Part shown: piece by piece, positions 1 to 64,000 of the stretch
How the letters are laid out: every line of letters starts with the position of its first letter
How positions within the stretch are numbered: the first letter of the stretch is position 1
Sequence record: PZ452578.1
DNA: 64,000 nt
Reading direction: 5' to 3' (one strand)
Origin: a phage
Notes under the pieces: model-generated
Databases searched by the model: none
The model's input: only the letters and a program-made list of their open reading frames with translations
Told to the model about the DNA's origin: nothing
Translations under genes and position numbers: made by a program

Positions 1-269
1 ATATCTTTAGAATAATGACGAGCACCTGGAATAATAAGAGTTCGTCCATCTTTTAATTTAAAACGGTTGGCTGCACAAACAATTCGTCGTTGATACTTTT
101 GGTTTTCATCCCAATACGCAGTCTGCCAACAGATTTCAGGAACTTCTTTCAGAATATCTTCTTCTGTGCATTTATAACCATGCGCTTTAAATTTTTCAAC
201 AAGACTTTCTGGAGTTTCACGAGATAAAGGAACATTCAGCATTTTTAAACGATTGATAAATGGGTTCAT
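1..269 (-). CDS. hypothetical protein, N-terminal ~89 codons (CDS runs off the window start)
   Basis: Own translation of minus strand from ATG at 269 ([22 protein letters not shown]...), no stop to position 1; ATGA overlap with stop of upstream ORF. Confidence 0.5.
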
Positions 270-595
270 TTAAACCATCCTTTAATACGCTGCCACAAAG
301 TTTTCTGCTGAGCTTTGTTAACACCAATTGAACGAATAACTGGTTGAGATTCCTGGAATTCTTTATAATCAGCAAGGTAAATTTCGTAAGCTGCATCTGT
401 AAATGAACTTATCGCTGCCATAAAATTATTGCGAATACCTACTGGAGCATCTTTACTTTCACGAATAATCATGTATTTACCAGTCTTAATCTTTACAATA
501 GTTCCAAGATAAGCTCCATGATACCAGATGTCCCAACCCTCTTGAGTAGGTTCTGCACAACGACGAAGTTCATTGATAATTTCTAACTTGTTCAT
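266..595 (-). CDS. hypothetical protein (109 aa)
   Basis: ORF track; minus-strand operon context downstream of motA. Confidence 0.6.
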
Positions 596-605
596 TATTT
601 ATTCC

Positions 606-1241
606 TCACAGTTCAGATGCTACAGTGATTACTGCTTCAATGTTTTCTGCCGAGCGTTTAATGTCAAGATACACATTACCGTTTTTAGCGATTTTACATG
701 ACATTCCGATGTCAGTAAATTTCTGAATATGATGTTCCATCATTTTGTATCCAAAAATTCGCATATTTCCATTGTTGTTAATTTCAAAATTACGAATTCC
801 GTGAGTACGTTTTTCTAAAATAGCGAGATAGTTACTACGATAAGTTTCAACCTTTTTAAGAACAAATCCATTTTCATCTAAAAGTTTTAACATGAAGTCT
901 TTATCTTCTTCCATATCAGAAGTAATCTCACGAGCTTTACGAGTTGCTCGTTTTTTCAGTAGTTCCGGAGCATTTTCCTGTGCGTATAAAGTTGCTGCGT
1001 TTGAAATAATATCCTGAGCTTCACCAGTAATGATTAATCCATCACCAGATTTCTCCACCAGGCCTTTTTTAATCAATACCCCAATATTACTATTAACTAC
1101 TGCGTTACCTAAATCTGGATGCACCTCACGAACTTCTGCAGCTGTAATGAAATCTTTCTTAGCAATGGTAATTAAAATCGCAGCAGTTTTTTCATTCAGA
1201 ACATCGTTAGAAGCTTTGATGATGTAAGTTACTTTAGACAT
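606..1241 (-). CDS. motA: MotA, activator of middle transcription
   Basis: ORF track 211 aa; N-terminus MSKVTYIIKASNDVLNEK and length match T4 MotA as recalled. Confidence 0.9.
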   Translation of the reverse strand: MSKVTYIIKASNDVLNEKTAAILITIAKKDFITAAEVREVHPDLGNAVVNSNIGVLIKKGLVEKSGDGLIITGEAQDIISNAATLYAQENAPELLKKRATRKAREITSDMEEDKDFMLKLLDENGFVLKKVETYRSNYLAILEKRTHGIRNFEINNNGNMRIFGYKMMEHHIQKFTDIGMSCKIAKNGNVYLDIKRSAENIEAVITVASEL

Positions 1242-1282
1242 TTTCTAATCTCCGTAATTCTGTATCAGCAGTTGATAGTTGT

Positions 1283-1325
1283 ATAGTACCACAGTATGCT
1301 TTGGTTGTAAACCGTTTTGTGAAAA
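1283..1325 (-). promoter_or_regulatory. T4-type early promoter (GTTTAC -35, 17-bp spacer, TGgTACTAT -10, A/T-rich UP region) with conserved leader, upstream of motA
   Basis: Plus strand shows atagta at 1283-1288 and gtaaac at 1307-1312 (reverse complement of -10/-35); member of repeated promoter-leader family. Confidence 0.7.
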
Positions 1326-1335
1326 AAAATTTTTG

Positions 1336-1366
1336 AAATAAAAAAGGGAGAGCCTCGGCTCTCCCT
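1336..1366 (-). terminator. Intrinsic terminator (GC-rich hairpin GGGAGAGC-loop-GCTCTCCC followed by U-run on minus-strand RNA)
   Basis: Inverted repeat 1346-1365 with A-run 1336-1345 on plus strand. Confidence 0.7.
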
Positions 1367-1370
1367 AAAA

Positions 1371-1520
1371 TTACTGCATGACTGTGATAACTGTCATGAT
1401 AACACGTTGAATTCCGAACGCAAGAAGACCTCCTGCTACGGCTGGAACAACGCCTAAACCCGCTAGTAAAATGCTACCAGATACTAATGCAGCGCTTGTA
1501 ATACCTATGAATGGACTCAT
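1371..1520 (-). CDS. small hydrophobic protein (49 aa)
   Basis: Own translation MSPFIGITSAALVSGSILLAGLGVVPAVAGG...; start overlaps gp52 stop (ATGA); below ORF-track size cutoff. Confidence 0.45.
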   Translation of the reverse strand: MSPFIGITSAALVSGSILLAGLGVVPAVAGGLLAFGIQRVIMTVITVMQ

Positions 1521-2845
1521 TTGATTTCCTCTAAATCTTTGGTGTATTCTGTAACTACATCAGTAGTTTTCCAATATTCGTTTTCTTCTTTTTTGGCTTT
1601 AGCTTCTTCAGCAAGTTTCTTCGCTTCATCGGAAGTCATATGAAAAATATTCATTCCAACTAGTTTATCAACATAAGAAGAATACATATCGATTTTCGAA
1701 AGTTCTTCGGTCAGTTCTTTACGAGTTTTACCCTGTACAACGATTTCACCTGAAATTACTTTCTTAATGAAATGTGCCTTGGCAAAGGCTAAACGAAAAG
1801 CTGATTCAGTTTCTTTAATTTTGTTATCAATTCGTTTTTGGACATAAGTTTTACGAACTTCAACAAAGTCTTTAATTAAATCAACTACGTTATCGTAAAC
1901 TTGTAGTTTTCCTTTCTCATTAATAACCGTAATATTCTGAGAACGACGTTCAATCAATCCGAAGTCTTTCATAATTTTTGCATGGCGTTCTTCTTCGTTA
2001 TCGCTCAAAGAGTATTCTTTGCGGAATTTAACTTTGAAGCCAAAACCATGCTCACCACAAGCATCATCCCATGTAATGAAGCCTTTATCTTCAAGCGGGT
2101 CTAAGATTTTACTCACATAAGTTTCACGATCATACTTATACGGAATCTCAGTGATATGCATTTGAGTTCGTGAAGTAAACTTATATGTTCCACGAATTTC
2201 ATATTGACCGTCAATCTCAACGACTTCACCACGAAATTCTGGGAATTCTACCTTTGGTTTAGTTACTTTCTTTCCTTGAAGAGCTTGTAATACAGCTTTC
2301 TTGACAGAAGAAACACTATGAGGAAGAATGTAAGTTGCATAACCAGTTGCAATACCGGAAACGCCATTAAGAAGAACAGTAGGAATAATAGGCAAATAGA
2401 AAGCAGGCGGAATATGTTCTTTATCTTGATGTACCGGAGCATATTCAGTATCTTTATATACGTTATAGAAATTTTTACTTACACGAGCAAAAATATAACG
2501 ACTTGCCGCTGCCTTTTGGACAGTACGAGAACCAAAGTTTCCTTGACCGTCTAACAAAGGAAAGTTATTATTCCAAGTATTAGCCATCAAAGCCCCCGCA
2601 TCTTGTGCAGAGTTTTCACCATGATGATATCCAAGGTCCGCTACACCGCCTGCGATAGAAGCGAGTTTGTGAAACTTATCTTTATTTCCTCGTGCCAAAT
2701 CAAGAGCTCGAGCAATAACAAATCGTTGAACTGGCTTAAATCCGTCAATCATATTTGGGATAGCACGATTTTCAACCGTGTACATAGCATAAGCCAGTGC
2801 TTCATTATCAATGATACTTTTTAAATCGCGATTATTCAGTTGCAT
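1517..2845 (-). CDS. 52: DNA topoisomerase II medium subunit gp52 (GyrA-like)
   Basis: ORF track 442 aa; matches T4 gp52 length and N-terminus as recalled. Confidence 0.9.
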   Translation of the reverse strand: MQLNNRDLKSIIDNEALAYAMYTVENRAIPNMIDGFKPVQRFVIARALDLARGNKDKFHKLASIAGGVADLGYHHGENSAQDAGALMANTWNNNFPLLDGQGNFGSRTVQKAAASRYIFARVSKNFYNVYKDTEYAPVHQDKEHIPPAFYLPIIPTVLLNGVSGIATGYATYILPHSVSSVKKAVLQALQGKKVTKPKVEFPEFRGEVVEIDGQYEIRGTYKFTSRTQMHITEIPYKYDRETYVSKILDPLEDKGFITWDDACGEHGFGFKVKFRKEYSLSDNEEERHAKIMKDFGLIERRSQNITVINEKGKLQVYDNVVDLIKDFVEVRKTYVQKRIDNKIKETESAFRLAFAKAHFIKKVISGEIVVQGKTRKELTEELSKIDMYSSYVDKLVGMNIFHMTSDEAKKLAEEAKAKKEENEYWKTTDVVTEYTKDLEEIK

Positions 2846-2982
2846 AAATTTACCATACTAGTGAATGTAGTGCCATAATAACATCAGAAATGAAAAGCAC
2901 GACTTGAATTAATCCGAACATTACTCCATAATATAGTGCTACCAATAAAGTAGCAAGGGCTAATGAATAGCCCAAGATTTTC

Positions 2983-3141
2983 TTAATCATTAGTAGATAA
3001 CAACACAAATGTTAAATATGCACACATACCCTGGGCTAAAGCTTGTGAAAACACACTGCTAGCATCGATACAGATAGTTAAAACACATGCTACTATCCAA
3101 CAAATAAATGAAATAACTCCTAATAATTTTGCGATATTCAT
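2983..3141 (-). CDS. small membrane protein (52 aa; internal ATG with GGAG RBS)
   Basis: ORF track 62 aa ORF; GGAG 8 nt upstream of internal ATG at 3141; hydrophobic. Confidence 0.5.
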   Translation of the reverse strand: MNIAKLLGVISFICWIVACVLTICIDASSVFSQALAQGMCAYLTFVLLSTND

Positions 3142-3151
3142 AATATTCTCC

Positions 3152-3307
3152 TCAACTATTTTTAGAACCAATGTACGCGAATAATGATAAAATCGCTAAT
3201 ACGCCCTGAGCTGATGCTTGCAAAAATACTGAAGTTTCTCCAGTTATTACTGTTCCGATGCATAAAAAGAACCAACAGAAAAAGGCTATACCGTGAACAA
3301 ATTTCAT
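3152..3307 (-). CDS. small membrane protein (51 aa), paralog of the 2983..3141 product
   Basis: Own translation MKFVHGIAFFCWFFLCIGTVITGETSVFLQASAQG...; AGGA RBS; similar to neighbour. Confidence 0.45.
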   Translation of the reverse strand: MKFVHGIAFFCWFFLCIGTVITGETSVFLQASAQGVLAILSLFAYIGSKNS

Positions 3308-3319
3308 ATTTTCCTCACT

Positions 3320-3335
3320 GGCGTCCGAAGACGCC
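3320..3335 (-). other. Stable RNA hairpin with UUCG tetraloop directly upstream of an RBS (no U-tract)
   Basis: Inverted repeat ggcgtc-cgaa-gacgcc on plus strand. Confidence 0.5.
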
Positions 3336-3394
3336 TTTGGTTTTAAGATTGTTACGATAGAACTGCATCACATGTTCGTTATGGAAATTACTCA

Positions 3395-3853
3395 TTAATA
3401 TGCCTGCAAAACAAATTTAAAGTTATCAGCCAACATACGGTTCATTTCTTCAAGTGTTTGATACTCAGAATGATGATTACGAGTAAACGCCAAAGCTAAC
3501 TGACCTTTTCCAAATCCCGTCGTCAGAGGTTTCATCTTAGAAGCAGGCAGATAAAATACTGTGTATGGAACATTGTTATTTGCAATAGTACGTGCAAGCT
3601 GAGACCGACGTTGACGAATATGACTTAGAACTGCACTGAATCCTTGCTTAGAACGCTGATTACCTACATAAAATCGTGCTGACACACATGGATTACTAAA
3701 TGGACGACCATCTAATTTACTTACTAAAAAGTAAAATCCAGGTTTAGATAAAATATCTTTATGCGGAGTTCCCAAAAACCACTCACCACCCTTGATTGTA
3801 CCAATAACAGTAGCGCCTGCGTTGTTCAGATCAGTAACAGTCATGTATTTCAT
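3395..3853 (-). CDS. ndd: Ndd nucleoid disruption protein
   Basis: ORF track ORF; internal start [18 protein letters not shown] gives ~152 aa matching T4 Ndd as recalled. Confidence 0.8.
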
Positions 3854-3911
3854 ATTAATTTCCTCTAAATTATTTTCTACTCCATGGCCGCATGAATACG
3901 CGGCCATTAAA

Positions 3912-4127
3912 TTAATCGTCGCAGTCGACGCTCAATTCCCAAAACTCTTCTACAGTATAAGTTTCAGTATCATTTTCAATACAGAAACGTTCATTACTGT
4001 TATTTGCTAAAGTAGCATTAACTGTCGGTTTCTCGCTAGTGCTCTTAAGAGGTGAAATACGAATTAACTGATCACCGTTATCTAAACAGAAAATTTCACC
4101 AACTTTTACATCTTTAAAACTTTTCAT
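3912..4127 (-). CDS. hypothetical protein (71 aa)
   Basis: ORF track. Confidence 0.55.
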
Positions 4128-4242
4128 AATTCACCTCAAGGAGTATAAAATCCGAATGCAGTTGTTGACCATCCCATCCAATATGGAAAATTTGCACCAA
4201 TGTAAAACATAAGAATATAAAACCAACCGCTCAGCAAATTCA

Positions 4243-4461
4243 TCATTTTACACCGTTCCAAATTGTTTCAACCACAGATTTTAAACCATTTTGATGAATA
4301 TCCATTCCGACTACCGCCATCAAATAAATTCCAACTACAACTGAACCTAAGGCAAAAATCAGCATGAAAATGAATAAAGCCGGAAAAATATTATCGAAAA
4401 ACCATTCAATAAATGTAAAAGCACTGCGTTTACGCTTCATATTTTCCTCACATAAATCCAA
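4243..4461 (-). CDS. hypothetical membrane protein (72 aa)
   Basis: ORF track; hydrophobic core. Confidence 0.55.
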   Translation of the reverse strand: MDLCEENMKRKRSAFTFIEWFFDNIFPALFIFMLIFALGSVVVGIYLMAVVGMDIHQNGLKSVVETIWNGVK

Positions 4462-4561
4462 AGTAAACGTTTAATACATCAATCATTAAAACGATTGGGA
4501 ATATACTCAAAACTACTAGTATTATAACTACATTCCATATAGCTTTAACAATCTTTTTCAT
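4448..4561 (-). CDS. small membrane protein (37 aa)
   Basis: Internal ATG at 4561 preceded by GGAGG; track ORF N-terminal extension is read-through of the promoter/leader. Confidence 0.5.
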   Translation of the reverse strand: MKKIVKAIWNVVIILVVLSIFPIVLMIDVLNVYFGFM

Positions 4562-4589
4562 TTTCTGTTCCTCCGTAGTTGATAGTTGT

Positions 4590-4635
4590 ATAGTACCACA
4601 GAGGAACAGTCTTGTAAACAACTTTTTAAAAATAT
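4590..4635 (-). promoter_or_regulatory. T4-type early promoter with conserved leader (near-identical twin at 58298..58335)
   Basis: Plus atagta 4590-4595, gtaaac 4614-4619; 17-bp spacer; TGg extended -10. Confidence 0.7.
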
Positions 4636-4835
4636 TCGTAATAAATGTGAATACCAACTACTACCGCTGAAACCTGTGCAACCCACCACGCACAAGCAAT
4701 AAGTACAGAATTCAAAATTTTCATAATAACCTCATCACAAAAGTAAATGTTAAACAAATTAATGGAATACTAATTAACCAAACAAAACACCACCATAATG
4801 AACTCATAGTTCAATCTCAACGATTTTCATTTTAC

Positions 4836-5042
4836 TCAATAATCCGCTAAAAGATCGACGATTGTATCACGAAGACACTTATTCGCAATACGTTTAAGAG
4901 CAATTTCAGTTTCTGGAGCATTTTGAATAATCATTGAATTCAATTCAGCCTCAGCAAACTGAAGTTCTTTAACTAATTCAGCTTTATATTTTCCTTGCCC
5001 TTTCTTAGCTTTTGCTCGTTTTAATTCAGCTGTAGTAAACAT
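4836..5042 (-). CDS. hypothetical protein (68 aa)
   Basis: Internal ATG at 5042 with GGAG RBS; upstream part of track ORF is promoter/leader read-through. Confidence 0.6.
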   Translation of the reverse strand: MFTTAELKRAKAKKGQGKYKAELVKELQFAEAELNSMIIQNAPETEIALKRIANKCLRDTIVDLLADY

Positions 5043-5076
5043 TTTATTCTCCAAATCCGTATCAGTTGATAATTGT

Positions 5077-5125
5077 ATATTACCACAGTCCTTGTGGTAT
5101 GTAAACCGTTTTGTGAAAAAATTTT
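5077..5125 (-). promoter_or_regulatory. T4-type early promoter with conserved leader
   Basis: Plus atatta 5077-5082, gtaaac 5101-5106; dyad ccaca-N5-tgtgg in spacer. Confidence 0.7.
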
Positions 5126-5683
5126 TTAAATGGAAAGATACCATCCATTGTAGTTGCTTTTTCTTACAACCTTACGAAGGTCTTCTCTATCACCGATGAA
5201 TTTCGGAGTGTACTGGATGACACCTGGATGAATTTCTTTAGTGTTGAATATAATTATACAGTCAGCGACTTGATGATTTAGAATGGGCCCTAGATTTATT
5301 CCAGAACCATATGGATATTCTCCGCTGCATCCGGTTGTTACCGAAATCCATCGTGAGTCAGTTTGATGTGTTTTGACTTCTACACGAAGCCCACAGTATT
5401 TTGGATGCGCCAATACATCCCATGCATATGTGTACGGATCATCGACATCTTCTTGACCTTTATTAACATACCCGCTTAACCAATCTGCTACAAAAAACTC
5501 TGCGTACACAGCGATACGACATCTTTCGATAACTTCTGCCTTATCCTGGTTCGGGTTTTGTTTTAAAGAGTATCTTGCTGTATCAGCAATTTTGACTTTC
5601 ATTTCACTAGTCAAGTCACTGTTCGATAGGGTAAATGTCGGAATCTGAAATAGTCTCTGTAGCCCCGGATTCGTTTTCTGCAT
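5126..5683 (-). CDS. denB: DenB endonuclease IV
   Basis: ORF track 185 aa; position between ndd and rIIB and length match T4 denB. Confidence 0.8.
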   Translation of the reverse strand: MQKTNPGLQRLFQIPTFTLSNSDLTSEMKVKIADTARYSLKQNPNQDKAEVIERCRIAVYAEFFVADWLSGYVNKGQEDVDDPYTYAWDVLAHPKYCGLRVEVKTHQTDSRWISVTTGCSGEYPYGSGINLGPILNHQVADCIIIFNTKEIHPGVIQYTPKFIGDREDLRKVVRKSNYNGWYLSI

Positions 5684-5739
5684 TTAAACTTTCCTTTATG
5701 TCGGAATCACTGATATTCATATAAATCATAATTTCTCTT

Positions 5740-5765
5740 AAAACAAAAGGGCCGAAGCCCTTATT
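5740..5765 (-). terminator. Intrinsic terminator, CUUCGG hairpin followed by U-rich tract
   Basis: aagggc-cgaa-gccctt inverted repeat 5747-5762. Confidence 0.6.
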
Positions 5766-5960
5766 TTATTTGAATTGCGCAATTCTTTTCTCTAGACATT
5801 CAGCATAAGATTTCATTGAGATGAACTGTGAAAGCAGCAGTTCTTGCTCAACTGCACTAACTGTTAGAAACTTTGCGCTTTCTAAAAATTTACTCAGTGC
5901 ATTAATTTTGAGCATTAATTGATCGTATTCTTCTTTTACTCGTGCTTGATAACCTAACAT
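5766..5960 (-). CDS. hypothetical protein (64 aa)
   Basis: ORF track; RBS AAGGAAA. Confidence 0.6.
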   Translation of the reverse strand: MLGYQARVKEEYDQLMLKINALSKFLESAKFLTVSAVEQELLLSQFISMKSYAECLEKRIAQFK

Positions 5961-5974
5961 AATTTTCCTTAGTT

Positions 5975-5990
5975 AAGGGCCGAAGCCCTT
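5975..5990 (-). other. CUUCGG RNA hairpin at rIIB 3' end
   Basis: aagggccgaagccctt inverted repeat. Confidence 0.5.
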
Positions 5991-6927
5991 ATTTAAATTG
6001 TTCAGTAACGTCTTCAACTACTTCGTATTGGCAGGTACGCATTTTAGCATCGTTGTAATCAATCGGAATTGATACTACATCACGCGGATGTACTTTAACT
6101 TTTACAACTCGGCTAGTTGAACTGCCAAAGTGACGAATATAAGATTTAGAACACACGTGCAGACCACGAGAACAAGTTTGTGTATCATCGTCATTCACAC
6201 GAGTACGTGGCATTTTAACTACTTTACCAGGACTGTTATCAAAGGTATTTGAGTGGCAGTCAAAGTAATTGCTGCGAACTACTTTCCAAGCATAGAAGTA
6301 ACCATCTTCTGTAATTTCAATATCATTTGCTACCAAGAAATCAAAGAGTCGAGATACCGCTTTTTGGCTTGGGTTTTCCAACAGATTTTCCAAGAACGGA
6401 AAATAAAATTCAAAGTTTTCACCTTTTTCCATCGAGTCAAGAATACGATCAACCAAACCAGACCGCAATTCAATATTTTGATAGAACAAGCTTCCACCTT
6501 CAATTCGAACATCGCCGGAAATATATTTTTCAACAGCGCGACGAACATTAATTTTTTGTGCCGCTTCTTCCAACTTATCTGCTACGAGCAGATTAAGAAT
6601 TTCCTGGAAGTTTGAATGAGTATTAGGAGTTGCGTTATAAGTTACGCCATCAACAGTAATTGAAATGAATTTTTTAGATGCATTCCAAATAATGTCAGAT
6701 TTAGCAACTGGAGCAATAACTGCATCGCTATTAACTTTAACTGTAATATCACCGCTAATAGTAACTTTAGGGTGTTTAGCTTCTTCAGCATTTTTCAAAA
6801 CACGACGGATTGTGTCAACCGATACACCTTGCCAATCAGCCAATTCCTGTTGGGTGTAATTACCACTTGAATACAGTTTAACAATTTCAGCTTGTTCGTT
6901 TTTGGTCAGGCATTTAATATTGTACAT
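5989..6927 (-). CDS. rIIB: rIIB protein
   Basis: ORF track 312 aa; matches T4 rIIB length and N-terminus MYNIKCLTKNEQAEIVK. Confidence 0.9.
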   Translation of the reverse strand: MYNIKCLTKNEQAEIVKLYSSGNYTQQELADWQGVSVDTIRRVLKNAEEAKHPKVTISGDITVKVNSDAVIAPVAKSDIIWNASKKFISITVDGVTYNATPNTHSNFQEILNLLVADKLEEAAQKINVRRAVEKYISGDVRIEGGSLFYQNIELRSGLVDRILDSMEKGENFEFYFPFLENLLENPSQKAVSRLFDFLVANDIEITEDGYFYAWKVVRSNYFDCHSNTFDNSPGKVVKMPRTRVNDDDTQTCSRGLHVCSKSYIRHFGSSTSRVVKVKVHPRDVVSIPIDYNDAKMRTCQYEVVEDVTEQFK

Positions 6928-6938
6928 AATTTTCCTTA

Positions 6939-9116
6939 TTAGGCCGCAAGGGCCTTCATAGTTTTAGCGATTTGGGAAACTTCATCATCACTTAAAGAGT
7001 TGCGATAACTGATGAAGTCGGAAACAATACGGAATTTCTTGGTAAACTCAGCAACCATTTTATCACTGTTTTTTGAAGCATTATTTGATAATACATCAAA
7101 AAGATTAGTTACTGTCCAGATGTCATGACCGATGGTATCTTTTCCACCATTAAAATATACACCCTGTAATGAACTAACCATATTAGCGAGTCGTGTATAT
7201 TCTTCAGAAACTTCATCTACACTGAAGTACTTCATCATAAAATCTAACTCAGGATACTTGATAATTTTATCAATATATCGTTTAGCTGAACTTGAATAAC
7301 CTACATACTTATCATAATCTACATCATCAAAAGCATCTACATATAAATCACGCAGAGTTTCAAAAATACATTGGCACTGACCAAGTTCTTTTACCTTTTT
7401 CTGTAAAAGCGGACGAATAACATAAAATTCATTAATGCCAATAAGATTAGCCATACGAATCAAAATATTCATAGATGGATGACAAAGAGATGTAGTACCA
7501 TCCATAGAGAAAATATCAGAACGATGCATATACGCTACATAACCAGTAATTTCATCTGCTTCTGATGTGAGCGTAAATAATTCCTCTTTTTCCCAGCGCC
7601 CGTCTTTAATTTCAAACTTAAATGCTGTAGCAGCTTTAGGACGAGGAGCTTTACTTTTAACTACCTTTGGAATATAGCTTTTAACTAAAGCTTCGATTTC
7701 TGACAAATAATGAATGTTAACTTCATCACTTTCAAACATTGCCATAATATCAGGAAGCAAATCAATCTGCGATTCTACTTCCGGATTAATAAACAGAAGA
7801 CGCTCATTGTGATGAATATTCAAAGTGTTATTAAATTCACTATCATCTAACGCGTGTGCTAATCCACGGACAATATTAACACGATTTTTAATATTATCAA
7901 TAACGATATTAATTTTTGTTGTATTAATACCAAACAGACGATAACTTGATGCAACGGCTGAAGTTTCATGACTTTGCTTAATGCGTTTCAGTCGAGGGTC
8001 AAGATTTACTTCATACACCACGCCTGCATTACATAACTTACTGTCAGGTTCAAACATGCTCTGCATCTTTTTATATGACAGATTTTTAGTCGTGAATTTG
8101 ACTGAATTACTAATCATATAATCTCGAGCAGAATACCCCATCTTCATCAATTCACGATATGTGTGACGGGGAGATGTAGATTCTTTAAATCGTTTTACAT
8201 CTTCATTAAATGCTTTCTCACTAAGCTCTTTAACTCGTTCAATAATATTTTTACGAGTACGATCATCCAATGAAAGAGCTTCACGTGATGGAGCAATATC
8301 AAGTGAACCCATTGGAAACTTAATGTAATTCACTTCATTGCGAATGCTTAGCCAGTTACGGTCTCTAATAACACCATCGATAGGATAAACAATACCGCCA
8401 TAGATAGCATATAATCCACCACGATCAGGCCAGTATCTTTCTGGATTTACACCATAATAATCATCAAAATCAGGAAAATAATCAATTTCGCGGTCAAGAC
8501 CATTAATGATAGCCAAATCTTTGAACGGTCGCATGATATAAGAAACTTCATAAGCAAAGTTTCTAAAGTCTTTTTCTTCAACTGGAACTACGATTTCAAT
8601 ACCAGTTTTATCATCTGGACCCATTTCTTTTACGAATGTAGGTTTAATCTGTGGACCATCACCATCCATATAAGCTACATAACCACGAATTTCACCTTTA
8701 TGATACGAAGTAATACTAAACGTATCAGTATAACTAAACGGAGATTTAGAACCTAAACCAAATCCGCCAATGAAATCGTTAGATTCAGCCTTAGATGAAC
8801 TGAAGTATGAATTATACAAACCAGGAGAATTATCATCACCCTGAATATCAAAATCACTCATACCCGGACCAAAATCTCGGCAAACAAATCGTGGATCTAA
8901 ACGTCCAGGAACTTGAATGATAAATTTTTCAGGATTTCCATTGAGAGCATGGGCATCAATCATGTTGGTAATCAATTCACGGACTACTGCGCGAATTTTG
9001 TTTGTATACAAATCAGATGACAGAATTTTAAATACTTTAGGAGATGCTGTGATGCTAAATGCTTTTGATTTAGAACCATTACCAAGAATTGTTTCTTTTT
9101 CAGTGGTGATAATCAT
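6939..9116 (-). CDS. rIIA: rIIA protein
   Basis: ORF track 725 aa; N-terminus [20 protein letters not shown] and length match T4 rIIA. Confidence 0.95.
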
Positions 9117-9126
9117 AATTTCCTCA

Positions 9127-9330
9127 TTAATTCATATTACGCTTAATAACTTCAGCAACTTCTAGTAGTTCATCTTTAGTTGCGGTGTCGGATTGAATTT
9201 TATCTCTAATATCTTTAAAGCGGTTTTTAAATTCTTCGGCTTCTCCCATATCGAAAAAGCGTTGAATGATTCTATATTCTCGATAAACTGCTTTATCAAA
9301 AAGTTCTAAATTTACTCTATATGATTTCAT
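9127..9330 (-). CDS. rIIA.1-position hypothetical protein (67 aa)
   Basis: ORF track; downstream of early promoter. Confidence 0.7.
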
Positions 9331-9355
9331 TTCAATATCCTCATTTGCCCAATTA

Positions 9356-9390
9356 ATTATACCACATCCTTGTGGTAAAGTAAACTACTG
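9356..9390 (-). promoter_or_regulatory. T4-type early promoter (GTTTAC / TGgTATAAT) upstream of rIIA.1-rIIA
   Basis: Plus attata 9356-9361, gtaaac 9380-9385; dyad ccaca-tcct-tgtgg in spacer. Confidence 0.7.
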
Positions 9391-11202
9391 GCTCATCCAT
9401 TCTTTACGAAGGTCAGCATTATCTCCCATGAGCATTTCAAAAAGCTCTTTCCAGTTCTCAGGAAGTTTAACAACATCATATACTGGATTTTGAATCATCT
9501 CACGATATTCAGATTTTTCCAAAGAGCCAAGTCCCTTAATATAACGGATACTATGTTTAGGTAGAGCATCTTTAGCACTCTCATATTCAGCGACTGTATA
9601 AAACCATTCTTGTTTTTTACCGACCTGAGCGATGATTACAGGAGTTTTGACAAAGCGAATTCGTCCTTGCTCAAACAATTCTGGCCAATTACTAAAAAAT
9701 CCGAGCAGAGAAGGATAAATGCTTCCTAAACCATCATGGTCAGCATCAGTCATAATAGCAATATTATGATAATTCAAGTTTTCAGCTTTTTCACCTAGAA
9801 CTAAACCCGTGATTGCGCAAATATCAAACAGTTCTTTGTTTTTAAGCATATCAGCATATGACATACCCCAACTGTTGAGAACTTTACCACGCAATGGATA
9901 ACCACCATGAAGTTCTTTATCACGAACATCAATAAGATATCCGATAGCAGAATCACCCTCAGTCAAGAAAAGAGTAGTGTCAGCATCTTTACCACAAAGA
10001 TTCGCTTTAATATGTTTATGAACCTTAGCTTTAGAAGCCTTTTTAGCTGCTTTAGTTTCTGCTGCTTTTTCTGCTGCCAATTTACGAGCTAATGCTGCTT
10101 CAATAATTGGCATCAAAATTGCTTCATTATTTAGAATAGCGCGTGAAATCTTTTTAGCATCAAGTTGAATATGACTACGGATTTCACCAAATGGAGAAGT
10201 CAAACGCTCTTTAGTTTGAGAATCAAATCGCATGTTTTTCATATCACGAACAAACATAACGATAGTCAAACATTCTTTGACACGTGCTTTAGTTACATCA
10301 ATTTTGAACTTACGTTTGATTTGTGGAATAAGGTCTTCACAAATATCATCCATAACACAGTCAATGTGATGGCCACCATTCTTAGTGTGAATGTTATTCA
10401 CATAAGTTAATTGACGAAATCCATCCGGTGAACGACCAACCGCAATAGAACAATTTTCTTGTTCTTGAACAATAGCATGTTCATCATACTGTCGTGCATA
10501 TTTCTTAAAATTGCCCTGAACCTTTTTACCATTAAAGGTAAATTGAATATCAGGATAAACAACAGCAAGTGTCTGGAGACGATCCAGTGTAATGTCAAGA
10601 TAAACTTGGGACAGCTCATTAGTTTCAAATGACATAAAATCAGGAATGAAAGTAACACGAGTTCCTTTCCATTTTCCAGGAATATCTTCCCATGATTTAT
10701 TTTCCATGCCATTTGAACAACGAACTACAATATTATTTTGACCATCACCAGTTTCACCGACAAACATCACAGAAAAAATGTTTGTCAAACTAGAACCAAC
10801 ACCATTCATACCACCGGTGACGCGTTCTTTATCATCACCGAAGTTACCACCTGCTTTTGGAATAGTCCACGCAGCAACAGGACCAGGAATTTCTTCACCT
10901 GTAGGTGTTTTAACCATCGCCTGTGGAATACCGCGACCGTTATCTTCAACTGTTACCTGATTATTTTTAATAGTAACATTAATTTTATTTGCGAATTTAA
11001 ACTTAGTACGAATACCTTCATCTACTGAGTTATCAATAATTTCATCAATAAGCTTAACAAGACCAGGTACATACTGAACACTTTCCCATTTACCAAACAG
11101 AAAGCGCTCATGCATTTCATTAGCAGAAGAGCCAATATACATGCCGCTACGCTTTTTGATATGTTCAATATCGCTCAGAATTTTAATTTCATTCTTAATC
11201 AT
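9385..11202 (-). CDS. 39: DNA topoisomerase II large subunit gp39 (GyrB-like), uninterrupted 39/60 fusion form
   Basis: ORF track; ATG at 11202 gives 605 aa; GHKL ATPase N-terminus MIKNEIKILSDIEHIKKRSGMYIGSS. Confidence 0.95.
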   Translation of the reverse strand: MIKNEIKILSDIEHIKKRSGMYIGSSANEMHERFLFGKWESVQYVPGLVKLIDEIIDNSVDEGIRTKFKFANKINVTIKNNQVTVEDNGRGIPQAMVKTPTGEEIPGPVAAWTIPKAGGNFGDDKERVTGGMNGVGSSLTNIFSVMFVGETGDGQNNIVVRCSNGMENKSWEDIPGKWKGTRVTFIPDFMSFETNELSQVYLDITLDRLQTLAVVYPDIQFTFNGKKVQGNFKKYARQYDEHAIVQEQENCSIAVGRSPDGFRQLTYVNNIHTKNGGHHIDCVMDDICEDLIPQIKRKFKIDVTKARVKECLTIVMFVRDMKNMRFDSQTKERLTSPFGEIRSHIQLDAKKISRAILNNEAILMPIIEAALARKLAAEKAAETKAAKKASKAKVHKHIKANLCGKDADTTLFLTEGDSAIGYLIDVRDKELHGGYPLRGKVLNSWGMSYADMLKNKELFDICAITGLVLGEKAENLNYHNIAIMTDADHDGLGSIYPSLLGFFSNWPELFEQGRIRFVKTPVIIAQVGKKQEWFYTVAEYESAKDALPKHSIRYIKGLGSLEKSEYREMIQNPVYDVVKLPENWKELFEMLMGDNADLRKEWMSQ

Positions 11203-11229
11203 CACTTATCCTCGTTTGGTTTCGGGAAT

Positions 11230-11255
11230 ATTATACTCCGGTAATCATAAAGCTA
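11230..11255 (-). promoter_or_regulatory. Candidate MotA-dependent middle promoter (aGCTTTA box, 12-bp gap, TATAAT) upstream of gene 39
   Basis: Reverse complement reads TAGCTTTATgattaccggagTATAAT. Confidence 0.45.
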
Positions 11256-11273
11256 AAGGCCCGAAGGCCTTTT
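11256..11273 (-). other. CUUCGG RNA hairpin (possible terminator/processing site)
   Basis: aaaggcc-cgaa-ggccttt inverted repeat. Confidence 0.5.
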
Positions 11274-11541
11274 ATTTAAAACGAATAGTTGAATCCTTAA
11301 AGAACAGCCCAGAACATACTGTTCCTTCTACTTTCTGCCCGGTAGGTCCAATAGCACGAAATCCAGTATGCTGGAAATCATTTTCAGAGCAACCGAACCA
11401 ATTATATCCAGTGATTTCAATATTAGTAAAACCACTTGAAGACAAAACTTTAGTTGCATTATCAGCATCAGTACATCCTACTAAAGACACTGCTAATACT
11501 AATGCTGCGATAGAACGATTAATATATTTCATAATTTTCAC
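11272..11541 (-). CDS. putative lipoprotein (89 aa; signal peptide with LVGC lipobox)
   Basis: ORF track; N-terminal hydrophobic segment then Cys. Confidence 0.65.
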   Translation of the reverse strand: MKIMKYINRSIAALVLAVSLVGCTDADNATKVLSSSGFTNIEITGYNWFGCSENDFQHTGFRAIGPTGQKVEGTVCSGLFFKDSTIRFK

Positions 11542-11909
11542 TTAAATTTAATGGCTTGAAGAAGACTAATAACTCTCAAGCGACTTCTTTCATCTTTAAC
11601 TGTAAAGGAAAGAGGGTCACCAGATTTCATAGTGATAGTACATGCAAAATCAAAATCTTCTGTGACTTCTTCGAAGAAGTCAAATTCTTCATCATAAATT
11701 AGAACACTACTTTGCAGACTGTGAAGAGTTTTTCCAGCATTTCCAGATGCTGTACCAATCATTGTAACATTATGACCTTTCATATCTTCAACGATAAATT
11801 CACTAGTCAATATTACAGCATTAATAGAACTATTCCTATTACTAGCAGAAAGTAGAAATTTCTGTTCTTCACCTTCGCGAATACGATATTTCTTACCCAT
11901 TTTAAACAT
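11538..11909 (-). CDS. hypothetical protein (123 aa)
   Basis: ORF track; start overlaps upstream stop. Confidence 0.6.
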   Translation of the reverse strand: MFKMGKKYRIREGEEQKFLLSASNRNSSINAVILTSEFIVEDMKGHNVTMIGTASGNAGKTLHSLQSSVLIYDEEFDFFEEVTEDFDFACTITMKSGDPLSFTVKDERSRLRVISLLQAIKFK

Positions 11910-11911
11910 AA

Positions 11912-12088
11912 TTATCCCTTAAGTAAGTCGTAAAATCCGCCATTCACATGCTTAGGAGCAGAAGCCCGACGAGTAGACAAACGATGACATTTAGGGCAAA
12001 CATCATTTTCTCGTTCAGAAATCTTTTTAATTTTTTCATATTCATGCCCGCAATCTTCAGATTGGCATTTATAATCATACATTGGCAT
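11912..12088 (-). CDS. FmdB-like zinc-ribbon protein (58 aa, two CxxC pairs)
   Basis: Own translation MPMYDYKCQSEDCGHEYEKIKKISERENDVCPKCHRL...; below ORF-track cutoff. Confidence 0.5.
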   Translation of the reverse strand: MPMYDYKCQSEDCGHEYEKIKKISERENDVCPKCHRLSTRRASAPKHVNGGFYDLLKG

Positions 12089-12090
12089 AA

Positions 12091-12510
12091 TTATTCCTTA
12101 AAATGTGCTTTCAACATCTGATACAAGGACCATGCCTGTTCATTATTTTCAATAGTAACTTTCATTACCGGGAATTCTGTGAAATCTTCTATTTGTTCTT
12201 GCTCTTCCTGCTCTTGTTCTTTAGCATCCTGATATGGATTTTCAACTTCATCAAAGAACCCAGCTTCGTTAGTAGAAAGCCAGATAAAGTTTTCGTCAAG
12301 GATATCACCATGTGTTGCATATCCAACTGTGCCAGTAGATGTCACAATTTTAGTAGGACGACCAAGATAGTCAACATCTAAAATTTTAAAAGGATGCATA
12401 CCTAAACGGCGTGCATAGATTCCGTTATCAGTATGGTCTTTAATAAAATTTTCTTGAGCCTGTTTATTTTTAAATTGATACCATTTATTAACTTCAAATT
12501 TAATAGCCAT
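12091..12510 (-). CDS. hypothetical protein (139 aa)
   Basis: ORF track. Confidence 0.65.
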
Positions 12511-12725
12511 TAATAAATTTCCTTCCAGTAAGTTGTGCCATCTTCAGTAATTTCACGAAATACACCGTAAATTGGTTGTTTATCACCAACCTTTTCATAC
12601 ACATAAACCGAAGTCAAGTGAGTAAACTTGATGGTGTGTTCCTTTTGAACTACTACCAAATCTGGATCGAATAATACATCTTCAAATTCGTCATTAGTGC
12701 AGTTCTGAACAATTTTACGTTTCAT
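12510..12725 (-). CDS. hypothetical protein (71 aa)
   Basis: ORF track. Confidence 0.6.
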
Positions 12726-12738
12726 TACAATTTCCTCA

Positions 12739-13008
12739 TTAATTGAACAGTGGAGCGATACGTTTCAGAAGAGTAGCAGCACCTTTAGCGAATTTTACAT
12801 CATGAAAAACAGTTTCTTCTTCTGTAACAACTCGAACTTTAATATTTTCGCAATCCCAATTTTTGCGAACAATCTTCAAAAGCTGCAGTAAATCTTTACA
12901 TTCAGCAATATCGATAACACATCCACGAGAATCTTCCATTATCGCACGATAACCGTAAGCTATACCATAATCGTTGAAAGATTGCTCGATGATGATTAAG
13001 TTTTCCAT
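12739..13008 (-). CDS. hypothetical protein (89 aa)
   Basis: ATG at 13008 preceded by GGAG; track start is a TTG inside the leader. Confidence 0.6.
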   Translation of the reverse strand: MENLIIIEQSFNDYGIAYGYRAIMEDSRGCVIDIAECKDLLQLLKIVRKNWDCENIKVRVVTEEETVFHDVKFAKGAATLLKRIAPLFN

Positions 13009-13051
13009 TTTATTCTCCAAGTTGTTTTCTATATCAGTAGTTGATATTGAT

Positions 13052-13100
13052 ATAGTACCATAATCAACTACTGATGTATATAGTTTTATGAAAAAATTTT
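13052..13100 (-). promoter_or_regulatory. Degenerate copy of the early promoter-leader cassette (good -10 TGgTACTAT, poor -35)
   Basis: Leader caatatcaactactgata and -10 conserved; -35 region diverged. Confidence 0.4.
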
Positions 13101-13105
13101 AAACT

Positions 13106-13594
13106 TTATGCATAGAGAGCATTGCTATAGTGTTTAATCCAACTTTCAGGAATGACTTTGTATGTTCCTAAAAATACCACGTTGTACAACTTAACGCCAT
13201 CTTCTACCCATTGATCGGTAATGTATCCACACATAGCGCGAGTATAAACAGCCTTTCCATCATCTTTGATAAATTTAAATTCACAAGGAGCAATGAACTT
13301 AATAGCTTGACCGAGTTTCCACTTAAAGTCTACACCTACATGCGAAGTATCAATCGTTTCAATTCCTTTAGCGGGAACAGCTTTCAAAAACGCAGATTCA
13401 AGAAATTTCGCACGAACATAGCCAAACTGAGGTTTAGACTTTCCATCTTTAGGAATGATACGCACTTTTACTTCAGAATCTTCATCTTTAACACCATGTT
13501 TAAGCTGAATGCTTACAATTTCGACCAATTTTCCTGCTGCTTTAGAACGGGATTTATCAGATACACGAGCAATTTCACCAATATTAATAATCAT
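13106..13594 (-). CDS. MotB-position protein (162 aa)
   Basis: ORF track; length matches T4 MotB; C-terminus similar to next gene. Confidence 0.55.
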   Translation of the reverse strand: MIINIGEIARVSDKSRSKAAGKLVEIVSIQLKHGVKDEDSEVKVRIIPKDGKSKPQFGYVRAKFLESAFLKAVPAKGIETIDTSHVGVDFKWKLGQAIKFIAPCEFKFIKDDGKAVYTRAMCGYITDQWVEDGVKLYNVVFLGTYKVIPESWIKHYSNALYA

Positions 13595-13638
13595 AGTTAT
13601 CTCTCACTTGTTAAAAAGATTTTATACTCCACAGGACC

Positions 13639-13675
13639 ATTATACTCTGGCCCCAAGAGTTTGTAAACTATTAAT
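13639..13675 (-). promoter_or_regulatory. T4-type early promoter (GTTTAC / TATAAT)
   Basis: Plus attata 13639-13644, gtaaac 13663-13668. Confidence 0.6.
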
Positions 13676-14210
13676 TCAAAATAGCTACCACTGCACTACG
13701 AGGTACTACACTAAAATCGCCTGCATGAACAACATTCAGAAGTTCAACGCCATCTTCAATCCATTGGTCTGTTACCCAACCACAGACCGAAATAAATGGA
13801 GTCTTGATAGCTACCGCATGAGTTAGAAGGTCAGTAGGATCAACTTCTTTGAAGAGGATAAGCTCTGCTTCAAAAACTATAGTTTTAATTACTTCATCAT
13901 TATCTAAACGTTGTACTCGAATCACGTAAGCTTTATTCTTATCATACCAGTTACTTTTTGAAAAGCTTTTAACCACAAACTCGCCTTCACCAAAAGCATT
14001 AGTCAATGCTTTATAACCCAAATTTAGTTCAGTAGTTTTAATTTCAGTTTCAACCAGTTTGTAGGTTTTGCCGATTTCAATAGCGGTAGTCATAGTAGGT
14101 TCCTTAATTTCCAGTGGTTTAACAGGGCATACATAAGTGCTTACAACATCAAAATCAATCAGTTTAGCTACCGGATTTGGTATGTATTCAGGATTATAAT
14201 TAAATTTCAT
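13671..14210 (-). CDS. hypothetical protein (179 aa), paralog of the 13106..13594 product
   Basis: ORF track; shared C-terminal motif TDQW[IV]EDGV.L.NVV. Confidence 0.6.
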   Translation of the reverse strand: MKFNYNPEYIPNPVAKLIDFDVVSTYVCPVKPLEIKEPTMTTAIEIGKTYKLVETEIKTTELNLGYKALTNAFGEGEFVVKSFSKSNWYDKNKAYVIRVQRLDNDEVIKTIVFEAELILFKEVDPTDLLTHAVAIKTPFISVCGWVTDQWIEDGVELLNVVHAGDFSVVPRSAVVAILN

Positions 14211-14212
14211 AA

Positions 14213-14713
14213 TTATCTCATTTCAATAAAATCTACGAGTTCAGCATGCGATTTGCGGAACATTACTTGATGCCCACCAATGATAACTTCATCTTCAGGA
14301 ACTTCGTATACAGCGAGATAAAATCCTTTAGAAGATAATTCTTCCCGCTCTTCTCGTGTGAACCATCTCATCATATCATATTCGCTAGCGAAACCAAAAT
14401 GATAAAGAGCTATAAACCATCCTGGAATATGATATTCTACTCCAACATAATCTTTCTTGAACTTAGTATTAATTACTATATTAGCGTTTTTAACTAATAG
14501 TTTATCTTCGTGTGGTAAAGGAATTCTTTTATTATTATCGCTATGATGCATAAAATTAGGTCTGTCATAACCTACGTGTAATAGCCACTCTTCGCTCCAT
14601 GAATCTATTATACTTCTATACGGCGTTATTTGAACACAAAGATTTCGACGTATTGTTATAGCATCTTCATAATTAAGAATACTAAACGATGATTCAACAC
14701 GATAAATTTTCAT
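14213..14713 (-). CDS. hypothetical protein (166 aa)
   Basis: ORF track. Confidence 0.6.
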   Translation of the reverse strand: MKIYRVESSFSILNYEDAITIRRNLCVQITPYRSIIDSWSEEWLLHVGYDRPNFMHHSDNNKRIPLPHEDKLLVKNANIVINTKFKKDYVGVEYHIPGWFIALYHFGFASEYDMMRWFTREEREELSSKGFYLAVYEVPEDEVIIGGHQVMFRKSHAELVDFIEMR

Positions 14714-14742
14714 TTTTATTATCCTCAGTAGCTATGGTGTTA

Positions 14743-14780
14743 TAATACCATAACTAACCGAGGAAGTAAACAACTTTTTA
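14743..14780 (-). promoter_or_regulatory. T4-type early promoter (GTTTAC / TGgTATTAT)
   Basis: Plus ataata 14743-14748, gtaaac 14767-14772. Confidence 0.65.
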
Positions 14781-15461
14781 TCGTTTTGTTGGAAGAGATA
14801 GAGGATCGCATTCTTCCTCTGATGGAGCGTCTTCTAGACCCATAGCATAGCGCAAAGCATACTTCATCATCAGGATGTCTTTTGCACAGTCATGAATGGA
14901 ATCATGCGCAACAAATCCATCTAAAGTTCCCTTTGGAAGTGGGCAAGTGGTCATATCACGAACAAGGAGAAGTGCTTCAATTCTAGTACGAATATCACGC
15001 TGATTCCAGAATTTACATGGTTCTAACTTAAACGTATCAAGCTCATTCTCAGAAACACCATTAAGGCGTTGAATATCACGAATGAGATCGACTAAAATTG
15101 GAAAATCAAACGACATTCCACGGCACCAGCCTTGAGATTTCCAAGGATCGATATTATGTGCATTGATGTAATCATTAAATTTTGCAATACCGTCAATAGT
15201 GCTTACATCTTCATCTGATGGTGCAATATTTTTTCTAGCTTCAGGTGATTGATTTTTCCACCATTCAATAGTGCTTTTAGTAAAAAGACGATGTCCTTTT
15301 TGGCTTTTTAAATCAAATTTGATTTTAATGCCACGTGAAACTAATTCATCAAATGTTTCAACAACTTCTGGGTTAGGGTCAAAGGCAATAACAGCCAAAT
15401 CAATAACCGCTGCTTTTTCACCGCTTCCCATTGTTTCAAAATCTATAATAAAATCAAACAT
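14778..15461 (-). CDS. dexA: DexA exonuclease A
   Basis: ORF track 227 aa matches T4 DexA length; position upstream of dda. Confidence 0.85.
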   Translation of the reverse strand: MFDFIIDFETMGSGEKAAVIDLAVIAFDPNPEVVETFDELVSRGIKIKFDLKSQKGHRLFTKSTIEWWKNQSPEARKNIAPSDEDVSTIDGIAKFNDYINAHNIDPWKSQGWCRGMSFDFPILVDLIRDIQRLNGVSENELDTFKLEPCKFWNQRDIRTRIEALLLVRDMTTCPLPKGTLDGFVAHDSIHDCAKDILMMKYALRYAMGLEDAPSEEECDPLSLPTKR

Positions 15462-15718
15462 TAAATTTTCCTTGCTAAATCGCGAATTTGACCTACAGTA
15501 TAGTCTTGAATATAAACTTTATTAATAGGTTCATCAATAAATTTTGCCATAGATTCAATATCTTTTTGCATCTCTTCAAGACTGTATACTATCTTTAAAG
15601 CTTTTTCGCGAATAGTAATATTTTCAGGACCCTGATTTTCTTCAATGACAGCTTTAACATTTGTCATAAGAGATTTAAATTGGTACCAACTTAATTCAAT
15701 CATTAATAATCGCCTCAT
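15461..15718 (-). CDS. hypothetical protein (85 aa)
   Basis: ORF track; paralog of next ORF. Confidence 0.6.
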   Translation of the reverse strand: MRRLLMIELSWYQFKSLMTNVKAVIEENQGPENITIREKALKIVYSLEEMQKDIESMAKFIDEPINKVYIQDYTVGQIRDLARKI

Positions 15719-15956
15719 AAAGATAGCTAATTTCGCCTAAAACATAATCATTAATTGTAACAGTTTTCACTTCACCGCAAAAGAATTCTAACGCAATTAA
15801 ATCTCGTTCAATTTCTTCTAATTGAAGCATCAACTTACTAGATTCAATTTTTACAGTTTCACGATTTTTACCATGAGCAATTTCATAAATTTCGCTAACT
15901 TTATCCTGAAGAAGATAAAACTGATCTTTAGTTATTTCCACGAATAGCTTCCTCAA
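15696..15956 (-). CDS. hypothetical protein (86 aa)
   Basis: ORF track; shares N-terminal MR[RK]L and DY[TV][VL]G motifs with the 15461 ORF. Confidence 0.6.
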   Translation of the reverse strand: MRKLFVEITKDQFYLLQDKVSEIYEIAHGKNRETVKIESSKLMLQLEEIERDLIALEFFCGEVKTVTINDYVLGEISYLYEAIIND

Positions 15957-16188
15957 ATTTAATTAGTAATTTACAGACACTTTCATCTAGTGTAATTACC
16001 GTATCTGTATTACTGTGATATGATTGTTTTTCAATTCGTTTAATTGCTAATATAGTATCACTTATAAGATAAAGCTTATGAAGGAGCTCAGCTCCTGTTA
16101 CCATAACATTAAGATTATCTTGCTTATTAGTATGCTTCCTTATACCATCTATTAGACGATTTAAATATTTTGAATTGATGTTAATCAT
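15928..16188 (-). CDS. hypothetical protein (86 aa)
   Basis: ORF track. Confidence 0.6.
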   Translation of the reverse strand: MININSKYLNRLIDGIRKHTNKQDNLNVMVTGAELLHKLYLISDTILAIKRIEKQSYHSNTDTVITLDESVCKLLIKFEEAIRGNN

Positions 16189-16194
16189 ATAGCC

Positions 16195-17514
16195 TCACAC
16201 ATAAAACACATCATAACGACCACGGGTAACACCAACATAAAGAAGTTGTTGGGCCAATTCAGCATCTGCATAATGAATACAAGGCGTATAAATGAAAGCA
16301 CGGTCTACAGACATACCCTGAGCTTTATGGAATGTTGATGCAGGAAGTGCTTTCACTTTACTAAACTGTGATTTAGCATCCCAAAAATCACTCCATGGAG
16401 CTTTTCCGCCTTTGTTCCAATTTTTATAAGTTTCTGCCGTTTTACCTAAAAATAGGTTAAACTTATATAGCTCTTCATCAGATGAAATTATTTTAATCTT
16501 TTCACGATAATATTCATCATCGCCATAAGTTTCTACTGTTAAATCCCAATGACGAATTAGATATTCTCCAGGAACACCACGAGCTTTAACAAACGTTGAT
16601 GTATACTCTGCTTCTATAATACGAACTAATTGTCCGTTATTAAAAATAATTTCTGACACAGGCTTTCCATCAATTTTATATGTTTTAATTAATGGTTCCT
16701 GCATTACAATAATTTCACCGACAATAAAATCTTTATCAGTTTCAAAAATCTTTTTACGAATAATGCTATTTAACTTGTCAACAGATTTATTCGTAAATGC
16801 CATTACGCGATTTTCAAACAAATCATCTAGAGATTTGACGATTGAAAAATAATTTACCATAAAATCGCGTAAAGCGGTATCACCAGTAAATCCACGTACT
16901 CCATGCCCGTCAACAACTTTATCATAAATCCACTTACCGTTACGAACGTCAGTAGCTACATCAATAATAGGAGCATTACTACGTTTAACTTCAGTGAGTT
17001 CACACTGATAAAAATCTTTATGTGTAAAGAATGGACTGATATAAGCAGTGTTTTCTCCTGGGTCAACAGGTCTAATTTGCTTATTATCACCTATTCCAAT
17101 TATAGTACACCACGGCGGGATAGTTGAAAGCAGAATTTTAAATAGCTTTCTATCATACATTGACACTTCGTCGCAGATTAATACCCTACATTTAGCTAAA
17201 TCTGGTACTTCCTTCTGCTCAAAGAGGACATTTTCTTCATATGTTACTGGGTTAATTTTAAGAATACTATGAATAGTACTCGCTTCTTTCCCCGACAGTT
17301 TTGAAAGAATCTTTTTAGCTGCATGTGTAGGAGCTGCTAAAATAATACCAGTTTCACCCGTAGATATTAAAGCTTCAATGATGAATTTAGTAAGAGTAGT
17401 CTTACCGGTACCAGCAGGTCCATTAATAGTTACATGATGTTTCTTTTCTTTAATAGCCTTCATAACAATGTTAAAGGCATTTTTCTGGCCTTCGGTCAAA
17501 TCATCAAATGTCAT
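16195..17514 (-). CDS. dda: Dda DNA helicase (SF1)
   Basis: ORF track 439 aa; Walker A GPAGTGKT; matches T4 Dda length. Confidence 0.9.
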   Translation of the reverse strand: MTFDDLTEGQKNAFNIVMKAIKEKKHHVTINGPAGTGKTTLTKFIIEALISTGETGIILAAPTHAAKKILSKLSGKEASTIHSILKINPVTYEENVLFEQKEVPDLAKCRVLICDEVSMYDRKLFKILLSTIPPWCTIIGIGDNKQIRPVDPGENTAYISPFFTHKDFYQCELTEVKRSNAPIIDVATDVRNGKWIYDKVVDGHGVRGFTGDTALRDFMVNYFSIVKSLDDLFENRVMAFTNKSVDKLNSIIRKKIFETDKDFIVGEIIVMQEPLIKTYKIDGKPVSEIIFNNGQLVRIIEAEYTSTFVKARGVPGEYLIRHWDLTVETYGDDEYYREKIKIISSDEELYKFNLFLGKTAETYKNWNKGGKAPWSDFWDAKSQFSKVKALPASTFHKAQGMSVDRAFIYTPCIHYADAELAQQLLYVGVTRGRYDVFYV

Positions 17515-17822
17515 CGTAAATTCCCTGCAATTGGTATACTAACAATACGCCCAGTATCTAAAATTCGCTGATATAATCTTTGTGTGTCTACGTCAGGCTT
17601 AACATGTTTAACTTCTATTTTATTAAACCAAAATTTACGTGGAGTCTCAACTAATCTTGGAATTCCCTTACCTAAAGCTAGTCGATACTGCTCTTTAAGA
17701 GTAGTAAATACTTTATCAGCAATATTCCATTCAAAAAATACAGCAGGACGATGTTCATCAAGTGGAACTGGCGCTGTAAATCCGTCTTTGTCTCGGTAAA
17801 CTATCGCATATACATAAACCAT
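17511..17822 (-). CDS. hypothetical protein (103 aa), dda.1 position
   Basis: ORF track. Confidence 0.65.
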   Translation of the reverse strand: MVYVYAIVYRDKDGFTAPVPLDEHRPAVFFEWNIADKVFTTLKEQYRLALGKGIPRLVETPRKFWFNKIEVKHVKPDVDTQRLYQRILDTGRIVSIPIAGNLR

Positions 17823-17823
17823 A

Positions 17824-18570
17824 TTATCCTCGGATAAGTTTAAAAATTGAACAATTCAGCGGATATCCTCTTTTCAGTTTAAGTTTATCAATAAAAGACA
17901 AGTTTTGATACCGCTCTACACCTTGAATAATTTTATCACACATATCATATTGCATTTCTGCTTCTGACAACTTTTTCACAGTTTTCCAATCCGAGCCTTT
18001 AAGAAGAACGTTCAATTTAACAACTTCAGCGCCTTCTGCTATACGAGAACCATCAATACGAGCTTTAAGTGCTATAATTCTTAGCTTAATGTCAGAGGTC
18101 TGTTTTGATTTAGAAAGCTGAGAAATGTGTTCAATTCGGTTTTCACGTTTTTTCTGTATAGCTTTAATTTGATTATAAGTCTTTTTGATTTTAGCCCATT
18201 TCTTTTCATCTAAATTTAGTTTATGAACTTTTTTCGCAGATGAACGACCAATTCGCAAAGCAAACAAATCACGTTTTTCAATTAACTCCTCTAAAGTATA
18301 ATCAGAACGAAATGTATTATACTTTTTCTTTACTGCAATAACATTCCCTTTAATGTATCCAACGTTATTATCAAAACGTTCTAATGATAATTTCTCTCCT
18401 TCAATACGATTATCAAAAGGTTCTCCCGAGTAAGCACAAACTTTCTGATCTAAAATGTTCTTAATGTAATTGAAGTCTAAGTTAAAATCTTTAGAACGTC
18501 TTTTTGCAGATGCCTGAGTATGCTCTAAACGACGTTTAATTTTACGAATTTGGTTATTAGACAGCTTCAT
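17824..18570 (-). CDS. srd: Srd-position protein (248 aa), putative sigma-70-related decoy
   Basis: ORF track; assignment by position between dda and modA and size only. Confidence 0.55.
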   Translation of the reverse strand: MKLSNNQIRKIKRRLEHTQASAKRRSKDFNLDFNYIKNILDQKVCAYSGEPFDNRIEGEKLSLERFDNNVGYIKGNVIAVKKKYNTFRSDYTLEELIEKRDLFALRIGRSSAKKVHKLNLDEKKWAKIKKTYNQIKAIQKKRENRIEHISQLSKSKQTSDIKLRIIALKARIDGSRIAEGAEVVKLNVLLKGSDWKTVKKLSEAEMQYDMCDKIIQGVERYQNLSFIDKLKLKRGYPLNCSIFKLIRG

Positions 18571-18606
18571 ATTTTTCTCACATCTTACGGACGGTTAACT
18601 ACTTAT

Positions 18607-18645
18607 ACTATAACATTTTTACTTTAACTTGTAAACAACTTTATG
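18607..18645 (-). promoter_or_regulatory. T4-type early promoter (GTTTAC / TGtTATAGT)
   Basis: Plus actata 18607-18612, gtaaac 18631-18636. Confidence 0.6.
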
Positions 18646-18651
18646 TAAAAA

Positions 18652-18676
18652 TGCTTTAAAAATTTCATGGTATAAT
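18652..18676 (+). promoter_or_regulatory. Plus-strand MotA-box (TGCTTTA) + 12 bp + extended -10 (TGgTATAAT), antisense to modA
   Basis: Plus strand aaTGCTTTAaaaatttcaTGgTATAATg; no plus-strand ORF downstream. Confidence 0.3.
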
Positions 18677-18693
18677 GAATCTAAGTCCTTCCA

Positions 18694-19296
18694 TTATAGA
18701 TTAAATCCTTCAAAATCAAGAGTATAGATAGTGTATGTTGAATACTTTTTGTACTCATATCTATCTGCAATTCTAAATACACTTCCAGCTGGTATCATTA
18801 CTTCTTGTTCATCTGAAACTAATTCCATATTACGATAACGATGGCTATCCGGAAACTTAAAGTTTGGATTGTATTCTTTACAGCGTAGAGCTTTTATAGC
18901 ATACTCCTGGAAATTGAATACCATAGGAGCTTTGAATTCAAAAATAACTTGTGTGTTATACTCTAAACCGGAAGCAAAATGTAGAGCTATATTTTTATCA
19001 TATGAAGCTGATACTACTTTATCAAATGTAATAATATCAATTCCTTGATTTAATATTTGTTTAGTCTCAACTGGAACACCTCTCCAAAGAGGTTTATCGT
19101 TTGGAACCAAACGAGATTTGATTATTTCATTTAACCAAGTATGGTCATCTGGTTTGTTGGTAATACAATGAATTAAAAGTTCAATTTCAGATAAATTAAA
19201 CCCTTCAGAAAGTAATTCTTCACGAATAGAAGCACGCACCGATGCATCCATTGATTTTATTTTAAAATCTTTTAGTTGCATTACTGAGTATTTCAT
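18694..19296 (-). CDS. modA: ModA ADP-ribosyltransferase
   Basis: ORF track 200 aa; matches T4 ModA length and position. Confidence 0.8.
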   Translation of the reverse strand: MKYSVMQLKDFKIKSMDASVRASIREELLSEGFNLSEIELLIHCITNKPDDHTWLNEIIKSRLVPNDKPLWRGVPVETKQILNQGIDIITFDKVVSASYDKNIALHFASGLEYNTQVIFEFKAPMVFNFQEYAIKALRCKEYNPNFKFPDSHRYRNMELVSDEQEVMIPAGSVFRIADRYEYKKYSTYTIYTLDFEGFNL

Positions 19297-19916
19297 TCAA
19301 CTACCTCAATATCATAAACTTTAAATGTTCCAAATGAATCGTGTAATTTTTCTTTTGAAATAGAAGTTATTTTATACTTTCCAATTGGAATCATCCATTC
19401 TTGTTCATGCACAATCATCATTAAGTTATCAGTACGCTCTGAATCTAATCCATCAGTATCTTCATACGTGTACTTAAACTCAGTATTAGGAGAAGAAAGT
19501 ATAATATCGCTGATATGGTCAGAGTAATTAAAAGCTTTATCAGTTTTTAAACGAAATATTGTTTCAGTGAAATATTCAGCATAAGAAAAAGAACACGCTG
19601 TATGCAAACTAGTAGTAAATGAATCTACCCTGTTCGTTGAAAACACTTCTCCAACCTGTAAATCTTTAATAAGTTCTTTTGTCGATTTTGATATACCACG
19701 ATATAACTGATATGGCGATTTAGTTAAATGCTTTTTAATGATTTCATTTAAATGCTTATGAAGAGCTTCATTCTTTTTAGCTTCCATACATTGCCAAAGA
19801 ACAGACTGTTCAAAGTCAGTAAATTTTTCACAGACCTTTTTATACATATCATATTGAAAATCAACGCTTTCAGCTTTTATAGATAACTGTTCAACATCTG
19901 CAGGATTAATAATCAT
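19293..19916 (-). CDS. modB: ModB ADP-ribosyltransferase
   Basis: ORF track 207 aa; matches T4 ModB length; overlaps modA start. Confidence 0.8.
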   Translation of the reverse strand: MIINPADVEQLSIKAESVDFQYDMYKKVCEKFTDFEQSVLWQCMEAKKNEALHKHLNEIIKKHLTKSPYQLYRGISKSTKELIKDLQVGEVFSTNRVDSFTTSLHTACSFSYAEYFTETIFRLKTDKAFNYSDHISDIILSSPNTEFKYTYEDTDGLDSERTDNLMMIVHEQEWMIPIGKYKITSISKEKLHDSFGTFKVYDIEVVE

Positions 19917-19942
19917 GATAGCCTCCGTATACTTCAGAAGCT

Positions 19943-19980
19943 ATCATATCATCGTTAGAAAGGAAAGTAAACAACTTTTT
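19943..19980 (-). promoter_or_regulatory. T4-type early promoter (GTTTAC / TGaTATGAT) for modB-modA
   Basis: Plus atcata 19943-19948, gtaaac 19967-19972. Confidence 0.65.
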
Positions 19981-19983
19981 GAA

Positions 19984-20166
19984 TTATTTTGCCCAGGGAG
20001 CCCAAGGCGGAGGGTCAAGATGGTATGAAGCTAGTTCTTCTAGAAGAGCATCTGGGGCTTCAATTCCATAATTCTGTAATACTATACGGTACTCTTTCTT
20101 ATAATCACTAGAATCATTCTGGATATTCGTAGAATGATTATCTTCTAACATCTCAAATAAATCCAT
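19984..20166 (-). CDS. hypothetical protein (60 aa)
   Basis: ORF track. Confidence 0.5.
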   Translation of the reverse strand: MDLFEMLEDNHSTNIQNDSSDYKKEYRIVLQNYGIEAPDALLEELASYHLDPPPWAPWAK

Positions 20167-20174
20167 ATTAATTC

Positions 20175-20645
20175 CTAGCGATAAAAACCAAAGTGACGAT
20201 TAGCTTCAACAATCTTTCTTTCTTCTTCAGACATTCTCCAGCGTAGTCCAACATCAAAATGAGCCCAGACCATCCTAACAAATGCATTTATATCTTTAAT
20301 ATCTTCAATAATGAATGTTTTACTTTTAGAAGGTTGACTCGCTAATTTAACTTTATCGTCTTCAAATAGGTCAAAAAGACCATATTCATGAGCTCTTTTA
20401 TAGCCTTTAATAGTTAAAGCTTCAGAAGAAGAAAATGGTGAATCTGTATTCTGCAAAATATCTTCAGTATGCTTTATAATTAGAATAATATTTTCTGGAT
20501 ATTTTCTTTCTTTTATATCTTTAATTAAAATATCAGGATTTTCTGCTAAAGGAATAATTAACGAGCAATTTTTATCAAGTGTATTTACTGATTTACCTTC
20601 TTTAGACATAAATCCTATTGAATACAGTTTTGCTACTTCAATCAT
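20175..20645 (-). CDS. hypothetical protein (156 aa)
   Basis: ORF track. Confidence 0.6.
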
Positions 20646-20802
20646 GTGATTTCCTCTTGCCTACTAATGGACCATCAGGAATTTTGTTTTCCTGAATGTA
20701 TTTCTCATTTTCTTCCATCATTTTACTACCGATTTTAAGAAGCAAATCTAAGGCTTCATTTGCTTTAGCTTTAGCCTCTTCTAACGTCATGTTCTTGTTC
20801 AT
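20638..20802 (-). CDS. hypothetical protein (54 aa)
   Basis: Own translation [32 protein letters not shown]...; ATGA coupling at both ends. Confidence 0.4.
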
Positions 20803-21002
20803 GATTTATCCCCATAGATGTCTCTCATCAATTTGAGCGCTGAGCGTTCTAATTTCTTTTCTTTCTCAGCACTAATCATTGATTTCATCCATTCTTCCGA
20901 TTCGTTCTGCATTTCTTTATTTGCTTGTTCAACCCAACCATCATCAATGTACATTGAGTTTGGTCTATTGAACCATTCAAGAATCTTCTTGAGAGCTTTC
21001 AT
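20799..21002 (-). CDS. hypothetical protein (67 aa)
   Basis: ORF track. Confidence 0.5.
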
Positions 21003-21474
21003 TTATTTTACCTAAAACAATAGTAGGAGCATCGTCAAATTCATGAATTTTTAGCAATTTTGGATTTAAATTATTCCATACATAATAAATAAAGTATGAT
21101 AAAGCATCTTCACTCGCAATTATAAATTTATTTCCTTCATTTATTTTCCAATCATATACTGAATCATACGAATAAAAAGATAAAGGATTACCATTATATT
21201 GTTCTGCGCTAACATTAATGTATTCGGATTTAGTAAATGCTTCAATTGCTCTAAACGGACTATTTGGCACAGTTTCAATAATTCCGATCTTTTTAAGTTT
21301 TATTTTAACATCTTCTGGAACTGGCATTGAAACGAAATTTTCTACGAGATACATAGGGTTACAATAACCCTTATCAATCACTACGGCTACAGTAATTGGA
21401 ACATCTTTAGCAAACGACATGCTATTACTGCTAATATACATTTCAAACAAAATTGCTTCCATAATTTTCCTCAA
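20977..21474 (-). CDS. hypothetical protein (165 aa)
   Basis: ORF track. Confidence 0.55.
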
Positions 21475-21803
21475 TCACAAGATGTAGATGAACAGCTAGA
21501 ATCACAAGAACTTCCGCATGAATCACCTGCCCATACATGAACAGGGACATTTGTATCATATGAAGAATTAGAACTTTTAACTTCGTTAGAAGATGTAGGT
21601 GTTGACCAGCGCCAGGGATTTTTATAATATTCCTGGGCTTCTTCATAAGTCATAGTAACTGCTTCTACTGTTCCATCTCCCATATAAACATACTCAACTA
21701 CAGTTAAAGGAAGGTAGTCATTTGAAATAGGAACTACACCTTCTCCAGGAGTCGTAGAGAAAAAATCTGTAAAGAAACTTTTAAACCAATTAAAGATAAA
21801 CAT
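21471..21803 (-). CDS. hypothetical protein (110 aa) with Cys/Ser-rich C-terminal tail
   Basis: ORF track; C-terminus [18 protein letters not shown]. Confidence 0.55.
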
Positions 21804-22009
21804 TACAAAAAGCCTCTCTTAAATTCGACTTGCTTCTCGCCATAATCATATCGAATCTCTGCATTAAATTCGACAGAACCATCTGCGTACATCATAAATG
21901 AATGCACAACAACTTCTGTAGACCATGGCTGTAGTTCATATTTCTTCATTACATGTCGTGAAATGATAATATCTAAATCTTCATTTGGTTTAATCCAGCG
22001 ATTTAACAT
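21803..22009 (-). CDS. hypothetical protein (68 aa)
   Basis: ORF track. Confidence 0.55.
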   Translation of the reverse strand: MLNRWIKPNEDLDIIISRHVMKKYELQPWSTEVVVHSFMMYADGSVEFNAEIRYDYGEKQVEFKRGFL

Positions 22010-22035
22010 AGTGCTCTCCTCTATAAGATAATTCT

Positions 22036-22070
22036 ATTATACCATACTCATTTTGGAAAGTAAACCATTT
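22036..22070 (-). promoter_or_regulatory. T4-type early promoter (GTTTAC / TGgTATAAT) immediately after the soc terminator
   Basis: Plus attata 22036-22041, gtaaac 22060-22065. Confidence 0.65.
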
Positions 22071-22071
22071 A

Positions 22072-22102
22072 AATGAAAAAAGGACTCCCGAAGGAGTCCT
22101 TG
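22072..22102 (-). terminator. Intrinsic terminator after soc (CUUCGG hairpin + U-run)
   Basis: aaggactcc-cgaa-ggagtcctt 22080-22101 with A-run 22075-22080 on plus. Confidence 0.7.
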
Positions 22103-22105
22103 AAT

Positions 22106-22351
22106 TTATTCACCAGTTACTTTCCACAAATCTTCATTTGCAGCAATCCATTCAGTACGTTGATTTTCTTCATATACTGTAGAATATGCTGCTTTTTCTG
22201 AAGGGAATGTCTGATAATGAGCACCAGAAATTTTGTGAACGTCAGAATAAAGAGGGAAAGCTACAGAAATTTCCTTTCCTTCAATTTTCTTATTTCCATC
22301 TAATTTCTGCTCAAATGTTTTGATATTAACATAACCGCGAGTACTAGCCAT
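22106..22351 (-). CDS. soc: Soc small outer capsid protein
   Basis: ORF track 81 aa; MASTRGYVNIKTFEQKLDGNKKIEGKEISVAFP matches T4 Soc. Confidence 0.9.
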   Translation of the reverse strand: MASTRGYVNIKTFEQKLDGNKKIEGKEISVAFPLYSDVHKISGAHYQTFPSEKAAYSTVYEENQRTEWIAANEDLWKVTGE

Positions 22352-22367
22352 GTAATTCTCCTTTTAT

Positions 22368-22577
22368 TTAAATTACATGATTATTTATAATAAATTCTCG
22401 CGGAACGTTAAAATACCCAATTTTAGTTAATATAACAATATCGCCGTTAATAATTACCGGAGAATAATCGGCTGGAGCATTAAATTTCCAATGGGCTCTA
22501 ATATTATATCCATCAGAACCAAATGCTCGACTAGCCGGTCTCCCGGCTTTTTGCCATGCATAAAAATCAAATTTCAT
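22368..22577 (-). CDS. hypothetical protein (69 aa)
   Basis: ORF track. Confidence 0.5.
   Translation of the reverse strand: MKFDFYAWQKAGRPASRAFGSDGYNIRAHWKFNAPADYSPVIINGDIVILTKIGYFNVPREFIINNHVI
22382..22389 (-). promoter_or_regulatory. T4 late promoter TATAAATA about 30 nt upstream of soc
   Basis: Reverse complement of 22382-22389 is TATAAATA; soc is a late gene. Confidence 0.55.
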
Positions 22578-22777
22578 TTTGAATGCTCTATAATTAATTT
22601 TAAGGCTTCTTCACGCACCAACTTGTCTAATGGTATATGCCCAGTTTTAATTGTGTAAGCTTTGTGGAGCTGATTAGATAAGAGCTCGTATGTGAGCTCT
22701 TTGTCATAATCTTTAAATAGCTGGTCAATACGTTTCTTGCGGGCTTTCTTAAGCTGGCGTTTATTTAAACGAGCCAT
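22574..22777 (-). CDS. hypothetical protein (67 aa)
   Basis: ORF track. Confidence 0.55.
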   Translation of the reverse strand: MARLNKRQLKKARKKRIDQLFKDYDKELTYELLSNQLHKAYTIKTGHIPLDKLVREEALKLIIEHSK

Positions 22778-23295
22778 TAATATCCTCTGTCTTGACGAGC
22801 GAAGTTTTCAGCATTTTTCAGATAATAAAGTTTAAATATTTCTTCAGCTGACATTCCAAGAGCAATGAATTTATTCATGAAAAAGTGAAATTGATCAATC
22901 AGTTCAAATTTAATTTCAAGTTGATCTTCAGGAGATAAATCTTGAATTTTCTTGGATTGCATTTCAGAATAACGTTTCTTCCAAGGTTTCCATACAGCAG
23001 AAGCTTCTTTTTCACCATTACTCATACCACCAAGAGAAGTATATAGCTCGCGAGTTTCGTCTGCGATATAATCGTCTTGGTTTCGCAACCAAGCAAGAAC
23101 TTCTCCTGCAGTTTCAAGTGAATCGGGATGACGATTTGTTTCTGGTTTATCATTAGCCAAACGAATCTGTAAATGCCGCTGCATGTCAAGCATAACCTGC
23201 AGTGGGTCAATATTGTGCATAATATTCTCAGCATATGCACGATTTGCTTTATCAACACCTTCGATCAAATGAGCGCATTCATTAAAGTAAGCCAT
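22777..23295 (-). CDS. 56: gp56 dCTPase/dUTPase
   Basis: ORF track ORF; internal start MAYFNECAHLIEGVD gives ~172 aa; C-terminus KLYYLKNAENFARQDRGY recalled from T4 gp56. Confidence 0.8.
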   Translation of the reverse strand: MAYFNECAHLIEGVDKANRAYAENIMHNIDPLQVMLDMQRHLQIRLANDKPETNRHPDSLETAGEVLAWLRNQDDYIADETRELYTSLGGMSNGEKEASAVWKPWKKRYSEMQSKKIQDLSPEDQLEIKFELIDQFHFFMNKFIALGMSAEEIFKLYYLKNAENFARQDRGY

Positions 23296-23366
23296 TATTT
23301 TTCCTTTCAATTCGTGGGTTAGTAGATTAATTATACAATAAATATATAAAGCAATAAGGAGGACAT

Positions 23367-23567
23367 ATGGTACAAAAATTAATGGCACTTGTTAATGCCA
23401 TCAAAGGTAATAAAAAACGTATAGCTTTTACTATTTCTGCTATGGTAGGAATTTTACTCTGGAACTTTATTTTATCACCTGTTGCAATTGCACATGGTAT
23501 TAATATTCCAGTAGTTACTCTTGATACATTTGTAGATTTAGCATTTGCTTTAGTTGGGTTAATTTAA
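23367..23567 (+). CDS. small membrane protein (66 aa), plus strand
   Basis: ORF track; AAGGAGG 4 nt upstream of ATG; two hydrophobic segments. Confidence 0.5.
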   Translation: MVQKLMALVNAIKGNKKRIAFTISAMVGILLWNFILSPVAIAHGINIPVVTLDTFVDLAFALVGLI

Positions 23568-24592
23568 ATCTTAGCATATTTAGATAGCCGCATTTTAGCC
23601 ATCAACCCCTGTGCAATATTATTTTTCATATATTCCATAATTTGTTCAGGGGTTGCACCTTCCTTTCTAATCATATCATTAACATCTTTTGATTTCCAGG
23701 GAGATTTATCCCAAAACATAACCCTTTCTCCTGCATCAACTAATTTAGTCATTCGTTTGATAGTGTCAGGGTGACGAGGTTCATTATCTAAAACCCACAC
23801 TCGTCTATCTTTAAATGGAACAACTTCTAAGTCTAATTGACCACCCGTAATAGCTATACCATTTTCAATAAAAAGTGAATCTATAGGTCCTTCTAGAACA
23901 TATACATCACCATCTTTAACCCGTTCGACACCATAGATTTTTGTTGCTTCAGGATAAGCTTTGATAGTGATATATTTTTGGGGAGCATCTTTCTTTAATG
24001 CACGTCCTTGAAAAGACTCGGCTTTTCCATTAGCATTATAAATTGGAATAACAAGACGAGGCTCAGGTATTTCCTTTTTATATGTTCCCGGTGCTATGCT
24101 ATTAACCAATTTAGGCCATTCGGTTGTAAACCAAAGATATTTCCATTTATCCTTTGGAATACAACGAGCTTTTACATATTTTATAATTGGATGGTCTTCC
24201 GCCAGTTTATCTAATCGAACACATGACGGAAGAGATTTAATTATTTTCTTCTCAGGTTGTTTAGGAAGTTCTTTAGGTTTTTCTACTGGACGACTTTTAC
24301 CTTTTTCTTTTCTTATTTCAAAGATATACTCACGATATAAATCAGGTTCAAACTCCTTTAAATATATTCCGATTGGTGCATGATAGTTACAGTTATAACA
24401 ATGAATATTTCCTTCATTATTATCACCATAATACCATCCACGAGCTTTATTCTGGTCGGTTTTTGAATCTCCACAAACAGGGCATCTAAACCGCAATTTA
24501 AAAGTTGAACTATTATTTACTTGTGTGAATTTAGGTAAATGAGCTAATGCACGATACGCAAACTCATTATCAATCCAAGGTATTGATGACAT
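23564..24592 (-). CDS. 61: gp61 DNA primase
   Basis: ORF track 342 aa; zinc-ribbon CPVCGDSKTD...CYNC; matches T4 gp61 length. Confidence 0.9.
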   Translation of the reverse strand: MSSIPWIDNEFAYRALAHLPKFTQVNNSSTFKLRFRCPVCGDSKTDQNKARGWYYGDNNEGNIHCYNCNYHAPIGIYLKEFEPDLYREYIFEIRKEKGKSRPVEKPKELPKQPEKKIIKSLPSCVRLDKLAEDHPIIKYVKARCIPKDKWKYLWFTTEWPKLVNSIAPGTYKKEIPEPRLVIPIYNANGKAESFQGRALKKDAPQKYITIKAYPEATKIYGVERVKDGDVYVLEGPIDSLFIENGIAITGGQLDLEVVPFKDRRVWVLDNEPRHPDTIKRMTKLVDAGERVMFWDKSPWKSKDVNDMIRKEGATPEQIMEYMKNNIAQGLMAKMRLSKYAKI

Positions 24593-24594
24593 TT

Positions 24595-24759
24595 TTAATC
24601 TTCTTTTTCTTTAGATTCCTCTTTTTTCTTTTTAGGAATCTGTTCAGGACCTTTATTTACTACAGCGCCTGACGTTGTTCCAGTAGAGATATTTTCAGGA
24701 TTACCACCTGAATCTCCAGCGACCATATCTTCTTTAATAAATTCTTTATATGTTTTCAT
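24595..24759 (-). CDS. hypothetical protein (54 aa, Lys/Glu-rich)
   Basis: Own translation MKTYKEFIKEDMVAGDSGGNPENISTGTTSG...; start lies at end of repeat copy A. Confidence 0.4.
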   Translation of the reverse strand: MKTYKEFIKEDMVAGDSGGNPENISTGTTSGAVVNKGPEQIPKKKKEESKEKED

Positions 24760-24805
24760 ATTAACCTCTATTCATAAAAGCATTAAAAATTTGGTCATCA
24801 ATAGA
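24757..24805. repeat. Direct repeat copy A (~49 bp) spanning a gene 3' end, RBS and next start codon
   Basis: catattaacctctattcataaaagcattaaaaatttggtcatcaataga; 2 differences from copy B. Confidence 0.8.
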
Positions 24806-25117
24806 TGGAATAGCAACCTTTTCGGCATCATTTAGCAAATCATTAATTTCATCGGATAGCATAACACATGTACCTTTATTTCCTGTAATTGTTACTGCGC
24901 AATTACGAACGTTTTCTTTATTAAATTTTAGGTTAATATTTTCGTAATGAAAATCCTTTAATGCTGAATATATTTTTAAAATAAAATTGTCTTTTACTAC
25001 AATAAACCCAACCTCACTATTAAAACGCGGTTCATGGAAACTGTAATAAACCTTTTCATCTATAAAATCGTATGAAATTTTTTCCATTTTTAAATATGAA
25101 AATTCAGAACTATACAT
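24761..25117 (-). CDS. hypothetical protein (118 aa)
   Basis: ORF track; similar to C-terminal half of next ORF. Confidence 0.6.
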   Translation of the reverse strand: MYSSEFSYLKMEKISYDFIDEKVYYSFHEPRFNSEVGFIVVKDNFILKIYSALKDFHYENINLKFNKENVRNCAVTITGNKGTCVMLSDEINDLLNDAEKVAIPSIDDQIFNAFMNRG

Positions 25118-25162
25118 ATTAACCTTTATTCATAAAAGCATTAAAATTTGGTCATCAATAGA
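25115..25162. repeat. Direct repeat copy B (~48 bp)
   Basis: catattaacctttattcataaaagcattaaaatttggtcatcaataga. Confidence 0.8.
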
Positions 25163-25744
25163 AACATTTACTTTAGACTGTTTTTCTGATGGTAATTCAT
25201 ATCCACATATTACAATTTTGTGATCAATATCAAAATACACAGAAGCAATATGATTAATGATATTTTCAGTGAAGTCTAAATCAACATCAATATCTTTTTG
25301 ACCAAAGCCCAAAGGATAAATAATGCGAGTAATTCGATTATCTTTAACAAAGATTCCACCGACATACTCTGTACTGCGTTTAAAGTCTACACGCCGACGA
25401 AATGAAAAATATTCAGGCTCTTTATGAGCTCGGCTCATAGGACACAACGAGTAACTAGAATAAGAGATGTCAAATCCTACGCCTTCGATATGAGCCAAAG
25501 TGTCATGATTAAACCAATTATAATCGTACGCCAAATCCATTAGATTATAATATGTAAAAGGCACCGGATTAACATCATTAGTCACAAGCATGTAATTAGC
25601 AACTGCTATAATTTCATTGTTTTTAACGAATACAAACCGTGATTGATGCGAATGACCTGGACCCGCGTTTTCACGATTAATGATATAACACTGGGCACCT
25701 TTATATTTGTATGTATCTTTGCACTTGTGCATTTGATAGAGCAT
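25130..25744 (-). CDS. hypothetical protein (204 aa)
   Basis: ORF track. Confidence 0.6.
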   Translation of the reverse strand: MLYQMHKCKDTYKYKGAQCYIINRENAGPGHSHQSRFVFVKNNEIIAVANYMLVTNDVNPVPFTYYNLMDLAYDYNWFNHDTLAHIEGVGFDISYSSYSLCPMSRAHKEPEYFSFRRRVDFKRSTEYVGGIFVKDNRITRIIYPLGFGQKDIDVDLDFTENIINHIASVYFDIDHKIVICGYELPSEKQSKVNVSIDDQILMLL

Positions 25745-26037
25745 TATTCACCTACCACTTCAGCGATGATATTTTTGTTATTAAAGTTTTTATCGCAATA
25801 CAGAACATAATTATACTGCATTACACCACCAGACTTAAGCTGTTTTTGCACTTCAGCTTTCATTTCAGGACGATCGCGCTCAACGATATTCATAATATCT
25901 GCTTCAATTTGAGTTTCAACCTCAGTCTGATCCGCAGTCATAGACCATTCGCACAAATCTTTATCATAACCTGCCACAGCAGGCTGAGCAGCACAAGAAG
26001 CTAAAGCAAAAATTGTGGCAAAGATAAATTTTTTCAT
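25744..26037 (-). CDS. sp: Spackle periplasmic protein
   Basis: ORF track 97 aa with signal peptide; matches T4 Sp size and position. Confidence 0.8.
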   Translation of the reverse strand: MKKFIFATIFALASCAAQPAVAGYDKDLCEWSMTADQTEVETQIEADIMNIVERDRPEMKAEVQKQLKSGGVMQYNYVLYCDKNFNNKNIIAEVVGE

Positions 26038-26097
26038 GATAATCTCCTCAGTAGTTTATGTTTATATAGTATCTCAATTTCCAACAAAAGTAAACAG

Positions 26098-26397
26098 TTA
26101 TTTTAAAACTTCTGCGTAATCACATGTTACAAACTGTTTCTCTAGCTTGACGATTTTACGAAAGTATCTTTTGCATTGGCGAATCTGCCGCTTCGTAGGG
26201 CGAACAGCAAACTTAATAAATTCCACTCGACCAAATGGAGGGCTTTCTTCTGCTGGAATATCTAACACCAATTCCCACGTATCTGCAATAAGTGCTTTGA
26301 ATTGCGTATTTTTCCTGACGTTATACGGAGTAGGTTTAAATAAAACAATATGCATATTATCCTCGGCAATCCACTTCACATACTTTCTTGTCATCAA
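26098..26397 (-). CDS. hypothetical protein (99 aa) at the 61.4 position
   Basis: ORF track; basic protein between sp and dmd. Confidence 0.6.
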   Translation of the reverse strand: MMTRKYVKWIAEDNMHIVLFKPTPYNVRKNTQFKALIADTWELVLDIPAEESPPFGRVEFIKFAVRPTKRQIRQCKRYFRKIVKLEKQFVTCDYAEVLK

Positions 26398-26539
26398 TGA
26401 AAGCTTTAACTAATGCTTTATTAACTTCAGCATACTGAGTAGTAGCCCATTGAACGTCATCTTTCATCATTGTGGTTTCTTTAGTAAACATGCTTTCATT
26501 CTTAAACCACCCCATAAAAACTACCTTTACCAATTCCAT
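26357..26539 (-). CDS. dmd: Dmd antitoxin (discriminator of mRNA degradation)
   Basis: ORF track 60 aa; position directly upstream of gene 41; sequence MELVKVVFMGWFK as recalled. Confidence 0.75.
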   Translation of the reverse strand: MELVKVVFMGWFKNESMFTKETTMMKDDVQWATTQYAEVNKALVKAFIDDKKVCEVDCRG

Positions 26540-26568
26540 AACAATCTCCTCATTTAACCAACAAGACT

Positions 26569-26605
26569 ACTATACCATAGTCTCGTCAGCTTGTAAACTA
26601 AAATT
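26569..26605 (-). promoter_or_regulatory. T4-type early promoter (GTTTAC / TGgTATAGT) overlapping gene 41 3' end
   Basis: Plus actata 26569-26574, gtaaac 26593-26598. Confidence 0.6.
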
Positions 26606-28025
26606 TTAATTCATTCGCCAAAGCATCTAACTGAGCTCGAGTGGATTCATTTCTTTGATAGCGATTCTGTTCAGCCTGAATCTGCTGTGAACCTGCTACT
26701 TCACTCACTTCAGTTGGAGTAGAATCTTGTTCAATTTCTACCCATTTCTGATTTCCCTTTTGAACACCCATCAAAAACTTATTCCATTTGTTCTTATCGC
26801 CATATCGTGATTTGATTTGCTTAATGAGTTGTTGTTCAGCAGCTGCTAGCTCCTCGGTTTCAATGACCGCAAGCATAAAATCAGCTGTTGCTGGAAGACC
26901 GGCAGATTCTGCGATATCACTCATGTTAACATCAGAAGAATCCCAAGCTTGTTTACCAACCTGTGCTGCAGTCCAAAGAACAGTTTCGGTTTCAACAGCC
27001 AGAGCACGCAATTCCTCTGCAATAGCTTTAACAGTTGTGTAACTATTTTCTGAATAAACTCTAATGCGGCAAGATTTACAAATACCTAGATAATCGACAA
27101 TAATGATTGTTGGAACAAAATTCTTCTTGAGCTTCAATTCGTTTAAAAGTGATCGAAATGTATTAGCATCTGCTCCACCAGTAGGATACTGTTTAACGAT
27201 TAAACGACCAAGAGTAGATTTCTCACGCCATTTTTCCATTTTTCCTTTATACTCAGCGTAAGAAATATGCCCATCATCAATGTCATCAAGAGAAACATCG
27301 AGCATATTAGCGTCAATACGTTTAGCACAGACTTCTTCTGCCATTTCCATGGAGATATAAAGAACGTTATGTCCGAGCTGTAAATAATCTGCTGCTAATG
27401 AACAAAGTCCTAATGATTTACCAACGTTAACGCCAGCCATTAAAACGTTCAGTGTTCCAGTCTCAGCTCCGCCTTTAGTAATTTTGTTTAGAATTCTGAG
27501 TTTAAATGGAACCTTACGAGCTTTATTCATATAAGATAGCCAACGTGCTTCATAGTCATCCATCCAATCATGGCCAACGTAGCTATCAAATGAAATTGAT
27601 AATGCTTGGCGCATGATGTCAGGAATAGCACCTACATCTGGCATTTTCTTATTTCGTTTTTCTGGAGGAAGCTCAGCATTAGTTTGAATTTCGATTATTT
27701 TAGACGTAGCATTAAACATCGCCCTTTGCTGAACATATTTTTCTGTTTCTTTTACTAACCAGCTGTGGTCTTCTGGAGAATCAGCCAGTTTTGAAATAAG
27801 TGTTTTTACACCAGAATATTCTGTTTCAGTAAATGAACTATTTTCTAATGCAACATTTAACGCATTAATAGATGGAACGCTATGATACTCATTGACATGA
27901 GATTTAATTAATTTGAATGTATTTTTAGCTGGACCACTTTCAAAATATTCTGAATCCATATATGGCCAAACTTTTGAAAAATAAGCTTGATCAAATATGA
28001 GATGAGAAAGAATAATTTCTACCAC
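26598..28025 (-). CDS. 41: gp41 replicative DNA helicase (DnaB-like)
   Basis: ORF track 475 aa; Walker A GVNVGKS; matches T4 gp41 length. Confidence 0.95.
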   Translation of the reverse strand: MVEIILSHLIFDQAYFSKVWPYMDSEYFESGPAKNTFKLIKSHVNEYHSVPSINALNVALENSSFTETEYSGVKTLISKLADSPEDHSWLVKETEKYVQQRAMFNATSKIIEIQTNAELPPEKRNKKMPDVGAIPDIMRQALSISFDSYVGHDWMDDYEARWLSYMNKARKVPFKLRILNKITKGGAETGTLNVLMAGVNVGKSLGLCSLAADYLQLGHNVLYISMEMAEEVCAKRIDANMLDVSLDDIDDGHISYAEYKGKMEKWREKSTLGRLIVKQYPTGGADANTFRSLLNELKLKKNFVPTIIIVDYLGICKSCRIRVYSENSYTTVKAIAEELRALAVETETVLWTAAQVGKQAWDSSDVNMSDIAESAGLPATADFMLAVIETEELAAAEQQLIKQIKSRYGDKNKWNKFLMGVQKGNQKWVEIEQDSTPTEVSEVAGSQQIQAEQNRYQRNESTRAQLDALANELKF

Positions 28026-28034
28026 ACTTACTCC

Positions 28035-28379
28035 TTAAAAGAATTTAAATTTTTTCTTTGACCTTTTATTAAATGCATCTTGTAGTTGCATTGTAATACA
28101 TTTTTCTACATGAGGAGCTAACTCAGCTTTTCTTTCTTGGTCAAGAACAGCAAAGTCCATTACAACCTTTCCATCAACCCAATCTAATTTTGTCACATAC
28201 ACTATATGTGTAGAACCATCTTCTAGTTTAATGATAATCTCCTGGATAACATTTTCCATAGCGGATTTAATTATCTTAAGAGATTCATTAAAAAGACGTT
28301 CTTTTCTTTCTTCTTCCCCCTCCGAAGAGGGGGATTCATCGATAATTTCTAGGTCTAAATCTAAATCATCTTTATTCAT
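28035..28379 (-). CDS. 40: gp40-position protein (~114 aa from internal ATG)
   Basis: ORF track; position between 41 and uvsX. Confidence 0.6.
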   Translation of the reverse strand: MNKDDLDLDLEIIDESPSSEGEEERKERLFNESLKIIKSAMENVIQEIIIKLEDGSTHIVYVTKLDWVDGKVVMDFAVLDQERKAELAPHVEKCITMQLQDAFNKRSKKKFKFF

Positions 28380-29553
28380 TAAATTCTTCCATATCACTTA
28401 ACTGTTCTAGGTCAGTTTCTAAATCAGCAGCTGATTTACTTTTACTTTCTGGAGATTTAAATTTTTCAACCTTTGAGTTAATTAATTCATCGACTTCAGC
28501 TTCAACAATTTCATTACTATCAATAGCACCTAACTGATAAGCACGTTTAATAGCATCTCGGAATGGTTGATGCTTAAATAAAGGACCCCAGAATGTAGTG
28601 CAGTTGGTATCTTTTGCACGCCAAGATTTTTCTTCGCGAATCATCTCGCCGGTTTCTTCATCAAGAAATTCACGAGCATACCAGCCATTTTTAGGTTTTA
28701 CAACAAATCCTAATTCTAGAGCCATATCTAACAATCCAGAATAAGGATCGATACCACCGTCAAATTTAACATCAATAAAGAATTTACTTTTTTCTTTAAC
28801 GGTACGAGATTTTTCTACATTTAGAACAAATTGATACCCCTGAAGATCAGAACCATCTTTAATCTGGCGTTTACCGATAATGAATACAGTATCAGCCGAA
28901 TACATTACGCCTGTACCACCTGTCATCACGGTTTTACTAAACATTTCAATTGTTTCAATTGTATGGTTAACCGCAACACATGGAATATTTTTAATGCTAA
29001 AATAAGGAGTAACAATACGGAATAATGACTTCAGTGATTTAGCACGAGTCATATCTGCCACAGATTTTTCATTCAAGGCATCTTCCGTTTCTTTCTTAGA
29101 AGCCATATTACCGATTGAGTCGATGAATACAATAACCTTTTCACCACGCTCAATAGCTTCAAGCTGGTTCACCATATCAATTTTCAGCTGTTCAACTGAC
29201 TGGATTGGCGTATGAATTACACGTTCCGGGTCAACTCCCATGGATCGCAAATAAGCTGGAGTAATACCAAATTCGCTATCATAGAATAGACAAACCGCGT
29301 CAGGATATTTGTTTAAATATGCCGCAACCATAGTCAAAGACATATTTGATTTAAAGTGTTTAGAAGGCCCTGCGAAAATAGTTAAACCAGACTGCATGCC
29401 GCCATCAATCGCACCAGAAATAGCAATATTAAGCATTGGGATTTTTGTACGGATTACATCCTTTTCATTAAAGAATTTAGATGTAGTCAGTTCAGCAGTC
29501 ATTTTAGAAGTGGAAGCTTTAATCAAACGGGATTTTAAATCTGCAATAGACAT
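28372..29553 (-). CDS. uvsX: UvsX recombinase (RecA-like)
   Basis: ORF track 393 aa; matches T4 UvsX sequence as recalled. Confidence 0.95.
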   Translation of the reverse strand: MSIADLKSRLIKASTSKMTAELTTSKFFNEKDVIRTKIPMLNIAISGAIDGGMQSGLTIFAGPSKHFKSNMSLTMVAAYLNKYPDAVCLFYDSEFGITPAYLRSMGVDPERVIHTPIQSVEQLKIDMVNQLEAIERGEKVIVFIDSIGNMASKKETEDALNEKSVADMTRAKSLKSLFRIVTPYFSIKNIPCVAVNHTIETIEMFSKTVMTGGTGVMYSADTVFIIGKRQIKDGSDLQGYQFVLNVEKSRTVKEKSKFFIDVKFDGGIDPYSGLLDMALELGFVVKPKNGWYAREFLDEETGEMIREEKSWRAKDTNCTTFWGPLFKHQPFRDAIKRAYQLGAIDSNEIVEAEVDELINSKVEKFKSPESKSKSAADLETDLEQLSDMEEFNE

Positions 29554-29630
29554 TCATTTTTTCCATAGGCATCATTATATTTTCCTCACTGGTTAAAGAT
29601 AGAGTAATTATAACACAATAAATTTAGGCA

Positions 29631-30472
29631 TTAATCAACTGCTATCGGATGAATAGCATTAAACTTATGAAATGCTTCTGATTTTTCTTTGCGCGAAACA
29701 CACATGCGAAGAACCTTTAATGGCTCGTCTTCTTCACCCAACGATTTTCGTTTTTCAATATTAGAAGTTTTCCAACGAGCTTGCTCTGGAAACTCTCTAT
29801 TGATTTGCTCAAGCGCTCTATTATGTTTAGAATTACTACGAATTGAACTGCACCCGCCAGGAGCTTGTGCTTTTCCAGATACAACCAGATATTTGAACAA
29901 GGCCAAATGCGGATAACCTTGATTAATTAAATTGAGAAATGCATACATATCTTCGCACAAATCAATTTTTCCATACCCAATTTGTTCTGTCGTAAGTTTT
30001 CCAAGGTCATACCATGTATTCGTGAATCCATATGAATTTTCACGATAATTACCCCAAGATGAAGTAATTTTAAAAATTGGTAGACGAGCATGACCGTGAT
30101 AATACCCACAATCCATGGCATCCTCAACATATTGAATCAATTCATAGAACTGTTCACGAGTCAATTGATTGACTTTATCTACGCAACGACGATCATCTCT
30201 TTTTCGCATTGAACTCATACGAATAGTAGTATCATCGTCAATCATCCAGATTCGTTGACCTGCATACATATCAGTAATTGCTTTACGAGTACCGGCAATT
30301 CCGTTTACATCATCAGGAATAGTTACAATTTTAGCTCTAGACCCATAGGCATCATAATAAGCTTTTTCTTCGTGTTCACGCACTACAATATGGGTTCATA
30401 ATCAGTCGGAAACATATCAAGGGCAGAAACTGCCCCAACACGCTGATAACTTGGAATTACGAATTGAATCAT
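29631..30472 (-). CDS. GT-A-type glycosyltransferase at the beta-gt locus (not T4 beta-gt); split by an apparent 1-nt frameshift near 30383-30395
   Basis: 29-codon ORF 30383..30472 (MIQFVIPSYQRVGAV..., ATGA-coupled to gene 42 stop) continues in another frame as the 250-aa track ORF; DXD motif WMIDDDT. Confidence 0.6.
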
Positions 30473-31209
30473 TTCCACTCACCTTTATAGTCTTTTTTCA
30501 CAATATGAGTTTCGCCCGTATTCCACCAATGATCAACCAAGTAAAAATGACGAGAATATACATGAAGACTTCCAACATTCCATATAATAGAACCTGCTTT
30601 ATACTGACGAGTTGAATCGCCTGCATTCAAATCAGATACTAATTTATCTAATACGTATTTTTGCCATGCATAATCATTACGGAATCCGAAGACCACGTCA
30701 TTTGAGCGCATGCTTACTACTGCATTGACTTTCTTGTCACGAATCAGATACTGTACGGTATTCGTACACATGAAATCTGACATACCGTCTTTATTATAGT
30801 CAAACTGCATAGATGGACGAGTATAAATCATGATACCACGTCGAGAATCAGGATTTTGACCAAGTTCAGCTAAACACATATCATACTGGGCATAGTTATC
30901 TTCTGACCAGATAGCCCAACCATAATTCGAGTTAATTTCACCTTTAGAAGATGCTACTTGTTGCCAAATCTTCGGTGTTTCACCCGGAATATCTTTAACG
31001 AACAAGCTCTTAGATTTATACCATTCAAGTTCACGCTGAATGTATTCATCATTAAGAGCGCCAAAAATAAACGGTTCATCTGCTACAAATGATGCGCCAA
31101 TAATTTCAATAGTTTTAACACCAGTTTTATCAACTACGAAATCTTTTTCCTTTAATGCAGTTCCCAAATAAAAACGGATTTCTTCAACTGTCATAGAGTC
31201 ATTAATCAT
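30469..31209 (-). CDS. 42: gp42 dCMP hydroxymethylase
   Basis: ORF track 246 aa; near-identical to recalled T4 gp42. Confidence 0.95.
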   Translation of the reverse strand: MINDSMTVEEIRFYLGTALKEKDFVVDKTGVKTIEIIGASFVADEPFIFGALNDEYIQRELEWYKSKSLFVKDIPGETPKIWQQVASSKGEINSNYGWAIWSEDNYAQYDMCLAELGQNPDSRRGIMIYTRPSMQFDYNKDGMSDFMCTNTVQYLIRDKKVNAVVSMRSNDVVFGFRNDYAWQKYVLDKLVSDLNAGDSTRQYKAGSIIWNVGSLHVYSRHFYLVDHWWNTGETHIVKKDYKGEWK

Positions 31210-31362
31210 TTAAACCTCAATTGATGCATTCATATTTAAATTGTAACAGTAATAAACCCCACCCTATGATAAGAGTTGGAATCATAGCAGGAACTGTTAC
31301 GCTATAGTATATACTTATTATAACCATCAAGATTAAAAGCAACACTGCTATAATTTTGCTTT

Positions 31363-31614
31363 TCATTCTTTCTCTCTGATGATAATTACCTGATTTGGCT
31401 GTACAGACTTTTTAGTTTCACCTGCAATTGACCAAATAAATGTAATAAACCAACCAATAATTGACCAGTTAAACAGTAAAGACGTGAAAAAGATTCCTAC
31501 TGTCGATTTTGACCCACGCATCAAGGCGATAAACCATGGAAGCATGTATATAATAATAGCCAACACGCCTGAAACTAAAACCATAAAAATTGAACCTGCT
31601 ACTAAAGTTTCCAT
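31363..31614 (-). CDS. imm: Imm superinfection immunity membrane protein
   Basis: ORF track 83 aa; hydrophobic; matches T4 Imm size and position. Confidence 0.8.
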   Translation of the reverse strand: METLVAGSIFMVLVSGVLAIIIYMLPWFIALMRGSKSTVGIFFTSLLFNWSIIGWFITFIWSIAGETKKSVQPNQVIIIREKE

Positions 31615-31621
31615 GTTTTCC

Positions 31622-32002
31622 TCACTTAGTCAAATTTTTTACACATGAATTATAAGAATTCACTACATACTCCATCGGAGCATTTTTACCAGTACGCCAT
31701 TGGTAATTATTAGCCCAATTAGCCCAAATTTCGGCGCAGTAGTTTTCAATTTTTTCTTCGCGTGTAATTACATCAGAATTACGATATGCTTGAGCAGATT
31801 CATCTGGACGAATAGCCTCGTCAAAATTCGCCTGCATTTGTTCTACTGTCTGTTTTGGAGCTTCTTTATAACACTTGACATTAGGATTATAAAACTTGCT
31901 TGAACAGTTTACAATTTTTCCTACATCAGACTGATTTACTACCGGTCCTTGAGCTACACAACCAGTAAGACCTAATGCAATAACTAAAATAGCGATTTTC
32001 AT
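31622..32002 (-). CDS. putative lipoprotein (126 aa; LTGC lipobox)
   Basis: ATG at 32002 with GGAG RBS; track start is a TTG in the leader. Confidence 0.65.
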   Translation of the reverse strand: MKIAILVIALGLTGCVAQGPVVNQSDVGKIVNCSSKFYNPNVKCYKEAPKQTVEQMQANFDEAIRPDESAQAYRNSDVITREEKIENYCAEIWANWANNYQWRTGKNAPMEYVVNSYNSCVKNLTK

Positions 32003-32036
32003 TTCATTCTCCAAATCCGTATTAGTTGATAGTTGT

Positions 32037-32085
32037 ATAGTACCATGGAAGAACAGTCTTGTAAACAGTTTTGTGAAAAATTTTT
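32037..32085 (-). promoter_or_regulatory. T4-type early promoter with conserved leader
   Basis: Plus atagta 32037-32042, gtaaac 32061-32066. Confidence 0.7.
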
Positions 32086-32144
32086 AGGGAATCCAAAGGG
32101 TCCAGAATCATCTGTTTTTCATAAGTATAGATTTATATTACTTG

Positions 32145-32171
32145 TATGAAAAAGGGACCCGGAGGTCCCTA
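32145..32171 (-). terminator. Intrinsic terminator after gene 43
   Basis: agggacc-cgga-ggtccct hairpin with U-run on minus-strand RNA. Confidence 0.7.
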
Positions 32172-32182
32172 GATTTATTCTA

Positions 32183-34879
32183 TCAGCCAAACAGGAAGTC
32201 TAACGAAGCTTTTTCTTCATAGTCCATACCAGCCGATTCACACATGCCTGCAAGCGGTTTAACAAACGATTTTTGGAACAAAGTTGAGTAGTCAATCCAA
32301 GACAGTACGTCAGAACGAATTTCTTTTGGAAGTTCTGTGCCCGACGGCCAAGCAATGCACTTGTCACCAAATGGATTTCCTTCACGCAATGGAAGAACCA
32401 TTACTTTATTTCCATCCAAAATTGGAGCTACACCCAGACCACTAACAGCTCGACGATAAGTTAGCACACCGCGAATATGGAACGGACATTTAAATCCTGG
32501 CCAACCTTTATCATCATATTTCGCTATATCGTTCGCAGTTTTTACTTCAGCAATAACTTTATAGTCAAGTTGACGATATTCTTTCTCAAAGTTCTTATAA
32601 TATTCTTGAACAGACTCTTCGCCTTCTTGAAGAATACGACGGATACTTTCTTCAAGAGCTTCTTGGACCGCTTTAGGCGTTGAACTCTGCTGAGTTTCCA
32701 TACCCATGATTTTTAGATGCGGTTCAGCAAATCGCTTATCTTCCATATCATAAACGTTCAGAGCATAACGTTTTTTCGCTTTCCAAAATCCACCAACACC
32801 CTTTGAACCAAGCGGAGGGCAAGAAATAGCTTCACGGTCCATATGCATCAGATGCTCGCGGTTATTCATATAATCACATAACTCACGATATGCAACATCA
32901 ATCATAGGTTCCATCTTTTTCTTACCGAACTGATTCATGAATTCAACTAAATCGTTCTGCTCTTTGAATCGGTCAAGACCAACTTTTTCAATAACTTTAT
33001 CTACACAAACATATACCGAATCAGTATCACCTGCTGCGATGAAATCTTCGCCATTAGTTCCGCATACTTTATTCAGATATTCATTAATTTTACGAGCAAT
33101 CCACTGAATACCAACTTGGCCGAAAATTGTGATAGCAGTAGCATTTCGCAAATCATAGTAACGAAAATGAATATTACCAAGAGCACCGTAAAGACTGTTA
33201 ATAAGAATTTTACGGTTCAGCTGATTTGTGTTAGCAAGTGTAGCTGCTTTTTCACATTCTTCAATCAAACTATTGAGAACAGATTCGGTGTAATTCGATA
33301 GTTCATTTAAGAAATCATCACTGAACTTAACATATCGTTCAACTTCAGGTTTAGTTGAACAAGACCCTGCGCCTTTCATAATAATCTTTTTAATAGCTTC
33401 GGCATTCATTTCTTCAGCGAACATTTTCTTTTTCCAATCTTTACGCTGGAAAAATACTTTAGCGATTTCCTTTGGAATGATACCTTCTTGATGCTTATCA
33501 TACATCCATCCATTCGGAGAACAAGAATATTCATCACTCGGTTTAGGAGCTGTTCCTGCGATATATTCATGAATTGGATGAACTTTAAATTGTCCACGAA
33601 TAGTCTCAGGACTAATGTTAACCTGGCGAATAATACTCGGATACAGAGACGTCAAGTCAAAACTCATAATGTATCGACGAGCAATTGGCTTAGGTTCAAA
33701 TACAAATGCACCCGGAAAACTCTGTTTAACATGCGAACCTTGTTGAGGAATAACCTTATGTTCACCTTTCAATGAGTTAAAAATAATAGCATCCCAAGTT
33801 TTAATAGGACTCATTACACCAGAAAAAGGCATTTTAGCGTAATAAGACATACTTAAAACTAGATCGATAAACCCGCGAATTTTATCAATTGCTTGAACTG
33901 ATTCTACGTCAATGATGTTATAACTAATGTATCGTTGATGATTAGTCTCACGAAGTTTATTAATAGGACCATCATACGGTAATTTACCTTTTTTGGTTTC
34001 ATGCTGAGCAACTGATTCCAAAGAGAATGACGGCAAATTAGTAAATGCGAATTTCTTATACAAATCTAAATAATCAAGAATAGATACGCCATCAATAGAA
34101 TAAATTTCTTTGCTACCGTACATATTTTGAATTAGTTTAGATTTTACTCGACCAATTGGAGAGAAGCGTTTCATACTACGTTCACCGAGAACCATTTTAA
34201 CGCGATTCATGATATACGGAACGTCAAATCCCTCAATATTCCAACCAGTAAAAATAGCAGGTCGTTTCTGTTCCCAAAGATTGATATATTCCATGAGCAT
34301 ATCACGCTCATTATCGAATGGCATATAAATTACTCGGTCAAGAATTTCTTGAGGAACTTCATCACCACCTTCACAGTCAAGCTTAGCAGCTAACTTTGCA
34401 TCCCATTTTGATACTGAACCGTACATTGAATTCAAAAGGTCGAAAACATAAAAACGATCATCAATTGAATCGTAATGAGTGATAGCATCAATTTCATATT
34501 CAGCTTTCATTGGGTCAGGAAATTTATCACCAGTAACCTCAATGTCACAGTTAGCTACACGAACAAATTTTCGGTCATAAACAATTTCTGAACCGTATGT
34601 ATCACTGATATAAGCGAGTTTAAAATCGTTCATACCGAGAGCTTCGAGACCGATGTCTTCCATTCGTTTCATCCAATCTCGAGCATCTTTCATTGATGGA
34701 AATTTTTGAGGAGCGCAGTTTTTACCATAAATGTCTTTGTACTTTGACTCTTCCTTACAATGCCTAAACATAGTTGGAAGATATTCTACTTCACGAGTAC
34801 GTTCCTTTCCGTTTTCATCAATATAACGTTCAACAATGTTATTTCCGACTGTTTCAATAGAGATATAAAATTCTTTCAT
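32183..34879 (-). CDS. 43: gp43 DNA polymerase (family B)
   Basis: ORF track 898 aa; matches T4 gp43 length and N-terminus MKEFYISIETVGNNI. Confidence 0.95.
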   Translation of the reverse strand: MKEFYISIETVGNNIVERYIDENGKERTREVEYLPTMFRHCKEESKYKDIYGKNCAPQKFPSMKDARDWMKRMEDIGLEALGMNDFKLAYISDTYGSEIVYDRKFVRVANCDIEVTGDKFPDPMKAEYEIDAITHYDSIDDRFYVFDLLNSMYGSVSKWDAKLAAKLDCEGGDEVPQEILDRVIYMPFDNERDMLMEYINLWEQKRPAIFTGWNIEGFDVPYIMNRVKMVLGERSMKRFSPIGRVKSKLIQNMYGSKEIYSIDGVSILDYLDLYKKFAFTNLPSFSLESVAQHETKKGKLPYDGPINKLRETNHQRYISYNIIDVESVQAIDKIRGFIDLVLSMSYYAKMPFSGVMSPIKTWDAIIFNSLKGEHKVIPQQGSHVKQSFPGAFVFEPKPIARRYIMSFDLTSLYPSIIRQVNISPETIRGQFKVHPIHEYIAGTAPKPSDEYSCSPNGWMYDKHQEGIIPKEIAKVFFQRKDWKKKMFAEEMNAEAIKKIIMKGAGSCSTKPEVERYVKFSDDFLNELSNYTESVLNSLIEECEKAATLANTNQLNRKILINSLYGALGNIHFRYYDLRNATAITIFGQVGIQWIARKINEYLNKVCGTNGEDFIAAGDTDSVYVCVDKVIEKVGLDRFKEQNDLVEFMNQFGKKKMEPMIDVAYRELCDYMNNREHLMHMDREAISCPPLGSKGVGGFWKAKKRYALNVYDMEDKRFAEPHLKIMGMETQQSSTPKAVQEALEESIRRILQEGEESVQEYYKNFEKEYRQLDYKVIAEVKTANDIAKYDDKGWPGFKCPFHIRGVLTYRRAVSGLGVAPILDGNKVMVLPLREGNPFGDKCIAWPSGTELPKEIRSDVLSWIDYSTLFQKSFVKPLAGMCESAGMDYEEKASLDFLFG

Positions 34880-34892
34880 AGATATTCCTTAG

Positions 34893-34914
34893 TTTATAGC
34901 CCGAGTTATTAGGC
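34893..34914 (-). promoter_or_regulatory. gp43 translational operator hairpin (5-bp stem, loop AAUAACUC) upstream of the gene 43 RBS
   Basis: Minus-strand RNA reads GAGCCUAAUAACUCGGGCUAUAAACUAAGGAAUAUCUAUG. Confidence 0.7.
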
Positions 34915-34938
34915 TCTTGATATATTATACTCCAAATA

Positions 34939-34955
34939 AGGGGCCGAAGCCCCTT
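34939..34955 (-). other. CUUCGG RNA hairpin
   Basis: aaggggc-cgaa-gcccctt inverted repeat. Confidence 0.5.
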
Positions 34956-34957
34956 GC

Positions 34958-35179
34958 TTAAATTAGTACTATTTGCCGGGTGAAAATTGTCAATCCATCT
35001 GCATTAATTGACTTAACGACTGCAGTAAAATGTTTTTGTTCTGGGTGAACTAATTTTTGAAATTCTACCTGAAATTTTAATTGGAGGTTTTCTGGTAAAT
35101 CAAAAAGTGTTTCTGTTGCAGAAAGATTATATTTTTCTTTAAGAGACGCCATGTATTCTTGCGGAGTTATAGCAGTCAT
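34958..35179 (-). CDS. hypothetical protein (73 aa)
   Basis: ATG directly after regA stop; track ORF extends into regA. Confidence 0.5.
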   Translation of the reverse strand: MTAITPQEYMASLKEKYNLSATETLFDLPENLQLKFQVEFQKLVHPEQKHFTAVVKSINADGLTIFTRQIVLI

Positions 35180-35180
35180 A

Positions 35181-35549
35181 TTAATTACCAATCGTATATT
35201 TAGGAACGAGTTTCCATTCATGTTTTTGTTTAAAAGAAATAACTCGGAAGTTATTAGTTAAATCTTTCATAAAAGTTCTTTGACCAGGAACGATTTCAAT
35301 CAGTCCCCAATCTTCTAACAGCCATGCAATCGAATCACGACGAACTTCATCTTCTTCTGTCATTTCAACTTGACGGCCATCCATACGAAGCATTTCTTTA
35401 AAATGAACGATATAGTATAGTCCTTTTTTCTGAAGAATATGACAGGACTGATACAGAACTTTATCTTTATTATTAGCAATTCCCATACGAGTCAAAGTTT
35501 CTTTTACTTTCAGAAAATCTTCAGGTTTTTTAAGAGTAATTTCAATCAT
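35181..35549 (-). CDS. regA: RegA translational repressor
   Basis: ORF track 122 aa; matches T4 RegA. Confidence 0.9.
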   Translation of the reverse strand: MIEITLKKPEDFLKVKETLTRMGIANNKDKVLYQSCHILQKKGLYYIVHFKEMLRMDGRQVEMTEEDEVRRDSIAWLLEDWGLIEIVPGQRTFMKDLTNNFRVISFKQKHEWKLVPKYTIGN

Positions 35550-35550
35550 T

Positions 35551-36114
35551 TTACCATTCCAATGCTAGTTTTTTGAGTTGTTTCTGTTCTTTTACGTTCT
35601 TAGTCACTTCTTTCAAAAAATCATCCGTGACTAAACCTTTTAGTTCTTTTAATACTAAAGGAAGTTTTCCATTTTTAGTAAGAATTGATTTATAGTTAAT
35701 TGCATCATTTGTGTTAACTTGATACCGCTTAGCAAGTAACTTAATAATCAATACTTCGGTGGAATCTTCAACCAGTTTTGCCCATTTACCATATCTTTTA
35801 CCACGAGGAACTGCAGCCATTAGATAATTAAAATGAGCTTCATCACTTAAACCTGATCCAATTAAATTCATAGCATATACAGCTGGCATGCACTCTGGAA
35901 ATTGTGATAATGCATTTTCAACCATGAATTTTGAATAATCTTTTTGAGCAATAGAGCATTTAGTTTTATTATTAATAGCTCCAATTATTTCAAAAAACTC
36001 ATTTTCAGCTTTTTCTTTAAAAGAATCAGCAGCGGATTGGACAGCTGTCCAATCTTTTGAATACCAAGCAACTTGATGCTCGTTTAATTGAATATCATCT
36101 TCAAATAAGCTCAT
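35551..36114 (-). CDS. 62: gp62 clamp-loader subunit
   Basis: Internal [17 protein letters not shown] gives 187 aa as in T4. Confidence 0.9.
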
Positions 36115-36115
36115 A

Positions 36116-37075
36116 TCACTTCCACTGCATTTCACATGCTAACTGAATGAAAAGATAAGCTAGATGCAATTCAGTATTAGCTGCAATACCATGATACTGA
36201 TTATTTTCGCCGACAATTTCGTACATACGAATAATACTCTGTGGAGTTACACGTGAATAAATTTCTTCGGCAAGTTTACCCACGAACCACGAATAATCGG
36301 CTGCATATTTTGGTGCTAAAGCTCTGAGTTGTTTAACATCTTTATTTTTGAGAGACTCAAGAACATCATCAATAGCACCACGATCGTTAGTAACCAGTGA
36401 TAAAATACCAGCATCCAAAACACCTTTAGATGAATAACTATCGAGCTCGCCAATAGTTTTACGAAAATCAGGAAAATTCTTTTTAACCAAAGCTGCTACA
36501 ACTTTCATATCAGCTATAGCAATTCCTTCATGCTTACAGATTTCAGTCAACCGACGAATCATCTGCTTCATCATTTCAATTTTATCTTCATCGGTCGGTT
36601 GACCGAATGTAATAACTCGGCAGCGTGACTGAAGCGGTTTAATAATACCATCAATATTGTTAGCAGTAATAATAATACTACAGTTTGAACTATAAGCTTC
36701 CATAAAGGAACGAAGATGTCGCTGAGACTCTGCTAGCCCTGAACGGTCAAATTCATCAATAACGATTACTTTTTGACGACCATCAAATGAAGCTGCACTG
36801 GCAAAATTAGTCAAAGGACCACGAACGAAATCAATTTTACAATCTGATCCATTCACAAACATCATATCAGCATTTACATCATGACACAATGCTTTTGCTA
36901 CAGTTGTTTTACCTGTTCCTGGAGAAGGAGAATGAAGAATAATATGTGGAATCTTACCTTTACTTGTAATAGATTTAAAGGTTTCTTTATCAAAGGCGGG
37001 AAGAATACATTCATCGATAGTAGATGGACGATATTTCTGTTCAAGAATGTGTTCTTTTTCATTTACGGTAATCAT
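36116..37075 (-). CDS. 44: gp44 clamp-loader ATPase (AAA+)
   Basis: Internal [20 protein letters not shown] gives 319 aa as in T4; Walker A GTGKTT. Confidence 0.9.
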
Positions 37076-37107
37076 AATTTCCTCATTCAAGTTTTAGTGT
37101 AAATTAT

Positions 37108-37126
37108 AAAGGGCCGAAGCCCTTTA
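37108..37126 (-). other. CUUCGG RNA hairpin between genes 45 and 44
   Basis: aaagggc-cgaa-gcccttt inverted repeat. Confidence 0.5.
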
Positions 37127-37813
37127 TTAAAAATCGTGGGTAGAATCAGCTTCAAGAGCTACTACATAATTCGCATGTTCACCTTCAAATTTAGCAGCGC
37201 CTTGTTTACCTTTTGCCCAGAGCAGAAGTTTATAATTTCCTGGTTGCATTTTCATATTTGCCATATTGATAATGAAATTAAATGTATTTTCACCATCATA
37301 ATCACCAAGAGTCAAAGAATATTTAACACGGGTCAGAGCAGAATCTTCTACTTTATTAAAACCGTTAATTACGATTTTACCTTCTTTTACCGTGATAGCA
37401 ATTGTATCAATTTGCAGACCACGAGATACACGCAACAGTTGTTGAAGGTCTTCAGCTTTAATTTCAGTAACAACAGATGCTACCGGGAATGGAATTGGTT
37501 TATTAGGAGCAACTACTGTACTCGGATCGGCTGCTGGCCAAAAAATTGTTGAGCGGGCATCAGCAATTTTAATATTTCCATCTTCTGACTGGGAAATTTC
37601 TGCATCATCATTAACTAGAGACAGAATACCGAGAAAACCGTTCAAATCGTAAATTGCTACATCAAAATCAATAACGTCAGAAATATTTGCTTCCGCATAA
37701 GTTGTACCATTAACTGCGCGAGTCATAATAAATTGACCGGATTTAAGCATAATACCAGAGTTAATAGTAGCGAAATTTTTAAGCAGAGCAGTAGTATCTT
37801 TAGACAGTTTCAT
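37127..37813 (-). CDS. 45: gp45 sliding clamp
   Basis: ORF track 228 aa; matches T4 gp45. Confidence 0.95.
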   Translation of the reverse strand: MKLSKDTTALLKNFATINSGIMLKSGQFIMTRAVNGTTYAEANISDVIDFDVAIYDLNGFLGILSLVNDDAEISQSEDGNIKIADARSTIFWPAADPSTVVAPNKPIPFPVASVVTEIKAEDLQQLLRVSRGLQIDTIAITVKEGKIVINGFNKVEDSALTRVKYSLTLGDYDGENTFNFIINMANMKMQPGNYKLLLWAKGKQGAAKFEGEHANYVVALEADSTHDF

Positions 37814-37868
37814 GTAATTTCCTTCAATTCAAATGAGATTTAATTTTATAACTAATTTAATAAAGCAA

Positions 37869-38258
37869 TTAACGATTAAAATCAGCCGCAATTGTTTCGG
37901 CAACAATTTGAGCAGCAACAATCAGACGTTCATCTGCATTGCCGCAATATTCATCTTCAAGGCGTTCACCACATGAAGTCATAATAAATTTAGCACCAGC
38001 GTTTAGGGATTCTGTAGTATGTTTGCGCATTAGTTCAATCCATTTATTACTTACTTCACGATCGATAGCTTCATAATACGCATGACGAGCAGGTGCAGAT
38101 TTAATTTTGTTCTGAATAACTTCCATTGCGTTATCAGAAAGAGACAAAACCCATGCTCGACGAATTTTATTTTGGTTTTGTGGATTTGATTCAGAACGCA
38201 CGTGTTTTGGCTGAATATCTTTTACGTCAACAGTATAATTCACAGTAATTTTAGTCAT
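37869..38258 (-). CDS. rpbA: RpbA RNA polymerase-binding protein
   Basis: ORF track 129 aa; size and position as in T4. Confidence 0.75.
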
Positions 38259-38267
38259 AATACACCT

Positions 38268-38459
38268 TTAGTCATAATAATCAGTAACAGTCCAAGCTTC
38301 ATTTCTATTGGACATTATTTTTGTATATTCTGCTTTAAATGCATTCCTAAGCATAGATTCAGTAACTATATGCTCTTCATTAGAAAAATTATTTCTCAGA
38401 ATATATCGTTTTATTTCAGGAATAGTTAATAGATGCTGTCCAGTTGAATATTCTGCCAC
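38268..38459 (-). CDS. hypothetical protein (63 aa), 45.2 position
   Basis: ORF track. Confidence 0.55.
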   Translation of the reverse strand: MAEYSTGQHLLTIPEIKRYILRNNFSNEEHIVTESMLRNAFKAEYTKIMSNRNEAWTVTDYYD

Positions 38460-38510
38460 AGTTCCTCCGTATAAATATGTTTATCACTCGCTGTATCAAA
38501 AGGATATGTT

Positions 38511-39227
38511 ATGAATTATAAACTAATTTATGAAAAGTTAATCTCTAATGCTAAATCTCGAAAACTTGATTGCTATACTGAATCTCATCACATTATACCG
38601 CGCTGTTTAAATGGAAGTGATGATGCTTCAAACTTAGTAGATTTAACACCAGAAGAGCACTATGTAGCTCATCAACTTTTAGTAAAAATTTATCCTTCTG
38701 AACCAAAATTAGTCTATGCTGCTAACATGATGACAGTTTCTACGAAATACGCTAAACGCAACAATAAAACTTTCGGTTGGATTCGTCGTAAACTCTGGGA
38801 AATAGAAAAGAACAAAGAATTCTCCCAGGAGACACGAAAGAAAATGTCTGATGCAGTAGCTAATAAAGCAAGACTAACTTGTCCTCATTGCGGTAAGTCT
38901 GGATTAAGCGGGAATATGAATCGTTGGCATTTTGATAACTGCCCAAATCACCCTAATCCTAAAGTTAGACCACCAATGTCTAAAGAACACAGAAATAATA
39001 TCTCAAACGGGCTTAAAGCAATCGTTCTTGAAGAAACATCCTGCGAATTCTGCGGAATGATAGGCAAGAAATGCGTTATCGCAGCGCATAGAAATTTCTG
39101 CAAGAAAAATCCAAATGGACGCAAGAAAACTGAAAAGACTGGTACTTGCGTCCATTGCGGTAAAGTTACCACTTTCGGAAATTTATCAAGGTGGCATAAT
39201 GATAACTGTAAATATAAACCTAGCTAA
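38511..39227 (+). CDS. HNH homing endonuclease (mob-like) with Cys-rich C-terminal DNA-binding repeats
   Basis: ORF track 238 aa on plus strand; HNH motif ESHHIIPRCLNGSDDASNLVDLTPEEHYVAH; absent from this position in T4. Confidence 0.8.
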   Translation: MNYKLIYEKLISNAKSRKLDCYTESHHIIPRCLNGSDDASNLVDLTPEEHYVAHQLLVKIYPSEPKLVYAANMMTVSTKYAKRNNKTFGWIRRKLWEIEKNKEFSQETRKKMSDAVANKARLTCPHCGKSGLSGNMNRWHFDNCPNHPNPKVRPPMSKEHRNNISNGLKAIVLEETSCEFCGMIGKKCVIAAHRNFCKKNPNGRKKTEKTGTCVHCGKVTTFGNLSRWHNDNCKYKPS

Positions 39228-40908
39228 TCTTAGCTAAACTAAATCTACCAACTTTTTCCATCTGAATATGCTGACCATATTCTTGTGGGTCATGGTCTTT
39301 ATGCGAAATTATGAAGAAGTTGGTATCCTTCAAACCATCTAAAATTTTAGCTACATTTTTAATGCCTTCAGCATCAAATGCACCATCATACACTTCATCA
39401 AGAAATAAACAACTTATTTTAACACCTGAAACTTTTTCAGCAATATCACGCCAAGTAAATAAAAGAGCAATATCAATTCGTGCTTTTTCACCTTGACTGA
39501 ATGAAGCATAACTAAAATCTTCACGACCACGGGATTTAATTGTCTCATTAAATTCTTCATCTAATGTAAACACATAATCCGCTTCCATTATTTTAAGATA
39601 ATGGTTAATCTGCTTATTAAATAATGGAATGTACTTTTTAATAATAGCACCTTTAATACCAGAATCTTTGAGCATATCAGTCAAAATTCCTCGGTGGTAT
39701 TTTTCCATTACTAAATTAGTTTTTGTCTTAACAATTTTATCAAGTTCTTCTTGAAGCAGTGCTATTTCATCAGCATGGTCAATAAACTCAGAAGATGCTT
39801 TTTCTATAGCCGCTTTAACTTTTTTAGCTTTATCTACCGTCGTGATTAGAGATTGCTTTTTATTGCGAATATCATTTGCCAACGACTGTTGGGTTTTAAT
39901 ATTATCTCGGTATTCATCAACAAGAACTTTTAAATTATCACGGTGTGTTGAAAGCTGTTCAAATGAATGCGTACATTCAGAAACTTTATCTTTAATTTTA
40001 GAAACAACTTTATCACCGGAACTTAATTGTGACAAACAGGTTGGACATAATCCACCTTCGTGATACATATTAATGACTTTATTATACGAGTCAATTTTTG
40101 ATTTAATTAAAAATGCTTCTTGACCGATTTTATTAAATGCATCAGTCGGGTCTTCATCTAAAACAATATTAACTAATCTTTCATTAGCTTCTTCTATTTC
40201 TGATTTTAGCGTTCTAGCTTCTTTTGCCAAATCATCATACATATTTTGTAGACGAGTAAGGTTGTCACCCGTTAATTTTTTCTGGCGTTCAACGTTATCA
40301 TTATATATTTTAATTTGTTGGATAATACTATCTTTTTTAACATCAAGCACTTGGTTTTGTGAATTTAATTCACGTATTAGTGCTTTATTAAGCTTATCCA
40401 TTTCAGCTAATGTTCCTACCTCAAGCAGGTCTTCCACAAGCTTTCTTCGTGCAGGGGTCGACAAACCCATGAAAGGGATATACCCTGCTGTACCAAGGAC
40501 AACAATCTGCTTGAAACTGGCATATGACATTCCGATAAGCTGTTCAAATTCTGCTTGGAAATCTTTACTGCTGGCAGATTCATTAAGACGTGTACCGTTA
40601 ACGGTGATTTCGAAAACGTTTGGTTTTTGTCCTCTTTTGATATAGTACTTTTTCTCATCATATTCCATCCACAGTTCAACTAAAAGTTCTTTCTTATTTG
40701 TGCTGTTTATTAATTGACCTTTCTTTACATCACGAAATGGCTTGCCAAAAAGCCCAAATGTGATGGCTTCTAGCATAGTAGACTTACCACCGCCATTTCG
40801 TCCAGTAATAAGAGTTTTTTGAACCTTATCTAATTGAATGTCAATAGGATTTCCACCTACTGACATTATATTTTGATACCTAACTCGGTTTAGTTTAAAA
40901 TTCTTCAC
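39220..40908 (-). CDS. 46: gp46 recombination nuclease subunit (Rad50/SbcC-like)
   Basis: ORF track 562 aa; Walker A GRNGGGKST. Confidence 0.9.
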   Translation of the reverse strand: MKNFKLNRVRYQNIMSVGGNPIDIQLDKVQKTLITGRNGGGKSTMLEAITFGLFGKPFRDVKKGQLINSTNKKELLVELWMEYDEKKYYIKRGQKPNVFEITVNGTRLNESASSKDFQAEFEQLIGMSYASFKQIVVLGTAGYIPFMGLSTPARRKLVEDLLEVGTLAEMDKLNKALIRELNSQNQVLDVKKDSIIQQIKIYNDNVERQKKLTGDNLTRLQNMYDDLAKEARTLKSEIEEANERLVNIVLDEDPTDAFNKIGQEAFLIKSKIDSYNKVINMYHEGGLCPTCLSQLSSGDKVVSKIKDKVSECTHSFEQLSTHRDNLKVLVDEYRDNIKTQQSLANDIRNKKQSLITTVDKAKKVKAAIEKASSEFIDHADEIALLQEELDKIVKTKTNLVMEKYHRGILTDMLKDSGIKGAIIKKYIPLFNKQINHYLKIMEADYVFTLDEEFNETIKSRGREDFSYASFSQGEKARIDIALLFTWRDIAEKVSGVKISCLFLDEVYDGAFDAEGIKNVAKILDGLKDTNFFIISHKDHDPQEYGQHIQMEKVGRFSLAKIS

Positions 40909-41168
40909 AAAAGATTCCTTTTAATGTATCTTTTAGACCATTCTATCATATCATCATAATCTAAAAAGTATTCATCAAATTCAGCCATGCAAACAACACC
41001 TTGTGCTGTTTTTGATGTGATATAAATTATTCCAACATATCTAGAATCTTCTTCGGTGTAATCAATATTTGCTATGAATTCATCGTTAATGTCAAATGTC
41101 GAAAACTTCACAGTATGCATCCTTAATACAAGATACAGCCATATCTTGTAATGATTTAGGTGTGTCAT
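40905..41168 (-). CDS. hypothetical protein (87 aa or shorter from internal ATG)
   Basis: ORF track. Confidence 0.5.
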   Translation of the reverse strand: MTHLNHYKIWLYLVLRMHTVKFSTFDINDEFIANIDYTEEDSRYVGIIYITSKTAQGVVCMAEFDEYFLDYDDMIEWSKRYIKRNLL

Positions 41169-41355
41169 TATCTAAAATGTTGAAGTTAAAAGATACGGCC
41201 CAATCAGTGCAGACCGTAACCTTTTTAATACAATTATCTTCAACCTCTAGTGGTTCAAACCAATATTCAATAATTTCTTTATGCCCAATATCATCTTTTA
41301 CTTCACATTCAAAATGCTGACTCATCATAACATTTTTAAATTCATCAAAAGTCAT
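41092..41355 (-). CDS. hypothetical protein (87 aa)
   Basis: ORF track. Confidence 0.55.
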   Translation of the reverse strand: MTFDEFKNVMMSQHFECEVKDDIGHKEIIEYWFEPLEVEDNCIKKVTVCTDWAVSFNFNILDNDTPKSLQDMAVSCIKDAYCEVFDI

Positions 41356-42371
41356 TGTGTTGCCTCTACATATAACTGATTTGCATATTGAATAAGTGCT
41401 TCGCGATCAGAATCAGTGATGTCTGGAATTGCATTAATGTATTCTTCCATCAATGTCTGAAGAGATTGAACTTCAACTTCTTCACTGTCATCTGACTCGA
41501 CAGAGTTATCAATCTTTGACACAACTCGTAATGAATGCACAACTTTTTCTAGTTCAGATTCGAACTTCGTTAGATTTTTGTCTACTTCAGTTACTATAAC
41601 ACGTACTGATAGATTTGTAAAATCTTTATAGTCAATTTTTCCTTTAAATGGATAATGAATTCTACGATGCCAGGTAGTATTGTTTGGAATAAATTCCATT
41701 CGTTCTGTTTCTGTATCAAACATCCAGAACCCGCGAGGGTCATTCTCGTCACCTGCTGTTAGTGTCCATGGTGTCCCAATATATCTGACGTTTGCAGCCT
41801 CAGAAATAGTATGGAAGTGACCAGACCACACTTCTTTATAAGTCTTAAGGAAATCAGGTTCAAGACCGTGAGATTTCATTCCTTTATAAAAATAAAATCC
41901 ATTCAGTTCCCAGTGACCAACACAAAAAGAAGCAGATGAAGTTTTGATGTGTTCAAGAATTTCACCAGTATTTTCTTCACACATCCAAGGAATTAAATCA
42001 ATCAAACATCCGTCAAAATCTACTGTAGTAGGCTTATCATATACTTTAACATTAGGATATTTAGCCAAAAGCTCAGTAGAAGCATTTGGATGCATTACAT
42101 TTTTATAGTGGAGATCGTGATTTCCTACAATAGTATGTAATGTGATTCCAGCGTCGTCAAGCATTTGAACTATTTCACGGGCAAACTCCATAGTTTTATG
42201 CGTGATCGCTTTTCGTACATCAAAAATATCACCATATTGAATCCATACAGTAATTCCATTTTTCTTAGAATATTCTATCGCTTGCTTAATTCCATCAATT
42301 TGAATACCGCGAATCCACTCATCATCGGCTTTAACGCCTAAATGCCAATCACCCAAGTTTAGTATTTTCAT
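41352..42371 (-). CDS. 47: gp47 recombination nuclease subunit (Mre11/SbcD-like)
   Basis: ORF track 339 aa; phosphoesterase motifs GDWHLG, GNHD. Confidence 0.9.
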   Translation of the reverse strand: MKILNLGDWHLGVKADDEWIRGIQIDGIKQAIEYSKKNGITVWIQYGDIFDVRKAITHKTMEFAREIVQMLDDAGITLHTIVGNHDLHYKNVMHPNASTELLAKYPNVKVYDKPTTVDFDGCLIDLIPWMCEENTGEILEHIKTSSASFCVGHWELNGFYFYKGMKSHGLEPDFLKTYKEVWSGHFHTISEAANVRYIGTPWTLTAGDENDPRGFWMFDTETERMEFIPNNTTWHRRIHYPFKGKIDYKDFTNLSVRVIVTEVDKNLTKFESELEKVVHSLRVVSKIDNSVESDDSEEVEVQSLQTLMEEYINAIPDITDSDREALIQYANQLYVEATQ

Positions 42372-42972
42372 GGTGTCTTTTCCATCCTAATTTAGCTGCT
42401 TTTGAAACTAGTTCTTTAATTTTTCCTTTTGTCCATTCAGGACCAGGAGGTTCATGACATAACATTTGCTTAACTCCGTTATTATACCATTTTTTACCTT
42501 TATTATGTGATGAAGCTTTAAATTTATTTGACCTTCCTTTTACATAACCTTCTGGAATATACGGTAAAAAGGCAGATTTTCCTGTTAATGGGTCATGTGA
42601 ATGTATGTTTCCTTTACAATTATGAGAACCATATAATGGATGATTTTGTCCTTTAATATCTCTTCCAAATGAACCTTTTGGAGCAGCATATGACATATTA
42701 AAGAATAATGGATTTTTAACCGCATCATGCAAACGTTGATAATATAGCTCGCATTTAATAGCTTCTTCGCGCGTATCAAATTCATCTAAAATGCATGAAT
42801 CAAATAAATGTGGGTTATCTGAAAGTTCTTCATTATAAATTTTCTTATACTTTTTAGATAAAACTGATCCATGATATCCGGCTAAATGCCTATCTAAAGA
42901 TGTAGATCCAATATAAAAAGGAGGAAGTTTATCTCCACTATATATTGTTAAATAAGTTATATATTTTTTCAT
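42349..42972 (-). CDS. GIY-YIG homing endonuclease (seg-like)
   Basis: ORF track 207 aa; N-terminal YITYLTIYSGD...FYIGSTS motif; 3' end overlaps gene 47 start. Confidence 0.7.
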   Translation of the reverse strand: MKKYITYLTIYSGDKLPPFYIGSTSLDRHLAGYHGSVLSKKYKKIYNEELSDNPHLFDSCILDEFDTREEAIKCELYYQRLHDAVKNPLFFNMSYAAPKGSFGRDIKGQNHPLYGSHNCKGNIHSHDPLTGKSAFLPYIPEGYVKGRSNKFKASSHNKGKKWYNNGVKQMLCHEPPGPEWTKGKIKELVSKAAKLGWKRHHENTKLG

Positions 42973-43109
42973 ATATCAAGAACCGTCATTGAAATGCAAA
43001 ATAAAATTATTGAAATAAATCCATCTGGAGTGCTAAAGAACCCAATCCAACATGCTCTAGTGAATAGATAAAATGCAAGAAAAAGTATCACATATCCAAG
43101 AAATATCAT
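42969..43109 (-). CDS. possible small hydrophobic peptide (46 aa)
   Basis: Own translation MIFLGYVILFLAFYLFTRACWIGFF...; GGAG RBS; stop overlaps endonuclease start. Confidence 0.3.
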   Translation of the reverse strand: MIFLGYVILFLAFYLFTRACWIGFFSTPDGFISIILFCISMTVLDI

Positions 43110-43133
43110 TATATCAAACTCCGTATAAAGCTA
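43108..43133 (-). promoter_or_regulatory. Candidate MotA-dependent middle promoter (aGCTTTA, 12 bp, TATAAT) directly after a CUUCGG hairpin
   Basis: Reverse complement reads AGCTTTATacggagtttgaTATAAT. Confidence 0.45.
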
Positions 43134-43150
43134 AAGGGCCGAAGCCCTTT
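43133..43150 (-). other. CUUCGG RNA hairpin at alpha-gt 3' end
   Basis: aaagggc-cgaa-gcccttt inverted repeat. Confidence 0.5.
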
Positions 43151-44351
43151 ATTTTGTAATAATGTCAAACTGTTCTTTAAAGCAGAAGCTTGAATCTTGA
43201 TGCTGATACAAAAATTCATAAGCTTTTTCGCGTTCACGGTCATAAAGAGTTCGGTTAGATGACAGTTCTTTAATACGTTCAAATGTTGATTCCATGTCAT
43301 TTTCATCAAACCAAATGATACCGCTATCATGCGAAGTCAAAGGAGTATTATCAACACGGAATTTTAAATTTTCGCCCGTAGATTTCCAAAATACCGGAAT
43401 TGTTCCACATGCACCAAGCTCGAGATGAGTATATTCTAAAGAACGTTGTAGATATTTTTTGTCCAACTTACTCAGCTGATAACCAAAACCGGATTTACTC
43501 ATACGTTCAAGCATTTCGCTATTTACATAACGGTCAAGAATTTGCGTTGGCAAATTAGGAGCAATTTTAATTTGGTCTACTTGATGAAGACGATAATACT
43601 CGTATGGAATTCCTTTTTCTTTAATAGGAATGAACGCTGGAGAACGTTCCAGACCTTCCATAATAGTACTTAGTCCTGCAGGTTTAAGATATTTTTCATG
43701 AAAATCAAACATCTGATAAAAACCTTTCCATGTAGTCGTACGACCAATCCAACGGTTGATATTCATGTTAATTTCAGAAACATCTTTCCAGTAGGTTGAC
43801 CGAACCTTCGCAATATCCATAGGAGGCTGAAAGTTATATACGGTCGGTGCTTCTTCAATATCATCAAACAGAGAAACTGTTTCAGGATACCATTCTTTCA
43901 TCAGAACTTTATTAAAATCGCCATTATCAGAATGACTAAAAATAACATCAGCTCGACGAACAGTTTCTTCTAATCCCAAATTTCGACGCAAAGAAAGAGA
44001 AGAATGGTCATGTTGATAAACTACAACACGAACAGAAGGTTTAATATTATCAATAATTTTTTTATAGTTATTAATGGTGTCTTCTTCTACTGAAGTAGCA
44101 GGAACTGAATTGATAATTAGAATATCACAATCATTTACCAGCTTAAGTGTTTTATCGTATTCTTTTGCCAATAAAACTGGAATTGAAAATGACTTATAAT
44201 CATGCGCGCAATTACGAGTAAATGATTTATCTTTAGCATAAACCAAAATTACTTCATGACCATTTTTAATAAACCAATCACGTTGCTCGAGTGAGAATTT
44301 TGTTACACCACAACCTTCAAGACCTCGAGCCATAAAAATACATACTTTCAT
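43149..44351 (-). CDS. a-gt: alpha-glucosyltransferase (HMC-DNA)
   Basis: ORF track 400 aa; N-terminus MKVCIFMARGLEGCGVTKFSLEQ matches T4 a-gt. Confidence 0.9.
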   Translation of the reverse strand: MKVCIFMARGLEGCGVTKFSLEQRDWFIKNGHEVILVYAKDKSFTRNCAHDYKSFSIPVLLAKEYDKTLKLVNDCDILIINSVPATSVEEDTINNYKKIIDNIKPSVRVVVYQHDHSSLSLRRNLGLEETVRRADVIFSHSDNGDFNKVLMKEWYPETVSLFDDIEEAPTVYNFQPPMDIAKVRSTYWKDVSEINMNINRWIGRTTTWKGFYQMFDFHEKYLKPAGLSTIMEGLERSPAFIPIKEKGIPYEYYRLHQVDQIKIAPNLPTQILDRYVNSEMLERMSKSGFGYQLSKLDKKYLQRSLEYTHLELGACGTIPVFWKSTGENLKFRVDNTPLTSHDSGIIWFDENDMESTFERIKELSSNRTLYDREREKAYEFLYQHQDSSFCFKEQFDIITK

Positions 44352-44401
44352 TTAATATCCTCATTGTTTTGGTTTATTTTACCAAAAATTTATAAAGCAA
44401 T

Positions 44402-44419
44402 ATAGGAGCCGAAGCTCCT
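44402..44419 (-). other. CUUCGG RNA hairpin
   Basis: taggagc-cgaa-gctccta inverted repeat. Confidence 0.45.
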
Positions 44420-44591
44420 ATCCGCATAATACACCGTATAGAGGCTCATTAGAGCTTCTAAATTTTATACGCTTATATGTTATAGTTCCTTCTGCTTTAG
44501 CTTTATCATGAGACTCTTTAAAGCGTCTCATCATTTCTACTTTAGAGGAACGAATTTTATTATCTACTTCAAAAGTCTGGATGTTCATCTT

Positions 44592-44798
44592 TCATAGTTG
44601 CCACCATTTTTTGACTTGATAAGAATCAACCCACACTTTCATATTAGGGTCTGCTCTTACAATAGGAGGATTAACTTCTTTAATTGAACTATCATGGTAT
44701 TCTTTTTCAGAAATTTTCACACAAAGATGACCATTCAAAGATTCAGTAAATCCTGCATTAATTTTAAGACGCTTGAATTTTACGTGTGTAAGCATCAA
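44592..44798 (-). CDS. hypothetical protein (68 aa)
   Basis: ORF track. Confidence 0.5.
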   Translation of the reverse strand: MMLTHVKFKRLKINAGFTESLNGHLCVKISEKEYHDSSIKEVNPPIVRADPNMKVWVDSYQVKKWWQL

Positions 44799-45081
44799 TC
44801 ATATCCTCAATCTGCGATCTAGTAGTCTTCCAAAGAATACTGATGAGTTCATCGTTATATGGCTGTTTTAGAATATCCCGACTTTTCTTGATAGCATATT
44901 CGTATTGAGCAAAATTATTATTTTCAGCTGCGATCTGAGCGTGCTTATAAAGACGATTCAGTTCGCGTTTGTTTTTAGACAATAACTTATTTGCTTTTCT
45001 TTCTGCTTCAAGACGGTTCTTTTCTTCAATAGAAGAAATAAGCTTTTCCACTTCATCATTAATTTCGGGTTTATCAGTCAT
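44764..45081 (-). CDS. hypothetical protein (105 aa)
   Basis: ORF track. Confidence 0.6.
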   Translation of the reverse strand: MTDKPEINDEVEKLISSIEEKNRLEAERKANKLLSKNKRELNRLYKHAQIAAENNNFAQYEYAIKKSRDILKQPYNDELISILWKTTRSQIEDMIDAYTRKIQAS

Positions 45082-45082
45082 A

Positions 45083-45301
45083 TTATTTCTCTAATATAAA
45101 ATAAAAATCATCATCTGTTAAATGATACCGATAGTTTAATTCTACACCATTAGATTTAAAAGCGGTATCATACGGATTTTCTGGATCAATATCAATGTCA
45201 AGAGCTAAAACTTCCCTGAGATACATTTTAAGTAAATAGGGAATAGCTTCAACTTCAGGTATTTCTTCCAAGAATCCGGAGAGGTTAATCGTTAGCCTCA
45301 T
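45083..45301 (-). CDS. hypothetical protein (72 aa)
   Basis: ORF track. Confidence 0.55.
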
Positions 45302-45842
45302 ATAAAAAATCCAAACTAGGAGAATCGTCTACAACACTTTTCTTTTCAGCCCCCGGTGTTCTATAGGTTGATTCTTCGTAATGCGTCATTTTATCGTAGA
45401 TGTCTTGAATAAAAGTTTCATCTACTAACGCAACCATATCGTCGTCACGACTGTCATAGACATTGTGAACGAAGTAACTATATTTCTTTGCAACTTCCTT
45501 ACGTTCTTTTTTAATACGTTGGACGAATGCATTAAAACAAGCTTGAGTTATATATGCATGTGGGTTTTTATATTTCGTTTCATCAAAATTGTGAAGTCCC
45601 TTAATAGAAGCTTCTATACCATCTGCAATCATTTCTTGTTTCCAGGACTGGGTGTATCCTGAAAAGTTGAAACGTTTAGATAAGCCTTCTGCAATAAGCA
45701 TAATGGCTAATCCGATAGTATCATTCTGACGAACTACTTTATTTGGGTCTTTATTATTTGCTAATTCTGTTTTCCAATCAATAATAGCTTGTAAAAGCTC
45801 TTTATTGTTTACGTAATTATATTTAGGCTTAGTTTCTGACAT
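45285..45842 (-). CDS. 55: gp55 late-transcription sigma factor
   Basis: ATG at 45842 gives 185 aa starting [18 protein letters not shown] as in T4. Confidence 0.9.
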
Positions 45843-45920
45843 TTTCACCTCTTAGCTCAATTCATAGATCTATTATATCATAATATTTGAAGATCTATCT
45901 TAAAGCATAGAGGATATCAG

Positions 45921-46190
45921 TTATCTAAGTAAGCAGTATGCTTGGAACACTTTCTCCATCATCTTTTTAAATTCATGAATATCTATGTAATGATCATTAA
46001 TATCAGCGCGATATAAAAAGTCTAAAAACTTTTTATGGGTATTAGAATATTTACTTCCAGTTAATTCAGAAACATGGCTTTCCCAATATCCAACACCAGT
46101 TTTATTTGGGAAAAATGAAATTTTCATGTATTGGTCAACATAGAAAATACCAAAATTTTCAATAGCAATAGAAATATTAATTAATTTCAT
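45921..46190 (-). CDS. hypothetical protein (89 aa)
   Basis: ORF track. Confidence 0.55.
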   Translation of the reverse strand: MKLINISIAIENFGIFYVDQYMKISFFPNKTGVGYWESHVSELTGSKYSNTHKKFLDFLYRADINDHYIDIHEFKKMMEKVFQAYCLLR

Positions 46191-46402
46191 ACATTCATCA
46201 ACTTAGCCGCTTCAAGAGCTGCATCTAGTGAATCAAATTGGTCAACATATTCAATCAATTCGCCATAATTGGCATATAACCACCATTGGCTAAATTCATA
46301 CTCAAGGATGAATCCATTTCCTTCAATTTGAGTTAAACCATTGCCGTTTGTATTTACTTCATATCCGGCAAGACGCAAATCGTTAATAAGAGCTTCGTTC
46401 AT
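46187..46402 (-). CDS. hypothetical protein (71 aa)
   Basis: ORF track. Confidence 0.55.
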   Translation of the reverse strand: MNEALINDLRLAGYEVNTNGNGLTQIEGNGFILEYEFSQWWLYANYGELIEYVDQFDSLDAALEAAKLMNV

Positions 46403-46404
46403 AA

Positions 46405-46731
46405 TTATACCTTAGTAATTTTCAGGTCTGCAAATTTTTTCTTGCGTTGATTTTTCATGCGACGAATAGTTTTATCGGAAATTTCATGCTTTTGATAAGC
46501 TTTAGATTCTACACCAAAAGCTTTAACATCAAATTCTGACAAGATATATTGAACCAACAATTCACGGACAGTATTGCGTCCAATTTTCTGATCATTCTGT
46601 TTCATCGTCTGATGAAGCTCTTTTTCCCATTTATCCAAAATTTGAGGAGTTACAATATCGCCTTTTTCTAGCAAAGAAACTACTTTATCATATGCGTAAG
46701 AATTGATGGCGTTTTTAATTTGAATAGTCAT
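46405..46731 (-). CDS. hypothetical protein (108 aa)
   Basis: ORF track. Confidence 0.6.
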   Translation of the reverse strand: MTIQIKNAINSYAYDKVVSLLEKGDIVTPQILDKWEKELHQTMKQNDQKIGRNTVRELLVQYILSEFDVKAFGVESKAYQKHEISDKTIRRMKNQRKKKFADLKITKV

Positions 46732-46761
46732 ACATTATCCTCAATTGCGTTAAAATTTTAT

Positions 46762-46786
46762 TATCCAAAAAGGGCCGAAGCCCTTA
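46762..46786 (-). terminator. Intrinsic terminator (CUUCGG hairpin + UUUUU)
   Basis: aaagggc-cgaa-gccctt with A-run 46767-46771 on plus. Confidence 0.65.
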
Positions 46787-46984
46787 GCTAAACTTTTTGG
46801 CACCCTTCCAGCCTTCGTACATCATTGCGGCTGATATTAATATTGCTCCTGAGCAACTTGAATATTTGTGATTCCAAAACCAGTTTAGAAAAACTTCGTC
46901 ATCAATACCTTGGGCTATCATATTTTCAAAGAACTGACGACGAGCTTCGGCAATTCGCTGCGATAATTTAGATTCAGGATTCAT
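46784..46984 (-). CDS. hypothetical protein (66 aa)
   Basis: ORF track. Confidence 0.55.
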   Translation of the reverse strand: MNPESKLSQRIAEARRQFFENMIAQGIDDEVFLNWFWNHKYSSCSGAILISAAMMYEGWKGAKKFS

Positions 46985-47123
46985 TTAAATTTTCCAGTTA
47001 CCGTTTTCATCAATAAATTTAATCCAGTCATTTACTGACCACTTAGTTGTATCGCCTTTTGGAGTAACATTTAAAGTATATAGCCCTTGCTTAAAAAGCA
47101 TTCGTTTGATATTCATATTTTCC

Positions 47124-47417
47124 TCAGCTGTAACGATAGCACTCGTTTGATTTACGCTTAGCAACTAGTTGAGAAGTATTATAATCAAAATCATCGTCAA
47201 TGTAAACAGATTTTTTCAACTTTCTTACTTCACCACGCAGTTGACGATTCAATTCATTCTTAACCTCTGAATCAACACCTCGCATACGTCGCCATTTATC
47301 TGAACGAAAAATGTTTTCAACCATATCTTTATGACTTACACCATCAGGAGCTTTACGCTTTCCGAAATAGTCATAATCACACACTTTTAAGTCTTTACGA
47401 CGATACGTTTTACCCAT
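47124..47417 (-). CDS. basic (Arg/Lys-rich) hypothetical protein (~97 aa)
   Basis: Internal ATG MGKTYRRKDLK overlapping upstream stop; track ORF longer. Confidence 0.55.
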   Translation of the reverse strand: MGKTYRRKDLKVCDYDYFGKRKAPDGVSHKDMVENIFRSDKWRRMRGVDSEVKNELNRQLRGEVRKLKKSVYIDDDFDYNTSQLVAKRKSNECYRYS

Positions 47418-47592
47418 GGAGTTTAATTTCCTTAGCAACTGAACTAAATACAGCACGGTCACAAATCATGTGTTTATGTAACTTAAGTATAAGATAATAA
47501 ACATCATAACCATTTACGTAAGTAACGCGAACAGCATTACCATTAATAAAATAATACTGTCCCTTTTTAATTTCTTTATCAATCATAACCAT
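47410..47592 (-). CDS. hypothetical protein (60 aa)
   Basis: ORF track; downstream of early promoter. Confidence 0.5.
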   Translation of the reverse strand: MVMIDKEIKKGQYYFINGNAVRVTYVNGYDVYYLILKLHKHMICDRAVFSSVAKEIKLHG

Positions 47593-47622
47593 ATCAATTC
47601 CTCAAAGGCAATTCATGTGTTA

Positions 47623-47665
47623 ATAATACCACAGTTTGAGCTCGTTGTAAACAACTTTGTGAAAA
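47623..47665 (-). promoter_or_regulatory. T4-type early promoter (GTTTAC / TGgTATTAT)
   Basis: Plus ataata 47623-47628, gtaaac 47647-47652. Confidence 0.6.
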
Positions 47666-47721
47666 TTATTTTAAGGAATGATAAGAAGTGAACGATAGCT
47701 TAGAATGGTAATATACAGAAT

Positions 47722-47748
47722 GTGAGAAAGAAAGGCCCAGAGGGCCCG
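47722..47748 (-). terminator. Intrinsic terminator after nrdH
   Basis: ggccc-aga-gggcc hairpin followed by U-rich tract on minus-strand RNA. Confidence 0.6.
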
Positions 47749-47750
47749 TC

Positions 47751-48059
47751 TTAGTCTTCTATGATATCTCTATCATATCCAAGTGAAATGAGAGTTTCTT
47801 TGAAGTGTTTAATGTTCTTTTGTCTAGAATCATTAATGAAAATGACTGGATAACGAATGTTAAGAGATGTGAATCCAGCGCGTTTAGCAAGAGATACAAT
47901 CAGCGGACGATCATACTCAATCTTACCGTTATTTGTAAGAACTTTATAGAAAGTAAAAGGAGCATTGAGCTCCTTTAGAAGTTTTGTAACTGATTGACAT
48001 CCAGGACAACGACCAACTTCATCTGGAATTCCATAGACTTCAATCTTATTTTGTTTCAC
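47751..48059 (-). CDS. nrdH: NrdH glutaredoxin-like protein
   Basis: ORF track 102 aa; CPGC redox motif. Confidence 0.8.
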   Translation of the reverse strand: MKQNKIEVYGIPDEVGRCPGCQSVTKLLKELNAPFTFYKVLTNNGKIEYDRPLIVSLAKRAGFTSLNIRYPVIFINDSRQKNIKHFKETLISLGYDRDIIED

Positions 48060-48061
48060 AA

Positions 48062-48274
48062 CTATTCCTTACTGAGAGCAGCATTCAGCTTGTTAGTAAT
48101 TTTATCCAGACGCTCATTGAACTCGCTAGAAGATAGTCCTTTTTCTGGAGAAATCAAACTAATCACGAAAAATATAGCAATAAAAGGAATAAGGAAAATA
48201 GCTCCAACTGCCATAAACAGAAAGAATGTTACAGTTGTAAGAAAATCAGCCAAACCTTTACGAAATTTATACAT
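48062..48274 (-). CDS. hypothetical membrane protein (70 aa)
   Basis: ORF track; hydrophobic. Confidence 0.55.
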   Translation of the reverse strand: MYKFRKGLADFLTTVTFFLFMAVGAIFLIPFIAIFFVISLISPEKGLSSSEFNERLDKITNKLNAALSKE

Positions 48275-48389
48275 ATTTTACCCTTAATTGATTAACCAAG
48301 CATTGATAAGCACTAAACTATACTGTGAATAAAATTCTGGACCAAAATGAAAAATCATATCATTTATAGTATCCATAATGTAATTCAAT

Positions 48390-48860
48390 TTAATCATGTT
48401 TCCACACCCCATCGGTATTTGACCAAAGTCGCTGATTATCTGATCCTCGCCACAGCTTTTTGGTCGGAAGATTTTTCTCATACTTCCCATCAATAATAAC
48501 ATCAACATATTTAAGCATTTCTAGTTGTTTAATATCTTCAAACTTGTACCCTGTCCACAACCAAATGCTTTTATTTGGATAAAGATTTTTTACTGTTTGA
48601 ACAATGCAATGAACAACATCTCGGTTATCAGGATAAAGAGGGTCACCTCCGGTTATAGTTAATCCTTCTATATAATCATTATTCAAACATTCAATTAATT
48701 GTTCTAGTGTTTCACCGGTGAATGGAATACCATTTCTAGCATTCCATGTTGATTTATTATAACACCCTTCGCATTTATGCAAACAACCTGTAACGAAAAG
48801 AACGACCCTGCAACCAGGGCCATTCACAAAATCGCAAGGATAAAATCTATCATAATTCAT
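48390..48860 (-). CDS. nrdG: NrdG anaerobic ribonucleotide reductase activase (radical SAM)
   Basis: ORF track 156 aa; Cys cluster CDFVNGPGCR...CEGC. Confidence 0.9.
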   Translation of the reverse strand: MNYDRFYPCDFVNGPGCRVVLFVTGCLHKCEGCYNKSTWNARNGIPFTGETLEQLIECLNNDYIEGLTITGGDPLYPDNRDVVHCIVQTVKNLYPNKSIWLWTGYKFEDIKQLEMLKYVDVIIDGKYEKNLPTKKLWRGSDNQRLWSNTDGVWKHD

Positions 48861-50674
48861 TGGTGTTTAACCCTATGCATGATTTCTTTATTTTTGCCAA
48901 GATTAAATCCGCGCTCGTTCGGATTTCCCAAATAGCCGCATGTTCTTCTTATGGTGTTCATCTTTTTAGGATCAGTTTCTCCACAAATAGAACAAACAAA
49001 TCCGTTTTCAGTAGGAGTCATTTCATGGGTACTTCCGCATGTAAAACATTTATCTACTGGCATATTAACACCAAAATAATCTAAATGTTGTGCAGCATAA
49101 TCCCATACGGCCTCAAGGCCTTTTAAGTTATTTTTCATATCAGGAAGTTCAACATAAGAAATGTGACCACCTGTCGCAATGAAATGATATGGCGCTTCAC
49201 GAGAAATCTTTTCAAACGGAGTAATATTTTCTTCTACTGAAACATGGAAACTGTTAGTGTACCAACCTTTATCGGTAACATCTTTTACGCTTCCATATTT
49301 TTCTGTATCGAGTTTACAGAAGCGATAACAAAGGTTTTCAGCAGGAGTCGAATATAAACTAAAAGCAAATCCAGTTCTTTCAGTCCACTGTTTAAGATGA
49401 GCATTCATTTTAGTTAAAATTTCCTGTCCAATATCACGACCGACAAGAATATTCAATTCATGAATACCAATGTATCCTAGGGACACTGAACTTCTACCGT
49501 TTTTAAATAACTCAATTATGTCGTCATCAGGTTTAAGACGAACCCCGAATGCACCTTCTTGGTAAAGAATAGGAGCAACAGTAGCTTTAACTCCTTTTAA
49601 GGAACTAATTCTACACATCAAAGCTTCAAAACACAAATCCATACGTTCATTGAATAATTCAACAAATTTCTGTTCGTTAAATTGTGTTCCAATATAAGAA
49701 TCTAATGCAATGCGAGGAAGATTCAGTGTTACAACACCAAGATTATTACGTCCATCAAGAATTTCATTACCAGTCGAATCTTTCCATACGCTCAAGAAAC
49801 TACGGCATCCCATCGGAGAAACAGGAATAGATGAACCAGTGATAGCTTTATTGTTCTTAGCTGAAATAATATCAGGATACATCCTTTTGCTTGCACACTC
49901 TAAAGCAAGCTGCTTAATATCATAGTTCGGATCGTCTTTATAAAGATTAACACCTTCTTCAACAAACATAACAAGCTTAGGGAAAATAGGAGTTATCCCA
50001 TCACGACCAAGACCTTTAATACGATTTTTCAGAATTGCTTTCTGAATCATTCGTTCAGTCCAGTCAGTTCCCGTACCAAATGTAATTGTTACAAAAGGCG
50101 TTTGTCCGTTTGAACTAAAGAGAGTATTTACTTCATATTCATAAGCTTGAAATGCATCGTATACGTCTTTTTCTGTTTTAGATTGAGCATAATTCAACGC
50201 ATCGGCGATTTGCCATTTTTCTGCATCCTCAATATGTTTTGCATAGGTGCGTTTAACATAAGGAGAAAGTACTTTATCTACATTCGCAAAAGTCGTTCCG
50301 CCGTATTGGTGAGAAGCAACTTGCGCAGTAATTTGTGCCATAATTGCAGTAGCAACTCCAATTGATTTAGGAGTTTCAATCTGTGCATTACCTAGCTTAA
50401 ATCCGTTTTCAAGCATTCCTTTTAAATCTACTAAACAACAATTAGTAAATGGAAGAGCAGGGGAATAATCAATATCATGGAAATGAATAATTCCGCTTTC
50501 ATGCGCTTTCATAATAAAAGACGGGACCATATTTTTGGCAATGTGTTTAGACACAATACCAGCCATAAGGTCCCGTTGAGTTGGAAAAACACGAGAATCT
50601 TTATTAGCATTCTCGTTTAAAAGGTCTTTATTAGTTTTATGAATCAATCCTTCAATTTCTTTTTCAATTGTCAT
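48857..50674 (-). CDS. nrdD: NrdD anaerobic ribonucleoside-triphosphate reductase, intronless
   Basis: ORF track 605 aa continuous; C-terminal glycyl-radical region and CxxC zinc site. Confidence 0.95.
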   Translation of the reverse strand: MTIEKEIEGLIHKTNKDLLNENANKDSRVFPTQRDLMAGIVSKHIAKNMVPSFIMKAHESGIIHFHDIDYSPALPFTNCCLVDLKGMLENGFKLGNAQIETPKSIGVATAIMAQITAQVASHQYGGTTFANVDKVLSPYVKRTYAKHIEDAEKWQIADALNYAQSKTEKDVYDAFQAYEYEVNTLFSSNGQTPFVTITFGTGTDWTERMIQKAILKNRIKGLGRDGITPIFPKLVMFVEEGVNLYKDDPNYDIKQLALECASKRMYPDIISAKNNKAITGSSIPVSPMGCRSFLSVWKDSTGNEILDGRNNLGVVTLNLPRIALDSYIGTQFNEQKFVELFNERMDLCFEALMCRISSLKGVKATVAPILYQEGAFGVRLKPDDDIIELFKNGRSSVSLGYIGIHELNILVGRDIGQEILTKMNAHLKQWTERTGFAFSLYSTPAENLCYRFCKLDTEKYGSVKDVTDKGWYTNSFHVSVEENITPFEKISREAPYHFIATGGHISYVELPDMKNNLKGLEAVWDYAAQHLDYFGVNMPVDKCFTCGSTHEMTPTENGFVCSICGETDPKKMNTIRRTCGYLGNPNERGFNLGKNKEIMHRVKHQ

Positions 50675-51144
50675 TTTAAACTCTTTCTAAGCTGCTTCTT
50701 AAATGAAGCTATTAACTGTGTTTTGGTGTCAGATTCATTATATTCAAATCCTCTTTGAAGCATCTCGGCCATCATTTCCTCTTTTCCTAAACGAGAAAAT
50801 TCCTTTGATTTATCTCCAACAAAGTTAGGGTGAATATTATTTTGGGTGTAATCGGATTTTAAATAAGTAAGTAAATTTTCTAACCATTCAAGATAATCAA
50901 CCCCTTGTCCCTTTAAGCCAGAACGATTAAATTTGTGCTTCATTTGACCTTCTGCGGCATTGCAGAGATTACAAAGCAATCCACGCACCTTTCCTGCTTT
51001 TGGTCCATTTAATTCATGGTCATGGTCGAGGTGATTAGCTTGAACATCAGGATTTAGTTCTCGTTGGCAAATTAAGCATTTACCGTTTTGTGCATTATAA
51101 AATTTCTGTTTTTCTTCTTTGTATAATTTGCCAGTCAATAACAT
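50671..51144 (-). CDS. 49: gp49 endonuclease VII (Holliday junction resolvase)
   Basis: ORF track 157 aa; HLDHDHELNGPKAGKVRGLLC motif as in T4 endo VII. Confidence 0.85.
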   Translation of the reverse strand: MLLTGKLYKEEKQKFYNAQNGKCLICQRELNPDVQANHLDHDHELNGPKAGKVRGLLCNLCNAAEGQMKHKFNRSGLKGQGVDYLEWLENLLTYLKSDYTQNNIHPNFVGDKSKEFSRLGKEEMMAEMLQRGFEYNESDTKTQLIASFKKQLRKSLK

Positions 51145-51185
51145 AATAAACCCTTACCTTAAATAGATAAGGGTATTTATTATTT

Positions 51186-51671
51186 TCAAGTATTATAAAA
51201 CATTTGATGCAATCGCTTATATTGCTGAATCATTCGATCAGAAAAAGAAATTTGAGTTTCAAGCCATTCAATGTACTCTGCGGCAGCTTGCATCAGGTTA
51301 CCTTCATAGCCATCGTTATTTTCTTGTGCAGCTAATTTAGCTAATGCGTATGAAATACGTTCACCTTGAAAATCGGCTTTAGGCTTCTGAACAACTTGAT
51401 TAGTTCGCTCTACAACTTCTTCAATTTCGCCATTTTCTACTGATTCAGTATTCCACAAGCACCAATACGTAATTGGCTTATCGTAGATGTTAATAATCTT
51501 TCCATCAGAAAGTTCAATTTCAATAATTCCAGTATCAGGTTCTATATCATCTTCACATTCTTTTGCAAGTTCACGAACTTTAAAGACAGTACCTGCACTA
51601 AGTTCCGGCCAGTAATTACACAACCCTGTATCAGCACGATTAATTCTAAACCACTTATCTACTGTAATCAT
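51186..51671 (-). CDS. Pin-position protein (~161 aa from internal ATG)
   Basis: ORF track; assignment by position and size only. Confidence 0.45.
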   Translation of the reverse strand: MITVDKWFRINRADTGLCNYWPELSAGTVFKVRELAKECEDDIEPDTGIIEIELSDGKIINIYDKPITYWCLWNTESVENGEIEEVVERTNQVVQKPKADFQGERISYALAKLAAQENNDGYEGNLMQAAAEYIEWLETQISFSDRMIQQYKRLHQMFYNT

Positions 51672-51794
51672 GTCCCATCTCCATATCAATTAAGTCATTT
51701 ATCGTTGGTTCATTATATACTGTTTCTTCATCAGTATAAACCGGTTCTTCCGGCTCTGGCTCTACAGTTTCCCATCTAGCCGCCCACCAGGGTT

Positions 51795-52115
51795 TTATAG
51801 CGTAATCCATTCTCGTACTGTCTGAGTTACTACACGTTCTCGAGGTTCGACTAGTTCAACAGTCGGAACTGCATAATACCAGTCAGAATGATAAGAACCT
51901 GAACGGCATTCATTTACGGAAACATGTACATTATGTTTTGGACTAAAATAAACACACTGACGATATTGGCATTTACCATCTTGCACCCAGTCTTCTATTT
52001 CGATAGGTTTAAGATAGTCAGAAAAATCGAAATCATAGTTTTCCGAAAATGCATCATGGTCTTCGATGATTTCACTCAGAACTGCATCAACATCTAATTT
52101 ATTTTCAGTATTCAT
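51795..52115 (-). CDS. hypothetical protein (106 aa)
   Basis: ORF track. Confidence 0.55.
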   Translation of the reverse strand: MNTENKLDVDAVLSEIIEDHDAFSENYDFDFSDYLKPIEIEDWVQDGKCQYRQCVYFSPKHNVHVSVNECRSGSYHSDWYYAVPTVELVEPRERVVTQTVREWITL

Positions 52116-52125
52116 TTTTCACCAA

Positions 52126-52335
52126 TTAATTTCGCAATTTATCAAGTTCTTCATAATCAATCCAGGATTCTAATCCTGATGGCAAATCAGATTCAATTTC
52201 CCAAAGAAGTTCTTCAATTTTATGAAGACGATCTAATTCTTCAGCTGGAATAGTAACCATTGATGGAGTTCTTGATACACTAATATCGTAAATCATATTT
52301 ACCCCAGTTTGACCATACAATCGCCGTATTTCCAC
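52126..52335 (-). CDS. hypothetical protein (69 aa)
   Basis: ORF track. Confidence 0.5.
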   Translation of the reverse strand: MEIRRLYGQTGVNMIYDISVSRTPSMVTIPAEELDRLHKIEELLWEIESDLPSGLESWIDYEELDKLRN

Positions 52336-52514
52336 TTAGAAATAGACTTTTCGCCATTAGAATAATAAACTTCAAGTTTAGCACGGTTATTTTTAATTTG
52401 AATAACCTTTGCTGTCATCAAAGTTCCATACCCATAATAAACTGCAACTTCATCACCTACATATACCGCGCTTCCGCGGTAGTCATGGATATAATCAGTT
52501 CCTTCAAGCATCAT
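52299..52514 (-). CDS. hypothetical protein (71 aa)
   Basis: ORF track. Confidence 0.5.
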   Translation of the reverse strand: MMLEGTDYIHDYRGSAVYVGDEVAVYYGYGTLMTAKVIQIKNNRAKLEVYYSNGEKSISKWKYGDCMVKLG

Positions 52515-52774
52515 TTAAAGTATTCCCGCAATTGGTCAAATCCACCAATATGACTTCCATCAGGAGCAAATACCTGAGGCATTGTCAAGCCGATTTGAGT
52601 ATCACGACCTAGTTTAGTCAGAAGCTCAGCGATTTTCTCATCATCAAAAACACCTTTTTCCGGCATAATGTTGATAAATTCAAACGGCTGTTTCTTCACG
52701 GTCAAAAGACGTTTTGCATTATCACAATACACGCATTTATGAATGTTGCTATCATAACCATATACTTTAAACAT
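52511..52774 (-). CDS. nrdC: NrdC thioredoxin/glutaredoxin
   Basis: ORF track 87 aa; CVYC active site; matches T4 NrdC. Confidence 0.85.
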   Translation of the reverse strand: MFKVYGYDSNIHKCVYCDNAKRLLTVKKQPFEFINIMPEKGVFDDEKIAELLTKLGRDTQIGLTMPQVFAPDGSHIGGFDQLREYFK

Positions 52775-52775
52775 A

Positions 52776-53033
52776 TTATTCCTTAATTCCTAGTACTTGT
52801 TTAAAAGTCTCGTCGTAATCAAGACTTTGGCCCGTTTGTTCTTTATATTTGTATATAATATCACTTACTTCTGATAGCATATTTTTATATGAACGAGTTA
52901 AAGCTGATTTAAGCACGCTGTATCTATCAGGAAATTTACCATGTTCATTATAATACGCTATTGCTAATTCACGGACTGCCTTTTCAGCAGTCTCCATATA
53001 TTCTTTACGCTTGGTCATTTTCTTCTCGGTCAA
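52776..53033 (-). CDS. hypothetical protein (85 aa)
   Basis: ORF track. Confidence 0.55.
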
Positions 53034-53319
53034 ATCGGTGTTTACAATGGCGACATTTATAACGAAGATTATTAGTCTGCCAATGGACTAATTGCACCTG
53101 TTCAGTTCCACACTCAGGGCAATTAGGAACGTTTTTAGAAGCCCTTTCGCGACGTTCAACCATGACCATTACAGAATCCCAATTAATAGGGCTGCTATAA
53201 TCATCACAACCATAAATCTTTCCACGCATTTCCAGATCGTCTTCTTCACCAGCCATAATAATTTTAATTAGACTAGAATTACTTGAAGCTGCAATATCTT
53301 CTAATAAACGCTTTTTCAT
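53005..53319 (-). CDS. zinc-ribbon protein (104 aa; CPECG...CRHC)
   Basis: ORF track; C4 motif. Confidence 0.55.
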
Positions 53320-54245
53320 TTCAGTACCTCAATAGCATTACGTAAACCATTTGCTTTTGCATTAAGAGCTTTTAACAATTTGGTGTGTTCTGCAATTTGG
53401 GCTTCAACTTCAATCAAACGAGCATTGAGATATTCGCGTTCTTCGCTCAAGTTATCAACCTTTTCTACTTTAGGCTCTTTTACAACTGTCTTATATGTAT
53501 TAGGGTTCTTCAGTTTAATTAGAATGCGTGAACTGTATAACATTGAACCATTATCTTCGGTTTCGTCATACATTTCTACTACGTCCATAATTTCTAACAT
53601 CACGCGAAGTTTATAAGACAACGAACGAATAGTTTTGTTGTGCTTATTAATTTCTTTAGCTGTCATGGTGCCGAGATTACGTGAGTAATAATAAGGAACC
53701 TGGATATTAATTAATACTGATGAACCACCTGGCTTGTGTGTTACTTCATCAGCAATAACCCAGTCCTTAACGTGAACTGTATTTGTACGGTCATCGCCCG
53801 CGGTAAATAGTTTGCGAGCATGCTTAAAAAGCATATTCACTTGGTCATTGAATTGACAAGCAAATTTATCAGCAAATTTGGTTTCAGGAATGGTAGAAAA
53901 CCAATTAGCCAAATGAGTCTTTTTAACATCATTAACAATAGTAAATTCAACCAAATCGGTTATAGATGTCTCAGATTTAATGAAGCTCGGCTTCATAAAG
54001 TTTTTAATGTTCTCATGAGCTACAGTAGAAGATAACATACGAGAACGTTTAAACCATTCAAGCAAATTGCCTAACGAATGAGAATAAGCGTTTTGAGTAT
54101 CTTTACAGATATGATTTTCCTGGCCAACATATTGAAGGAAATCACGAAGAATATTATTGATTACTGCTCTGTGTCCTATCTGATAATTACGATGTTTAGT
54201 AATAAGACTATCAAAATAATCAATATAATGTTTACGAGTTTTCAT
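53316..54245 (-). CDS. paralog family member 1 (309 aa) with C-terminal coiled coil
   Basis: ORF track; shared motifs with the next three ORFs. Confidence 0.65.
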   Translation of the reverse strand: MKTRKHYIDYFDSLITKHRNYQIGHRAVINNILRDFLQYVGQENHICKDTQNAYSHSLGNLLEWFKRSRMLSSTVAHENIKNFMKPSFIKSETSITDLVEFTIVNDVKKTHLANWFSTIPETKFADKFACQFNDQVNMLFKHARKLFTAGDDRTNTVHVKDWVIADEVTHKPGGSSVLINIQVPYYYSRNLGTMTAKEINKHNKTIRSLSYKLRVMLEIMDVVEMYDETEDNGSMLYSSRILIKLKNPNTYKTVVKEPKVEKVDNLSEEREYLNARLIEVEAQIAEHTKLLKALNAKANGLRNAIEVLK

Positions 54246-54299
54246 GTTCTTCTCACTTGGTTAATGATTTATGCTCCGAGCCATCCTTGGCTTTAAATT

Positions 54300-55301
54300 T
54301 TACTTAATTAACTGTAAAGCTTGTTCTAGACGATCAAGACGATTAACAGATTCTTCCCAAATCCTTTTAGCCTGCTCATATTCTTTGTGCGCTTTATTAG
54401 AAATTTCTAGAACTTCTTTATAAGCTTTTTCTAGTGCAATAACTTCTGGACGAATTTCTATCGGTTCAGGTGAATCGTCAAGACATTCCATTAGTTCCTC
54501 AAGGGTAGTTTCTTCTTTAGGAGTATTCACAATTTCATCACATTTTTGTTGATAAATTTCTTTATCAGTAGGTGAGTACGCGCACTTTACTTCACGAAGA
54601 CTAATTACAATTTTATATCCTTCCCAGCCGCATATATTCTTAAAAGGATATGTATGAATATTTTCTACTGTTTCCATACAAAGTAATGCGGTCTCTAATT
54701 GACGAGTTATAGTGCTAGCAATTGAGAAAAATTTATTAATATTCTTTTGGTTAGTTTCTGGTGTAAAAAATCTGTAATTAATAAAAATAGCTACTTTGTT
54801 TTTATCAAGCTCATATTCTTCTGCTATAATCATATCATCAGCTAAGGGATGAATTTGACGATAATCGCCATAACATAATTTAGAAGCTGATTTTAGAATT
54901 TGCTTCGTAAAACTCCTAAATTCACTAACCCAACGACGAGTAAAAATATTCTCAGGGTCTTCTTTAGTATTAAGATGATAAGTATTAACATCACCGAACC
55001 AATTGTATCCTACTACATCTTTGGTTCGTTTAATTTCTTTCCCAAATTTACCAAGAATATCTTGATTAACTAAATATGAAAGAAGACGAGACCCTTTAAA
55101 GGTTTCCTTAATATCATCTTTATCTGCACGACTAGAAATTTTATGAACTTCATGAATAAATTTGCTGGAAGAAACAATACTTGCATCAGTATTATTGAGC
55201 CATTGATTGATAATGGAAATAACGCTATTCTGACTAGACATAGGTTTAACTTTATCATCAATAACGCTATTGAATGATTTGATATATTCGTTACGAGTCA
55301 T
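54300..55301 (-). CDS. paralog family member 2 (333 aa)
   Basis: ATG at 55301 with GAGGAG RBS; track start lies inside the upstream promoter. Confidence 0.65.
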   Translation of the reverse strand: MTRNEYIKSFNSVIDDKVKPMSSQNSVISIINQWLNNTDASIVSSSKFIHEVHKISSRADKDDIKETFKGSRLLSYLVNQDILGKFGKEIKRTKDVVGYNWFGDVNTYHLNTKEDPENIFTRRWVSEFRSFTKQILKSASKLCYGDYRQIHPLADDMIIAEEYELDKNKVAIFINYRFFTPETNQKNINKFFSIASTITRQLETALLCMETVENIHTYPFKNICGWEGYKIVISLREVKCAYSPTDKEIYQQKCDEIVNTPKEETTLEELMECLDDSPEPIEIRPEVIALEKAYKEVLEISNKAHKEYEQAKRIWEESVNRLDRLEQALQLIK

Positions 55302-55329
55302 ATTAATCTCCTCAGTAGAAAGTAAGAAC

Positions 55330-55365
55330 ATTATACCACATCCTTGTGGCGAAGTAAACTAGTTT
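55330..55365 (-). promoter_or_regulatory. T4-type early promoter (GTTTAC / TGgTATAAT), near-identical to the one at 9356..9390
   Basis: Plus attataccacatccttgtggcgaagtaaact. Confidence 0.65.
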
Positions 55366-56378
55366 AGTGCATTTAGTGCATTGTTCAGTTTAGAACGTTG
55401 CTTCGTGAGATTTTTGACTTTTTCTTGAGCTTTTTCTAGCATCTTTTCAGCTTCTAGCACTTCATTAGTTGCTTTGACGAGTTCATCATCTACTGCCTTG
55501 ATAGACTTCTCAATCGCATCCGCGTGCCATTTTTCAACAGGTTTAAGACTCGGATTTTCAACAGGAAGAAAATTCACTTTATTGAATTTCCATGCATCTT
55601 TATTACCTGAACTATACATCCAAAATTTAGGATCGTTTGATGAGTAATTAGATAAATTTAAGTTATCTTGCACTTCTTGCTTTTTCTCTTGCGGGACTTC
55701 GTCCTTTCTCAAAAAATCGTATTTAAATGAAACGATCATATCAAGTTCATATGTTGTTGTATGTTCCCAATTTCGCTCAAAACGAGGTAAAATCTTAGAA
55801 TGAACTGCAGCAACAACATCCATATACTTAAATGCTTCTGTCAACTGCGATTTAAGGCATTCGCAAATTGAAAGAGAATTTTTTGTATTAGGTTTAAAGC
55901 TAATTCGTGCAGTTCTATTATTTTCTTTTAATGGTCTTACTTCCATCTGAAGAGTATAACCATCAAATTTCAAGTTCTTTAAGTTAATGTCAGAACCTTT
56001 TAATCGACTAGCCGTCGACAAAATTTGCTTTAATTGTTTACGGAATAGAGCAATAAATCTCCATTCAATACGATAATGATTTGGATTGAAAAATCCAGAT
56101 GATAAATCGACCTTACTCTGACCAACACCTTGAACAAATAGAGGATTTTTATAATCAATAGTTTTACAGAAATCGGTGAGCTGCTCACGAGCAGTCATTT
56201 GTGTAATATACCCCGCTTTACTAAAATGACGTAATAATTCACTGCTATTTAGATATTTAAAGTGAATAGCACGATTAACTTTATCAGGGTCTAAATTATT
56301 TTCACACAAAAATGTCATAACATTACGAGTATCGCTGCCAGTACGAACCATATCTTCAATTTGAGAACGAGTTTTCAT
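55359..56378 (-). CDS. paralog family member 3 (339 aa)
   Basis: ORF track. Confidence 0.65.
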   Translation of the reverse strand: MKTRSQIEDMVRTGSDTRNVMTFLCENNLDPDKVNRAIHFKYLNSSELLRHFSKAGYITQMTAREQLTDFCKTIDYKNPLFVQGVGQSKVDLSSGFFNPNHYRIEWRFIALFRKQLKQILSTASRLKGSDINLKNLKFDGYTLQMEVRPLKENNRTARISFKPNTKNSLSICECLKSQLTEAFKYMDVVAAVHSKILPRFERNWEHTTTYELDMIVSFKYDFLRKDEVPQEKKQEVQDNLNLSNYSSNDPKFWMYSSGNKDAWKFNKVNFLPVENPSLKPVEKWHADAIEKSIKAVDDELVKATNEVLEAEKMLEKAQEKVKNLTKQRSKLNNALNALN

Positions 56379-56386
56379 GGTGTTCC

Positions 56387-57301
56387 TTAAGATTTAAGTA
56401 AATCAACAATTTTAATTAACTTTTCACGCTCAGATTTAGCTTTACTACTCAGTCCAGATAGTCTGAAAATTTCATCATCATATTGTTGAATAGAAATATT
56501 CAGCTCTTCAATCTGTTTATTAAAATAATCAATTTGTTCAGAATGTTTTTCGTTACTACGAAATGGTACAGGTTTTGTAGGCAATTTAGTTGAATTGGAT
56601 TCATCCGGGCGATAAATTAAAATACAACTTGAACCAATCGGACATTTAGCACCAGATGAATATTCTAACGTTCCAGCTTCTTTTAAAACTTCAAAAGCTA
56701 AACAGAGATGATGCCCCATATTGACATAATCTGTAGAGTGAGCTCTGACATAATAATCATCTCCACGAGTACTAAATTTAAAGCATTTAAGGTCTTCTGT
56801 ATTATTAGTTTTAAAAATCATTTGTTTATCTAGACCTTTAGCTAATCGAGCGCCTAATGCTAATAATCGTCGTTGATTTTCCCACAAATCCGCAATCATT
56901 TGGTCAAATGATAATTTTGGCATTAGTCGACCATAAAGGTCATATCCTTTATTATAATTACGAAGGATTTCACTCGCGTTAATACGAGACAACGCTCCAA
57001 TTTTATTAAGGGCTTTCATAATACGATTAGATAAACTCATTCCAGACCCGTTTGTTCGCCGTAAATGTTTTTCTAATCCAAATCCAATATCAACTTTAAA
57101 TTTATCTAAAATTTCAGCATGAACATCTCTGTCAATAACATTCAAATCCAAAGTTGGGTTAAATCTATGAAAAAATTTATCTGGCTCTCCACGACGAAGT
57201 ACAGTCCATTCATTCATCATTTTTTTATTAACTAAAGATTTAATTACTGCATTGACATTATTAATTGCTACTGACATATTTTCCTCACTCAATTTTACCA
57301 A
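56387..57301 (-). CDS. paralog family member 4 (304 aa)
   Basis: ORF track. Confidence 0.65.
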   Translation of the reverse strand: MVKLSEENMSVAINNVNAVIKSLVNKKMMNEWTVLRRGEPDKFFHRFNPTLDLNVIDRDVHAEILDKFKVDIGFGLEKHLRRTNGSGMSLSNRIMKALNKIGALSRINASEILRNYNKGYDLYGRLMPKLSFDQMIADLWENQRRLLALGARLAKGLDKQMIFKTNNTEDLKCFKFSTRGDDYYVRAHSTDYVNMGHHLCLAFEVLKEAGTLEYSSGAKCPIGSSCILIYRPDESNSTKLPTKPVPFRSNEKHSEQIDYFNKQIEELNISIQQYDDEIFRLSGLSSKAKSEREKLIKIVDLLKS

Positions 57302-57686
57302 TTACGCGGAATAAGATTGAACAGACTATATAAGTACCACATATAGATTGAACTAATGCCATTCCAAAGAACCAAACAATATTATCAAACAGTGTCTGTT
57401 TTACGTCGAAAGGACGTAAACTTACAATAATATTATCACCTTTTTCTATTGAAGAATACATCTCTGGGGAAATATATTCACTAAATCTATAACCGTCTTT
57501 GAGTTCATATACGGCAATAAACGATAAACTAGACCCCTTTCCTTGTGTTCCTGTAATAGTATTAACTACAGTAACATCATAATCTTTATAATGCATATAA
57601 TCATTAATTGCGTAATAACCATATGCAACTACTACACATAAACAGCATATCAATAAATTCAATCTTTTAATTATCAACTGTTTCAT
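57285..57686 (-). CDS. membrane protein (133 aa)
   Basis: ORF track; N- and C-terminal hydrophobic segments. Confidence 0.6.
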   Translation of the reverse strand: MKQLIIKRLNLLICCLCVVVAYGYYAINDYMHYKDYDVTVVNTITGTQGKGSSLSFIAVYELKDGYRFSEYISPEMYSSIEKGDNIIVSLRPFDVKQTLFDNIVWFFGMALVQSICGTYIVCSILFRVIGKIE

Positions 57687-57715
57687 AATAATCTCAATTA
57701 AAAGGGCTTAGAACC

Positions 57716-57738
57716 ATTATACCATCCTTGGTATAAAG
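57716..57738 (-). promoter_or_regulatory. Candidate MotA-dependent middle promoter (cGCTTTA, 12 bp, TATAAT)
   Basis: Reverse complement reads CGCTTTAtaccaaggatggTATAAT. Confidence 0.4.
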
Positions 57739-57741
57739 CGG

Positions 57742-58269
57742 TTATGCGAGTACCGTCTTTAACCGTTCTTCAAACTTCCGAAGAGTATTCTGGCGTTCAG
57801 CTCTTTGCTTTTTGTAAGTTTCAATACGCTCTGAAATGAGAGTGTATCGTTCATTTACTGATTCTTTCATAAAATCAGGAATTTCACGAGAAGCTTTAAT
57901 CTCGTCAAATTTATCAATAACAGCTTGCTCTTCAGCAATTAAGTTATCATACATCAAAATATCTTTCTTGATGAACTCAATATCTTCTTGAGTTACACGA
58001 GATAACTTAGATGCTTTATCCTTTTTGTACTGTTCGTTAGTATCACGAGACCAGTGTAATGCACGATTTTTATTCGTATTTTTGTAAATTTCTACAATAC
58101 CAATCTCATCAATAATAACGATCCAATTCCAACGGGATTTGTAAATCTGCCCTCCATCAACCGTAATTTCACCTCCGATTGAGATGTCATTAAAGAACTT
58201 GCTTTGTGCTTCTGATTTAAATTTACCATCGTTGTAATTTACCAGGTTGAAAATATCTTTAGCGTTCAT
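57742..58269 (-). CDS. hypothetical protein (175 aa)
   Basis: ATG at 58269 with GGAGG RBS; track extension is promoter read-through. Confidence 0.65.
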   Translation of the reverse strand: MNAKDIFNLVNYNDGKFKSEAQSKFFNDISIGGEITVDGGQIYKSRWNWIVIIDEIGIVEIYKNTNKNRALHWSRDTNEQYKKDKASKLSRVTQEDIEFIKKDILMYDNLIAEEQAVIDKFDEIKASREIPDFMKESVNERYTLISERIETYKKQRAERQNTLRKFEERLKTVLA

Positions 58270-58297
58270 TTTGTGTTCCTCCGTAGTTGATAGTTGT

Positions 58298-58335
58298 ATA
58301 GTACCACAGAGGAACGGTCTTGTAAACAACTAAAA
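58298..58335 (-). promoter_or_regulatory. T4-type early promoter with conserved leader (twin of 4590..4635)
   Basis: Plus atagta 58298-58303, gtaaac 58322-58327. Confidence 0.7.
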
Positions 58336-58644
58336 GAAACTTCTTTCACAATTTTTTCCACTGAACCAAGCGCTCACTGCTTTCTTAGTCTCAGGAGCAG
58401 TGTTATCCATAAACCATTCAAAGGCAGCCTTTTTATGATTCTGGAGGGCTTCTCGGGCTTTAATCTGCTCACGGTCTATTAACACTAACATATGAGCCTT
58501 TCTTGTCACCATGGGCTTCTTATGATTTTTTGAATACTCCCAATCATTTGTCCATCGCATCGTTGTTGCGAATTGAAGTACAGCTTCTTTAATTTTAGTT
58601 TCGTAAATTTCACGAGCCTTTGAGTATAACATCATTACCTCCAT
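58330..58644 (-). CDS. hypothetical protein (104 aa)
   Basis: ORF track. Confidence 0.6.
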   Translation of the reverse strand: MEVMMLYSKAREIYETKIKEAVLQFATTMRWTNDWEYSKNHKKPMVTRKAHMLVLIDREQIKAREALQNHKKAAFEWFMDNTAPETKKAVSAWFSGKNCERSFF

Positions 58645-58714
58645 TTACCAGTTTAATTCTAGTCATCTTTTTAATGGCAGTCCATATAATCTATTTCTGA
58701 ACTGCCTTTTTGTC

Positions 58715-59434
58715 TTACGATTCTTCTAAATGTCTTTTCTGAAAAGTTGATACCATACTACGATAAGGTTCATTTGGATACCCGTGTTTTATAGCTTCCT
58801 TTGTAAATTTTCTCCATCCGTATTTAGTTTCTTTCCAAAGCTCGAATAATTCATCTTCATACTGCCATATAGTTAAATGAGAACGCTTTGCAGCTTTAAT
58901 TCCATTAATGTGCTTTTCTTTTACTGTAGGATTGCTTAGTGTCTTTTTAATAATATTACTAACTTTTCTAACAAAAGCTGGGTCCTTATATCGTTGTGAA
59001 GTTTTTATTGAAGTGTTTAATTTAGCTTCCGGCGTGGATGTGACCTCTTTCATCTTTTTCTTCATATGCTCTATATGATTAGGATTTTTCCATAAATTTA
59101 TAGAATGCTTTTTACATTTTATCCTAGTTTCATCTGCAACCTTTCCTCCTTCACCCCCATATGACAGGTTAACGCAGTTTTTTCCATATTTCAATTTACC
59201 TGCCATGATATATAATATTTCGGCTTGTACCATTTTATCATAATTATCAAAAACTTCTAAAACCGTTTTTGATAATATATGGTCATTTGACACTTTTACA
59301 CGTTCTATATAATTTCCACTACCAACATACGAATCATTGATGTTATTAGTTATATGTCGACCATAATAGTATTTCTTAATACCTGTCTTTAAATTTAATA
59401 TTTCAGTTTTATAGATAGTAAAATATTTTTTCAT
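58715..59434 (-). CDS. putative GIY-YIG-family homing endonuclease (239 aa)
   Basis: ORF track; N-terminal TIYK...KYYYG pattern and Lys-rich C-terminal repeats; weaker match than the 42349 gene. Confidence 0.5.
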   Translation of the reverse strand: MKKYFTIYKTEILNLKTGIKKYYYGRHITNNINDSYVGSGNYIERVKVSNDHILSKTVLEVFDNYDKMVQAEILYIMAGKLKYGKNCVNLSYGGEGGKVADETRIKCKKHSINLWKNPNHIEHMKKKMKEVTSTPEAKLNTSIKTSQRYKDPAFVRKVSNIIKKTLSNPTVKEKHINGIKAAKRSHLTIWQYEDELFELWKETKYGWRKFTKEAIKHGYPNEPYRSMVSTFQKRHLEES

Positions 59435-60399
59435 TTTAATAATACCGTTTCAGCGATTTCTTCCCAACCGTTTTTGTCGGTCATAATAAAGTCAGCAAGA
59501 TAAAGAGCAGTACGCAGTGAAACATTACGTAAACGATTAACATTGACTTTCATCCATGATAATGCTTTATAAGTTTCTTCATCAGAAAGACCGCGTTTTT
59601 GCATCATGTCAGTTGAAAGAATAACATCTTCAACCCTGACCATAATTTCTTCATTAGTGTGAACACCCAAATCTAAATAAACTGAGCGGGACACTAATGC
59701 TTGTAAATGTGGAGCAAGTTTAGTACCACGGTCTAATTCACGGTCAATGTCAACGTTTGTGATAAAAACAATTGTTCCTTTAAATTCAAACTCACGGTCA
59801 ATGCCTTTTTCTTCTAAGTAAGAAGATGCAGTGCTCCAGCAGACTTTACGGGTCTCTCCAGTGTCCAGAGCAGCTTTCAGAAGATTAAGAATGTCCATAT
59901 CAGAGAAAACATCCACATCATCAATCAAAAGGACAGAATTCTCTTCACGATTATTCCAAAGCTGTTCATAAAGACCGATACCAGAGATTTTACCATTAAT
60001 GCTTTTATACTCAATGTATCCAATATCATTTGCTTTATTTAAAGCTTTATCTAAAGAATACGTTTTACCAATGCCTGCCGCACCAGAGATAATTAATGAA
60101 CGAATGTTTCCGTTAATAATACCATTCGTCATCATTCCCATAACATTAAATCTTTTATTAATGCGGGTTTTCATATCTTCATATGATTCTTTAACTTCTT
60201 CAACTTTTACACCATCATATGAAATGTCTGATTTGTAAACCCAAACACCGCGACGCTTACCGTCAATTTCAACAAAAACTTTACCATCTCCTTGTGCATC
60301 TACCGGAGCATTATCAGGGAACCACTCACCTAAGAGTTCAAAAGTTCCAGAGATTTCTTTACCGAAGTAGATACCCTTATTGATAGTTACAGTTTTCAT
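59431..60399 (-). CDS. P-loop NTPase (AAA+-like), 323 aa
   Basis: ATG at 60399 with GGAG RBS; Walker A GAAGIGKT, Walker B VLLIDDVD. Confidence 0.7.
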   Translation of the reverse strand: MKTVTINKGIYFGKEISGTFELLGEWFPDNAPVDAQGDGKVFVEIDGKRRGVWVYKSDISYDGVKVEEVKESYEDMKTRINKRFNVMGMMTNGIINGNIRSLIISGAAGIGKTYSLDKALNKANDIGYIEYKSINGKISGIGLYEQLWNNREENSVLLIDDVDVFSDMDILNLLKAALDTGETRKVCWSTASSYLEEKGIDREFEFKGTIVFITNVDIDRELDRGTKLAPHLQALVSRSVYLDLGVHTNEEIMVRVEDVILSTDMMQKRGLSDEETYKALSWMKVNVNRLRNVSLRTALYLADFIMTDKNGWEEIAETVLLK

Positions 60400-60436
60400 T
60401 TTATTCTCCAAATCTGTATCAGTAGTTGATAGTTGT

Positions 60437-60480
60437 ATAGTACCATAAAGCTTTATGCTTGTAAACAGTTTTGTGAAAAA
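60437..60480 (-). promoter_or_regulatory. T4-type early promoter with conserved leader
   Basis: Plus atagta 60437-60442, gtaaac 60461-60466. Confidence 0.7.
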
Positions 60481-60484
60481 ATTT

Positions 60485-60514
60485 TGAAATAAAAAGGGAG
60501 CCCGAAGGCTCCCT
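60485..60514 (-). terminator. Intrinsic terminator (GGGAGCC-UUCG-GGCUCCC + U-run)
   Basis: Inverted repeat 60496-60513 with A-run 60491-60495 on plus. Confidence 0.7.
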
Positions 60515-60515
60515 A

Positions 60516-61529
60516 TCATTTATAATAACTTCGGTGGTTTTCAAGATAGACCTTCTCAAGGAAGTCATCCCAGAAACTCATGTCTACTTTTTGCTGCATA
60601 CCGTTCTTAGAAGCTTCAGTAGATGCTGCTTCTACTTGATCGACCACATCTTCCAAAAACTCTTGAACCGTTTTAAATGGATGTTTACCCAACTTCACGT
60701 CGAGAATAAATGGAGCATCTTGGAGTGGATAAACCAAGTCACCAGTTTTGTAAATTTCCAACAGTTGGAGTCCACCACGGCAAGCATGACTCAGAGCTTT
60801 CCAGTCAATACCTTCATTGGCTTCGGCCTTACGAGCACGTTCACCATATTCAGCATCTAATTTGTTCAGTGACTGCTTAAGCTCAATAAGAGAAAGCGTT
60901 GTCTGATATTTACGACCCAACACTGTATAAAACGTTTGTGGGCCGGTTTTCTCATGATTATGGAACACCCATTCACAGAATTCATTCTTTGGAAGACGAT
61001 GCTTAATATCTTCAACTTTAGTACGACGCTGCTTAATAGAACCATCTTCTTGGTAATCAACCCATTGCTCAGGGATTTGATTAACTACTTTCAATACATC
61101 ACGTAATGCAGCCAAACGAGAACCTTTGACACCGTATTTAGAAGCTTGCTTGCGGACATATCCTAAATATGATTTCATATTAGTCGTATAAAAACGAGAA
61201 CGGTTGTCTTGAATAAACTTCCACACATCAGGTAAATCAGATTTAACCACTAGTTCAGGTGGAGTATGAAGCATATCTAATGCTACAGTTTCACCATCTG
61301 CTGCTAATTTAAAGAAATATTTAAGACTGTATAGTTCATGGTCAATATCATCTTTAGTGTTTTTAGATGATGTGTTGTTAGTGTTTTTACTCATGTGCTC
61401 TTTAACATTTCCAATAAGAATATCACGAGCAGGAGGAACAAAGATTTCTTTAAAATCTACATCAGATTCTGGAGTAGAAGTTCCATAAAGATGACTACCA
61501 AAATAGCTTTTCATTACTGTTTTCATCAT
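60516..61529 (-). CDS. Pol-beta-superfamily nucleotidyltransferase (337 aa)
   Basis: ORF track; N-terminal motif YFGSHLYGTSTPESDVDF (GS-x9-DxD). Confidence 0.7.
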   Translation of the reverse strand: MMKTVMKSYFGSHLYGTSTPESDVDFKEIFVPPARDILIGNVKEHMSKNTNNTSSKNTKDDIDHELYSLKYFFKLAADGETVALDMLHTPPELVVKSDLPDVWKFIQDNRSRFYTTNMKSYLGYVRKQASKYGVKGSRLAALRDVLKVVNQIPEQWVDYQEDGSIKQRRTKVEDIKHRLPKNEFCEWVFHNHEKTGPQTFYTVLGRKYQTTLSLIELKQSLNKLDAEYGERARKAEANEGIDWKALSHACRGGLQLLEIYKTGDLVYPLQDAPFILDVKLGKHPFKTVQEFLEDVVDQVEAASTEASKNGMQQKVDMSFWDDFLEKVYLENHRSYYK

Positions 61530-61987
61530 TCAGCCTTATATTCAATAACAGGACATACTTTAGCTTTACGAGCTTTTAAAAATTCAACGATAACCGATTT
61601 CTTGGGTTGAATAGGAGGTAAACCTTTATACGCCCTATCAATATTTTCTACGTGTAAAGCATAATCCTTTTTCCATTTATAATCTTTATATTTTTCACGC
61701 AAATGTGCAGGAATAACAAATGAACCGATAATAAGTAAAACAACCAAAAGCGCAAGTATAAATGCTGATGGAAGCAAAGTCCATAAACTACCAAAAATAA
61801 TCCAACGCTGTAGGCTTTCTGCACAAATAATTGTTAGCCCTACGAGTATAGCACATCCAAAAATAGAAACGAAAAATGTAGGAATGGCAATAGACCAAAA
61901 ATATGCGCATAGTGTCTTAGGTCGTTGCCATTCATCGTTAAACAATTTGAATAATTTATAGTGCCAAGAGTTTTCATTAATAATCAT
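61526..61987 (-). CDS. membrane protein (153 aa)
   Basis: ORF track; two or three hydrophobic helices. Confidence 0.6.
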   Translation of the reverse strand: MIINENSWHYKLFKLFNDEWQRPKTLCAYFWSIAIPTFFVSIFGCAILVGLTIICAESLQRWIIFGSLWTLLPSAFILALLVVLLIIGSFVIPAHLREKYKDYKWKKDYALHVENIDRAYKGLPPIQPKKSVIVEFLKARKAKVCPVIEYKAE

Positions 61988-61989
61988 AA

Positions 61990-62511
61990 TTATCCTTTCA
62001 TTGAAAGCGTAACGGTTGTTAAATACTTAATCATAGCTTCAGCTTCTGATTTTGACAATGAAATTTCTCCATTGTTTTGACGAATAGAAATAAAATCCGG
62101 ATGACGGTCACCGCCAGCTTTTAAAACACACATATAAGTATCAACTTCGCCTTCAATATTTGAAATGATTGAAGCAGTTCCACATGAATGCGGTTTTTGA
62201 TAAATCAATACAGCTTTTCTTCCGCCATTTGACTGCTCATAGGCTTTTAATACATCAAACAAATCACTTCTTTTATCAATAGCTAAAATGTTATTTTCAT
62301 CTTCAATGTTAAATCCTTCGGATACTTCATAAAGTGTCACCCATAAATCGCCAATATCAATAACAGCGTTCACTTTTCCATGACTTTCAAGAGCATGACA
62401 AATTTTCTTGATTTCGTCATAACTCATTTTAATAATATCATCTCCTTGAATAAGAAAGATGTCATTTTTAAATTCAACACGAATTAAACCACTTCCACTT
62501 GAAATAAACAT
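61990..62511 (-). CDS. hypothetical protein (173 aa)
   Basis: ORF track; C-terminus similar to next ORF. Confidence 0.6.
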   Translation of the reverse strand: MFISSGSGLIRVEFKNDIFLIQGDDIIKMSYDEIKKICHALESHGKVNAVIDIGDLWVTLYEVSEGFNIEDENNILAIDKRSDLFDVLKAYEQSNGGRKAVLIYQKPHSCGTASIISNIEGEVDTYMCVLKAGGDRHPDFISIRQNNGEISLSKSEAEAMIKYLTTVTLSMKG

Positions 62512-62517
62512 ATTTCC

Positions 62518-63075
62518 TCACTTTGAAATCATAGTTGGAATGACAGAATCAAGATAAGTCTTTAGTGCAATAGCTTCGTCTTTGGTAAATGTGACAATAT
62601 GTGATCGAAAATCGTCGATTTGGCGAATAGTTAAGACATCTCCCTCTTCATAACATTTTGATACATTTAAAAGAGTTTCATCATTCTGATTGCAAGCGTT
62701 AGTAATAATAGCATTGCAATTTTTGAGCCATTTTAAACTATGTTTTCTTTCATTAGAATAATAAAAATATTTAATCTTAGCTATAAAACTATCCCAATGG
62801 ATAACTGATAAACACATTGACTCACTTTTAATATTAAATCCTGGGCATGAAGAATAAAAATGAATTTTGTGCTCATCATTGATGCTTACTATTTTATCAG
62901 TATAAGGATATTCAATTTGGGTTAAATGAATGATTTCACTAGGCGTAAAATATAGCATATCGTCTTCTTGCGTCAAACGATACATGTTATTTACTTTTTC
63001 TATAGCCAATTCACCAAAAAGCGGACTAACTTCTAATACTAATCGTTTCATATTGATTCTCTTCGACTCACTCAC
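62518..63075 (-). CDS. hypothetical protein (185 aa), paralog of the 61990 ORF
   Basis: ORF track; shared C-terminal motif [ST]K.EA.A.[IL]K.YL..V. Confidence 0.6.
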   Translation of the reverse strand: MSESKRINMKRLVLEVSPLFGELAIEKVNNMYRLTQEDDMLYFTPSEIIHLTQIEYPYTDKIVSINDEHKIHFYSSCPGFNIKSESMCLSVIHWDSFIAKIKYFYYSNERKHSLKWLKNCNAIITNACNQNDETLLNVSKCYEEGDVLTIRQIDDFRSHIVTFTKDEAIALKTYLDSVIPTMISK

Positions 63076-63210
63076 AATTACATACTCCTTTGAATAATAT
63101 CAATAATGTTGTTCACCAGATTATAAGTAAACATTGGGTAATTATATTGAATCATTACATACACAACAAACAAAACTTTCATTCTCTTCTCCTTGACAGT
63201 TGACAAGATT

Positions 63211-63245
63211 ACTATACCATAACCTTGCCAACTTGTAAACCGTTA
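63211..63245 (-). promoter_or_regulatory. T4-type early promoter (GTTTAC / TGgTATAGT)
   Basis: Plus actata 63211-63216, gtaaac 63235-63240. Confidence 0.6.
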
Positions 63246-63416
63246 AATGTTGTTTTCAATAAAATTTTGAAGCTTTGTGTGAGCATCAACCATGATTTTC
63301 ATTTCTTCTTTGGCGAAAGCTGTACCTCTTTCCCGAGCAGAATACTCATAGTCAGAAACTGCATTAGCATATTCTTCAATTAGCTTCATTAAAAACATCT
63401 GCTTTTCAGTTTTCAT
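63243..63416 (-). CDS. hypothetical protein (57 aa)
   Basis: Own translation MKTEKQMFLMKLIEEYANAVSDYEYSARERG...; AGGTGG RBS. Confidence 0.4.
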   Translation of the reverse strand: MKTEKQMFLMKLIEEYANAVSDYEYSARERGTAFAKEEMKIMVDAHTKLQNFIENNI

Positions 63417-63600
63417 TATTCCACCTAATCATTTCAAGATATTGAACTAACTTAGCTTTAGATTTATCCAAATCCCTTTTAGCTGATTCTATACCATCGT
63501 ATGAATATCCTTCACAATGCTCAACTGCTAATTGGTATGAATCTATTTCAATATCATGCGCTAATTTAATGATTTTTTCAAACTGTTCGCGTGTTAGCAT
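63406..63600 (-). CDS. hypothetical protein (64 aa)
   Basis: ORF track. Confidence 0.5.
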   Translation of the reverse strand: MLTREQFEKIIKLAHDIEIDSYQLAVEHCEGYSYDGIESAKRDLDKSKAKLVQYLEMIRWNNEN

Positions 63601-63602
63601 AA

Positions 63603-63842
63603 TTAAACTCTCGTATTATGATCGATAATTTCATCAAGAAACATATCTAACGCTTCTAAAGCATTATCAACTTTAGCTTCAAGTTCATCAATGCCTTTAT
63701 TTGCAATGCCTGACGAAAACCAAGCAAAGTCACTAAGTTCCTCGTCTGCTTTACGAATTAAAGCTACCAATTCCTTAATTTTATCCGCTTGTTCGATACT
63801 AATCATTATTCCACCACATATGAAAGAGAGAATATTGCACAC
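63603..63842 (-). CDS. hypothetical protein (79 aa)
   Basis: ORF track. Confidence 0.55.
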
Positions 63843-63994
63843 GCCATGTGAGTTGCAACTTCATCACACATATTATAACGTTTCTTAAGAAGTTCTACAA
63901 GTTCTTCACTAGTAACTTCATCCATGTTGACGAAAAAATCACCATTAATGATGACGTAGATATTTCCTTCTTGATTAAGTGCTTCAATTTTCAT
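63806..63994 (-). CDS. hypothetical protein (62 aa)
   Basis: ORF track; close to window end. Confidence 0.45.
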
Positions 63995-64000
63995 GATGTT

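Follow-up and report, generated by a model that had tools for sequence, protein, structure and literature searches.

Organization of the ba-gt locus

The DNA analyzed here is a 64,000-nucleotide stretch of a phage genome (PZ452578.1), hereafter called the window. Sequence comparison shows that the window comes from a T4-like (Tequatrovirus) genome: its gp43 is nearly that of T4, and 24 kb of its length match many Tequatrovirus genomes at 95–97.5%. The ba-gt gene lies on the minus strand, flanked by gene 42, which encodes dCMP hydroxymethylase, and uvsX. It is a glycosyltransferase gene of 280 codons that is present in two pieces (Table 1). The product of gene 42 makes the hydroxymethylcytosine (hmC) base that is glucosylated later, and a-gt makes alpha-glucosyl-hmC, which is the substrate for extension by ba-gt.

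The start codon of ba-gt (ATG, 30472-30470) shares the tetranucleotide ATGA with the TGA stop codon of gene 42 on the minus strand, a coupling that an earlier note on this DNA had pointed out. The first open reading frame (ORF) of the gene, MIQFVIPSYQRVGAVSALDMFPTDYEPIL, comprises 29 codons and ends at a TAG (30385-30383). The rest of the gene lies in the -1 frame, whose earliest start-like codon is a GTG (30383-30381) corresponding to Val31 of the native protein, which gives an ORF of 250 amino acids. The TAG of the 29-codon ORF and the GTG of the 250-aa ORF overlap by one base (TAGTG). The longer ORF includes the sequence IWMIDDDTT. As the same note had read it, the locus holds a GT-A-type DxD glycosyltransferase at the position of T4 beta-gt.

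Alignments place the lesion at a CCC triplet, where the window reads GAACCCATATT and its relatives read GAACCNCATATT. The relatives have GAA-CCN-CAT at this point, whereas the window has GAA-CC-CAT. What is absent is the wobble base of Pro27, which can as well be counted as one C from a CCCC run over codons 27 and 28. Putting one base back yields an ORF of 280 codons. The single-base frameshift claimed by the earlier note, with 29 codons on one side and 250 on the other, is therefore present in all its parts; the deletion that it described is now assigned to the third base of Pro27, and the stop codon of the short ORF is found to overlap the GTG of the long one. When the intact GiZh protein was compared with the window by tblastn, 27 of 27 residues matched in one frame and 253 of 253 in the adjacent frame. 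The intact AV122 protein also gave two adjacent-frame segments, with 27/27 for the N-terminal one. This two-segment match is not a chance arrangement.

Table 1. Features of the ba-gt locus and of related genes in the window.
Feature	Position	Strand	Evidence
ba-gt 5' fragment: native codons 1-27, then out-of-frame Ile-Leu-TAG	30383..30472	-	tblastn, 27/27 to GiZh and AV122
Site of 1-nt deletion: CCC in place of CCN+C (Pro27 wobble base + first base of His28)	30392..30394	-	Alignments
ba-gt 3' fragment: codons 28-280, -1 frame	29631..30395	-	tblastn, 253/253 to GiZh
DDD = DxD metal-binding motif, D79-D81, GT-A fold	30231..30239	-	Family alignment
Gene 42, dCMP hydroxymethylase, intact, 246 aa	30469..31209	-	ORF, synteny, annotation
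uvsX, downstream neighbour, intact, 393 aa	28372..29553	-	Exact protein in 1326 collection blocks
a-gt, alpha-glucosyltransferase, intact, 400 aa	43149..44351	-	tblastn, residues 1-400 in a single HSP, 98.75% to AV122

Two further features of this region were recorded. A perfect 7-bp G+C-rich hairpin (GGGGCAG-TTT-CTGCCCT; 30420-30436, minus strand), followed by a T-rich tract, lies within codons 13-21 of ba-gt. It was flagged as terminator-like by a scan and is kept in all relatives, but it may be no more than a by-product of the coding sequence. Some relatives (L035:943-1584 and L038:943-1584) carry an extra 213-aa ORF between gene 42 and ba-gt, by which the ATGA overlap is replaced. This ORF is absent from the window and has no Pfam match.

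Identity of the gene

The gene is ba-gt, which encodes a beta-glucosyl-HMC-alpha-glucosyltransferase of the T2/T6 type (Pfam TAGT, PF20691; phrog_842), and it is already known. The repaired protein matched Pfam TAGT over residues 3-207 with 38.1 bits (2e-9), against a cut-off of 27.5 bits, and matched phrog_842 at 3.3e-89. The 250-aa fragment reached 28.6 bits against Pfam TAGT and covered only positions 35-205 of the profile. No match for ba-gt was found among NCBIfam profiles or, by sequence, in the PDB. The repaired protein is identical to the GiZh/PaulHMueller protein (P0012) at 280 of 280 residues, to the T2 protein at 277/280 (99%), and to the T6 protein at 257/261 (98%). The repaired, GiZh, T2 and T6 proteins fall together in a single cluster of 485 sequences at 90% identity. 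The comparison with T2 and T6 thus identifies the product as the known beta-1,6-glucosyltransferase, an outcome for which the earlier note had allowed.

A 1-kb query of the ba-gt region matched 525 phage records, and in 475 the match covered 80% of the query or more. The labels on these records include beta-glucosyl-HMC-alpha-glucosyltransferase, beta-alpha-glucosyltransferase, ggt, and 'glucosyl transferase'. About 475 Tequatrovirus records have ba-gt at the same position, and the order 42 / ba-gt / uvsX is common to all relatives compared. The ba-gt enzyme (TAGT) puts a second, beta-linked glucose on alpha-glucosyl-hmC, which yields gentiobiosyl-hmC; the majority of Tequatrovirus phages have a-gt together with TAGT, and TAGT is syntenic with T4 beta-gt (PMC13216743, PMC13390438, PMC11078745). 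Therefore, the description of the gene as a non-T4 glycosyltransferase is true but ordinary: it is the standard occupant of the locus, and T4 is the exception.

T4 beta-gt (PF09198) holds the syntenic position and also glucosylates hmC DNA. In contrast to ba-gt, it has a GT-B fold that is unrelated to the GT-A fold of ba-gt, and the two enzymes have no sequence similarity (PMC13216743). The Pfam search with ba-gt gave TAGT only. The acceptors also differ, being bare hmC for T4 beta-gt and alpha-glucosyl-hmC for ba-gt. The ba-gt genes of T2 and T6 (also called ggt or g-gt) resemble that of the window in the locus between gene 42 and uvsX, the ATGA coupling, the GT-A fold, the DDD motif, and the partner a-gt in the genome. 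They differ in that the reading frame of the window's gene breaks off after codon 27, through a deletion that no other record shares.

The severed N-terminal segment

In an alignment of 71 family sequences, conservation outside the DxD region is highest in the N-terminal segment. I6 is kept in 69/71 sequences, P7 in 68/71, and S/T8 and R11 in all 71, compared with 70/71 for D79, 71/71 for D80, and 70/71 for D81. Most of the 150 homologues listed align starting with their own first few residues. T6 TAGT has been assigned to the GT-A fold (PMC13216743). For the cluster representative P0001, whose identity to the window's protein is 98%, an AF2 model was built with 71 aligned homologues (pLDDT 94.7, pTM 0.92); it has beta1 at residues 3-7, alpha1 at 16-20, and beta2 at 28-32. 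The top Foldseek matches of this model are the GT-A/GT2-like enzymes WrtF, K4CP, TarS, and TarP, which accords with that assignment.

The severed N-terminus comprises beta1, alpha1, and the I-P-[ST]-x-x-R motif, and the 250-aa ORF starting from Val31 also lacks most of beta2, so that two core strands are missing from its nucleotide-binding half. No uninterrupted frame includes the motif together with the catalytic body, from which it is split. Because the 250-aa remainder lacks beta1, alpha1, most of beta2, and the invariant R11, the model and the alignment suggest that it would be inactive even if translated. The locus can thus be called a ba-gt gene that is not demonstrably functional, since its frame is broken after codon 27 and the motif is separated from the rest.

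Distribution of the deletion

An 81-nt query over the deletion site matched none of 466 phage records at 100% identity. The best of these records (98.8% over the 81-nt query) differ from it by the gap alone. All of the best 60 matching records measure 1002 nt in this region, against 1001 nt in the window. Furthermore, 33 loci were fetched regardless of the state of the gene, namely neighbours with the window's exact gp43 or UvsX, IMG/VR, metagenomes, and close phage relatives. An intact ba-gt of 843 nt was found in 33/33, and none carried the deletion. Codon 27 in these relatives' loci is variously CCT, CCC, CCA, or CCG. In each of the 20 contigs that encode exactly the gp43 or UvsX of the window, ba-gt is intact with 280 aa, and the nucleotide identity of these contigs to the window is 96-98%. 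The exact deletion allele had no match in the viral, metagenome, and genome contig collections. These negatives are weak, since the intact allele, used as a positive control, was found in only 3 metagenome contigs and in no genome contigs. The effective denominator for the rarity of the allele is therefore the 466-record phage collection. The exact 250-aa product and a 212-aa truncated product had no match on record. The ba-gt deletion is private to the window's genome.

Approximately 125 ORFs of the 64-kb window are conserved with AV122 or GiZh, and of these only ba-gt is split over two frames. This was determined by tblastn of each ORF; a raw blastn list of indels against the two relatives was too noisy, with mosaic and intergenic segments. 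The ba-gt of the window has 97.6% nucleotide identity to that of GiZh and the same amino acid at 280 of 280 positions. The approximately 2.4% nucleotide difference with no amino acid change, together with the use of four Pro codons at position 27, suggests that ba-gt was under purifying selection until essentially now.

Other features of the window

The soc-like (22115-22351) and mrh.1-like (21528-21803) ORFs have C-terminal ends that diverge from those of AV122 and GiZh, with tblastn coverage of 84-92% and approximately 87% identity. Neither ORF showed a frame split in tblastn against AV122 and GiZh, and judging from these alignments the divergence looks like ordinary mosaic divergence.

A 238-aa ORF (38511-39227) lies on the plus strand, opposite to its surroundings, between gene 45.2 (63-aa ORF, 38268..38459) and gene 46. 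An HNH-like motif (SHHIIPRCLNG...EEHYVAH) occurs in it along with repeated CxxC/HxxxC pairs, and its product is probably a homing endonuclease. AV122 lacks the segment 38453-39240. Some contigs with the same gp43 (L008 and L014) have a 238-aa gene on the minus strand adjoining gene 46.

Probable inactivation of ba-gt by a recent deletion

The most likely explanation of the split gene is a real, very recent 1-nt deletion that knocks out ba-gt. We give this a probability of roughly one half, and an artefact is nearly as likely. The intact frames in the rest of the assembly, the dispensability of the gene, and the private ba-gt lesions in other genomes all speak for a real mutation. Two points tell against it: the remainder of ba-gt is undamaged, as it would also look after an assembly error, and there is no independent second sighting of the deletion allele. 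When the plain null allele is taken together with a selected or switching deletion, it is moderately probable that the deletion is real, and we infer that it is present in the phage and not just in the assembly.

If so, ribosomes starting from the ATGA-coupled ATG would stop after 29 codons. Reinitiation at the overlapping GTG would yield a protein without beta1, alpha1, most of beta2, and the I-P-[ST]-x-x-R motif. The enzyme would normally use UDP-glucose to add the second, beta-1,6-linked glucose to alpha-glucosyl-hmC and thus form gentiobiosyl-hmC. With no active ba-gt and an intact a-gt, the DNA would be expected to contain alpha-glucosyl-hmC and bare hmC, with no gentiobiosyl-hmC. The phage should be viable, since ba-gt is dispensable. 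We know of no defence system that selects for the loss of ba-gt.

An engineered T6 delta-ba-gt phage is viable; its DNA holds alpha-glucosyl-hmC alone, and its sensitivity to Brig1 is increased (PMC11078745). The DNA of T6 lacking ba-gt (T6 delta-g-gt) is a substrate of BapA (bioRxiv 10.64898/2026.02.25.707755). The loss of ba-gt therefore carries a cost against both Brig1 and BapA. By analogy, the DNA-modification phenotype of the window's phage is predicted to be like that of T6 delta-ba-gt: viability, an intact a-gt, alpha-glucosyl-hmC replacing gentiobiosyl-hmC, and a heightened sensitivity to both Brig1 and BapA. The T6 mutant is a clean engineered deletion, whereas the window belongs to another Tequatrovirus and shows a point frameshift that is spontaneous or only apparent; its phenotype is a prediction. 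Phages with an intact ba-gt, such as Solly and CP, have approximately two-thirds gentiobiosyl-hmC (PMC13390438). Both are 98% identical to the window over the 1-kb ba-gt stretch.

Possible sequencing or assembly error

The main competing explanation, which the earlier note had also raised, is that the phage has an intact ba-gt of 280 codons and that one base of CCNC or CCCC was dropped from the consensus. This has a considerable chance of being correct, if somewhat below even. The loss of one base in a short homopolymer, the undamaged state of all other ba-gt positions (280/280 amino acids against GiZh), and the absence of the allele from every other genome or contig are all compatible with such an error. 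Glucosylated hmC disturbs some sequencing chemistries. However, the assembly is not generally indel-prone, since ba-gt alone is split among the approximately 125 ORFs over 64 kb. A random error would also have stood an about even chance of striking some essential gene, 3-4 bases make a short run for a homopolymer miscall, and private ba-gt lesions are present in other deposited genomes too.

Apparent lesions of ba-gt in other phage records

Altered ba-gt genes were seen in several other records. In T6 MH550421.1 (L016:2138-2980), codon 10 is changed from CAG to TAG (Q10amber), and the gene is annotated from Met20 with 261 aa. In T6 AP018814.1 (L019:906-1745), one GAT of the DDD motif is gone, which leaves DD and a protein of 279 aa. 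T6 is the reference for 72% gentiobiosyl-hmC and both of its records are altered, so at least one T6 stock may not be wild type for ba-gt. In RB7 KM606997.1 (L025:301-1144), one A is inserted at codon 226 (AATAGA to AATAAGA), and the gene is annotated with 239 aa. RB7 is the only length variant of ba-gt among 57 full-length records sampled evenly along the ranking. These three cases resemble the window in having a single small lesion, private to one record, in an otherwise conserved ba-gt. They differ from it in position and type of mutation, and two of them are not frameshifts.

The ba-gt of T2 AP018813.1 (L017:2283-3125) carries R11H (CGT to CAT) at the Arg that is invariant in 71/71 TAGT members. 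The 71-nt haplotype with R11H occurs in only 8 T2/SV76 records of 442. Gentiobiosyl-hmC is reportedly about 5% in T2 versus 72% in T6. It is speculation that T2 R11H is a hypomorphic enzyme and explains this low content.

Taken at its widest, the deletion would be real and part of a recurrent knock-out or weakening of ba-gt in Tequatrovirus stocks, comprising the window, two T6 records, RB7, and possibly T2 (R11H). We consider this unlikely. If it were true, the ratio of mono- to di-glucosylated hmC would evolve rapidly, as a trait tuned either to defences or to the economy of UDP-glucose. In its boldest form, the TAGTG overlap would leave a two-piece enzyme with some activity.

A deletion that is real and selected, or that toggles like the contingency loci of T2 agt and so alters the DNA sugar pattern in response to host defence, is improbable. 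In its favour, phages usually escape Brig1 and TgvAB through frameshifts in a-gt (PMC11078745; bioRxiv 10.1101/2025.10.21.683753), and independent ba-gt lesions occur in several stocks. However, the run is only 3-4 nt long (CCC in the window, CCCC at the longest in relatives), compared with the at least 6 nt by which contingency loci are defined (bioRxiv 10.1101/2025.10.21.683753). In many relatives the C is preceded by CCT, CCA, or CCG, which makes no four-base homopolymer. Moreover, no defence is known to be evaded by ba-gt loss, which instead raises sensitivity to Brig1 (PMC11078745), and the deletion allele has been seen only once.

Possible recoding and reinitiation

The earlier note had further suggested programmed slippage. 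Functional recoding by a -1 frameshift at GAA-CCC-A, or reinitiation at TAGTG that makes the 250-aa fragment active alone or with the 29-aa peptide, is very improbable: a -1 shift after CCC does give back the exact native sequence, and the one-base overlap of stop and GTG permits reinitiation, but the site is no X XXY YYZ heptamer (G AAC CCA / GAA CCC ATA, with no tandem re-pairing, so that tRNA-Pro after a -1 slip would need to re-pair with ACC), the downstream 111 nt hold no structure more stable than that of shuffled sequence (MFE -14.5 against a shuffle mean of -17.9 kcal/mol; z = +1.19; 173/200 shuffles fold as well or better), the two-frame layout is conserved in 0/466 records and 0/33 loci, the GTG has no Shine-Dalgarno sequence, and the fragment is without beta1, alpha1, and the invariant R11.

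Biological significance

The gene at the locus is known and sits where it normally does; what sets it apart is a private one-base frameshift, real or apparent. The locus represents neither a new gene family nor a new mechanism, whichever explanation holds, and it is worth a pseudogene flag. If the frameshift is an artefact, the sole consequence is a correction of the annotation. If the deletion is real, the annotation of ba-gt should read pseudogene, and the phage would be a natural counterpart of the engineered T6 delta-ba-gt. In that case, its predicted sensitivity to the glycosylase and deglucosylating defences Brig1 and BapA would shift, which bears on the prediction of host range.

Follow-up and report, generated by a model that had tools for sequence, protein, structure and literature searches.

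We found that this phage DNA carries a family of repeated 85-base units, each most probably an early (Pe) promoter of the T4 type joined to a standard translation-initiation region, which together form a portable cassette of the promoter-early stem-loop (PeSL) type, a reading to which we assign a probability of about 85%. Because they join known early promoters to a ribosome-binding site (RBS) and optimal RegB site, such cassettes are ordinary for T4-like phages, and their central elements (Pe promoters, RegB/S1 sites, and PeSL cassettes) are already described for T4 and its relatives. The original prediction had re-found the early-promoter/RegB cassettes of T-even phages from raw sequence, which is a sound reading and no new biology.

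The window (the whole stretch of DNA that was analyzed, 64,000 nucleotides long) is from a T4-like coliphage, a Tequatrovirus ~98% identical to RB14. A 6-kb piece around the cassette at 32003, in which gene 43, imm, and gene 42 are present, matches RB14 and similar Tequatrovirus genomes at 97.8% identity. In the first 14 kb are motA, rIIB/rIIA, the gene 39 region, and motB. The regB gene is located outside the 64 kb. The early genes of the window are on the minus strand, and since the genes at these sites run in that direction, the cassettes are read as reverse complements.

Three copies had been named originally, at 32003..32085 (before imm.1), 5043..5125 (before a 68-residue ORF, ORF68), and 13009..13100 (before an 89-residue ORF, ORF89), and all three are there, on the minus strand. 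When the window was searched with the 22-mer TGGTACTATACAACTATCAACT, seven members were found (five exact, one with two mismatches, and one with three), in agreement with the earlier count of at least seven. All are on the minus strand, and each is placed before an ORF. A repeat search recovers the same seven plus a site at 47651, which has only the promoter part in common with the family. The cassettes at 5085 and 4598 are 487 bp apart. The order of the elements is UP block, −35 hexamer GTTTAC, 17-nt spacer, extended −10 TGGTACTAT, start region ACAACTATCAACT, leader, GGAGAATAAAA, and ATG. In all three named copies, the UP block AAAA(A)TTTTTTCA(C/T)AAAAC adjoins the −35 upstream, as expected for an AT-rich UP element at about −40 to −60, and the 3′ block GGAGAAT(A/G)AAA overlaps the ATG. 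Their −35 is GTTTAC, but ATATAC in the 13009 copy, and their −10 hexamer is TACTAT, with TAATAT in the 5043 copy. The spacer, 17 nt when counted from TTTACA to TACTAT, ends in TGG, and the 13-nt start region ACAACTATCAACT is near-invariant. Coordinates are listed in the table.

Coordinates of the cassettes, their parts, and neighboring features in the window
Feature	Position	Strand	22-mer TGGTACTATACAACTATCAACT site	Parts and remarks
motA member	1233..1329	minus	1291	SD GGAGATTAGAA 1253-1243
ndd.4-like member	4553..4640	minus	4598	before a 37-aa ORF
68-aa accessory ORF (ORF68)	4836..5042	minus		phrog_4535; in 125 phage records, absent from T4
ORF68 cassette	5040..5127	minus	5085	UP 5127-5107 (from denB stop region); −35 5106-5101
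ORF68 cassette, inner parts		minus		TGGTAATAT 5085-5077; ACAATTATCAACT 5076-5064; GGAGAATAAAA 5052-5042; ATG 5042-5040
89-aa ORF (ORF89)	12739..13008	minus		intact; phrog_3720; behind the 13009 cassette
ORF89 cassette	13006..13101	minus	13060	UP 13100-13082 (directly after motB stop); ATATAC 13081-13076
ORF89 cassette, inner parts		minus		TGGTACTAT 13060-13052; GGAGAATAAAA 13018-13008; ATG 13008-13006
Perfect 13-bp inverted repeat	13033..13075	minus		ATCAGTAGTTGAT 13075-13063 (spacer); ATCAACTACTGAT 13045-13033 (transcribed leader)
imm.1 ORF	31622..32002	minus		126 aa; signal peptide; lipobox-like LTGC; phrog_1754
imm.1 cassette	32000..32087	minus	32045	UP 32085-32067; −35 GTTTAC 32066-32061; ATG 32002-32000
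imm.1 cassette, inner parts		minus		TGGTACTAT 32045-32037; ACAACTATCAACT 32036-32024; GGAGAATGAAA (RegB-type SD) 32012-32002
Terminator-like hairpin	32153..32170	minus		AGGGACCTCCGGGTCCCT + T-run; after gene 43, ~65 nt upstream of imm.1 cassette
nrdC.8 member	58262..58348	minus	58306	spacer/SD complementarity, 58315-58306 with 58284-58275
nrdC.10 member	60391..60487	minus	60445	GGAGAATAAAA 60409-60399; preceded by a terminator hairpin

The leaders of the family are far more alike than the surroundings of start codons in general. Of the 36 nt that precede the ATG, 33 agree between the 32003 and 5043 copies, and the 60400 copy matches these two at 26 to 29 positions. The background set consisted of 91 putative minus-strand start or ribosome-binding regions of the window, in which identity averaged 11.0 (SD of 3.0) and the best true non-family pair out of 4,089 other pairs reached 24. 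Leader similarity is thus above the level expected by chance for AT-rich Shine–Dalgarno (SD) regions, as is the exact occurrence of the 22-mer five times. A multiple alignment of the copies bears out their family relationship, with the qualification that the 13009 leader, which has a 6- to 9-nt insertion, aligns only with gaps; without them, identity is 16 to 18 of 36, and kinship is visible only in the gapped alignment. Matches to the 12-mer CAACTATCAACT are informative only when exact or with one mismatch; allowing up to two mismatches, there is no enrichment in the window (12 observed and 8.9 expected), and the 13-mer TTTTTCACAAAAC with up to two mismatches is not enriched over shuffles. 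The reading of promoter-plus-leader cassettes in front of genes is supported.

T4 early promoters form a 'UP/−35/TGn/−10' class with extra conserved positions (Hinton 2010, PMC2988021), and their −35 is GTTTAC (Nolan 2006). Judged by sequence, the three named copies are T4-type Pe promoters, whose activity and start site are predicted in this phage. GTTTAC with 17-nt spacing fits in the 32003 and 5043 copies (at 32066-32061 and 5106-5101) and fits weakly in the 13009 copy, and TGn followed by TAnnnT is TGGTACTAT at 32045 and 13060 and TGGTAATAT at 5085. With T4 Pe promoters such as that of motA, the copies share the UP element, −35 GTTTAC(A), 17-nt spacer, and TGn-extended −10, as well as a place immediately ahead of small early genes on the early strand, and they are orthologs or paralogs of the T4 Pe sites at imm.1, ndd.6, motA, nrdC.8, and nrdC.10. 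The subfamily in the window differs in that its −10 is TACTAT and not TATAAT, and the invariant 13-nt start region and the leader are features of this subfamily that the general Pe consensus does not require. Two independent annotations of related DNA point the same way. In a T4 motA record (Z48569), GTTTACA and TACTAT of a paralogous cassette are marked as −35 and −10 signals, and a T4 multi-omics paper, in which motA is the only one of these genes mentioned, classes it as early; the T4 GenBank record AF158101 holds no promoter features. At the site orthologous to 32003, the fPS-90 annotation has a terminator and then a 'predicted early promoter', this terminator being the hairpin after gene 43 that is conserved in eight genomes. 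A generic promoter scan also finds 32065..32037, with TG ahead of the −10, plus the terminator at 32170-32153. T4 has the same cassette before imm.1, and the lipoprotein-like imm.1 ORF is apparently driven by the 32003 cassette.

We propose that the cassettes work as follows. Immediately after DNA injection, host σ70 RNA polymerase, either unmodified or Alt-modified, would bind the UP element, GTTTAC, and the extended −10 TGGTACTAT, and transcription would most likely start at the A that follows ACAACT, seven nucleotides after the −10. The unstructured leader of ~30 nt would present a strong GGAG SD 6 to 7 nt before the ATG, because of which the small early gene could be translated at once. 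The same 11 nt, GGAGAAUAAAA, are the optimal site for RegB together with ribosomal protein S1, and RegB, by cutting GG^AG in the first minutes, would switch the message off. The UP, the 22-mer of the −10/start region, and the SD block are almost invariant, with segments mosaic between loci, and the common 3′ end (...GGAGAATAAAATGAAA) may provide short homology for the deletion, insertion, or swap of ORFs.

The RegB part of this proposal has a published basis. In vivo tests of intergenic GGAG and GGAU motifs in T4 found ~26 that RegB cleaves, and efficient RegB/S1 cleavage needs a single-stranded 11-nt GGAGAAUAAAA, with the consensus GG^AGRAYARAA, in which GGA is invariant and position 4 is G or U (Durand 2006, PMC1702504). 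In the window, exact GGAGAATAAAA is found at 5052, 13018, and 60409, which are the only exact matches in 64 kb (0.33 expected under a Markov null) and all belong to family members. The imm.1 site at 32012 (GGAGAATGAAA, 10/11, with a G instead of an A at position 8) and the motA site at 1253 are one position off the optimum. The four near-matches on the early strand are all at most 110 nt downstream of early promoters, and so are all seven of the best sites. In the named copies, GGAG precedes the ATG by 6 to 7 nt and follows the early promoter at a distance of less than 60 nt, and it is predicted to be unpaired in promoter-initiated RNA with values of 0.90 (imm.1), 0.68 (ORF68), and 0.88 (ORF89), the primary leaders being almost unstructured (predicted −0.6 to −3.3 kcal/mol). 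Like the sites of Durand 2006, these have the exact optimum GGAGAAUAAAA doubling as the SD of an early gene, are predicted here to be single-stranded, and are on the early strand; unlike the published optimum, the imm.1 site has a G at position 8. In T4, motA RNA serves RegB as a good substrate, and cleavage of nrdC.8 is moderate (PMC1702504 for nrdC.8). In the accessible part of this literature, direct evidence covers only the orthologs of motA and nrdC.8, which leaves imm.1, ORF68, and ORF89 as candidate sites. The suggestion that the conserved leader is a RegB target is supported, since the cassette 3′ end is the published 11-nt RegB/S1 optimum of T4, and cleavage probably takes place in this phage as well. 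For the specialist, all eight consensus matches in T4 are the exact optimum on the early strand, and five of these eight, like all three exact matches in the window, are in a single paralogous family; to that extent, natural consensus-matching RegB sites are not mutually independent.

How is this family distributed, and how old is it? T4 has 12 members, which are found in the motB-cef gap and at imm.1, nrdC.8, nrdC.10, mobD.5, denV, e.8, trna.4, frd.3, motA, ndd.4, and ndd.6. Those at imm.1, ndd.6, motA, ndd.4, nrdC.8, nrdC.10, and in the motB-cef gap match the cassettes of the window. A BLAST search with the 88-nt imm.1 cassette gave 547 phage records, mostly with ~6 to 8 places per genome; these were mostly Tequatrovirus, with a few other phages having single copies. 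An IMG/VR scan for the exact 22-mer yielded 20 stretches from ~6 genomes, which is enough to reveal alternative ORFs but too few for covariation. Each locus has its own spacer and upstream flank, and these are conserved between genomes, both in the alignment of T4 with the window and in the 20 IMG/VR copies (for example, CCACAAGGAC at ndd.6, CATAAAGCTTTA at nrdC.10, and GTTCTTCCA at imm.1), while the UP block, 22-mer, and SD block are common to all loci. Segments are also combined differently from locus to locus: e.8 has imm.1-like flanks and spacer with a leader of the 13009 type, in frd.3 the promoter of nrdC.10 is joined to another leader, and ndd.4 and nrdC.8 have both spacer and leader in common. 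Since spacers and flanks are locus-specific, blocks are shared, and segments are mosaic, the members are old paralogs that have stayed in place while exchange or selection acted on parts of them; they are not recent transpositions.

This mosaicism also bears on whether the conserved start region matters in its own right. It could be argued that ACAACTATCAACT and the GATACGGATTT leader have no function of their own and owe their similarity to common descent and gene conversion between paralogs, which we consider rather unlikely. The leader variants GATACGG, ACTGATACGG, and AATACGG occur at different loci in T4 and in the window, as such exchange would have it, and the frd.3/nrdC.10 pair also fits; the leader is unstructured and matches no Rfam family. 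Moreover, RegB/S1 requires no sequence 5′ of GGAG, and RegB therefore leaves the invariant ACAACTATCAACT unexplained. However, the 22-mer is exact in 5/7 copies of the window and 7/12 copies of T4 despite fully diverged spacers and flanks, a pattern that suggests the start region is under purifying selection. Additional conserved positions in T4 early promoters are mentioned in reviews (Hinton 2010, PMC2988021), and the three-base leader variants could stem from ACTACT slippage instead of conversion. ACAACTATCAACT, which is invariant among paralogs and explained neither by RegB nor by the promoter consensus, is a candidate for the site on which Alt stimulation, or the as yet unexplained shut-off of early promoters, acts.

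Another way to account for the leader, in place of a RegB site, would be a structured RNA element or an operator bound by a translational repressor, RegA for instance. Known T4 RNA operators do overlap start codons (RegA, gp32, and gp43), and some copies could form a small hairpin, UAUCA-ACUAC-UGAUA. We nevertheless regard this as very improbable. Folding of the primary leaders is weak (the −0.6 to −3.3 kcal/mol given above), the UAUCA/UGAUA hairpin is not conserved among copies, being lost in the 32003 copy through a 3-nt deletion and lacking in the nrdC.8 and ndd.4 types, no Rfam family was matched anywhere in the window at gathering thresholds, and the 11-mer is exactly the RegB optimum. 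A structured leader was rejected.

The composite nature of the cassettes has a published counterpart in the PeSL cassettes of T4-like phages (Arbiol 2010; Comeau 2014, including PST/T4), to which the whole unit, by its layout, corresponds. The composite is the same, running from an AT-rich region through the −35 and −10 to the SD and ATG; there are likewise many copies per genome (7 in the window and 12 in T4), and they lie beside indels or ORF replacements in close relatives, the ndd region being a published example. In contrast to PeSL cassettes, the stem-loop is inconsistent in the copies of the window, and most copies are stable at orthologous sites. Our search for stem-loops gave, for the 32003 copy, only the gene 43 terminator ~65 nt upstream; for the 5043 copy, only a weak 5-bp stem, ATGGA/TCCAT; and for the 13009 copy, the 13-bp repeat across the −10. 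The motA and nrdC.10 copies have a terminator directly upstream.

Different phages can have different ORFs behind the same cassette, as seen at the imm.1 and ndd.6 sites. At ndd.6, T4 has ...GGAGAATAAA followed directly by ATGAAAATCGCTGAGATTGAACTATGA, with an 8-codon mini-ORF overlapping the ndd.6 start. In the window, the 68-aa ORF is inserted between AATAAA and the mini-ORF, sitting exactly between the cassette end (...AATAAA, then ATG) and the remnant mini-ORF MKIVEIEL. In IMG/VR relatives, this site has an 87-aa ORF that ends in ...MKIAEIEL, and because of this ending, we take the T4 mini-ORF to be a remnant of the 87-aa ORF. Whichever of these is present (68-aa ORF, 87-aa ORF, or 8-codon remnant), the junction is AAAATG. 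In the Gaprivervirus phage VR26, the two ORFs stand in tandem behind another promoter, and resemblance to the window starts at the ATG. At imm.1, collinearity among eight genomes runs from the gene 43 terminator to the end of ATGAAAAT, beyond which they have either the 126-aa lipoprotein-like ORF or an unrelated ORF of 78 to 85 aa. At the 13009 site, an internal deletion of ~200 nt has reduced the 89-aa ORF to an 11-codon remnant in T4. Such ORF turnover at cassette ends matches PeSL behavior, including that of the PST/T4 pair and the ndd.4/.5 exchange, and it marks the AAAATG cassette end as a junction for the gain and loss of small accessory ORFs, with ndd.6 and imm.1 as clean examples. The alignment of the window with T4 has 21 breakpoints, of which two are exactly at cassette 3′ ends (ORF68 and ORF89), while most others are homing-endonuclease genes of T4 that are missing from the window. 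Since 2/21 breakpoints abut this family, the cassettes are one of several routes of gene flux.

The original prediction went further and saw in the cassettes a once-mobile element, with the 13009 copy in decay after losing its −35. That they are relics of an autonomous or MITE-like element is, in our view, extremely unlikely, even though there are several dispersed copies per genome, neighboring ORFs differ between phages, and PeSL units have been published as 'mobile regulatory cassettes', with mini-circles shown in RB49/phi1. We found no terminal inverted repeats, target-site duplications, or transposase; the copies have a single orientation, each directly before a gene start; and all are at orthologous positions in the genomes examined, for which reasons an autonomous mobile element was rejected. 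So far, no closely related genomes have been seen in which one cassette, spacer and flanks unchanged, recurs at nonorthologous sites between target duplications, and recent transposition is contradicted by the spacers and upstream flanks, which are locus-specific and orthologous between genomes. Decay of the 13009 copy did not hold up either. Its −35 position still has ATATAC, which is 4/6 identical to the family GTTTAC, next to an intact UP and extended −10, and these can offset a weak −35 (TGn promoters, as cited in Hinton 2010, PMC2988021). From the −35 position through the start region, this promoter is base-for-base the same in T4; the 126-nt region is at least 95% identical in 477 of 530 phage records (95 to 99% in 461 of them), and the ORF behind it is intact, conserved, and a member of a recognized phage family. 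As for the possibility that the family reflects mere chance similarity of AT-rich SD regions, for which the lack of enrichment of loosely matched CAACTATCAACT and TTTTTCACAAAAC over shuffles could be cited, it is refuted by the k-mer and leader-identity statistics (exact 22-mer five times on one strand; leaders at 33/36 against 11.0 ± 3.0 with a non-family maximum of 24) and by the same units at orthologous sites in T4 and hundreds of genomes.

Beyond the fusion of a Pe promoter to a translation-initiation region, some members have complementarity between spacer and leader. In the ndd.4-like member, spacer and SD region, CTGTTCCTCTGT (4609-4598) and ACGGAGGAACAG (4576-4565), are complementary to each other, and the nrdC.8 member has the same kind of complementarity. 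In the 13009 copy, the inverted repeat encloses the −10, the spacer being an inverted copy of the cassette's own leader, with a read-through fold of −21 kcal/mol (P = 0.004 against spacer shuffles). A scan of T4 for units of early promoter, SD, and ATG gave 33. The duplex energy between the nontranscribed promoter and the leader beat 500 spacer shuffles at P < 0.05 in 13/33 and at P < 0.01 in 10/33 (binomial 2.7e-9), and in partner-swapped controls, the cognate pair was the best of all in 8/33 (binomial 1.8e-4). In these eight units (ndd.4, nrdC.8, alc, alt.-3, denV, regB, and the units at 65798 and 57989), folding predicts an SD that is fully paired when the RNA reads through from upstream and ~80% open when it starts at the promoter. 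RBS-masking hairpins with an internal promoter are known in T4 from the late promoters of e, soc, 49, and I-TevI. The same logic is seen in ndd.4, nrdC.8, and T4 denV and e.8, where the 5′ arm is upstream of the start site and only read-through RNA could therefore mask the SD; the internal promoter is late in the known cases but early in these cassettes. Unlike e, soc, 49, and I-TevI, the three named copies do not have a masked SD. Masking by the spacer was rejected for imm.1, where it is weak (P unpaired 0.28, with 33% of shuffled controls as low or lower), for ORF68, where no pairing was found, and for ORF89, where the strong repeat pairs with the leader start and leaves the SD outside.

In the papers accessible to us, we found no description of promoter-spanning repeats at T4 early promoters, or of such an arrangement as the role of the PeSL stem-loop, and the PeSL authors read promoter-overlapping stem-loops as attenuators. 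We tentatively entertain the possibility, based on these predicted folds, that around one-quarter to one-third of T4-type early promoters lie in inverted repeats with the nontranscribed spacer as 5′ arm and the transcribed leader, often its SD/RegB site, as 3′ arm, so that the cassette might act as an insulator. If true, read-through RNA would mask the RBS and RegB site while RNA from the cassette's own promoter would expose both, the translation and RegB sensitivity of each gene would be tied to its own promoter, and the arrangement would be the early-promoter counterpart of the late-promoter switch of e, soc, 49, and I-TevI. The members of the window to which the insulator idea would extend are those at 4598, 58306, and 13060, and the inverted repeat of the last of these, in the 13009 copy, is labeled a terminator in one genome annotation.

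Spacer-leader complementarity was found at other early promoters besides those of the seven-member cassette family. Among early promoters of the T4 type, between roughly a quarter and a third have a spacer (the -35 to -10 stretch) complementary to either the leader that follows or the Shine-Dalgarno site (SD). When we scanned 33 T4 units consisting of an early promoter, an SD and an ATG, complementarity was significant relative to shuffles in 13 (p<0.05), and in 8 of the 33 the cognate spacer/leader pair ranked best of all against swapped partners. In read-through RNA such a spacer would mask the SD, which would not be masked in promoter-initiated RNA.

A similar arrangement was seen in phage VR26, which belongs to a different genus, where an unrelated early-type promoter precedes the homologue of ORF68, the 68-aa accessory ORF. 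The VR26 spacer CAGTATGGAGTC repeats the leader of this promoter, GATTCCATACTG, in inverted orientation, so a repeat spanning the promoter is found here too, built from another sequence. The window also contains two more early-promoter sub-families with near-identical spacers, and paralogous promoter families therefore extend beyond the cassette family.

Two ORF remnants were observed. The 8-codon mini-ORF MKI(A/V)EIEL overlaps the start of ndd.6. It is what remains of the C-terminus of an 87-aa ORF, which four IMG/VR relatives (L012, L020, L021 and L025) and VR26 carry intact. In T4 only 11 codons of the 89-aa ORF are left, lying unannotated between motB and cef; comparison with window 12739-13008 showed that this remnant arose when ~200 nt were deleted between short GAAAA/GTAAAA repeats.

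Two direct copies of a 35-nt sequence (94% identical, 358 nt apart) flank a ~310-nt segment in the 61.1/61.2 region that T4 does not have; the arrangement resembles a small duplication or insertion at the start of a gene. Near-identical terminator-like hairpins with a GAAG loop are repeated across intergenic regions. Several T4 stretches are missing from the window, namely the gene 60 bypass/60.1/mobA segment and the segF, dam, segA, mobB, mobC, I-TevII and mobD regions. The place of b-gt is taken by a different ~945-nt segment annotated in relatives as beta-glucosyl-HMC-alpha-glucosyltransferase. Most of the large breakpoints correspond to these missing regions and the b-gt replacement, and are not cassette-mediated.

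Positions of the promoter, remnant, repeat and divergence features
Feature	Genome	Positions
Spacer/leader complementarity	window	4598-4609/4565-4576; 58306-58315/58275-58284; 14770 region; 13033-13075
Spacer/leader complementarity, promoters	T4	166806, 136335, 123092, 65798, 65412, 62796, 57989, 53942
Inverted spacer/leader	VR26 (L027)	330-400
Sub-family TTTACAAG..TATGGTATAGT	window	26561-26598, 63203-63240
Sub-family TTTACTT..CCACAAGGATGTGGTATAAT	window	9356-9387, 55330-55361
Mini-ORF	window (minus strand)	4811-4837
Mini-ORF	T4	166997-167020
11-codon remnant	T4 (L002)	6482-6557
35-nt direct repeat	window	24757-24791, 25115-25149
AAAGGGCCGAAGCCCTTT hairpins	window	5730-5775, 11239-11272, 34936-34967, 37092-37137, 43117-43150, 46753-46798
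Missing T4 regions/b-gt replacement	window	9733-9785, 22389-22777, 29541-30487, 44342-44367, 48840-48860, 50136-50139, 61530-62493

Follow-up and report, generated by a model that had tools for sequence, protein, structure and literature searches.

A predicted Mob-family HNH homing endonuclease gene with three zinc-finger motifs at the 45.2-46 junction of T4-like phages

Results

Organization of the 45.2-46 junction

The 64-kb stretch of DNA analyzed here (the window) is an early-gene region of a Tequatrovirus (T4-like phage), and its part between 37800 and 40000 is 99% identical to the corresponding regions of PhiZZ30, slur07, RB32 and RB33. Gene 45.2 (38268-38459) and gene 46 (39220-40908), the latter encoding a Rad50/SbcC-like recombination nuclease subunit, both lie on the minus strand. 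Between them an open reading frame of 238 codons plus stop, a Mob-like HNH homing endonuclease gene (HEG) according to the data presented below, occupies positions 38511-39227 of the plus strand. Its ATG start codon is preceded, at a distance of six bases, by the ribosome-binding site AAGGA (38500-38504). The stop codon of the HEG (39225-39227, plus strand) and that of gene 46 (39220-39222, minus strand) interlock in a tail-to-tail arrangement with 8 nt shared (39220-39227), in agreement with the overlap reported in the first-pass annotation. The gene had also been described there as the only sizeable one on the plus strand, and this holds: just two of the 50 orfs of at least 150 amino acids in the window are on the plus strand, and the second of them (13211-13666), which has a TTG start and overlaps minus-strand genes, is probably spurious.

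The HEG reading frame is not a chance one, since its product matches PHROG family 655 "homing endonuclease" (E = 9e-69), has 2299 homologs at E ≤ 1e-5 in a large protein database, and shows dN/dS values between orthologs of 0.07-0.2. The ratio is 0.07 for two Tequatrovirus copies of the gene (dS = 0.13) and 0.13-0.21 for between-genus pairs with unsaturated dS, values that show the protein to be maintained by purifying selection.

As claimed earlier, T4 lacks an orf at the corresponding position, its genes 45.2 and 46 being separated by 55 bp. In a BLAST comparison with T4, identity of the left flank is 98.9% as far as 38453 and homology begins again at 39240; these breakpoints delimit an inserted cassette (38454-39239) of 786 bp in place of 72 bp of T4, which comprise the start codon and ribosome-binding site of 45.2, the 55-bp spacer and the last gp46 codons. 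Homologous cassettes with matching boundaries are found in Mosigvirus and Slopekvirus. The gene had been described as inserted between 45.2 and 46; the junction is indeed intergenic, but the insertion also takes the place of the final gp46 codons and of the 45.2 ribosome-binding site and start. The GTG start codon and ribosome-binding site of 45.2 are thus supplied by the cassette, and the N-terminus of its product reads M-A-E-Y instead of M-E-Y as in T4, the extra Ala codon being present also in the HEG-carrying allele of Mosigvirus. At the other end the last 5-6 codons and the stop of gene 46, the presumed target, are inside the cassette and the gp46 tail is GRFSLAKIS* in comparison to GRFTVMV* in T4. 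Precise loss of the cassette would be costly, because it carries the replacement gp46 C-terminal codons together with the 45.2 ribosome-binding site and start.

A perfect match to the late promoter consensus, TATAAATA, is located at 38470-38477 on the plus strand, 41 nt upstream of the ATG, and it is the single plus-strand copy of this sequence in the window. The cassettes of Dhakavirus and Mosigvirus have the motif too, at -44 and -53, respectively, accompanied by a conserved leader sequence. Judging from the established T4 late-promoter consensus, TATAAATA presumably acts as the late promoter of the endonuclease gene. Sequence comparison only was used to recognize in the T4 spacer a MotA-type middle-promoter-like sequence, ATGCTTTAATTTATTAGAGTATAAT, situated 42 nt upstream of 45.2; in the window the 900 nt upstream of 45.2 contain no sequence of this type, and its absence indicates that the arrangement has been rewired. 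In mobE and I-TevI the ribosome-binding site is masked by a hairpin. When the 5′ UTR and the overlapping-stop region were folded as RNA, the z-scores were -0.4 and -1.4, respectively, with no evidence of such a hairpin or of a terminator, and a scan for terminators found none.

The N-terminal HNH module and the Mob family

The N-terminal part of approximately 75 residues contains the motif E-x-H-H-I-I-P-x-C-x-G-G-x-D-x3-N-L-V-x-L-x4-H-x3-H. The HNH (beta-beta-alpha-metal) motif proper spans residues 24-54 (38580-38672, plus strand), E-S-H26-H27-IIPRC..G..D...N41-LV.L....H50...H54, and none of its residues H26, H27, N41, H50 and H54 varies among the 71 aligned homologs. In the AlphaFold2 model of the protein (pLDDT 93 overall, 95 within residues 1-118) the motif residues are borne by a strand-strand-helix element (strands 24-27 and 42-45, helix 47-60). 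The signature of group 1 HNH / His-Me finger nucleases, i.e. the conserved His, Asn and His on a predicted beta-beta-alpha element, is therefore present.

The Pfam HNH score of the protein (16.9 bits) is below the 21.4-bit cut-off, which T4 MobE itself barely passes with 21.5 bits, and so the HNH label rests on the motif and on family membership. Within the set of 71 homologs, PF01844 is matched at E ≤ 0.01 by 39 (best 2.8e-6) and NUMOD3 by 49. Weak matches of the window protein, all of group 1 type, include the HNH domain of a group II intron maturase (6me0, E = 0.006), McrA, Cas8-HNH and IscB. Three fold searches returned nothing meaningful and the HNH fold was not confirmed by them; at the level of motif and family the HNH assignment is sound.

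Other families were considered as well. The protein has no match to PF13392 or PF05551 (I-HmuI-like HNH_3, group 2). The restriction-alleviation protein Lar was rejected, as PF14354 scored 15.9 bits against a cut-off of 28.6 bits (E = 0.016), a generic zinc-ribbon resemblance, and a terminase-associated HNH protein was ruled out by the lack of terminase context and by its different family.

In tblastn searches T4-type mobE plus nrdB.1 showed 35% identity over the full length, and mobD and many "Mob-like" genes were matched too. The translated T4 MobE aligns with the N-terminus of the 238-aa protein, both having the module MNY..IY...HHIIPRC.GG.D...NLV.LT..EH..AH. According to the His-Me finger classification MobA-E belong to group 1, alongside Cas9, McrA and the HNH domains of group II introns (PMC5714182). 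By sequence, the orf belongs to the T4 Mob family, with a shared N-terminal HNH module and a protein-specific C-terminal part of predicted DNA-binding function.

Zinc fingers in the C-terminal half

The C-terminal half of the protein is composed of a NUMOD3-like helix followed by three beta-beta-alpha units, in each of which the hairpin bears Cys-x2-Cys and the helix His-x3-Cys (C2HC). Finger 1 (C124-x2-C127 ... H140-x3-C144; 38880-38942, plus strand) comprises the sequence CPHCGK...WHFDNC of residues 124-144; it is predicted by AlphaFold2 to consist of strands 121-123 and 130-132 and helix 133-143, and its ligands are invariant in five orthologs from five genera. Finger 2 (C178-x2-C181 ... 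H193-x3-C197; 39042-39101, plus strand) has the form CEFCG...H...C, and finger 3 (C213-x2-C216 ... H229-x3-C233; 39147-39209, plus strand) corresponds to CVHCGK...WHNDNC of residues 213-233. Fingers 1 and 3 are near-repeats (G-N-M-x-R-W-H-F-D-N-C). Both Cys-rich repeats quoted in the first-pass annotation are thus present at residues 124-144 and 213-233, but the fingers number three and the one at 178-197 had been missed.

The terminal finger is family-wide: its four ligands are retained without exception by the 71 homologs, and its motif CPHCGK..N..RWH.D.C occurs also in T4 nrdB.1. Fingers 1 and 2 are restricted to the 22 closest homologs (at least 42% identity), and distant Mob proteins have NUMOD3 repeats where these fingers would be. 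All 12 zinc ligands are kept across orthologs that are 42-64% identical.

Distribution among T4-like phages

About 60 of 600 matching phage records, approximately 510 of which are Tequatrovirus as judged by at least 80% identity, have the endonuclease orf at 95% or higher amino-acid identity, and always at the same site. The gene is carried by 14 of about 155 close Mosigvirus records, with a clean empty site in the rest. Slopekvirus exhibits three states of the junction: empty (Miro), occupied by a Mob-type HEG, or occupied by an unrelated HNH_3-AP2 HEG. Clean empty sites were identified in T4, PNJ-6, Miro, ESCO10, Nando and STP4-a. The comparison of the junction across T4-like genomes, suggested in the first-pass annotation together with the question of whether homologs are fixed here in all relatives, has therefore found the gene both present and absent within Tequatrovirus, Mosigvirus and Slopekvirus, that is, polymorphic with empty sites in at least three genera.

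Orthologs in the same orientation at the 45.2-46 junction were found in Dhakavirus (64% amino-acid identity to the window protein), Mosigvirus (58%), Pseudotevenvirus (44%) and Slopekvirus (42%), and further ones at this junction in Yersinia phage MHG19 and six metagenomic lineages (47-63%). A scan of IMG/VR with the HEG alignment returned mostly distant one-finger paralogs at other loci and told little about the junction; searching with a degenerate DNA pattern based on the gp46 motif D-H-D-P-Q-x-Y-G-Q-H was more effective. In 12 of 12 lineages examined the members of the three-finger clade are located at 45.2-46, tail-to-tail with gp46, and across these lineages the three-finger C2HC clade lives only at this junction of T4-like phages. 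The HEG of Klebsiella phage Satellite_ER45 at the same junction matches HNH_3 at 1.3e-11, and the 45.2-46 junction is a hotspot at which two unrelated HNH families have inserted.

Mosaic 3′ end of gene 46

Next to the cassette the 3′ part of gene 46 (39240-39499, minus strand), encoding gp46 residues ~470-556 with the signature motif, Walker B and H-loop, is divergent from T4. Nucleotide identity to T4 in this tract of 260 bp is 83% and reaches ~99-100% just beyond it; at the protein level residues 1-470 of gp46 are 98.5% identical and residues 471-562 only 76%. Codon differences in the tract comprise 22 non-synonymous and 15 synonymous ones, and the high number of non-synonymous changes suggests that most of the Tequatrovirus tract divergence reflects donor ancestry rather than immunity.

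Identity to the tract in the database is bimodal, with 60 records at 95% or above, a number that agrees with that of the HEG-carrying records, and about 470 between 80 and 90%; the tract is strictly linked to the HEG. The C-terminal part of gp46 is closer to that of other HEG-carrying lineages (82-83%) than to T4 (76%), while across the rest of gp46 these lineages are only 64-73% identical to the window. This is the pattern to be expected of a cassette that brought donor gene 46 sequence along when it entered Tequatrovirus. A search for the donor of the tract identified none; the best matches, at 82-83% amino-acid identity, are metagenomic HEG-carrying lineages. Variable co-conversion endpoints were looked for in six HEG-carrying Tequatroviruses, and all six share one tract allele and one endpoint. 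A single endpoint class is as compatible with one old acquisition followed by ordinary recombination as with ongoing or repeated homing.

Candidate target and immunity stretch

The last 17 codons of gene 46 were aligned for 36 HEG-less loci from several genera (23 unique alleles) and for 11 unique HEG-carrying alleles. Extra substitutions in the HEG-carrying alleles fall into an otherwise near-invariant stretch of ~36 bp (gp46 ...QHLQMKKVGRFTVM), which in the window corresponds to 39232-39273 on the minus strand (gp46 codons Q-H-(I/L)-Q-M-(E/K)-K-V-G-R-F-(S/T)-...). The near-invariant HEG-less sequence is CAG CAT CTT CAA ATG AAG AAA GTT GGT CGA TTT ACN GTN ATG. The two classes of alleles are best separated by the first base of the Ile/Leu codon (39267 in the window), a C in 21 of 23 unique HEG-less alleles and in 3 of 11 HEG-carrying ones (Fisher p = 3e-4, which survives Bonferroni correction for 51 positions and ignores phylogeny). 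The codon at this Leu position is ATT in the window, TTG in Mosigvirus and TTA in Dhakavirus. RB32 differs from the T4 site by CTT>ATT, AAG>GAA, CGA>AGA and ACT>AGT. Three HEG-carrying lineages keep CTN and are altered at other positions that are at least 95% conserved in HEG-less alleles (CGA>AGA, ACN>AGT, AAG>CTG, ATG>TTA). A single universal immunity change, Leu CTT to a codon not starting with C, was considered; it held in Tequatrovirus, Mosigvirus and Dhakavirus and is contradicted by the three CTN-keeping carriers. Each HEG-carrying allele differs in the stretch at one or more positions near-invariant among HEG-less alleles.

The differences between the carrier and HEG-less phages of the closest pairs cluster on the gene 46 side, within 30-90 bp. 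The Mosigvirus pair has five synonymous changes within 70 bp of the junction followed by 160 identical bases, and the Slopekvirus pair four changes within 90 bp followed by 620 identical bases; on the left (45.2) side the 150 bp next to the junction are unchanged in both pairs. With moderate confidence we regard 39232-39273 as a candidate recognition and immunity region, the signal being statistical, not universal.

Discussion

Proposed homing into the 3′ end of gene 46

The orf is probably a free-standing HEG of the Mob family (group 1 HNH / His-Me finger) that acts on the 3′ end of gene 46 of HEG-less relatives. A free-standing homing endonuclease aimed at the neighboring gene 46 had already been proposed in the first-pass annotation, and the proposal gains computational support from the position of the gene, its sporadic presence, the selection on it, the mosaic flank and the clustered substitutions; in the sequences compared, the computational expectations for a free-standing HEG agree with what was found, the target-site differences being a statistical and not a universal enrichment. 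The mechanism that we propose is modelled by analogy on T4 MobE, which nicks nrdB beside its own insertion site and needs the HNH motif both for nicking and for preferential inheritance; phages carrying mobE are polymorphic at the nicking site (PMC2790892).

The endonuclease gene, which lies opposite in strand to its neighbors, would be transcribed at late times from a TATAAATA promoter of its own. Upon co-infection with a HEG-less relative, the protein would bind the conserved last ~15 codons of gene 46 through its array of fingers and NUMOD-like element, and the N-terminal HNH domain would nick or cut nearby. Recombination-dependent repair would then copy the cassette along with a stretch of the donor gene 46 3′ end, and the genome of the host phage would be protected by the substitutions in the candidate target stretch. 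Late expression, the target site, the kind of cleavage (a nick, as made by MobE, or a double-strand break, as made by I-TevIII) and homing itself are what we infer for the window gene.

The strongest competitor of this reading, which we nevertheless consider unlikely, is a stranded or domesticated element, once mobile and now spread only by ordinary recombination. It might be kept for the gp46 C-terminus and the 45.2 translation start that it provides, or for another service, e.g. exclusion of competitors. The tract endpoint identical in six HEG-carrying Tequatroviruses and the host codons embedded in the cassette make it a live possibility, and the loss of the MotA-type promoter-like sequence of the T4 spacer, with the arrangement rewired, and a frequency of only ~10% point in the same direction. 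Against it, the entire protein is under strong purifying selection, catalytic residues and the 12 zinc ligands retained in the diverged orthologs included, and three genera independently show presence/absence polymorphism with clean empty sites, whereas a domesticated function would be expected to become fixed.

An active homing endonuclease could also have its cleavage site in another part of gene 46 or at a distance of up to 1-2 kb, like SegG in the case of gene 32. There is precedent for such behavior, as free-standing T4 endonucleases are able to cut far from the insertion site (PMC2988022). Moreover, the 260-bp divergent tract includes the Walker B and signature motifs, candidate targets that are just as conserved, and in three HEG-carrying lineages the CTN codon persists. 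Distant cleavage fits poorly with the differences between members of the Mosigvirus and Slopekvirus pairs, confined to the first 70-90 bp and followed by 160-620 identical bases, and with the alteration of every HEG-carrying allele at one or more near-invariant positions of the candidate stretch; we give it slightly less credence than the stranded element.

That the protein is not a nuclease at all, being instead a zinc-finger DNA- or RNA-binding late regulator, or that the functional product is a late antisense transcript damping gene 46, would agree with the HNH fold left unconfirmed by fold searches, with a late promoter directed antisense into gene 46 with no terminator found, and with the weak Lar-like zinc-ribbon match (E = 0.016), but it is highly improbable given the HNH motif residues invariant in all 71 homologs, the HNH dependence of nicking and preferential inheritance in the homologous MobE (PMC2790892), a sporadic distribution atypical of a regulator, and a Lar score far below the cut-off.

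Relation to known systems

Among characterized proteins T4 MobE is the best model for the presumed homing endonuclease. Besides the N-terminal module, the window protein has in common with MobE plus nrdB.1 the terminal finger CPHCGK...RWH.D.C, with the 35% tblastn identity extending over the full length. Both genes are intergenic, lie beside a conserved gene of DNA metabolism and are sporadic in T-even phages, and in both cases the adjacent gene is polymorphic in the carriers. The differences are also clear. mobE is situated between nrdA and nrdB, whereas the orf described here is at 45.2-46 and its presumed target is gene 46, not nrdB; proteins of the MobE type have one finger plus NUMOD3 repeats, and the window protein has three zinc fingers. 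T4 mobE has no promoter and is co-transcribed with nrdA (PMC2790892), in contrast to the opposite strand and predicted late promoter of our orf. Finally, nicking has been demonstrated for MobE (PMC2790892) and is putative for the window protein.

The gene, its position and the label "homing endonuclease" are already known from GenBank (dozens of records) and from a review table. RB32 ORF054w [GenBank: DQ904452] is the same gene, in the same position and orientation and with 99.6% amino-acid identity; it has been annotated since 2006, by similarity only, as a [quoted passage not shown], and two mob-like HNH genes were counted in RB32 in the 2010 review of Petrov et al. (PMC2993671). A search for experimental work or a paper devoted to the endonuclease gene beside gene 46 found none in the searchable literature. 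What is added by this analysis is a three-finger architecture that marks the clade, the clade's strict fidelity to one locus across at least five genera, the presence/absence polymorphism in three genera, the linked mosaic tract of gene 46, the candidate target/immunity stretch, and the junction shared with an unrelated HNH_3-AP2 element.

Endonucleases of the I-HmuI/HNH_3 type likewise join a nuclease to a string of small DNA-binding modules, and the HNH_3-AP2 gene of Satellite_ER45 occupies the same junction. They belong, unlike the group 1 Mob proteins, to group 2 (PF13392), a domain that the window protein does not have, and the Satellite_ER45 gene differs further in its AP2 modules instead of C2HC fingers and in lying on the same strand as gene 46.

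A nuclease domain tethered to one or more zinc-finger modules is also found in I-TevI (GIY-YIG) and in engineered zinc-finger nucleases and nickases. I-TevI has a single finger, which acts as a distance ruler (PMC2988022), and represents a different catalytic family, in contrast to the three fingers of the window protein. Bases are read by C2H2 arrays; the helices of the window fingers are nearly identical (NM.RWHFDNC) and a similar reading by them is putative. It is conceivable, though we hold it as a speculation with the odds against it, that the three-finger Mob clade is a natural "zinc-finger HNH nickase" whose tandem C2HC fingers read a defined site of ~30-40 bp at the very end of gene 46, a site that the clade would have tracked through at least five genera of T4-like phages, with every carrier lineage escaping by a different substitution. 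If so, comparative genomics would already have mapped the target of the nickase and the scaffold might be re-targetable; the late antisense transcript, in turn, could modulate gp46, the processor of the breaks used in homing.

As a probable homing endonuclease gene, the orf adds one more uncharacterized free-standing endonuclease to the catalogue of T-even phages, leaves current understanding unchallenged, and would explain the local mosaic boundary in gene 46, an essential recombination gene. The system is unusually testable owing to the presence/absence pairs in three genera and the narrow predicted target (last ~15 codons of gene 46), and both classical carriers (RB32, RB33 and RB68) and non-carriers (T4 and T2) exist.

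Endonuclease genes flanking gene 46

The 45.2-46 junction, at which the Mob-type homing endonuclease gene of the window is inserted, is a hotspot for two different HNH families, since in some Slopekviruses the same junction is occupied by an unrelated HNH_3-AP2 endonuclease of 184 aa. In Klebsiella phage Satellite_ER45 (L010, 1545-2099, minus strand) the corresponding gene lies on the gene 46 strand. A second gene annotated as a homing endonuclease is present in phage Aplg8 (L131, 4625-5201, minus strand) directly upstream of gene 46, in the usual place of 46.1 and 46.2, and the 46.1/46.2 region upstream of gene 46 in RB68 (L129, 3629-4150) is likewise arranged unlike that of T4. Thus gene 46 can have mobile endonuclease genes on both flanks.

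Mosaic structure of the gene 46 3′ end

In phage ime09 (L133) and three further Tequatroviruses, all devoid of the endonuclease gene, the 3′ tract of gene 46 is of a third, distinct allelic type. In the ime09 equivalent of window positions 39300-39415 it is approximately 75% identical to the window allele; beside the junction it resembles T4, and from about 39418 to 39500 it resembles the window. Mosaicism at the gene 46 3′ end is therefore not confined to phages that carry the endonuclease gene. Across the overlapping stop codons of gene 46 and the endonuclease gene the window carries a 7-bp direct repeat, TAGCTAA-TCT-TAGCTAA (39221-39237), and the sequence at this position in RB68 is different.

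Loss of a promoter-like sequence

The T4 45.2-46 spacer (L003, 1448-1502) contains a promoter-like sequence composed of a MotA box and a -10 element, ATGCTTTAATTTATTAGAGTATAAT, located within a 9-bp inverted repeat. Insertion of the cassette takes out this sequence, and no equivalent MotA-type promoter-like sequence was found within 900 nt on the minus strand of the window (38460-39360), which suggests that transcription of 45.2, rpbA and 45 may be different in phages carrying the endonuclease gene.

Related genes and records

The mobE gene of the T4 reference (NC_000866 138500-141500, L128, 1492-1917, minus strand) is annotated with a length of only 141 aa, corresponding to the HNH part. The 83-aa product of the adjoining small ORF nrdB.1 (1217-1468, minus strand) contains a NUMOD3 motif (Pfam E=1.7e-5) together with the CPHCGK...RWH.D.C finger found at the end of full-length Mob proteins. 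Hence mobE and nrdB.1 of T4 look like a single Mob gene split through a frame change.

An endonuclease 100% identical to that of the window, with T4-like flanks, is encoded in the 142-kb GenBank record PV654520.1 ('Pseudomonas phage vB_PSGBLB0006'); the organism/host label of this record looks doubtful, and the phage is probably a Tequatrovirus.

Besides the endonuclease gene, the only plus-strand ORF of at least 150 aa in the window (13211-13666, 151 aa, TTG start) overlaps with two minus-strand ORFs, at 13106-13594 and 13671-14210, and probably does not represent a gene.

Follow-up and report, generated by a model that had tools for sequence, protein, structure and literature searches.

The gene directly upstream of gene 47 in the phage DNA studied here (record PZ452578.1; "the window" denotes the whole stretch analysed, 64,000 nucleotides) is best read as a free-standing Seg-type GIY-YIG homing endonuclease, carried by a promoterless 601-bp cassette, expressed passively and homing at the start of gene 47. 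We place the probability of this reading at about 0.75. The element is of a real but ordinary kind among selfish homing elements; no publication naming or characterizing the 207-aa endonuclease gene turned up in literature searches. The features on which the argument turns are the following.

41352..42371, minus strand: gene 47, an Mre11/SbcD-like recombination nuclease subunit (Pfam Metallophos; T4 annotation)
42972..42349, minus strand: endonuclease ORF, 207 aa plus stop, Seg-like GIY-YIG, free-standing
42372..42972, minus strand: insertion of 601 bp relative to T4-type genomes (alignment with T4)
42966..42972, minus strand: left ATGAAAA direct repeat, which starts the endonuclease ORF and in T4 starts gene 47
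42365..42371, minus strand: right ATGAAAA direct repeat, which starts gene 47
42354..42363, minus strand: four silent substitutions in gene 47 codons 3–6, the putative immune version of the target

An exact cassette at the 47.1/47 junction

Alignment with T4-type genomes shows that the endonuclease gene, whose predicted protein begins MKKYITYLTIYSGDKLPPFYIGSTS, is an exact promoterless cassette inserted at the ATGA overlap of genes 47.1 and 47. The flanking repeat leaves an uncertainty of 7 nt in where the insertion begins and ends. At its 5' end the cassette takes the start-codon context of the host gene, with the endonuclease AUG overlapping the 47.1 stop codon (ATGA), and at its 3' end it overlaps the start of gene 47 by exactly 23 nt. 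This last overlap had been proposed in an earlier, sequence-only reading of the window and is borne out by the ORF coordinates (42972..42349 versus 42371..41352); indeed, all the features described in that reading were found where it had placed them, on the minus strand. The AUGs of the endonuclease gene and of gene 47 each overlap the preceding reading frame, and no Shine-Dalgarno sequence precedes the endonuclease ORF.

A detailed comparison of 23 Tequatrovirus loci (7 carriers and 16 non-carriers) gave a distance from the upstream UUCG hairpin to gene 47 of 779 nt in all seven carriers and of 178 nt in all 16 non-carriers. The cassette was present in 69 phage records, whereas 422 had an empty T4-type site and about nine an empty site next to a gene 47 allele of the carrier type. 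The earlier reading had named universal presence at this site as a finding that would speak against it; with 69 records carrying the gene and about 430 lacking it, the gene is far from universal. Carriers make up approximately one-seventh of the close relatives of T4, and since some 86% of Tequatrovirus records lack the gene at an otherwise identical locus, it is dispensable. The cassette is both present and absent within a single species, Tequatrovirus teqhad, and the flanking haplotypes are shuffled independently of it; the shuffling is consistent with repeated transfer. A search of IMG/VR yielded 28 gene-47 loci, none of them a close carrier, and a profile search of all ORFs of the window found no paralogue. 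KNP1 and KNP5 were considered as truncated decay intermediates and rejected, the apparent deletion being a run of N, that is, an assembly gap.

Outside Tequatrovirus, full-length homologues with 50–71% identity were located directly upstream of gene 47 in six of six phages, three of which their records place in Dhakavirus, Winklervirus and Biquartavirus. This adjacency to gene 47 holds whatever stands farther upstream.

Candidate target site and proposed homing at gene 47

Only four of the 380 variable sites found over 2,440 nt of flanking sequence track the cassette, namely nt 9, 10, 15 and 18 of gene 47, which read A, C, C and G in carriers versus T, T, T and A in cassette-free genomes. Codons 3–6 are ATT TTA AAT TTA in T4 and T2 and ATA CTA AAC TTG in Salmonella phage BCPSen_003 and Shigella phage SHFML-26, all of which have an empty site; RB14 has only the C at nt 10. 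Across the cassette/gene 47 junction, 62 of the 69 carrier records share one sequence. One record, ERS-1, pairs the cassette with a T4-type allele and at first sight has a frameshifted copy beside a sensitive allele; it was set aside as unreliable, the record being UNVERIFIED and showing homopolymer indels in gene 47 itself as well as in the hairpin and promoter. In Dhakavirus, carriers differ from a 92.5%-identical non-carrier at every wobble position of the same four codons, and a Klebsiella carrier likewise differs in gene 47 codons 3–6 from its closest cassette-free relative. On these comparisons, the four silent changes probably mark an immune target site. They would also travel with the cassette without any selection for immunity, because they lie inside the 3' overlap, interrupting homology. 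We considered whether the endonuclease frame depends on these changes to stay open and rejected this, since the T4-type sequence in that frame reaches the same TGA. Cleavage hundreds of bp away from the enzyme's own gene is on record for free-standing Seg endonucleases (PMC2988022), so the true site could lie outside the 2.4 kb compared.

The homing cycle that we propose would proceed as follows. Having taken over the original start-codon context of gene 47, with its 3' end entering that gene, the cassette would be transcribed passively by two routes: (i) from the pre-existing MotA-dependent promoter P47, with a start at about 43101 and a leader of 129 nt from which the 47.1 AUG is missing, and (ii) by read-through from a-gt past the UUCG hairpin. 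With no Shine-Dalgarno sequence before the ORF and its AUG overlapping the stop codon of 47.1, translation of the endonuclease is probably weak and coupled to that of 47.1 on the read-through RNA. Where carrier and cassette-free phages infect the same cell, the protein would cleave the cassette-free allele within or beside the first ~20 nt of gene 47, a region adjoining the DNA for the conserved GDWHLG phosphoesterase motif, and recombinational repair with the carrier genome as template would bring in a copy of the cassette. Both the insertion itself and the four silent wobble changes would shield the carrier.

A broader, joint interpretation combines a homing lineage at the gene 47 start that spans several genera, a cassette in which nuclease and immunity are inseparable, rewired translation and precise excisions; we regard it as a tentative proposal, a little short of an even chance. 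Nuclease and immunity would be inseparable by recombination because the protective wobble changes sit inside the target-overlapping 3' end of the ORF. If the joint interpretation is true, an essential recombination nuclease would be translated via a chain running from 47.1 through the endonuclease to gene 47, the rare empty sites with the immune allele would be precise excisions between the ATGAAAA repeats, and every stage of the homing cycle would be visible within one data set. The locus in any event offers a defined candidate target, gene 47 codons 1–7, with natural sensitive, immune-empty and carrier alleles. Dhakavirus provides a second lineage with a different set of sensitive and immune codons, which suits it to the study of co-evolution between a GIY-YIG enzyme and its target. 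An active enzyme would cause localized marker exclusion near genes 46, 47 and a-gt in crosses of therapeutic or laboratory T4-like phages.

The same observations could be taken to mean that the nuclease has been co-opted by the phage, whether for exclusion of competitors in the gene 46/47/a-gt region, for local recombination or amplification, or for setting the level of gp47 through the 47.1-endonuclease-47 chain. The association with the gene 47 start is conserved over several genera, the gene is under strong purifying selection (pN/pS 0.00–0.13, with synonymous divergence of up to 15%), the AUGs overlap the preceding frames, and a 2026 paper reports that SegB promotes amplification of anti-defence loci (PMC13096335). 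However, marker exclusion is what homing normally brings about and does not compete with it as an explanation, and the gene, absent from the great majority of Tequatrovirus records, is dispensable; we consider co-option unlikely, roughly a one-in-eight prospect.

Catalytic domain and C-terminal region

The endonuclease comprises two regions, as delineated by the predicted structure.

42673..42972, minus strand: N-terminal GIY-YIG nuclease domain, aa 1–100 (predicted structure, family alignment, fold matches)
42352..42672, minus strand: C-terminal, presumed DNA-binding region, aa 101–207 (secondary structure of the predicted model)

The N-terminal domain was modeled with a pLDDT of 92–98 across aa 1–90 as a three-stranded sheet with flanking helices, in which the GIY and YIG motifs (ITY at aa 5–7 and YIG at aa 20–22) occupy the first two strands. 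The predicted fold is best matched by the catalytic domain of I-TevI (1ln0/1mk0). The match to Pfam GIY-YIG PF01541 had an E-value of 8.1e-4 and a score of 20.1 bits, below the gathering cut-off of 22.6; the relative P0065 carries a precomputed PF01541 match. In hhalign comparisons the family profile matched T4 SegG at 95.6% (E 1.2e-8) and T4 SegA at 93% (E 2.8e-7), with a GYxGS motif common to the family and SegA, and gave no match to SegF. The alignment with I-TevI was weak and confined to a short NUMOD3-like stretch, the catalytic domains not being significantly aligned. Neither the protein nor its family profile retrieved anything useful from the PDB by sequence search, and an NCBIfam search found nothing. 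The Pfam, fold and SegG/SegA profile matches confirm the initial assignment of the ORF as a seg-like GIY-YIG endonuclease.

Two residues, E75 and N92, are invariant across 40 relatives in the family alignment; motif order and the fold match make them the probable equivalents of the catalytic E75 and N90 of I-TevI. The position of the essential I-TevI R27, after the YIG strand, is occupied by R28 in the window protein and by K, N or Q in relatives, so that the column is not conserved. Instead of the Arg segment the family conserves G-Y33-x-G35-S, as does T4 SegA (GYMGSG). The C-terminal region contains NHPLYG (a NUMOD3-like half motif), two beta-hairpins, one of which includes KKWYNNG, and a terminal helix, and is joined to the catalytic domain by a linker (aa 100–120) of low model confidence. 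This region had no Pfam, PDB or fold match. Relatives that have only the N-terminal domain in common with the endonuclease possess NUMOD3 (PF07460) at the corresponding C-terminal position, and we infer that the C-terminal region binds DNA.

Several of these properties might be expected of a catalytically dead or decaying remnant, kept only since its 3' end supplies the start region of gene 47, with the result that an imprecise deletion would damage an essential gene. The canonical Arg position is not conserved, the Pfam match falls short of the cut-off, the reading frame runs into gene 47, and eight phages with an empty site and the carrier-type allele look like precise losses. Against this, the low pN/pS persists over the full range of synonymous divergence, all seven sampled carrier copies are intact at 207 aa, E75 and N92 are invariant in the family, and T4 SegA, which is listed as active (PMC2988022, Table 1), also has GYxGS in place of the Arg-containing segment. 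A remnant appears to us improbable, more so than co-option.

Backbone control region and relation to known systems

Upstream of the cassette lie the following elements.

43151..43149, minus strand: a-gt stop codon
43133..43150, minus strand: C(UUCG)G hairpin, AAAGGGC-UUCG-GCCCUUU, overlapping the a-gt stop and identical in T4
43101..43134, minus strand: middle promoter P47, 100% identical to T4 P47 (coordinate mapping)
42969..43109, minus strand: gene 47.1, a 46-aa predicted membrane protein (T4 annotation NP_813808; phrog_6693 at 1.5e-31)

The hairpin folds with a dG of -11.8 kcal/mol (z = -3.4), and none of 200 shuffles folded as well. CTTCGG occurs 31 times in the window versus an expected 11.6 +/- 3.4; this excess, together with the identity of the promoter segment to the mapped P47 of T4, indicates that these features exceed chance. 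SA20RB and G9062 have the hairpin annotated as a terminator. On the transcribed strand it is followed by the tail UUUAGCUUUAU, which lies partly inside the stem, and a terminator scan called the opposite strand only; we regard the hairpin as a terminator-like or RNA-stabilizing element of the backbone.

P47 comprises a MotA box (TTAGCTTTA, 43134..43126), a 12-bp spacer and a -10 element TATAAT (43113..43108), in agreement with the middle-promoter consensus, (a/t)(a/t)(a/t)TGCTTtA near -30 at 12 +/- 1 bp from a sigma-70 -10 (PMC2988021). Its start site, as inferred by coordinate mapping, is window position 43101, equivalent to T4 36576, which is the start listed for P47 in Table 1 of PMC2988021. 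The sequence-only reading had recognized both the hairpin at the a-gt stop and a MotA-box-like promoter, which are real and identical to those of T4, and had placed the start near 43105, in agreement with the mapped site. Other details needed adjustment: its N12 spacing is correct for AGCTTTA-N12-TATAAT, but the 8-mer that it gave, AGCTTTAT, is at N11; a leader is present, but measures 129 nt from 43101 to the endonuclease AUG rather than ~140 nt; and the 46-aa hydrophobic peptide ORF exists as the annotated T4 gene 47.1, but is not wholly inside the leader because its AUG overlaps the -10 element, 8 nt upstream of the start site.

The hairpin, promoter and leader had originally been bundled with the endonuclease, and their position directly upstream of the ORF would suit a control device that came with it or evolved for it. 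The comparison with T4 refutes this, and we give the idea hardly any weight. From the end of a-gt through the hairpin and promoter to 47.1, the sequence matches at every base that of T4, a phage without the endonuclease at this locus and the one in which P47 itself was mapped; the stretch is near-invariant among the 23 genomes, including the 16 cassette-free ones, and the 47.1 protein is conserved in all 23. When the 206-nt region of the a-gt end and leader was folded, no structure was found beyond the hairpin (z = -0.12), and a structured regulatory leader was therefore dropped. On this comparative evidence, the hairpin, P47 and 47.1 belong to the backbone as its control region for genes 47 and 46 and are not features of the endonuclease; they are all T4's own, which leaves knowledge of transcription here unchanged. 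A sigma-70 promoter scan gave 14 sites versus 15.9 in shuffles, and since this is no excess, no dedicated endonuclease promoter could be called. Within the endonuclease ORF, TGGTATAAT at 42489..42481 is a candidate internal promoter element.

That the ORF encodes an HNH endonuclease, as the label of phrog_10820 and the product name in many GenBank/RefSeq records would have it, has next to no likelihood, because the family profile matches T4 SegG and SegA, no HNH Pfam match was found at E <= 0.1, the significant fold matches are to GIY-YIG structures only, with no HNH structure among them, and UniRef names one cluster member "GIY-YIG domain-containing protein". Dozens of T4-like genomes in GenBank/RefSeq say "HNH endonuclease" or "hypothetical protein" for what is a Seg-like GIY-YIG gene.

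Like T4 SegG (gene 32.1) and SegA, the endonuclease is free-standing, is encoded in the same orientation as its neighbors, has an N-terminal GIY-YIG domain, is sporadic among close relatives and adjoins a DNA-metabolism gene. Unlike them, it is inserted at 47.1/47 and has a different C-terminal region, in which NUMOD3 repeats were not detected. There is also no BLAST-level similarity, tblastn at E <= 1e-3 having matched 175 records with no T4 record among the matches listed. SegG reportedly cuts 332 bp from its insertion site, in contrast to the present locus, where cassette-linked differences occur only within 18 nt of the insertion point. The catalytic domain of I-TevI, from the T4 td intron, is the best structural match, and the endonuclease resembles I-TevI in a predicted two-domain layout with a flexible linker and in a recognition site near the insertion site, which in the present case is a prediction; I-TevI, however, is intron-encoded, and the endonuclease showed no counterpart of its zinc finger or helix-turn-helix DNA-binding modules.

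One gene away, T4 mobB has the same cassette design: it lies between a-gt.2 and a-gt, and more precisely between a UUCG hairpin with a MotA middle promoter (PmobB, start 38682) and a-gt. It differs in belonging to the HNH family and in its site (PMC2988022, Table 1). In the window mobB is absent, and the PmobB hairpin and promoter directly precede a-gt.

Layout and backbone origin of the control region

The interval between a-gt and gene 47, in a Tequatrovirus window with ~97% identity to its nearest records across 22 kb, contained all of the elements listed in the sequence-only reading, namely a hairpin, a MotA-box/-10 promoter, a 46-aa ORF and a 207-aa ORF overlapping gene 47.

Features of the locus in the window
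44351..43149, minus strand, a-gt (Pfam E = 4e-236)
43150..43133, minus strand, C(UUCG)G hairpin of 8 bp, overlapping the a-gt stop codon
43134..43126, minus strand, MotA-box-like TTAGCTTTA, with a 12-bp spacer to the -10 element
43113..43108, minus strand, -10 element TATAAT
43109..42969, minus strand, 46-aa hydrophobic ORF, equivalent to T4 gene 47.1
42972..42349, minus strand, 207-aa ORF, its ATG overlapping the stop of the 46-aa ORF (ATGA)
42371..41352, minus strand, gene 47, its first 23 nt shared with the 3' end of the 207-aa ORF

The MotA box and TATAAT were present as proposed, with the spacing corrected to N12 after AGCTTTA, and the long leader was found at a length of 129 nt rather than ~140. 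The hairpin at the a-gt stop (as distinct from that upstream of a-gt) has a dG of -11.8 kcal/mol, a stability matched by 0 of 200 shuffles. Folding of the 206 nt comprising the a-gt 3' end, hairpin and leader up to the endonuclease AUG revealed no structure other than the hairpin (z = -0.12). The gene 47 product is a metallophosphoesterase by Pfam.

Alignment with T4 showed 100% identity from the end of a-gt through the final codon of the 46-aa ORF, which is annotated in T4 as gene 47.1, encoding a predicted membrane protein (phrog_6693 match). The 207-aa ORF is absent from T4, where 47.1 overlaps gene 47 directly via ATGA. P47 is a MotA-dependent middle promoter of T4 with a start site at 36576 (PMC2988021, Table 1); this position corresponds to 43101 in the window, so that the -10 element spans -12..-7, with the MotA box 12 bp further upstream. 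Judged by this alignment, the promoter upstream of the endonuclease is P47 of T4, and the hairpin, promoter and "leader ORF" are features of the phage backbone. The proposal that they are the endonuclease's own equipment could not be upheld, since the same stretch is identical in T4, which lacks the cassette, i.e., the 601-bp insert carrying the 207-aa ORF.

The 47.1 AUG overlaps the -10 hexamer (43109..43101, minus strand), with its A 8 nt upstream of the P47 start site, and the 47.1 Shine-Dalgarno sequence GGAG (43122..43119, minus strand) falls within the promoter spacer; T4 has the same arrangement. RNA initiated at P47 therefore lacks the AUG needed to encode 47.1, and because the 47.1 signals precede the start site, 47.1 would be translatable only from a-gt read-through RNA crossing the hairpin.

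Identity of the 207-aa protein

The Pfam GIY-YIG match of the 207-aa protein is weak (E = 8e-4; 20.1 bits, under the 22.6 cut-off). With an alignment of 40 relatives as input, AlphaFold modeled the protein at a pLDDT of 83 overall and >92 at residues 1–90, and the model's best three Foldseek matches were all I-TevI (probability 0.97–1.00). The family profile aligned with T4 SegG (95.6%, E 1.2e-8) and T4 SegA (93%, E 2.8e-7); alignments with SegF and with the I-TevI catalytic domain were not obtained. In the alignment of the 40 relatives, E75 and N92 are among the invariant residues, and Y7, Y11 and the FYIGS strand among the near-invariant ones. The family does not conserve the canonical Arg position and has G-Y-x-G-S instead, as does T4 SegA, which is listed as active (PMC2988022). 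Predicted fold and profile evidence thus identify the protein as a GIY-YIG, Seg-like nuclease, in agreement with the seg-like assignment of the sequence-only reading. The C-terminal half, consisting of two beta-hairpins (including KKWYNNG) and a terminal helix, had no match to anything known; NUMOD3 repeats occupy this position in relatives that share just the N-domain.

The protein matches phrog_10820, labeled "HNH endonuclease," at 7.6e-94, and the product name in many records (e.g., RefSeq NC_054901, NC_054920 and NC_054916) follows that label. Fold and profile both point to GIY-YIG and leave an HNH identity unsupported, which makes for a useful annotation correction. The deposited entry for the exact protein is named "hypothetical protein," and that for a UniRef cluster mate "GIY-YIG domain-containing protein." It is distinct from SegA-G, and literature searches returned no name or publication for it. 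The element is of the same known kind as the T4 seg and mob genes, including the "promoterless cassette" habit (PMC2988022).

Cassette mobility and a candidate target in gene 47

The hairpin and the gene 47 AUG were 779 nt apart in all seven carriers sampled and 178 nt apart in all 16 non-carriers, the difference being an exact 601-bp insert flanked by ATGAAAA repeats. A 67-nt junction probe recovered 69 carrier records, 62 of them identical to the window, and an empty-site probe recovered 422 with the T4-type empty site; hence the endonuclease is not universal here. Tequatrovirus teqhad includes both states, and flanking polymorphisms are shuffled independently of cassette state. Seven endonuclease copies differed at 26 sites, with pairwise pN/pS of 0.00–0.13 at up to 15% synonymous divergence, demonstrating that the reading frame is under selection. 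These comparisons place the 207-aa ORF in a mobile, or recently mobile, cassette.

The flanks compared (1,400 nt upstream, 1,040 nt downstream) contained 380 variable columns, of which only four were linked to the cassette: gene 47 nt 9, 10, 15 and 18 (window 42363, 42362, 42357 and 42354). All four changes are silent (ATT TTA AAT TTA to ATA CTA AAC TTG), and they lie in the 3' overlap of the endonuclease ORF and break homology, so that linkage is expected even without selection. The T4-type codons are kept even where gp47 identity is only about 72%. Outside Tequatrovirus, full-length homologs (50–71% identity) immediately precede gene 47 in six of six phages examined: Dhakavirus IME540, the closely related IMG/VR contig L025, Klebsiella phage SmallBear, Winklervirus LC53, Biquartavirus L9-6, and L028, an IMG/VR contig that agrees with vB_EcoM_005 in length and position. 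This placement is irrespective of the presence of a-gt and 47.1, and five of the six homologs overlap gene 47 by 4–23 nt. When Dhakavirus carriers were compared with a 92.5%-identical non-carrier, all wobble positions of the same four gene 47 codons differed, and the next 21 nt were identical. We infer from these patterns that the enzyme, to which carriers would be immune, may recognize the gene 47 start, adjoining the conserved GDWHLG motif; the gene 47 start thus offers a well-posed target-site hypothesis.

The endonuclease would be transcribed from P47 and by read-through, and its translation would probably be weak and coupled to 47.1, because it has no Shine-Dalgarno sequence and its AUG overlaps the 47.1 stop. 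During mixed infection it would cut the start of a cassette-free gene 47, the cut allele would be repaired from the carrier genome, and the carrier would be protected by the insertion itself together with the four wobble changes.

Nine records from eight phages, including BCPSen_003 and SHFML-26, show the carrier-type allele at an empty site (L037 [PV368562], 1829..1850; PV295200; KX130862/NC_031011; OV877085; OV876900; PQ493298; PQ356294; PV029540). These eight phages look like the expected product of deletion between the ATGAAAA repeats, i.e., precise loss, or else represent a pre-existing immune allele. RB14 has just one of the four gene 47 changes. The sole record pairing the cassette with a T4-type allele, Escherichia phage ERS-1 (PP337211), is likely a sequencing or assembly artifact; it is flagged UNVERIFIED, with homopolymer indels in the hairpin, promoter spacer and endonuclease and a 4-nt insertion in gene 47. 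Apparent truncation of the endonuclease in Shigella phage KNP5 (NC_055713; locus L047, 900..1000) and in KNP1 (KX452694) was dismissed, since an N run marking an assembly gap imitates truncation in similarity searches.

Neighboring modules and additional sites

A second UUCG hairpin (44421..44402, minus strand; dG -16 kcal/mol), followed by TTGCTTTAT and TAAAAT, lies directly upstream of a-gt (region 44440..44350). This hairpin-plus-MotA-promoter module has the sequence of the T4 PmobB promoter region, and mobB is absent from the window. In T4, the HNH gene mobB is inserted between PmobB and a-gt, as a cassette of the same design one gene over. C(UUCG)G hairpins are abundant in T4 intercistronic regions, which fits the excess of CTTCGG in the window (31 occurrences, 19 on the minus strand, vs. 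11.6 ± 3.4 expected; 0 of 100 shuffles reached 31).

Within the endonuclease ORF, ~110 nt before the start codon of gene 47, TGGTATAAT forms a perfect extended -10 element (42489..42481, minus strand), a candidate embedded promoter for that gene, with no MotA box at the correct spacing; it is encoded by the family-conserved W-Y-N codons of KKWYNNG. About 1.5 kb downstream of the cassette site is a second polymorphic site, where an extra ORF between genes 46.1 and 46 occurs in PhiZZ23, T2, T6 and PP01 (comparison loci L034 from 3893, L039 from 3292, L042 from 3292 and L045 from 3592, vs. window 40905..40908). It is absent from the window, T4 and several others; its annotation is "hypothetical protein" in T6 and "homing endonuclease" in the other three phages.
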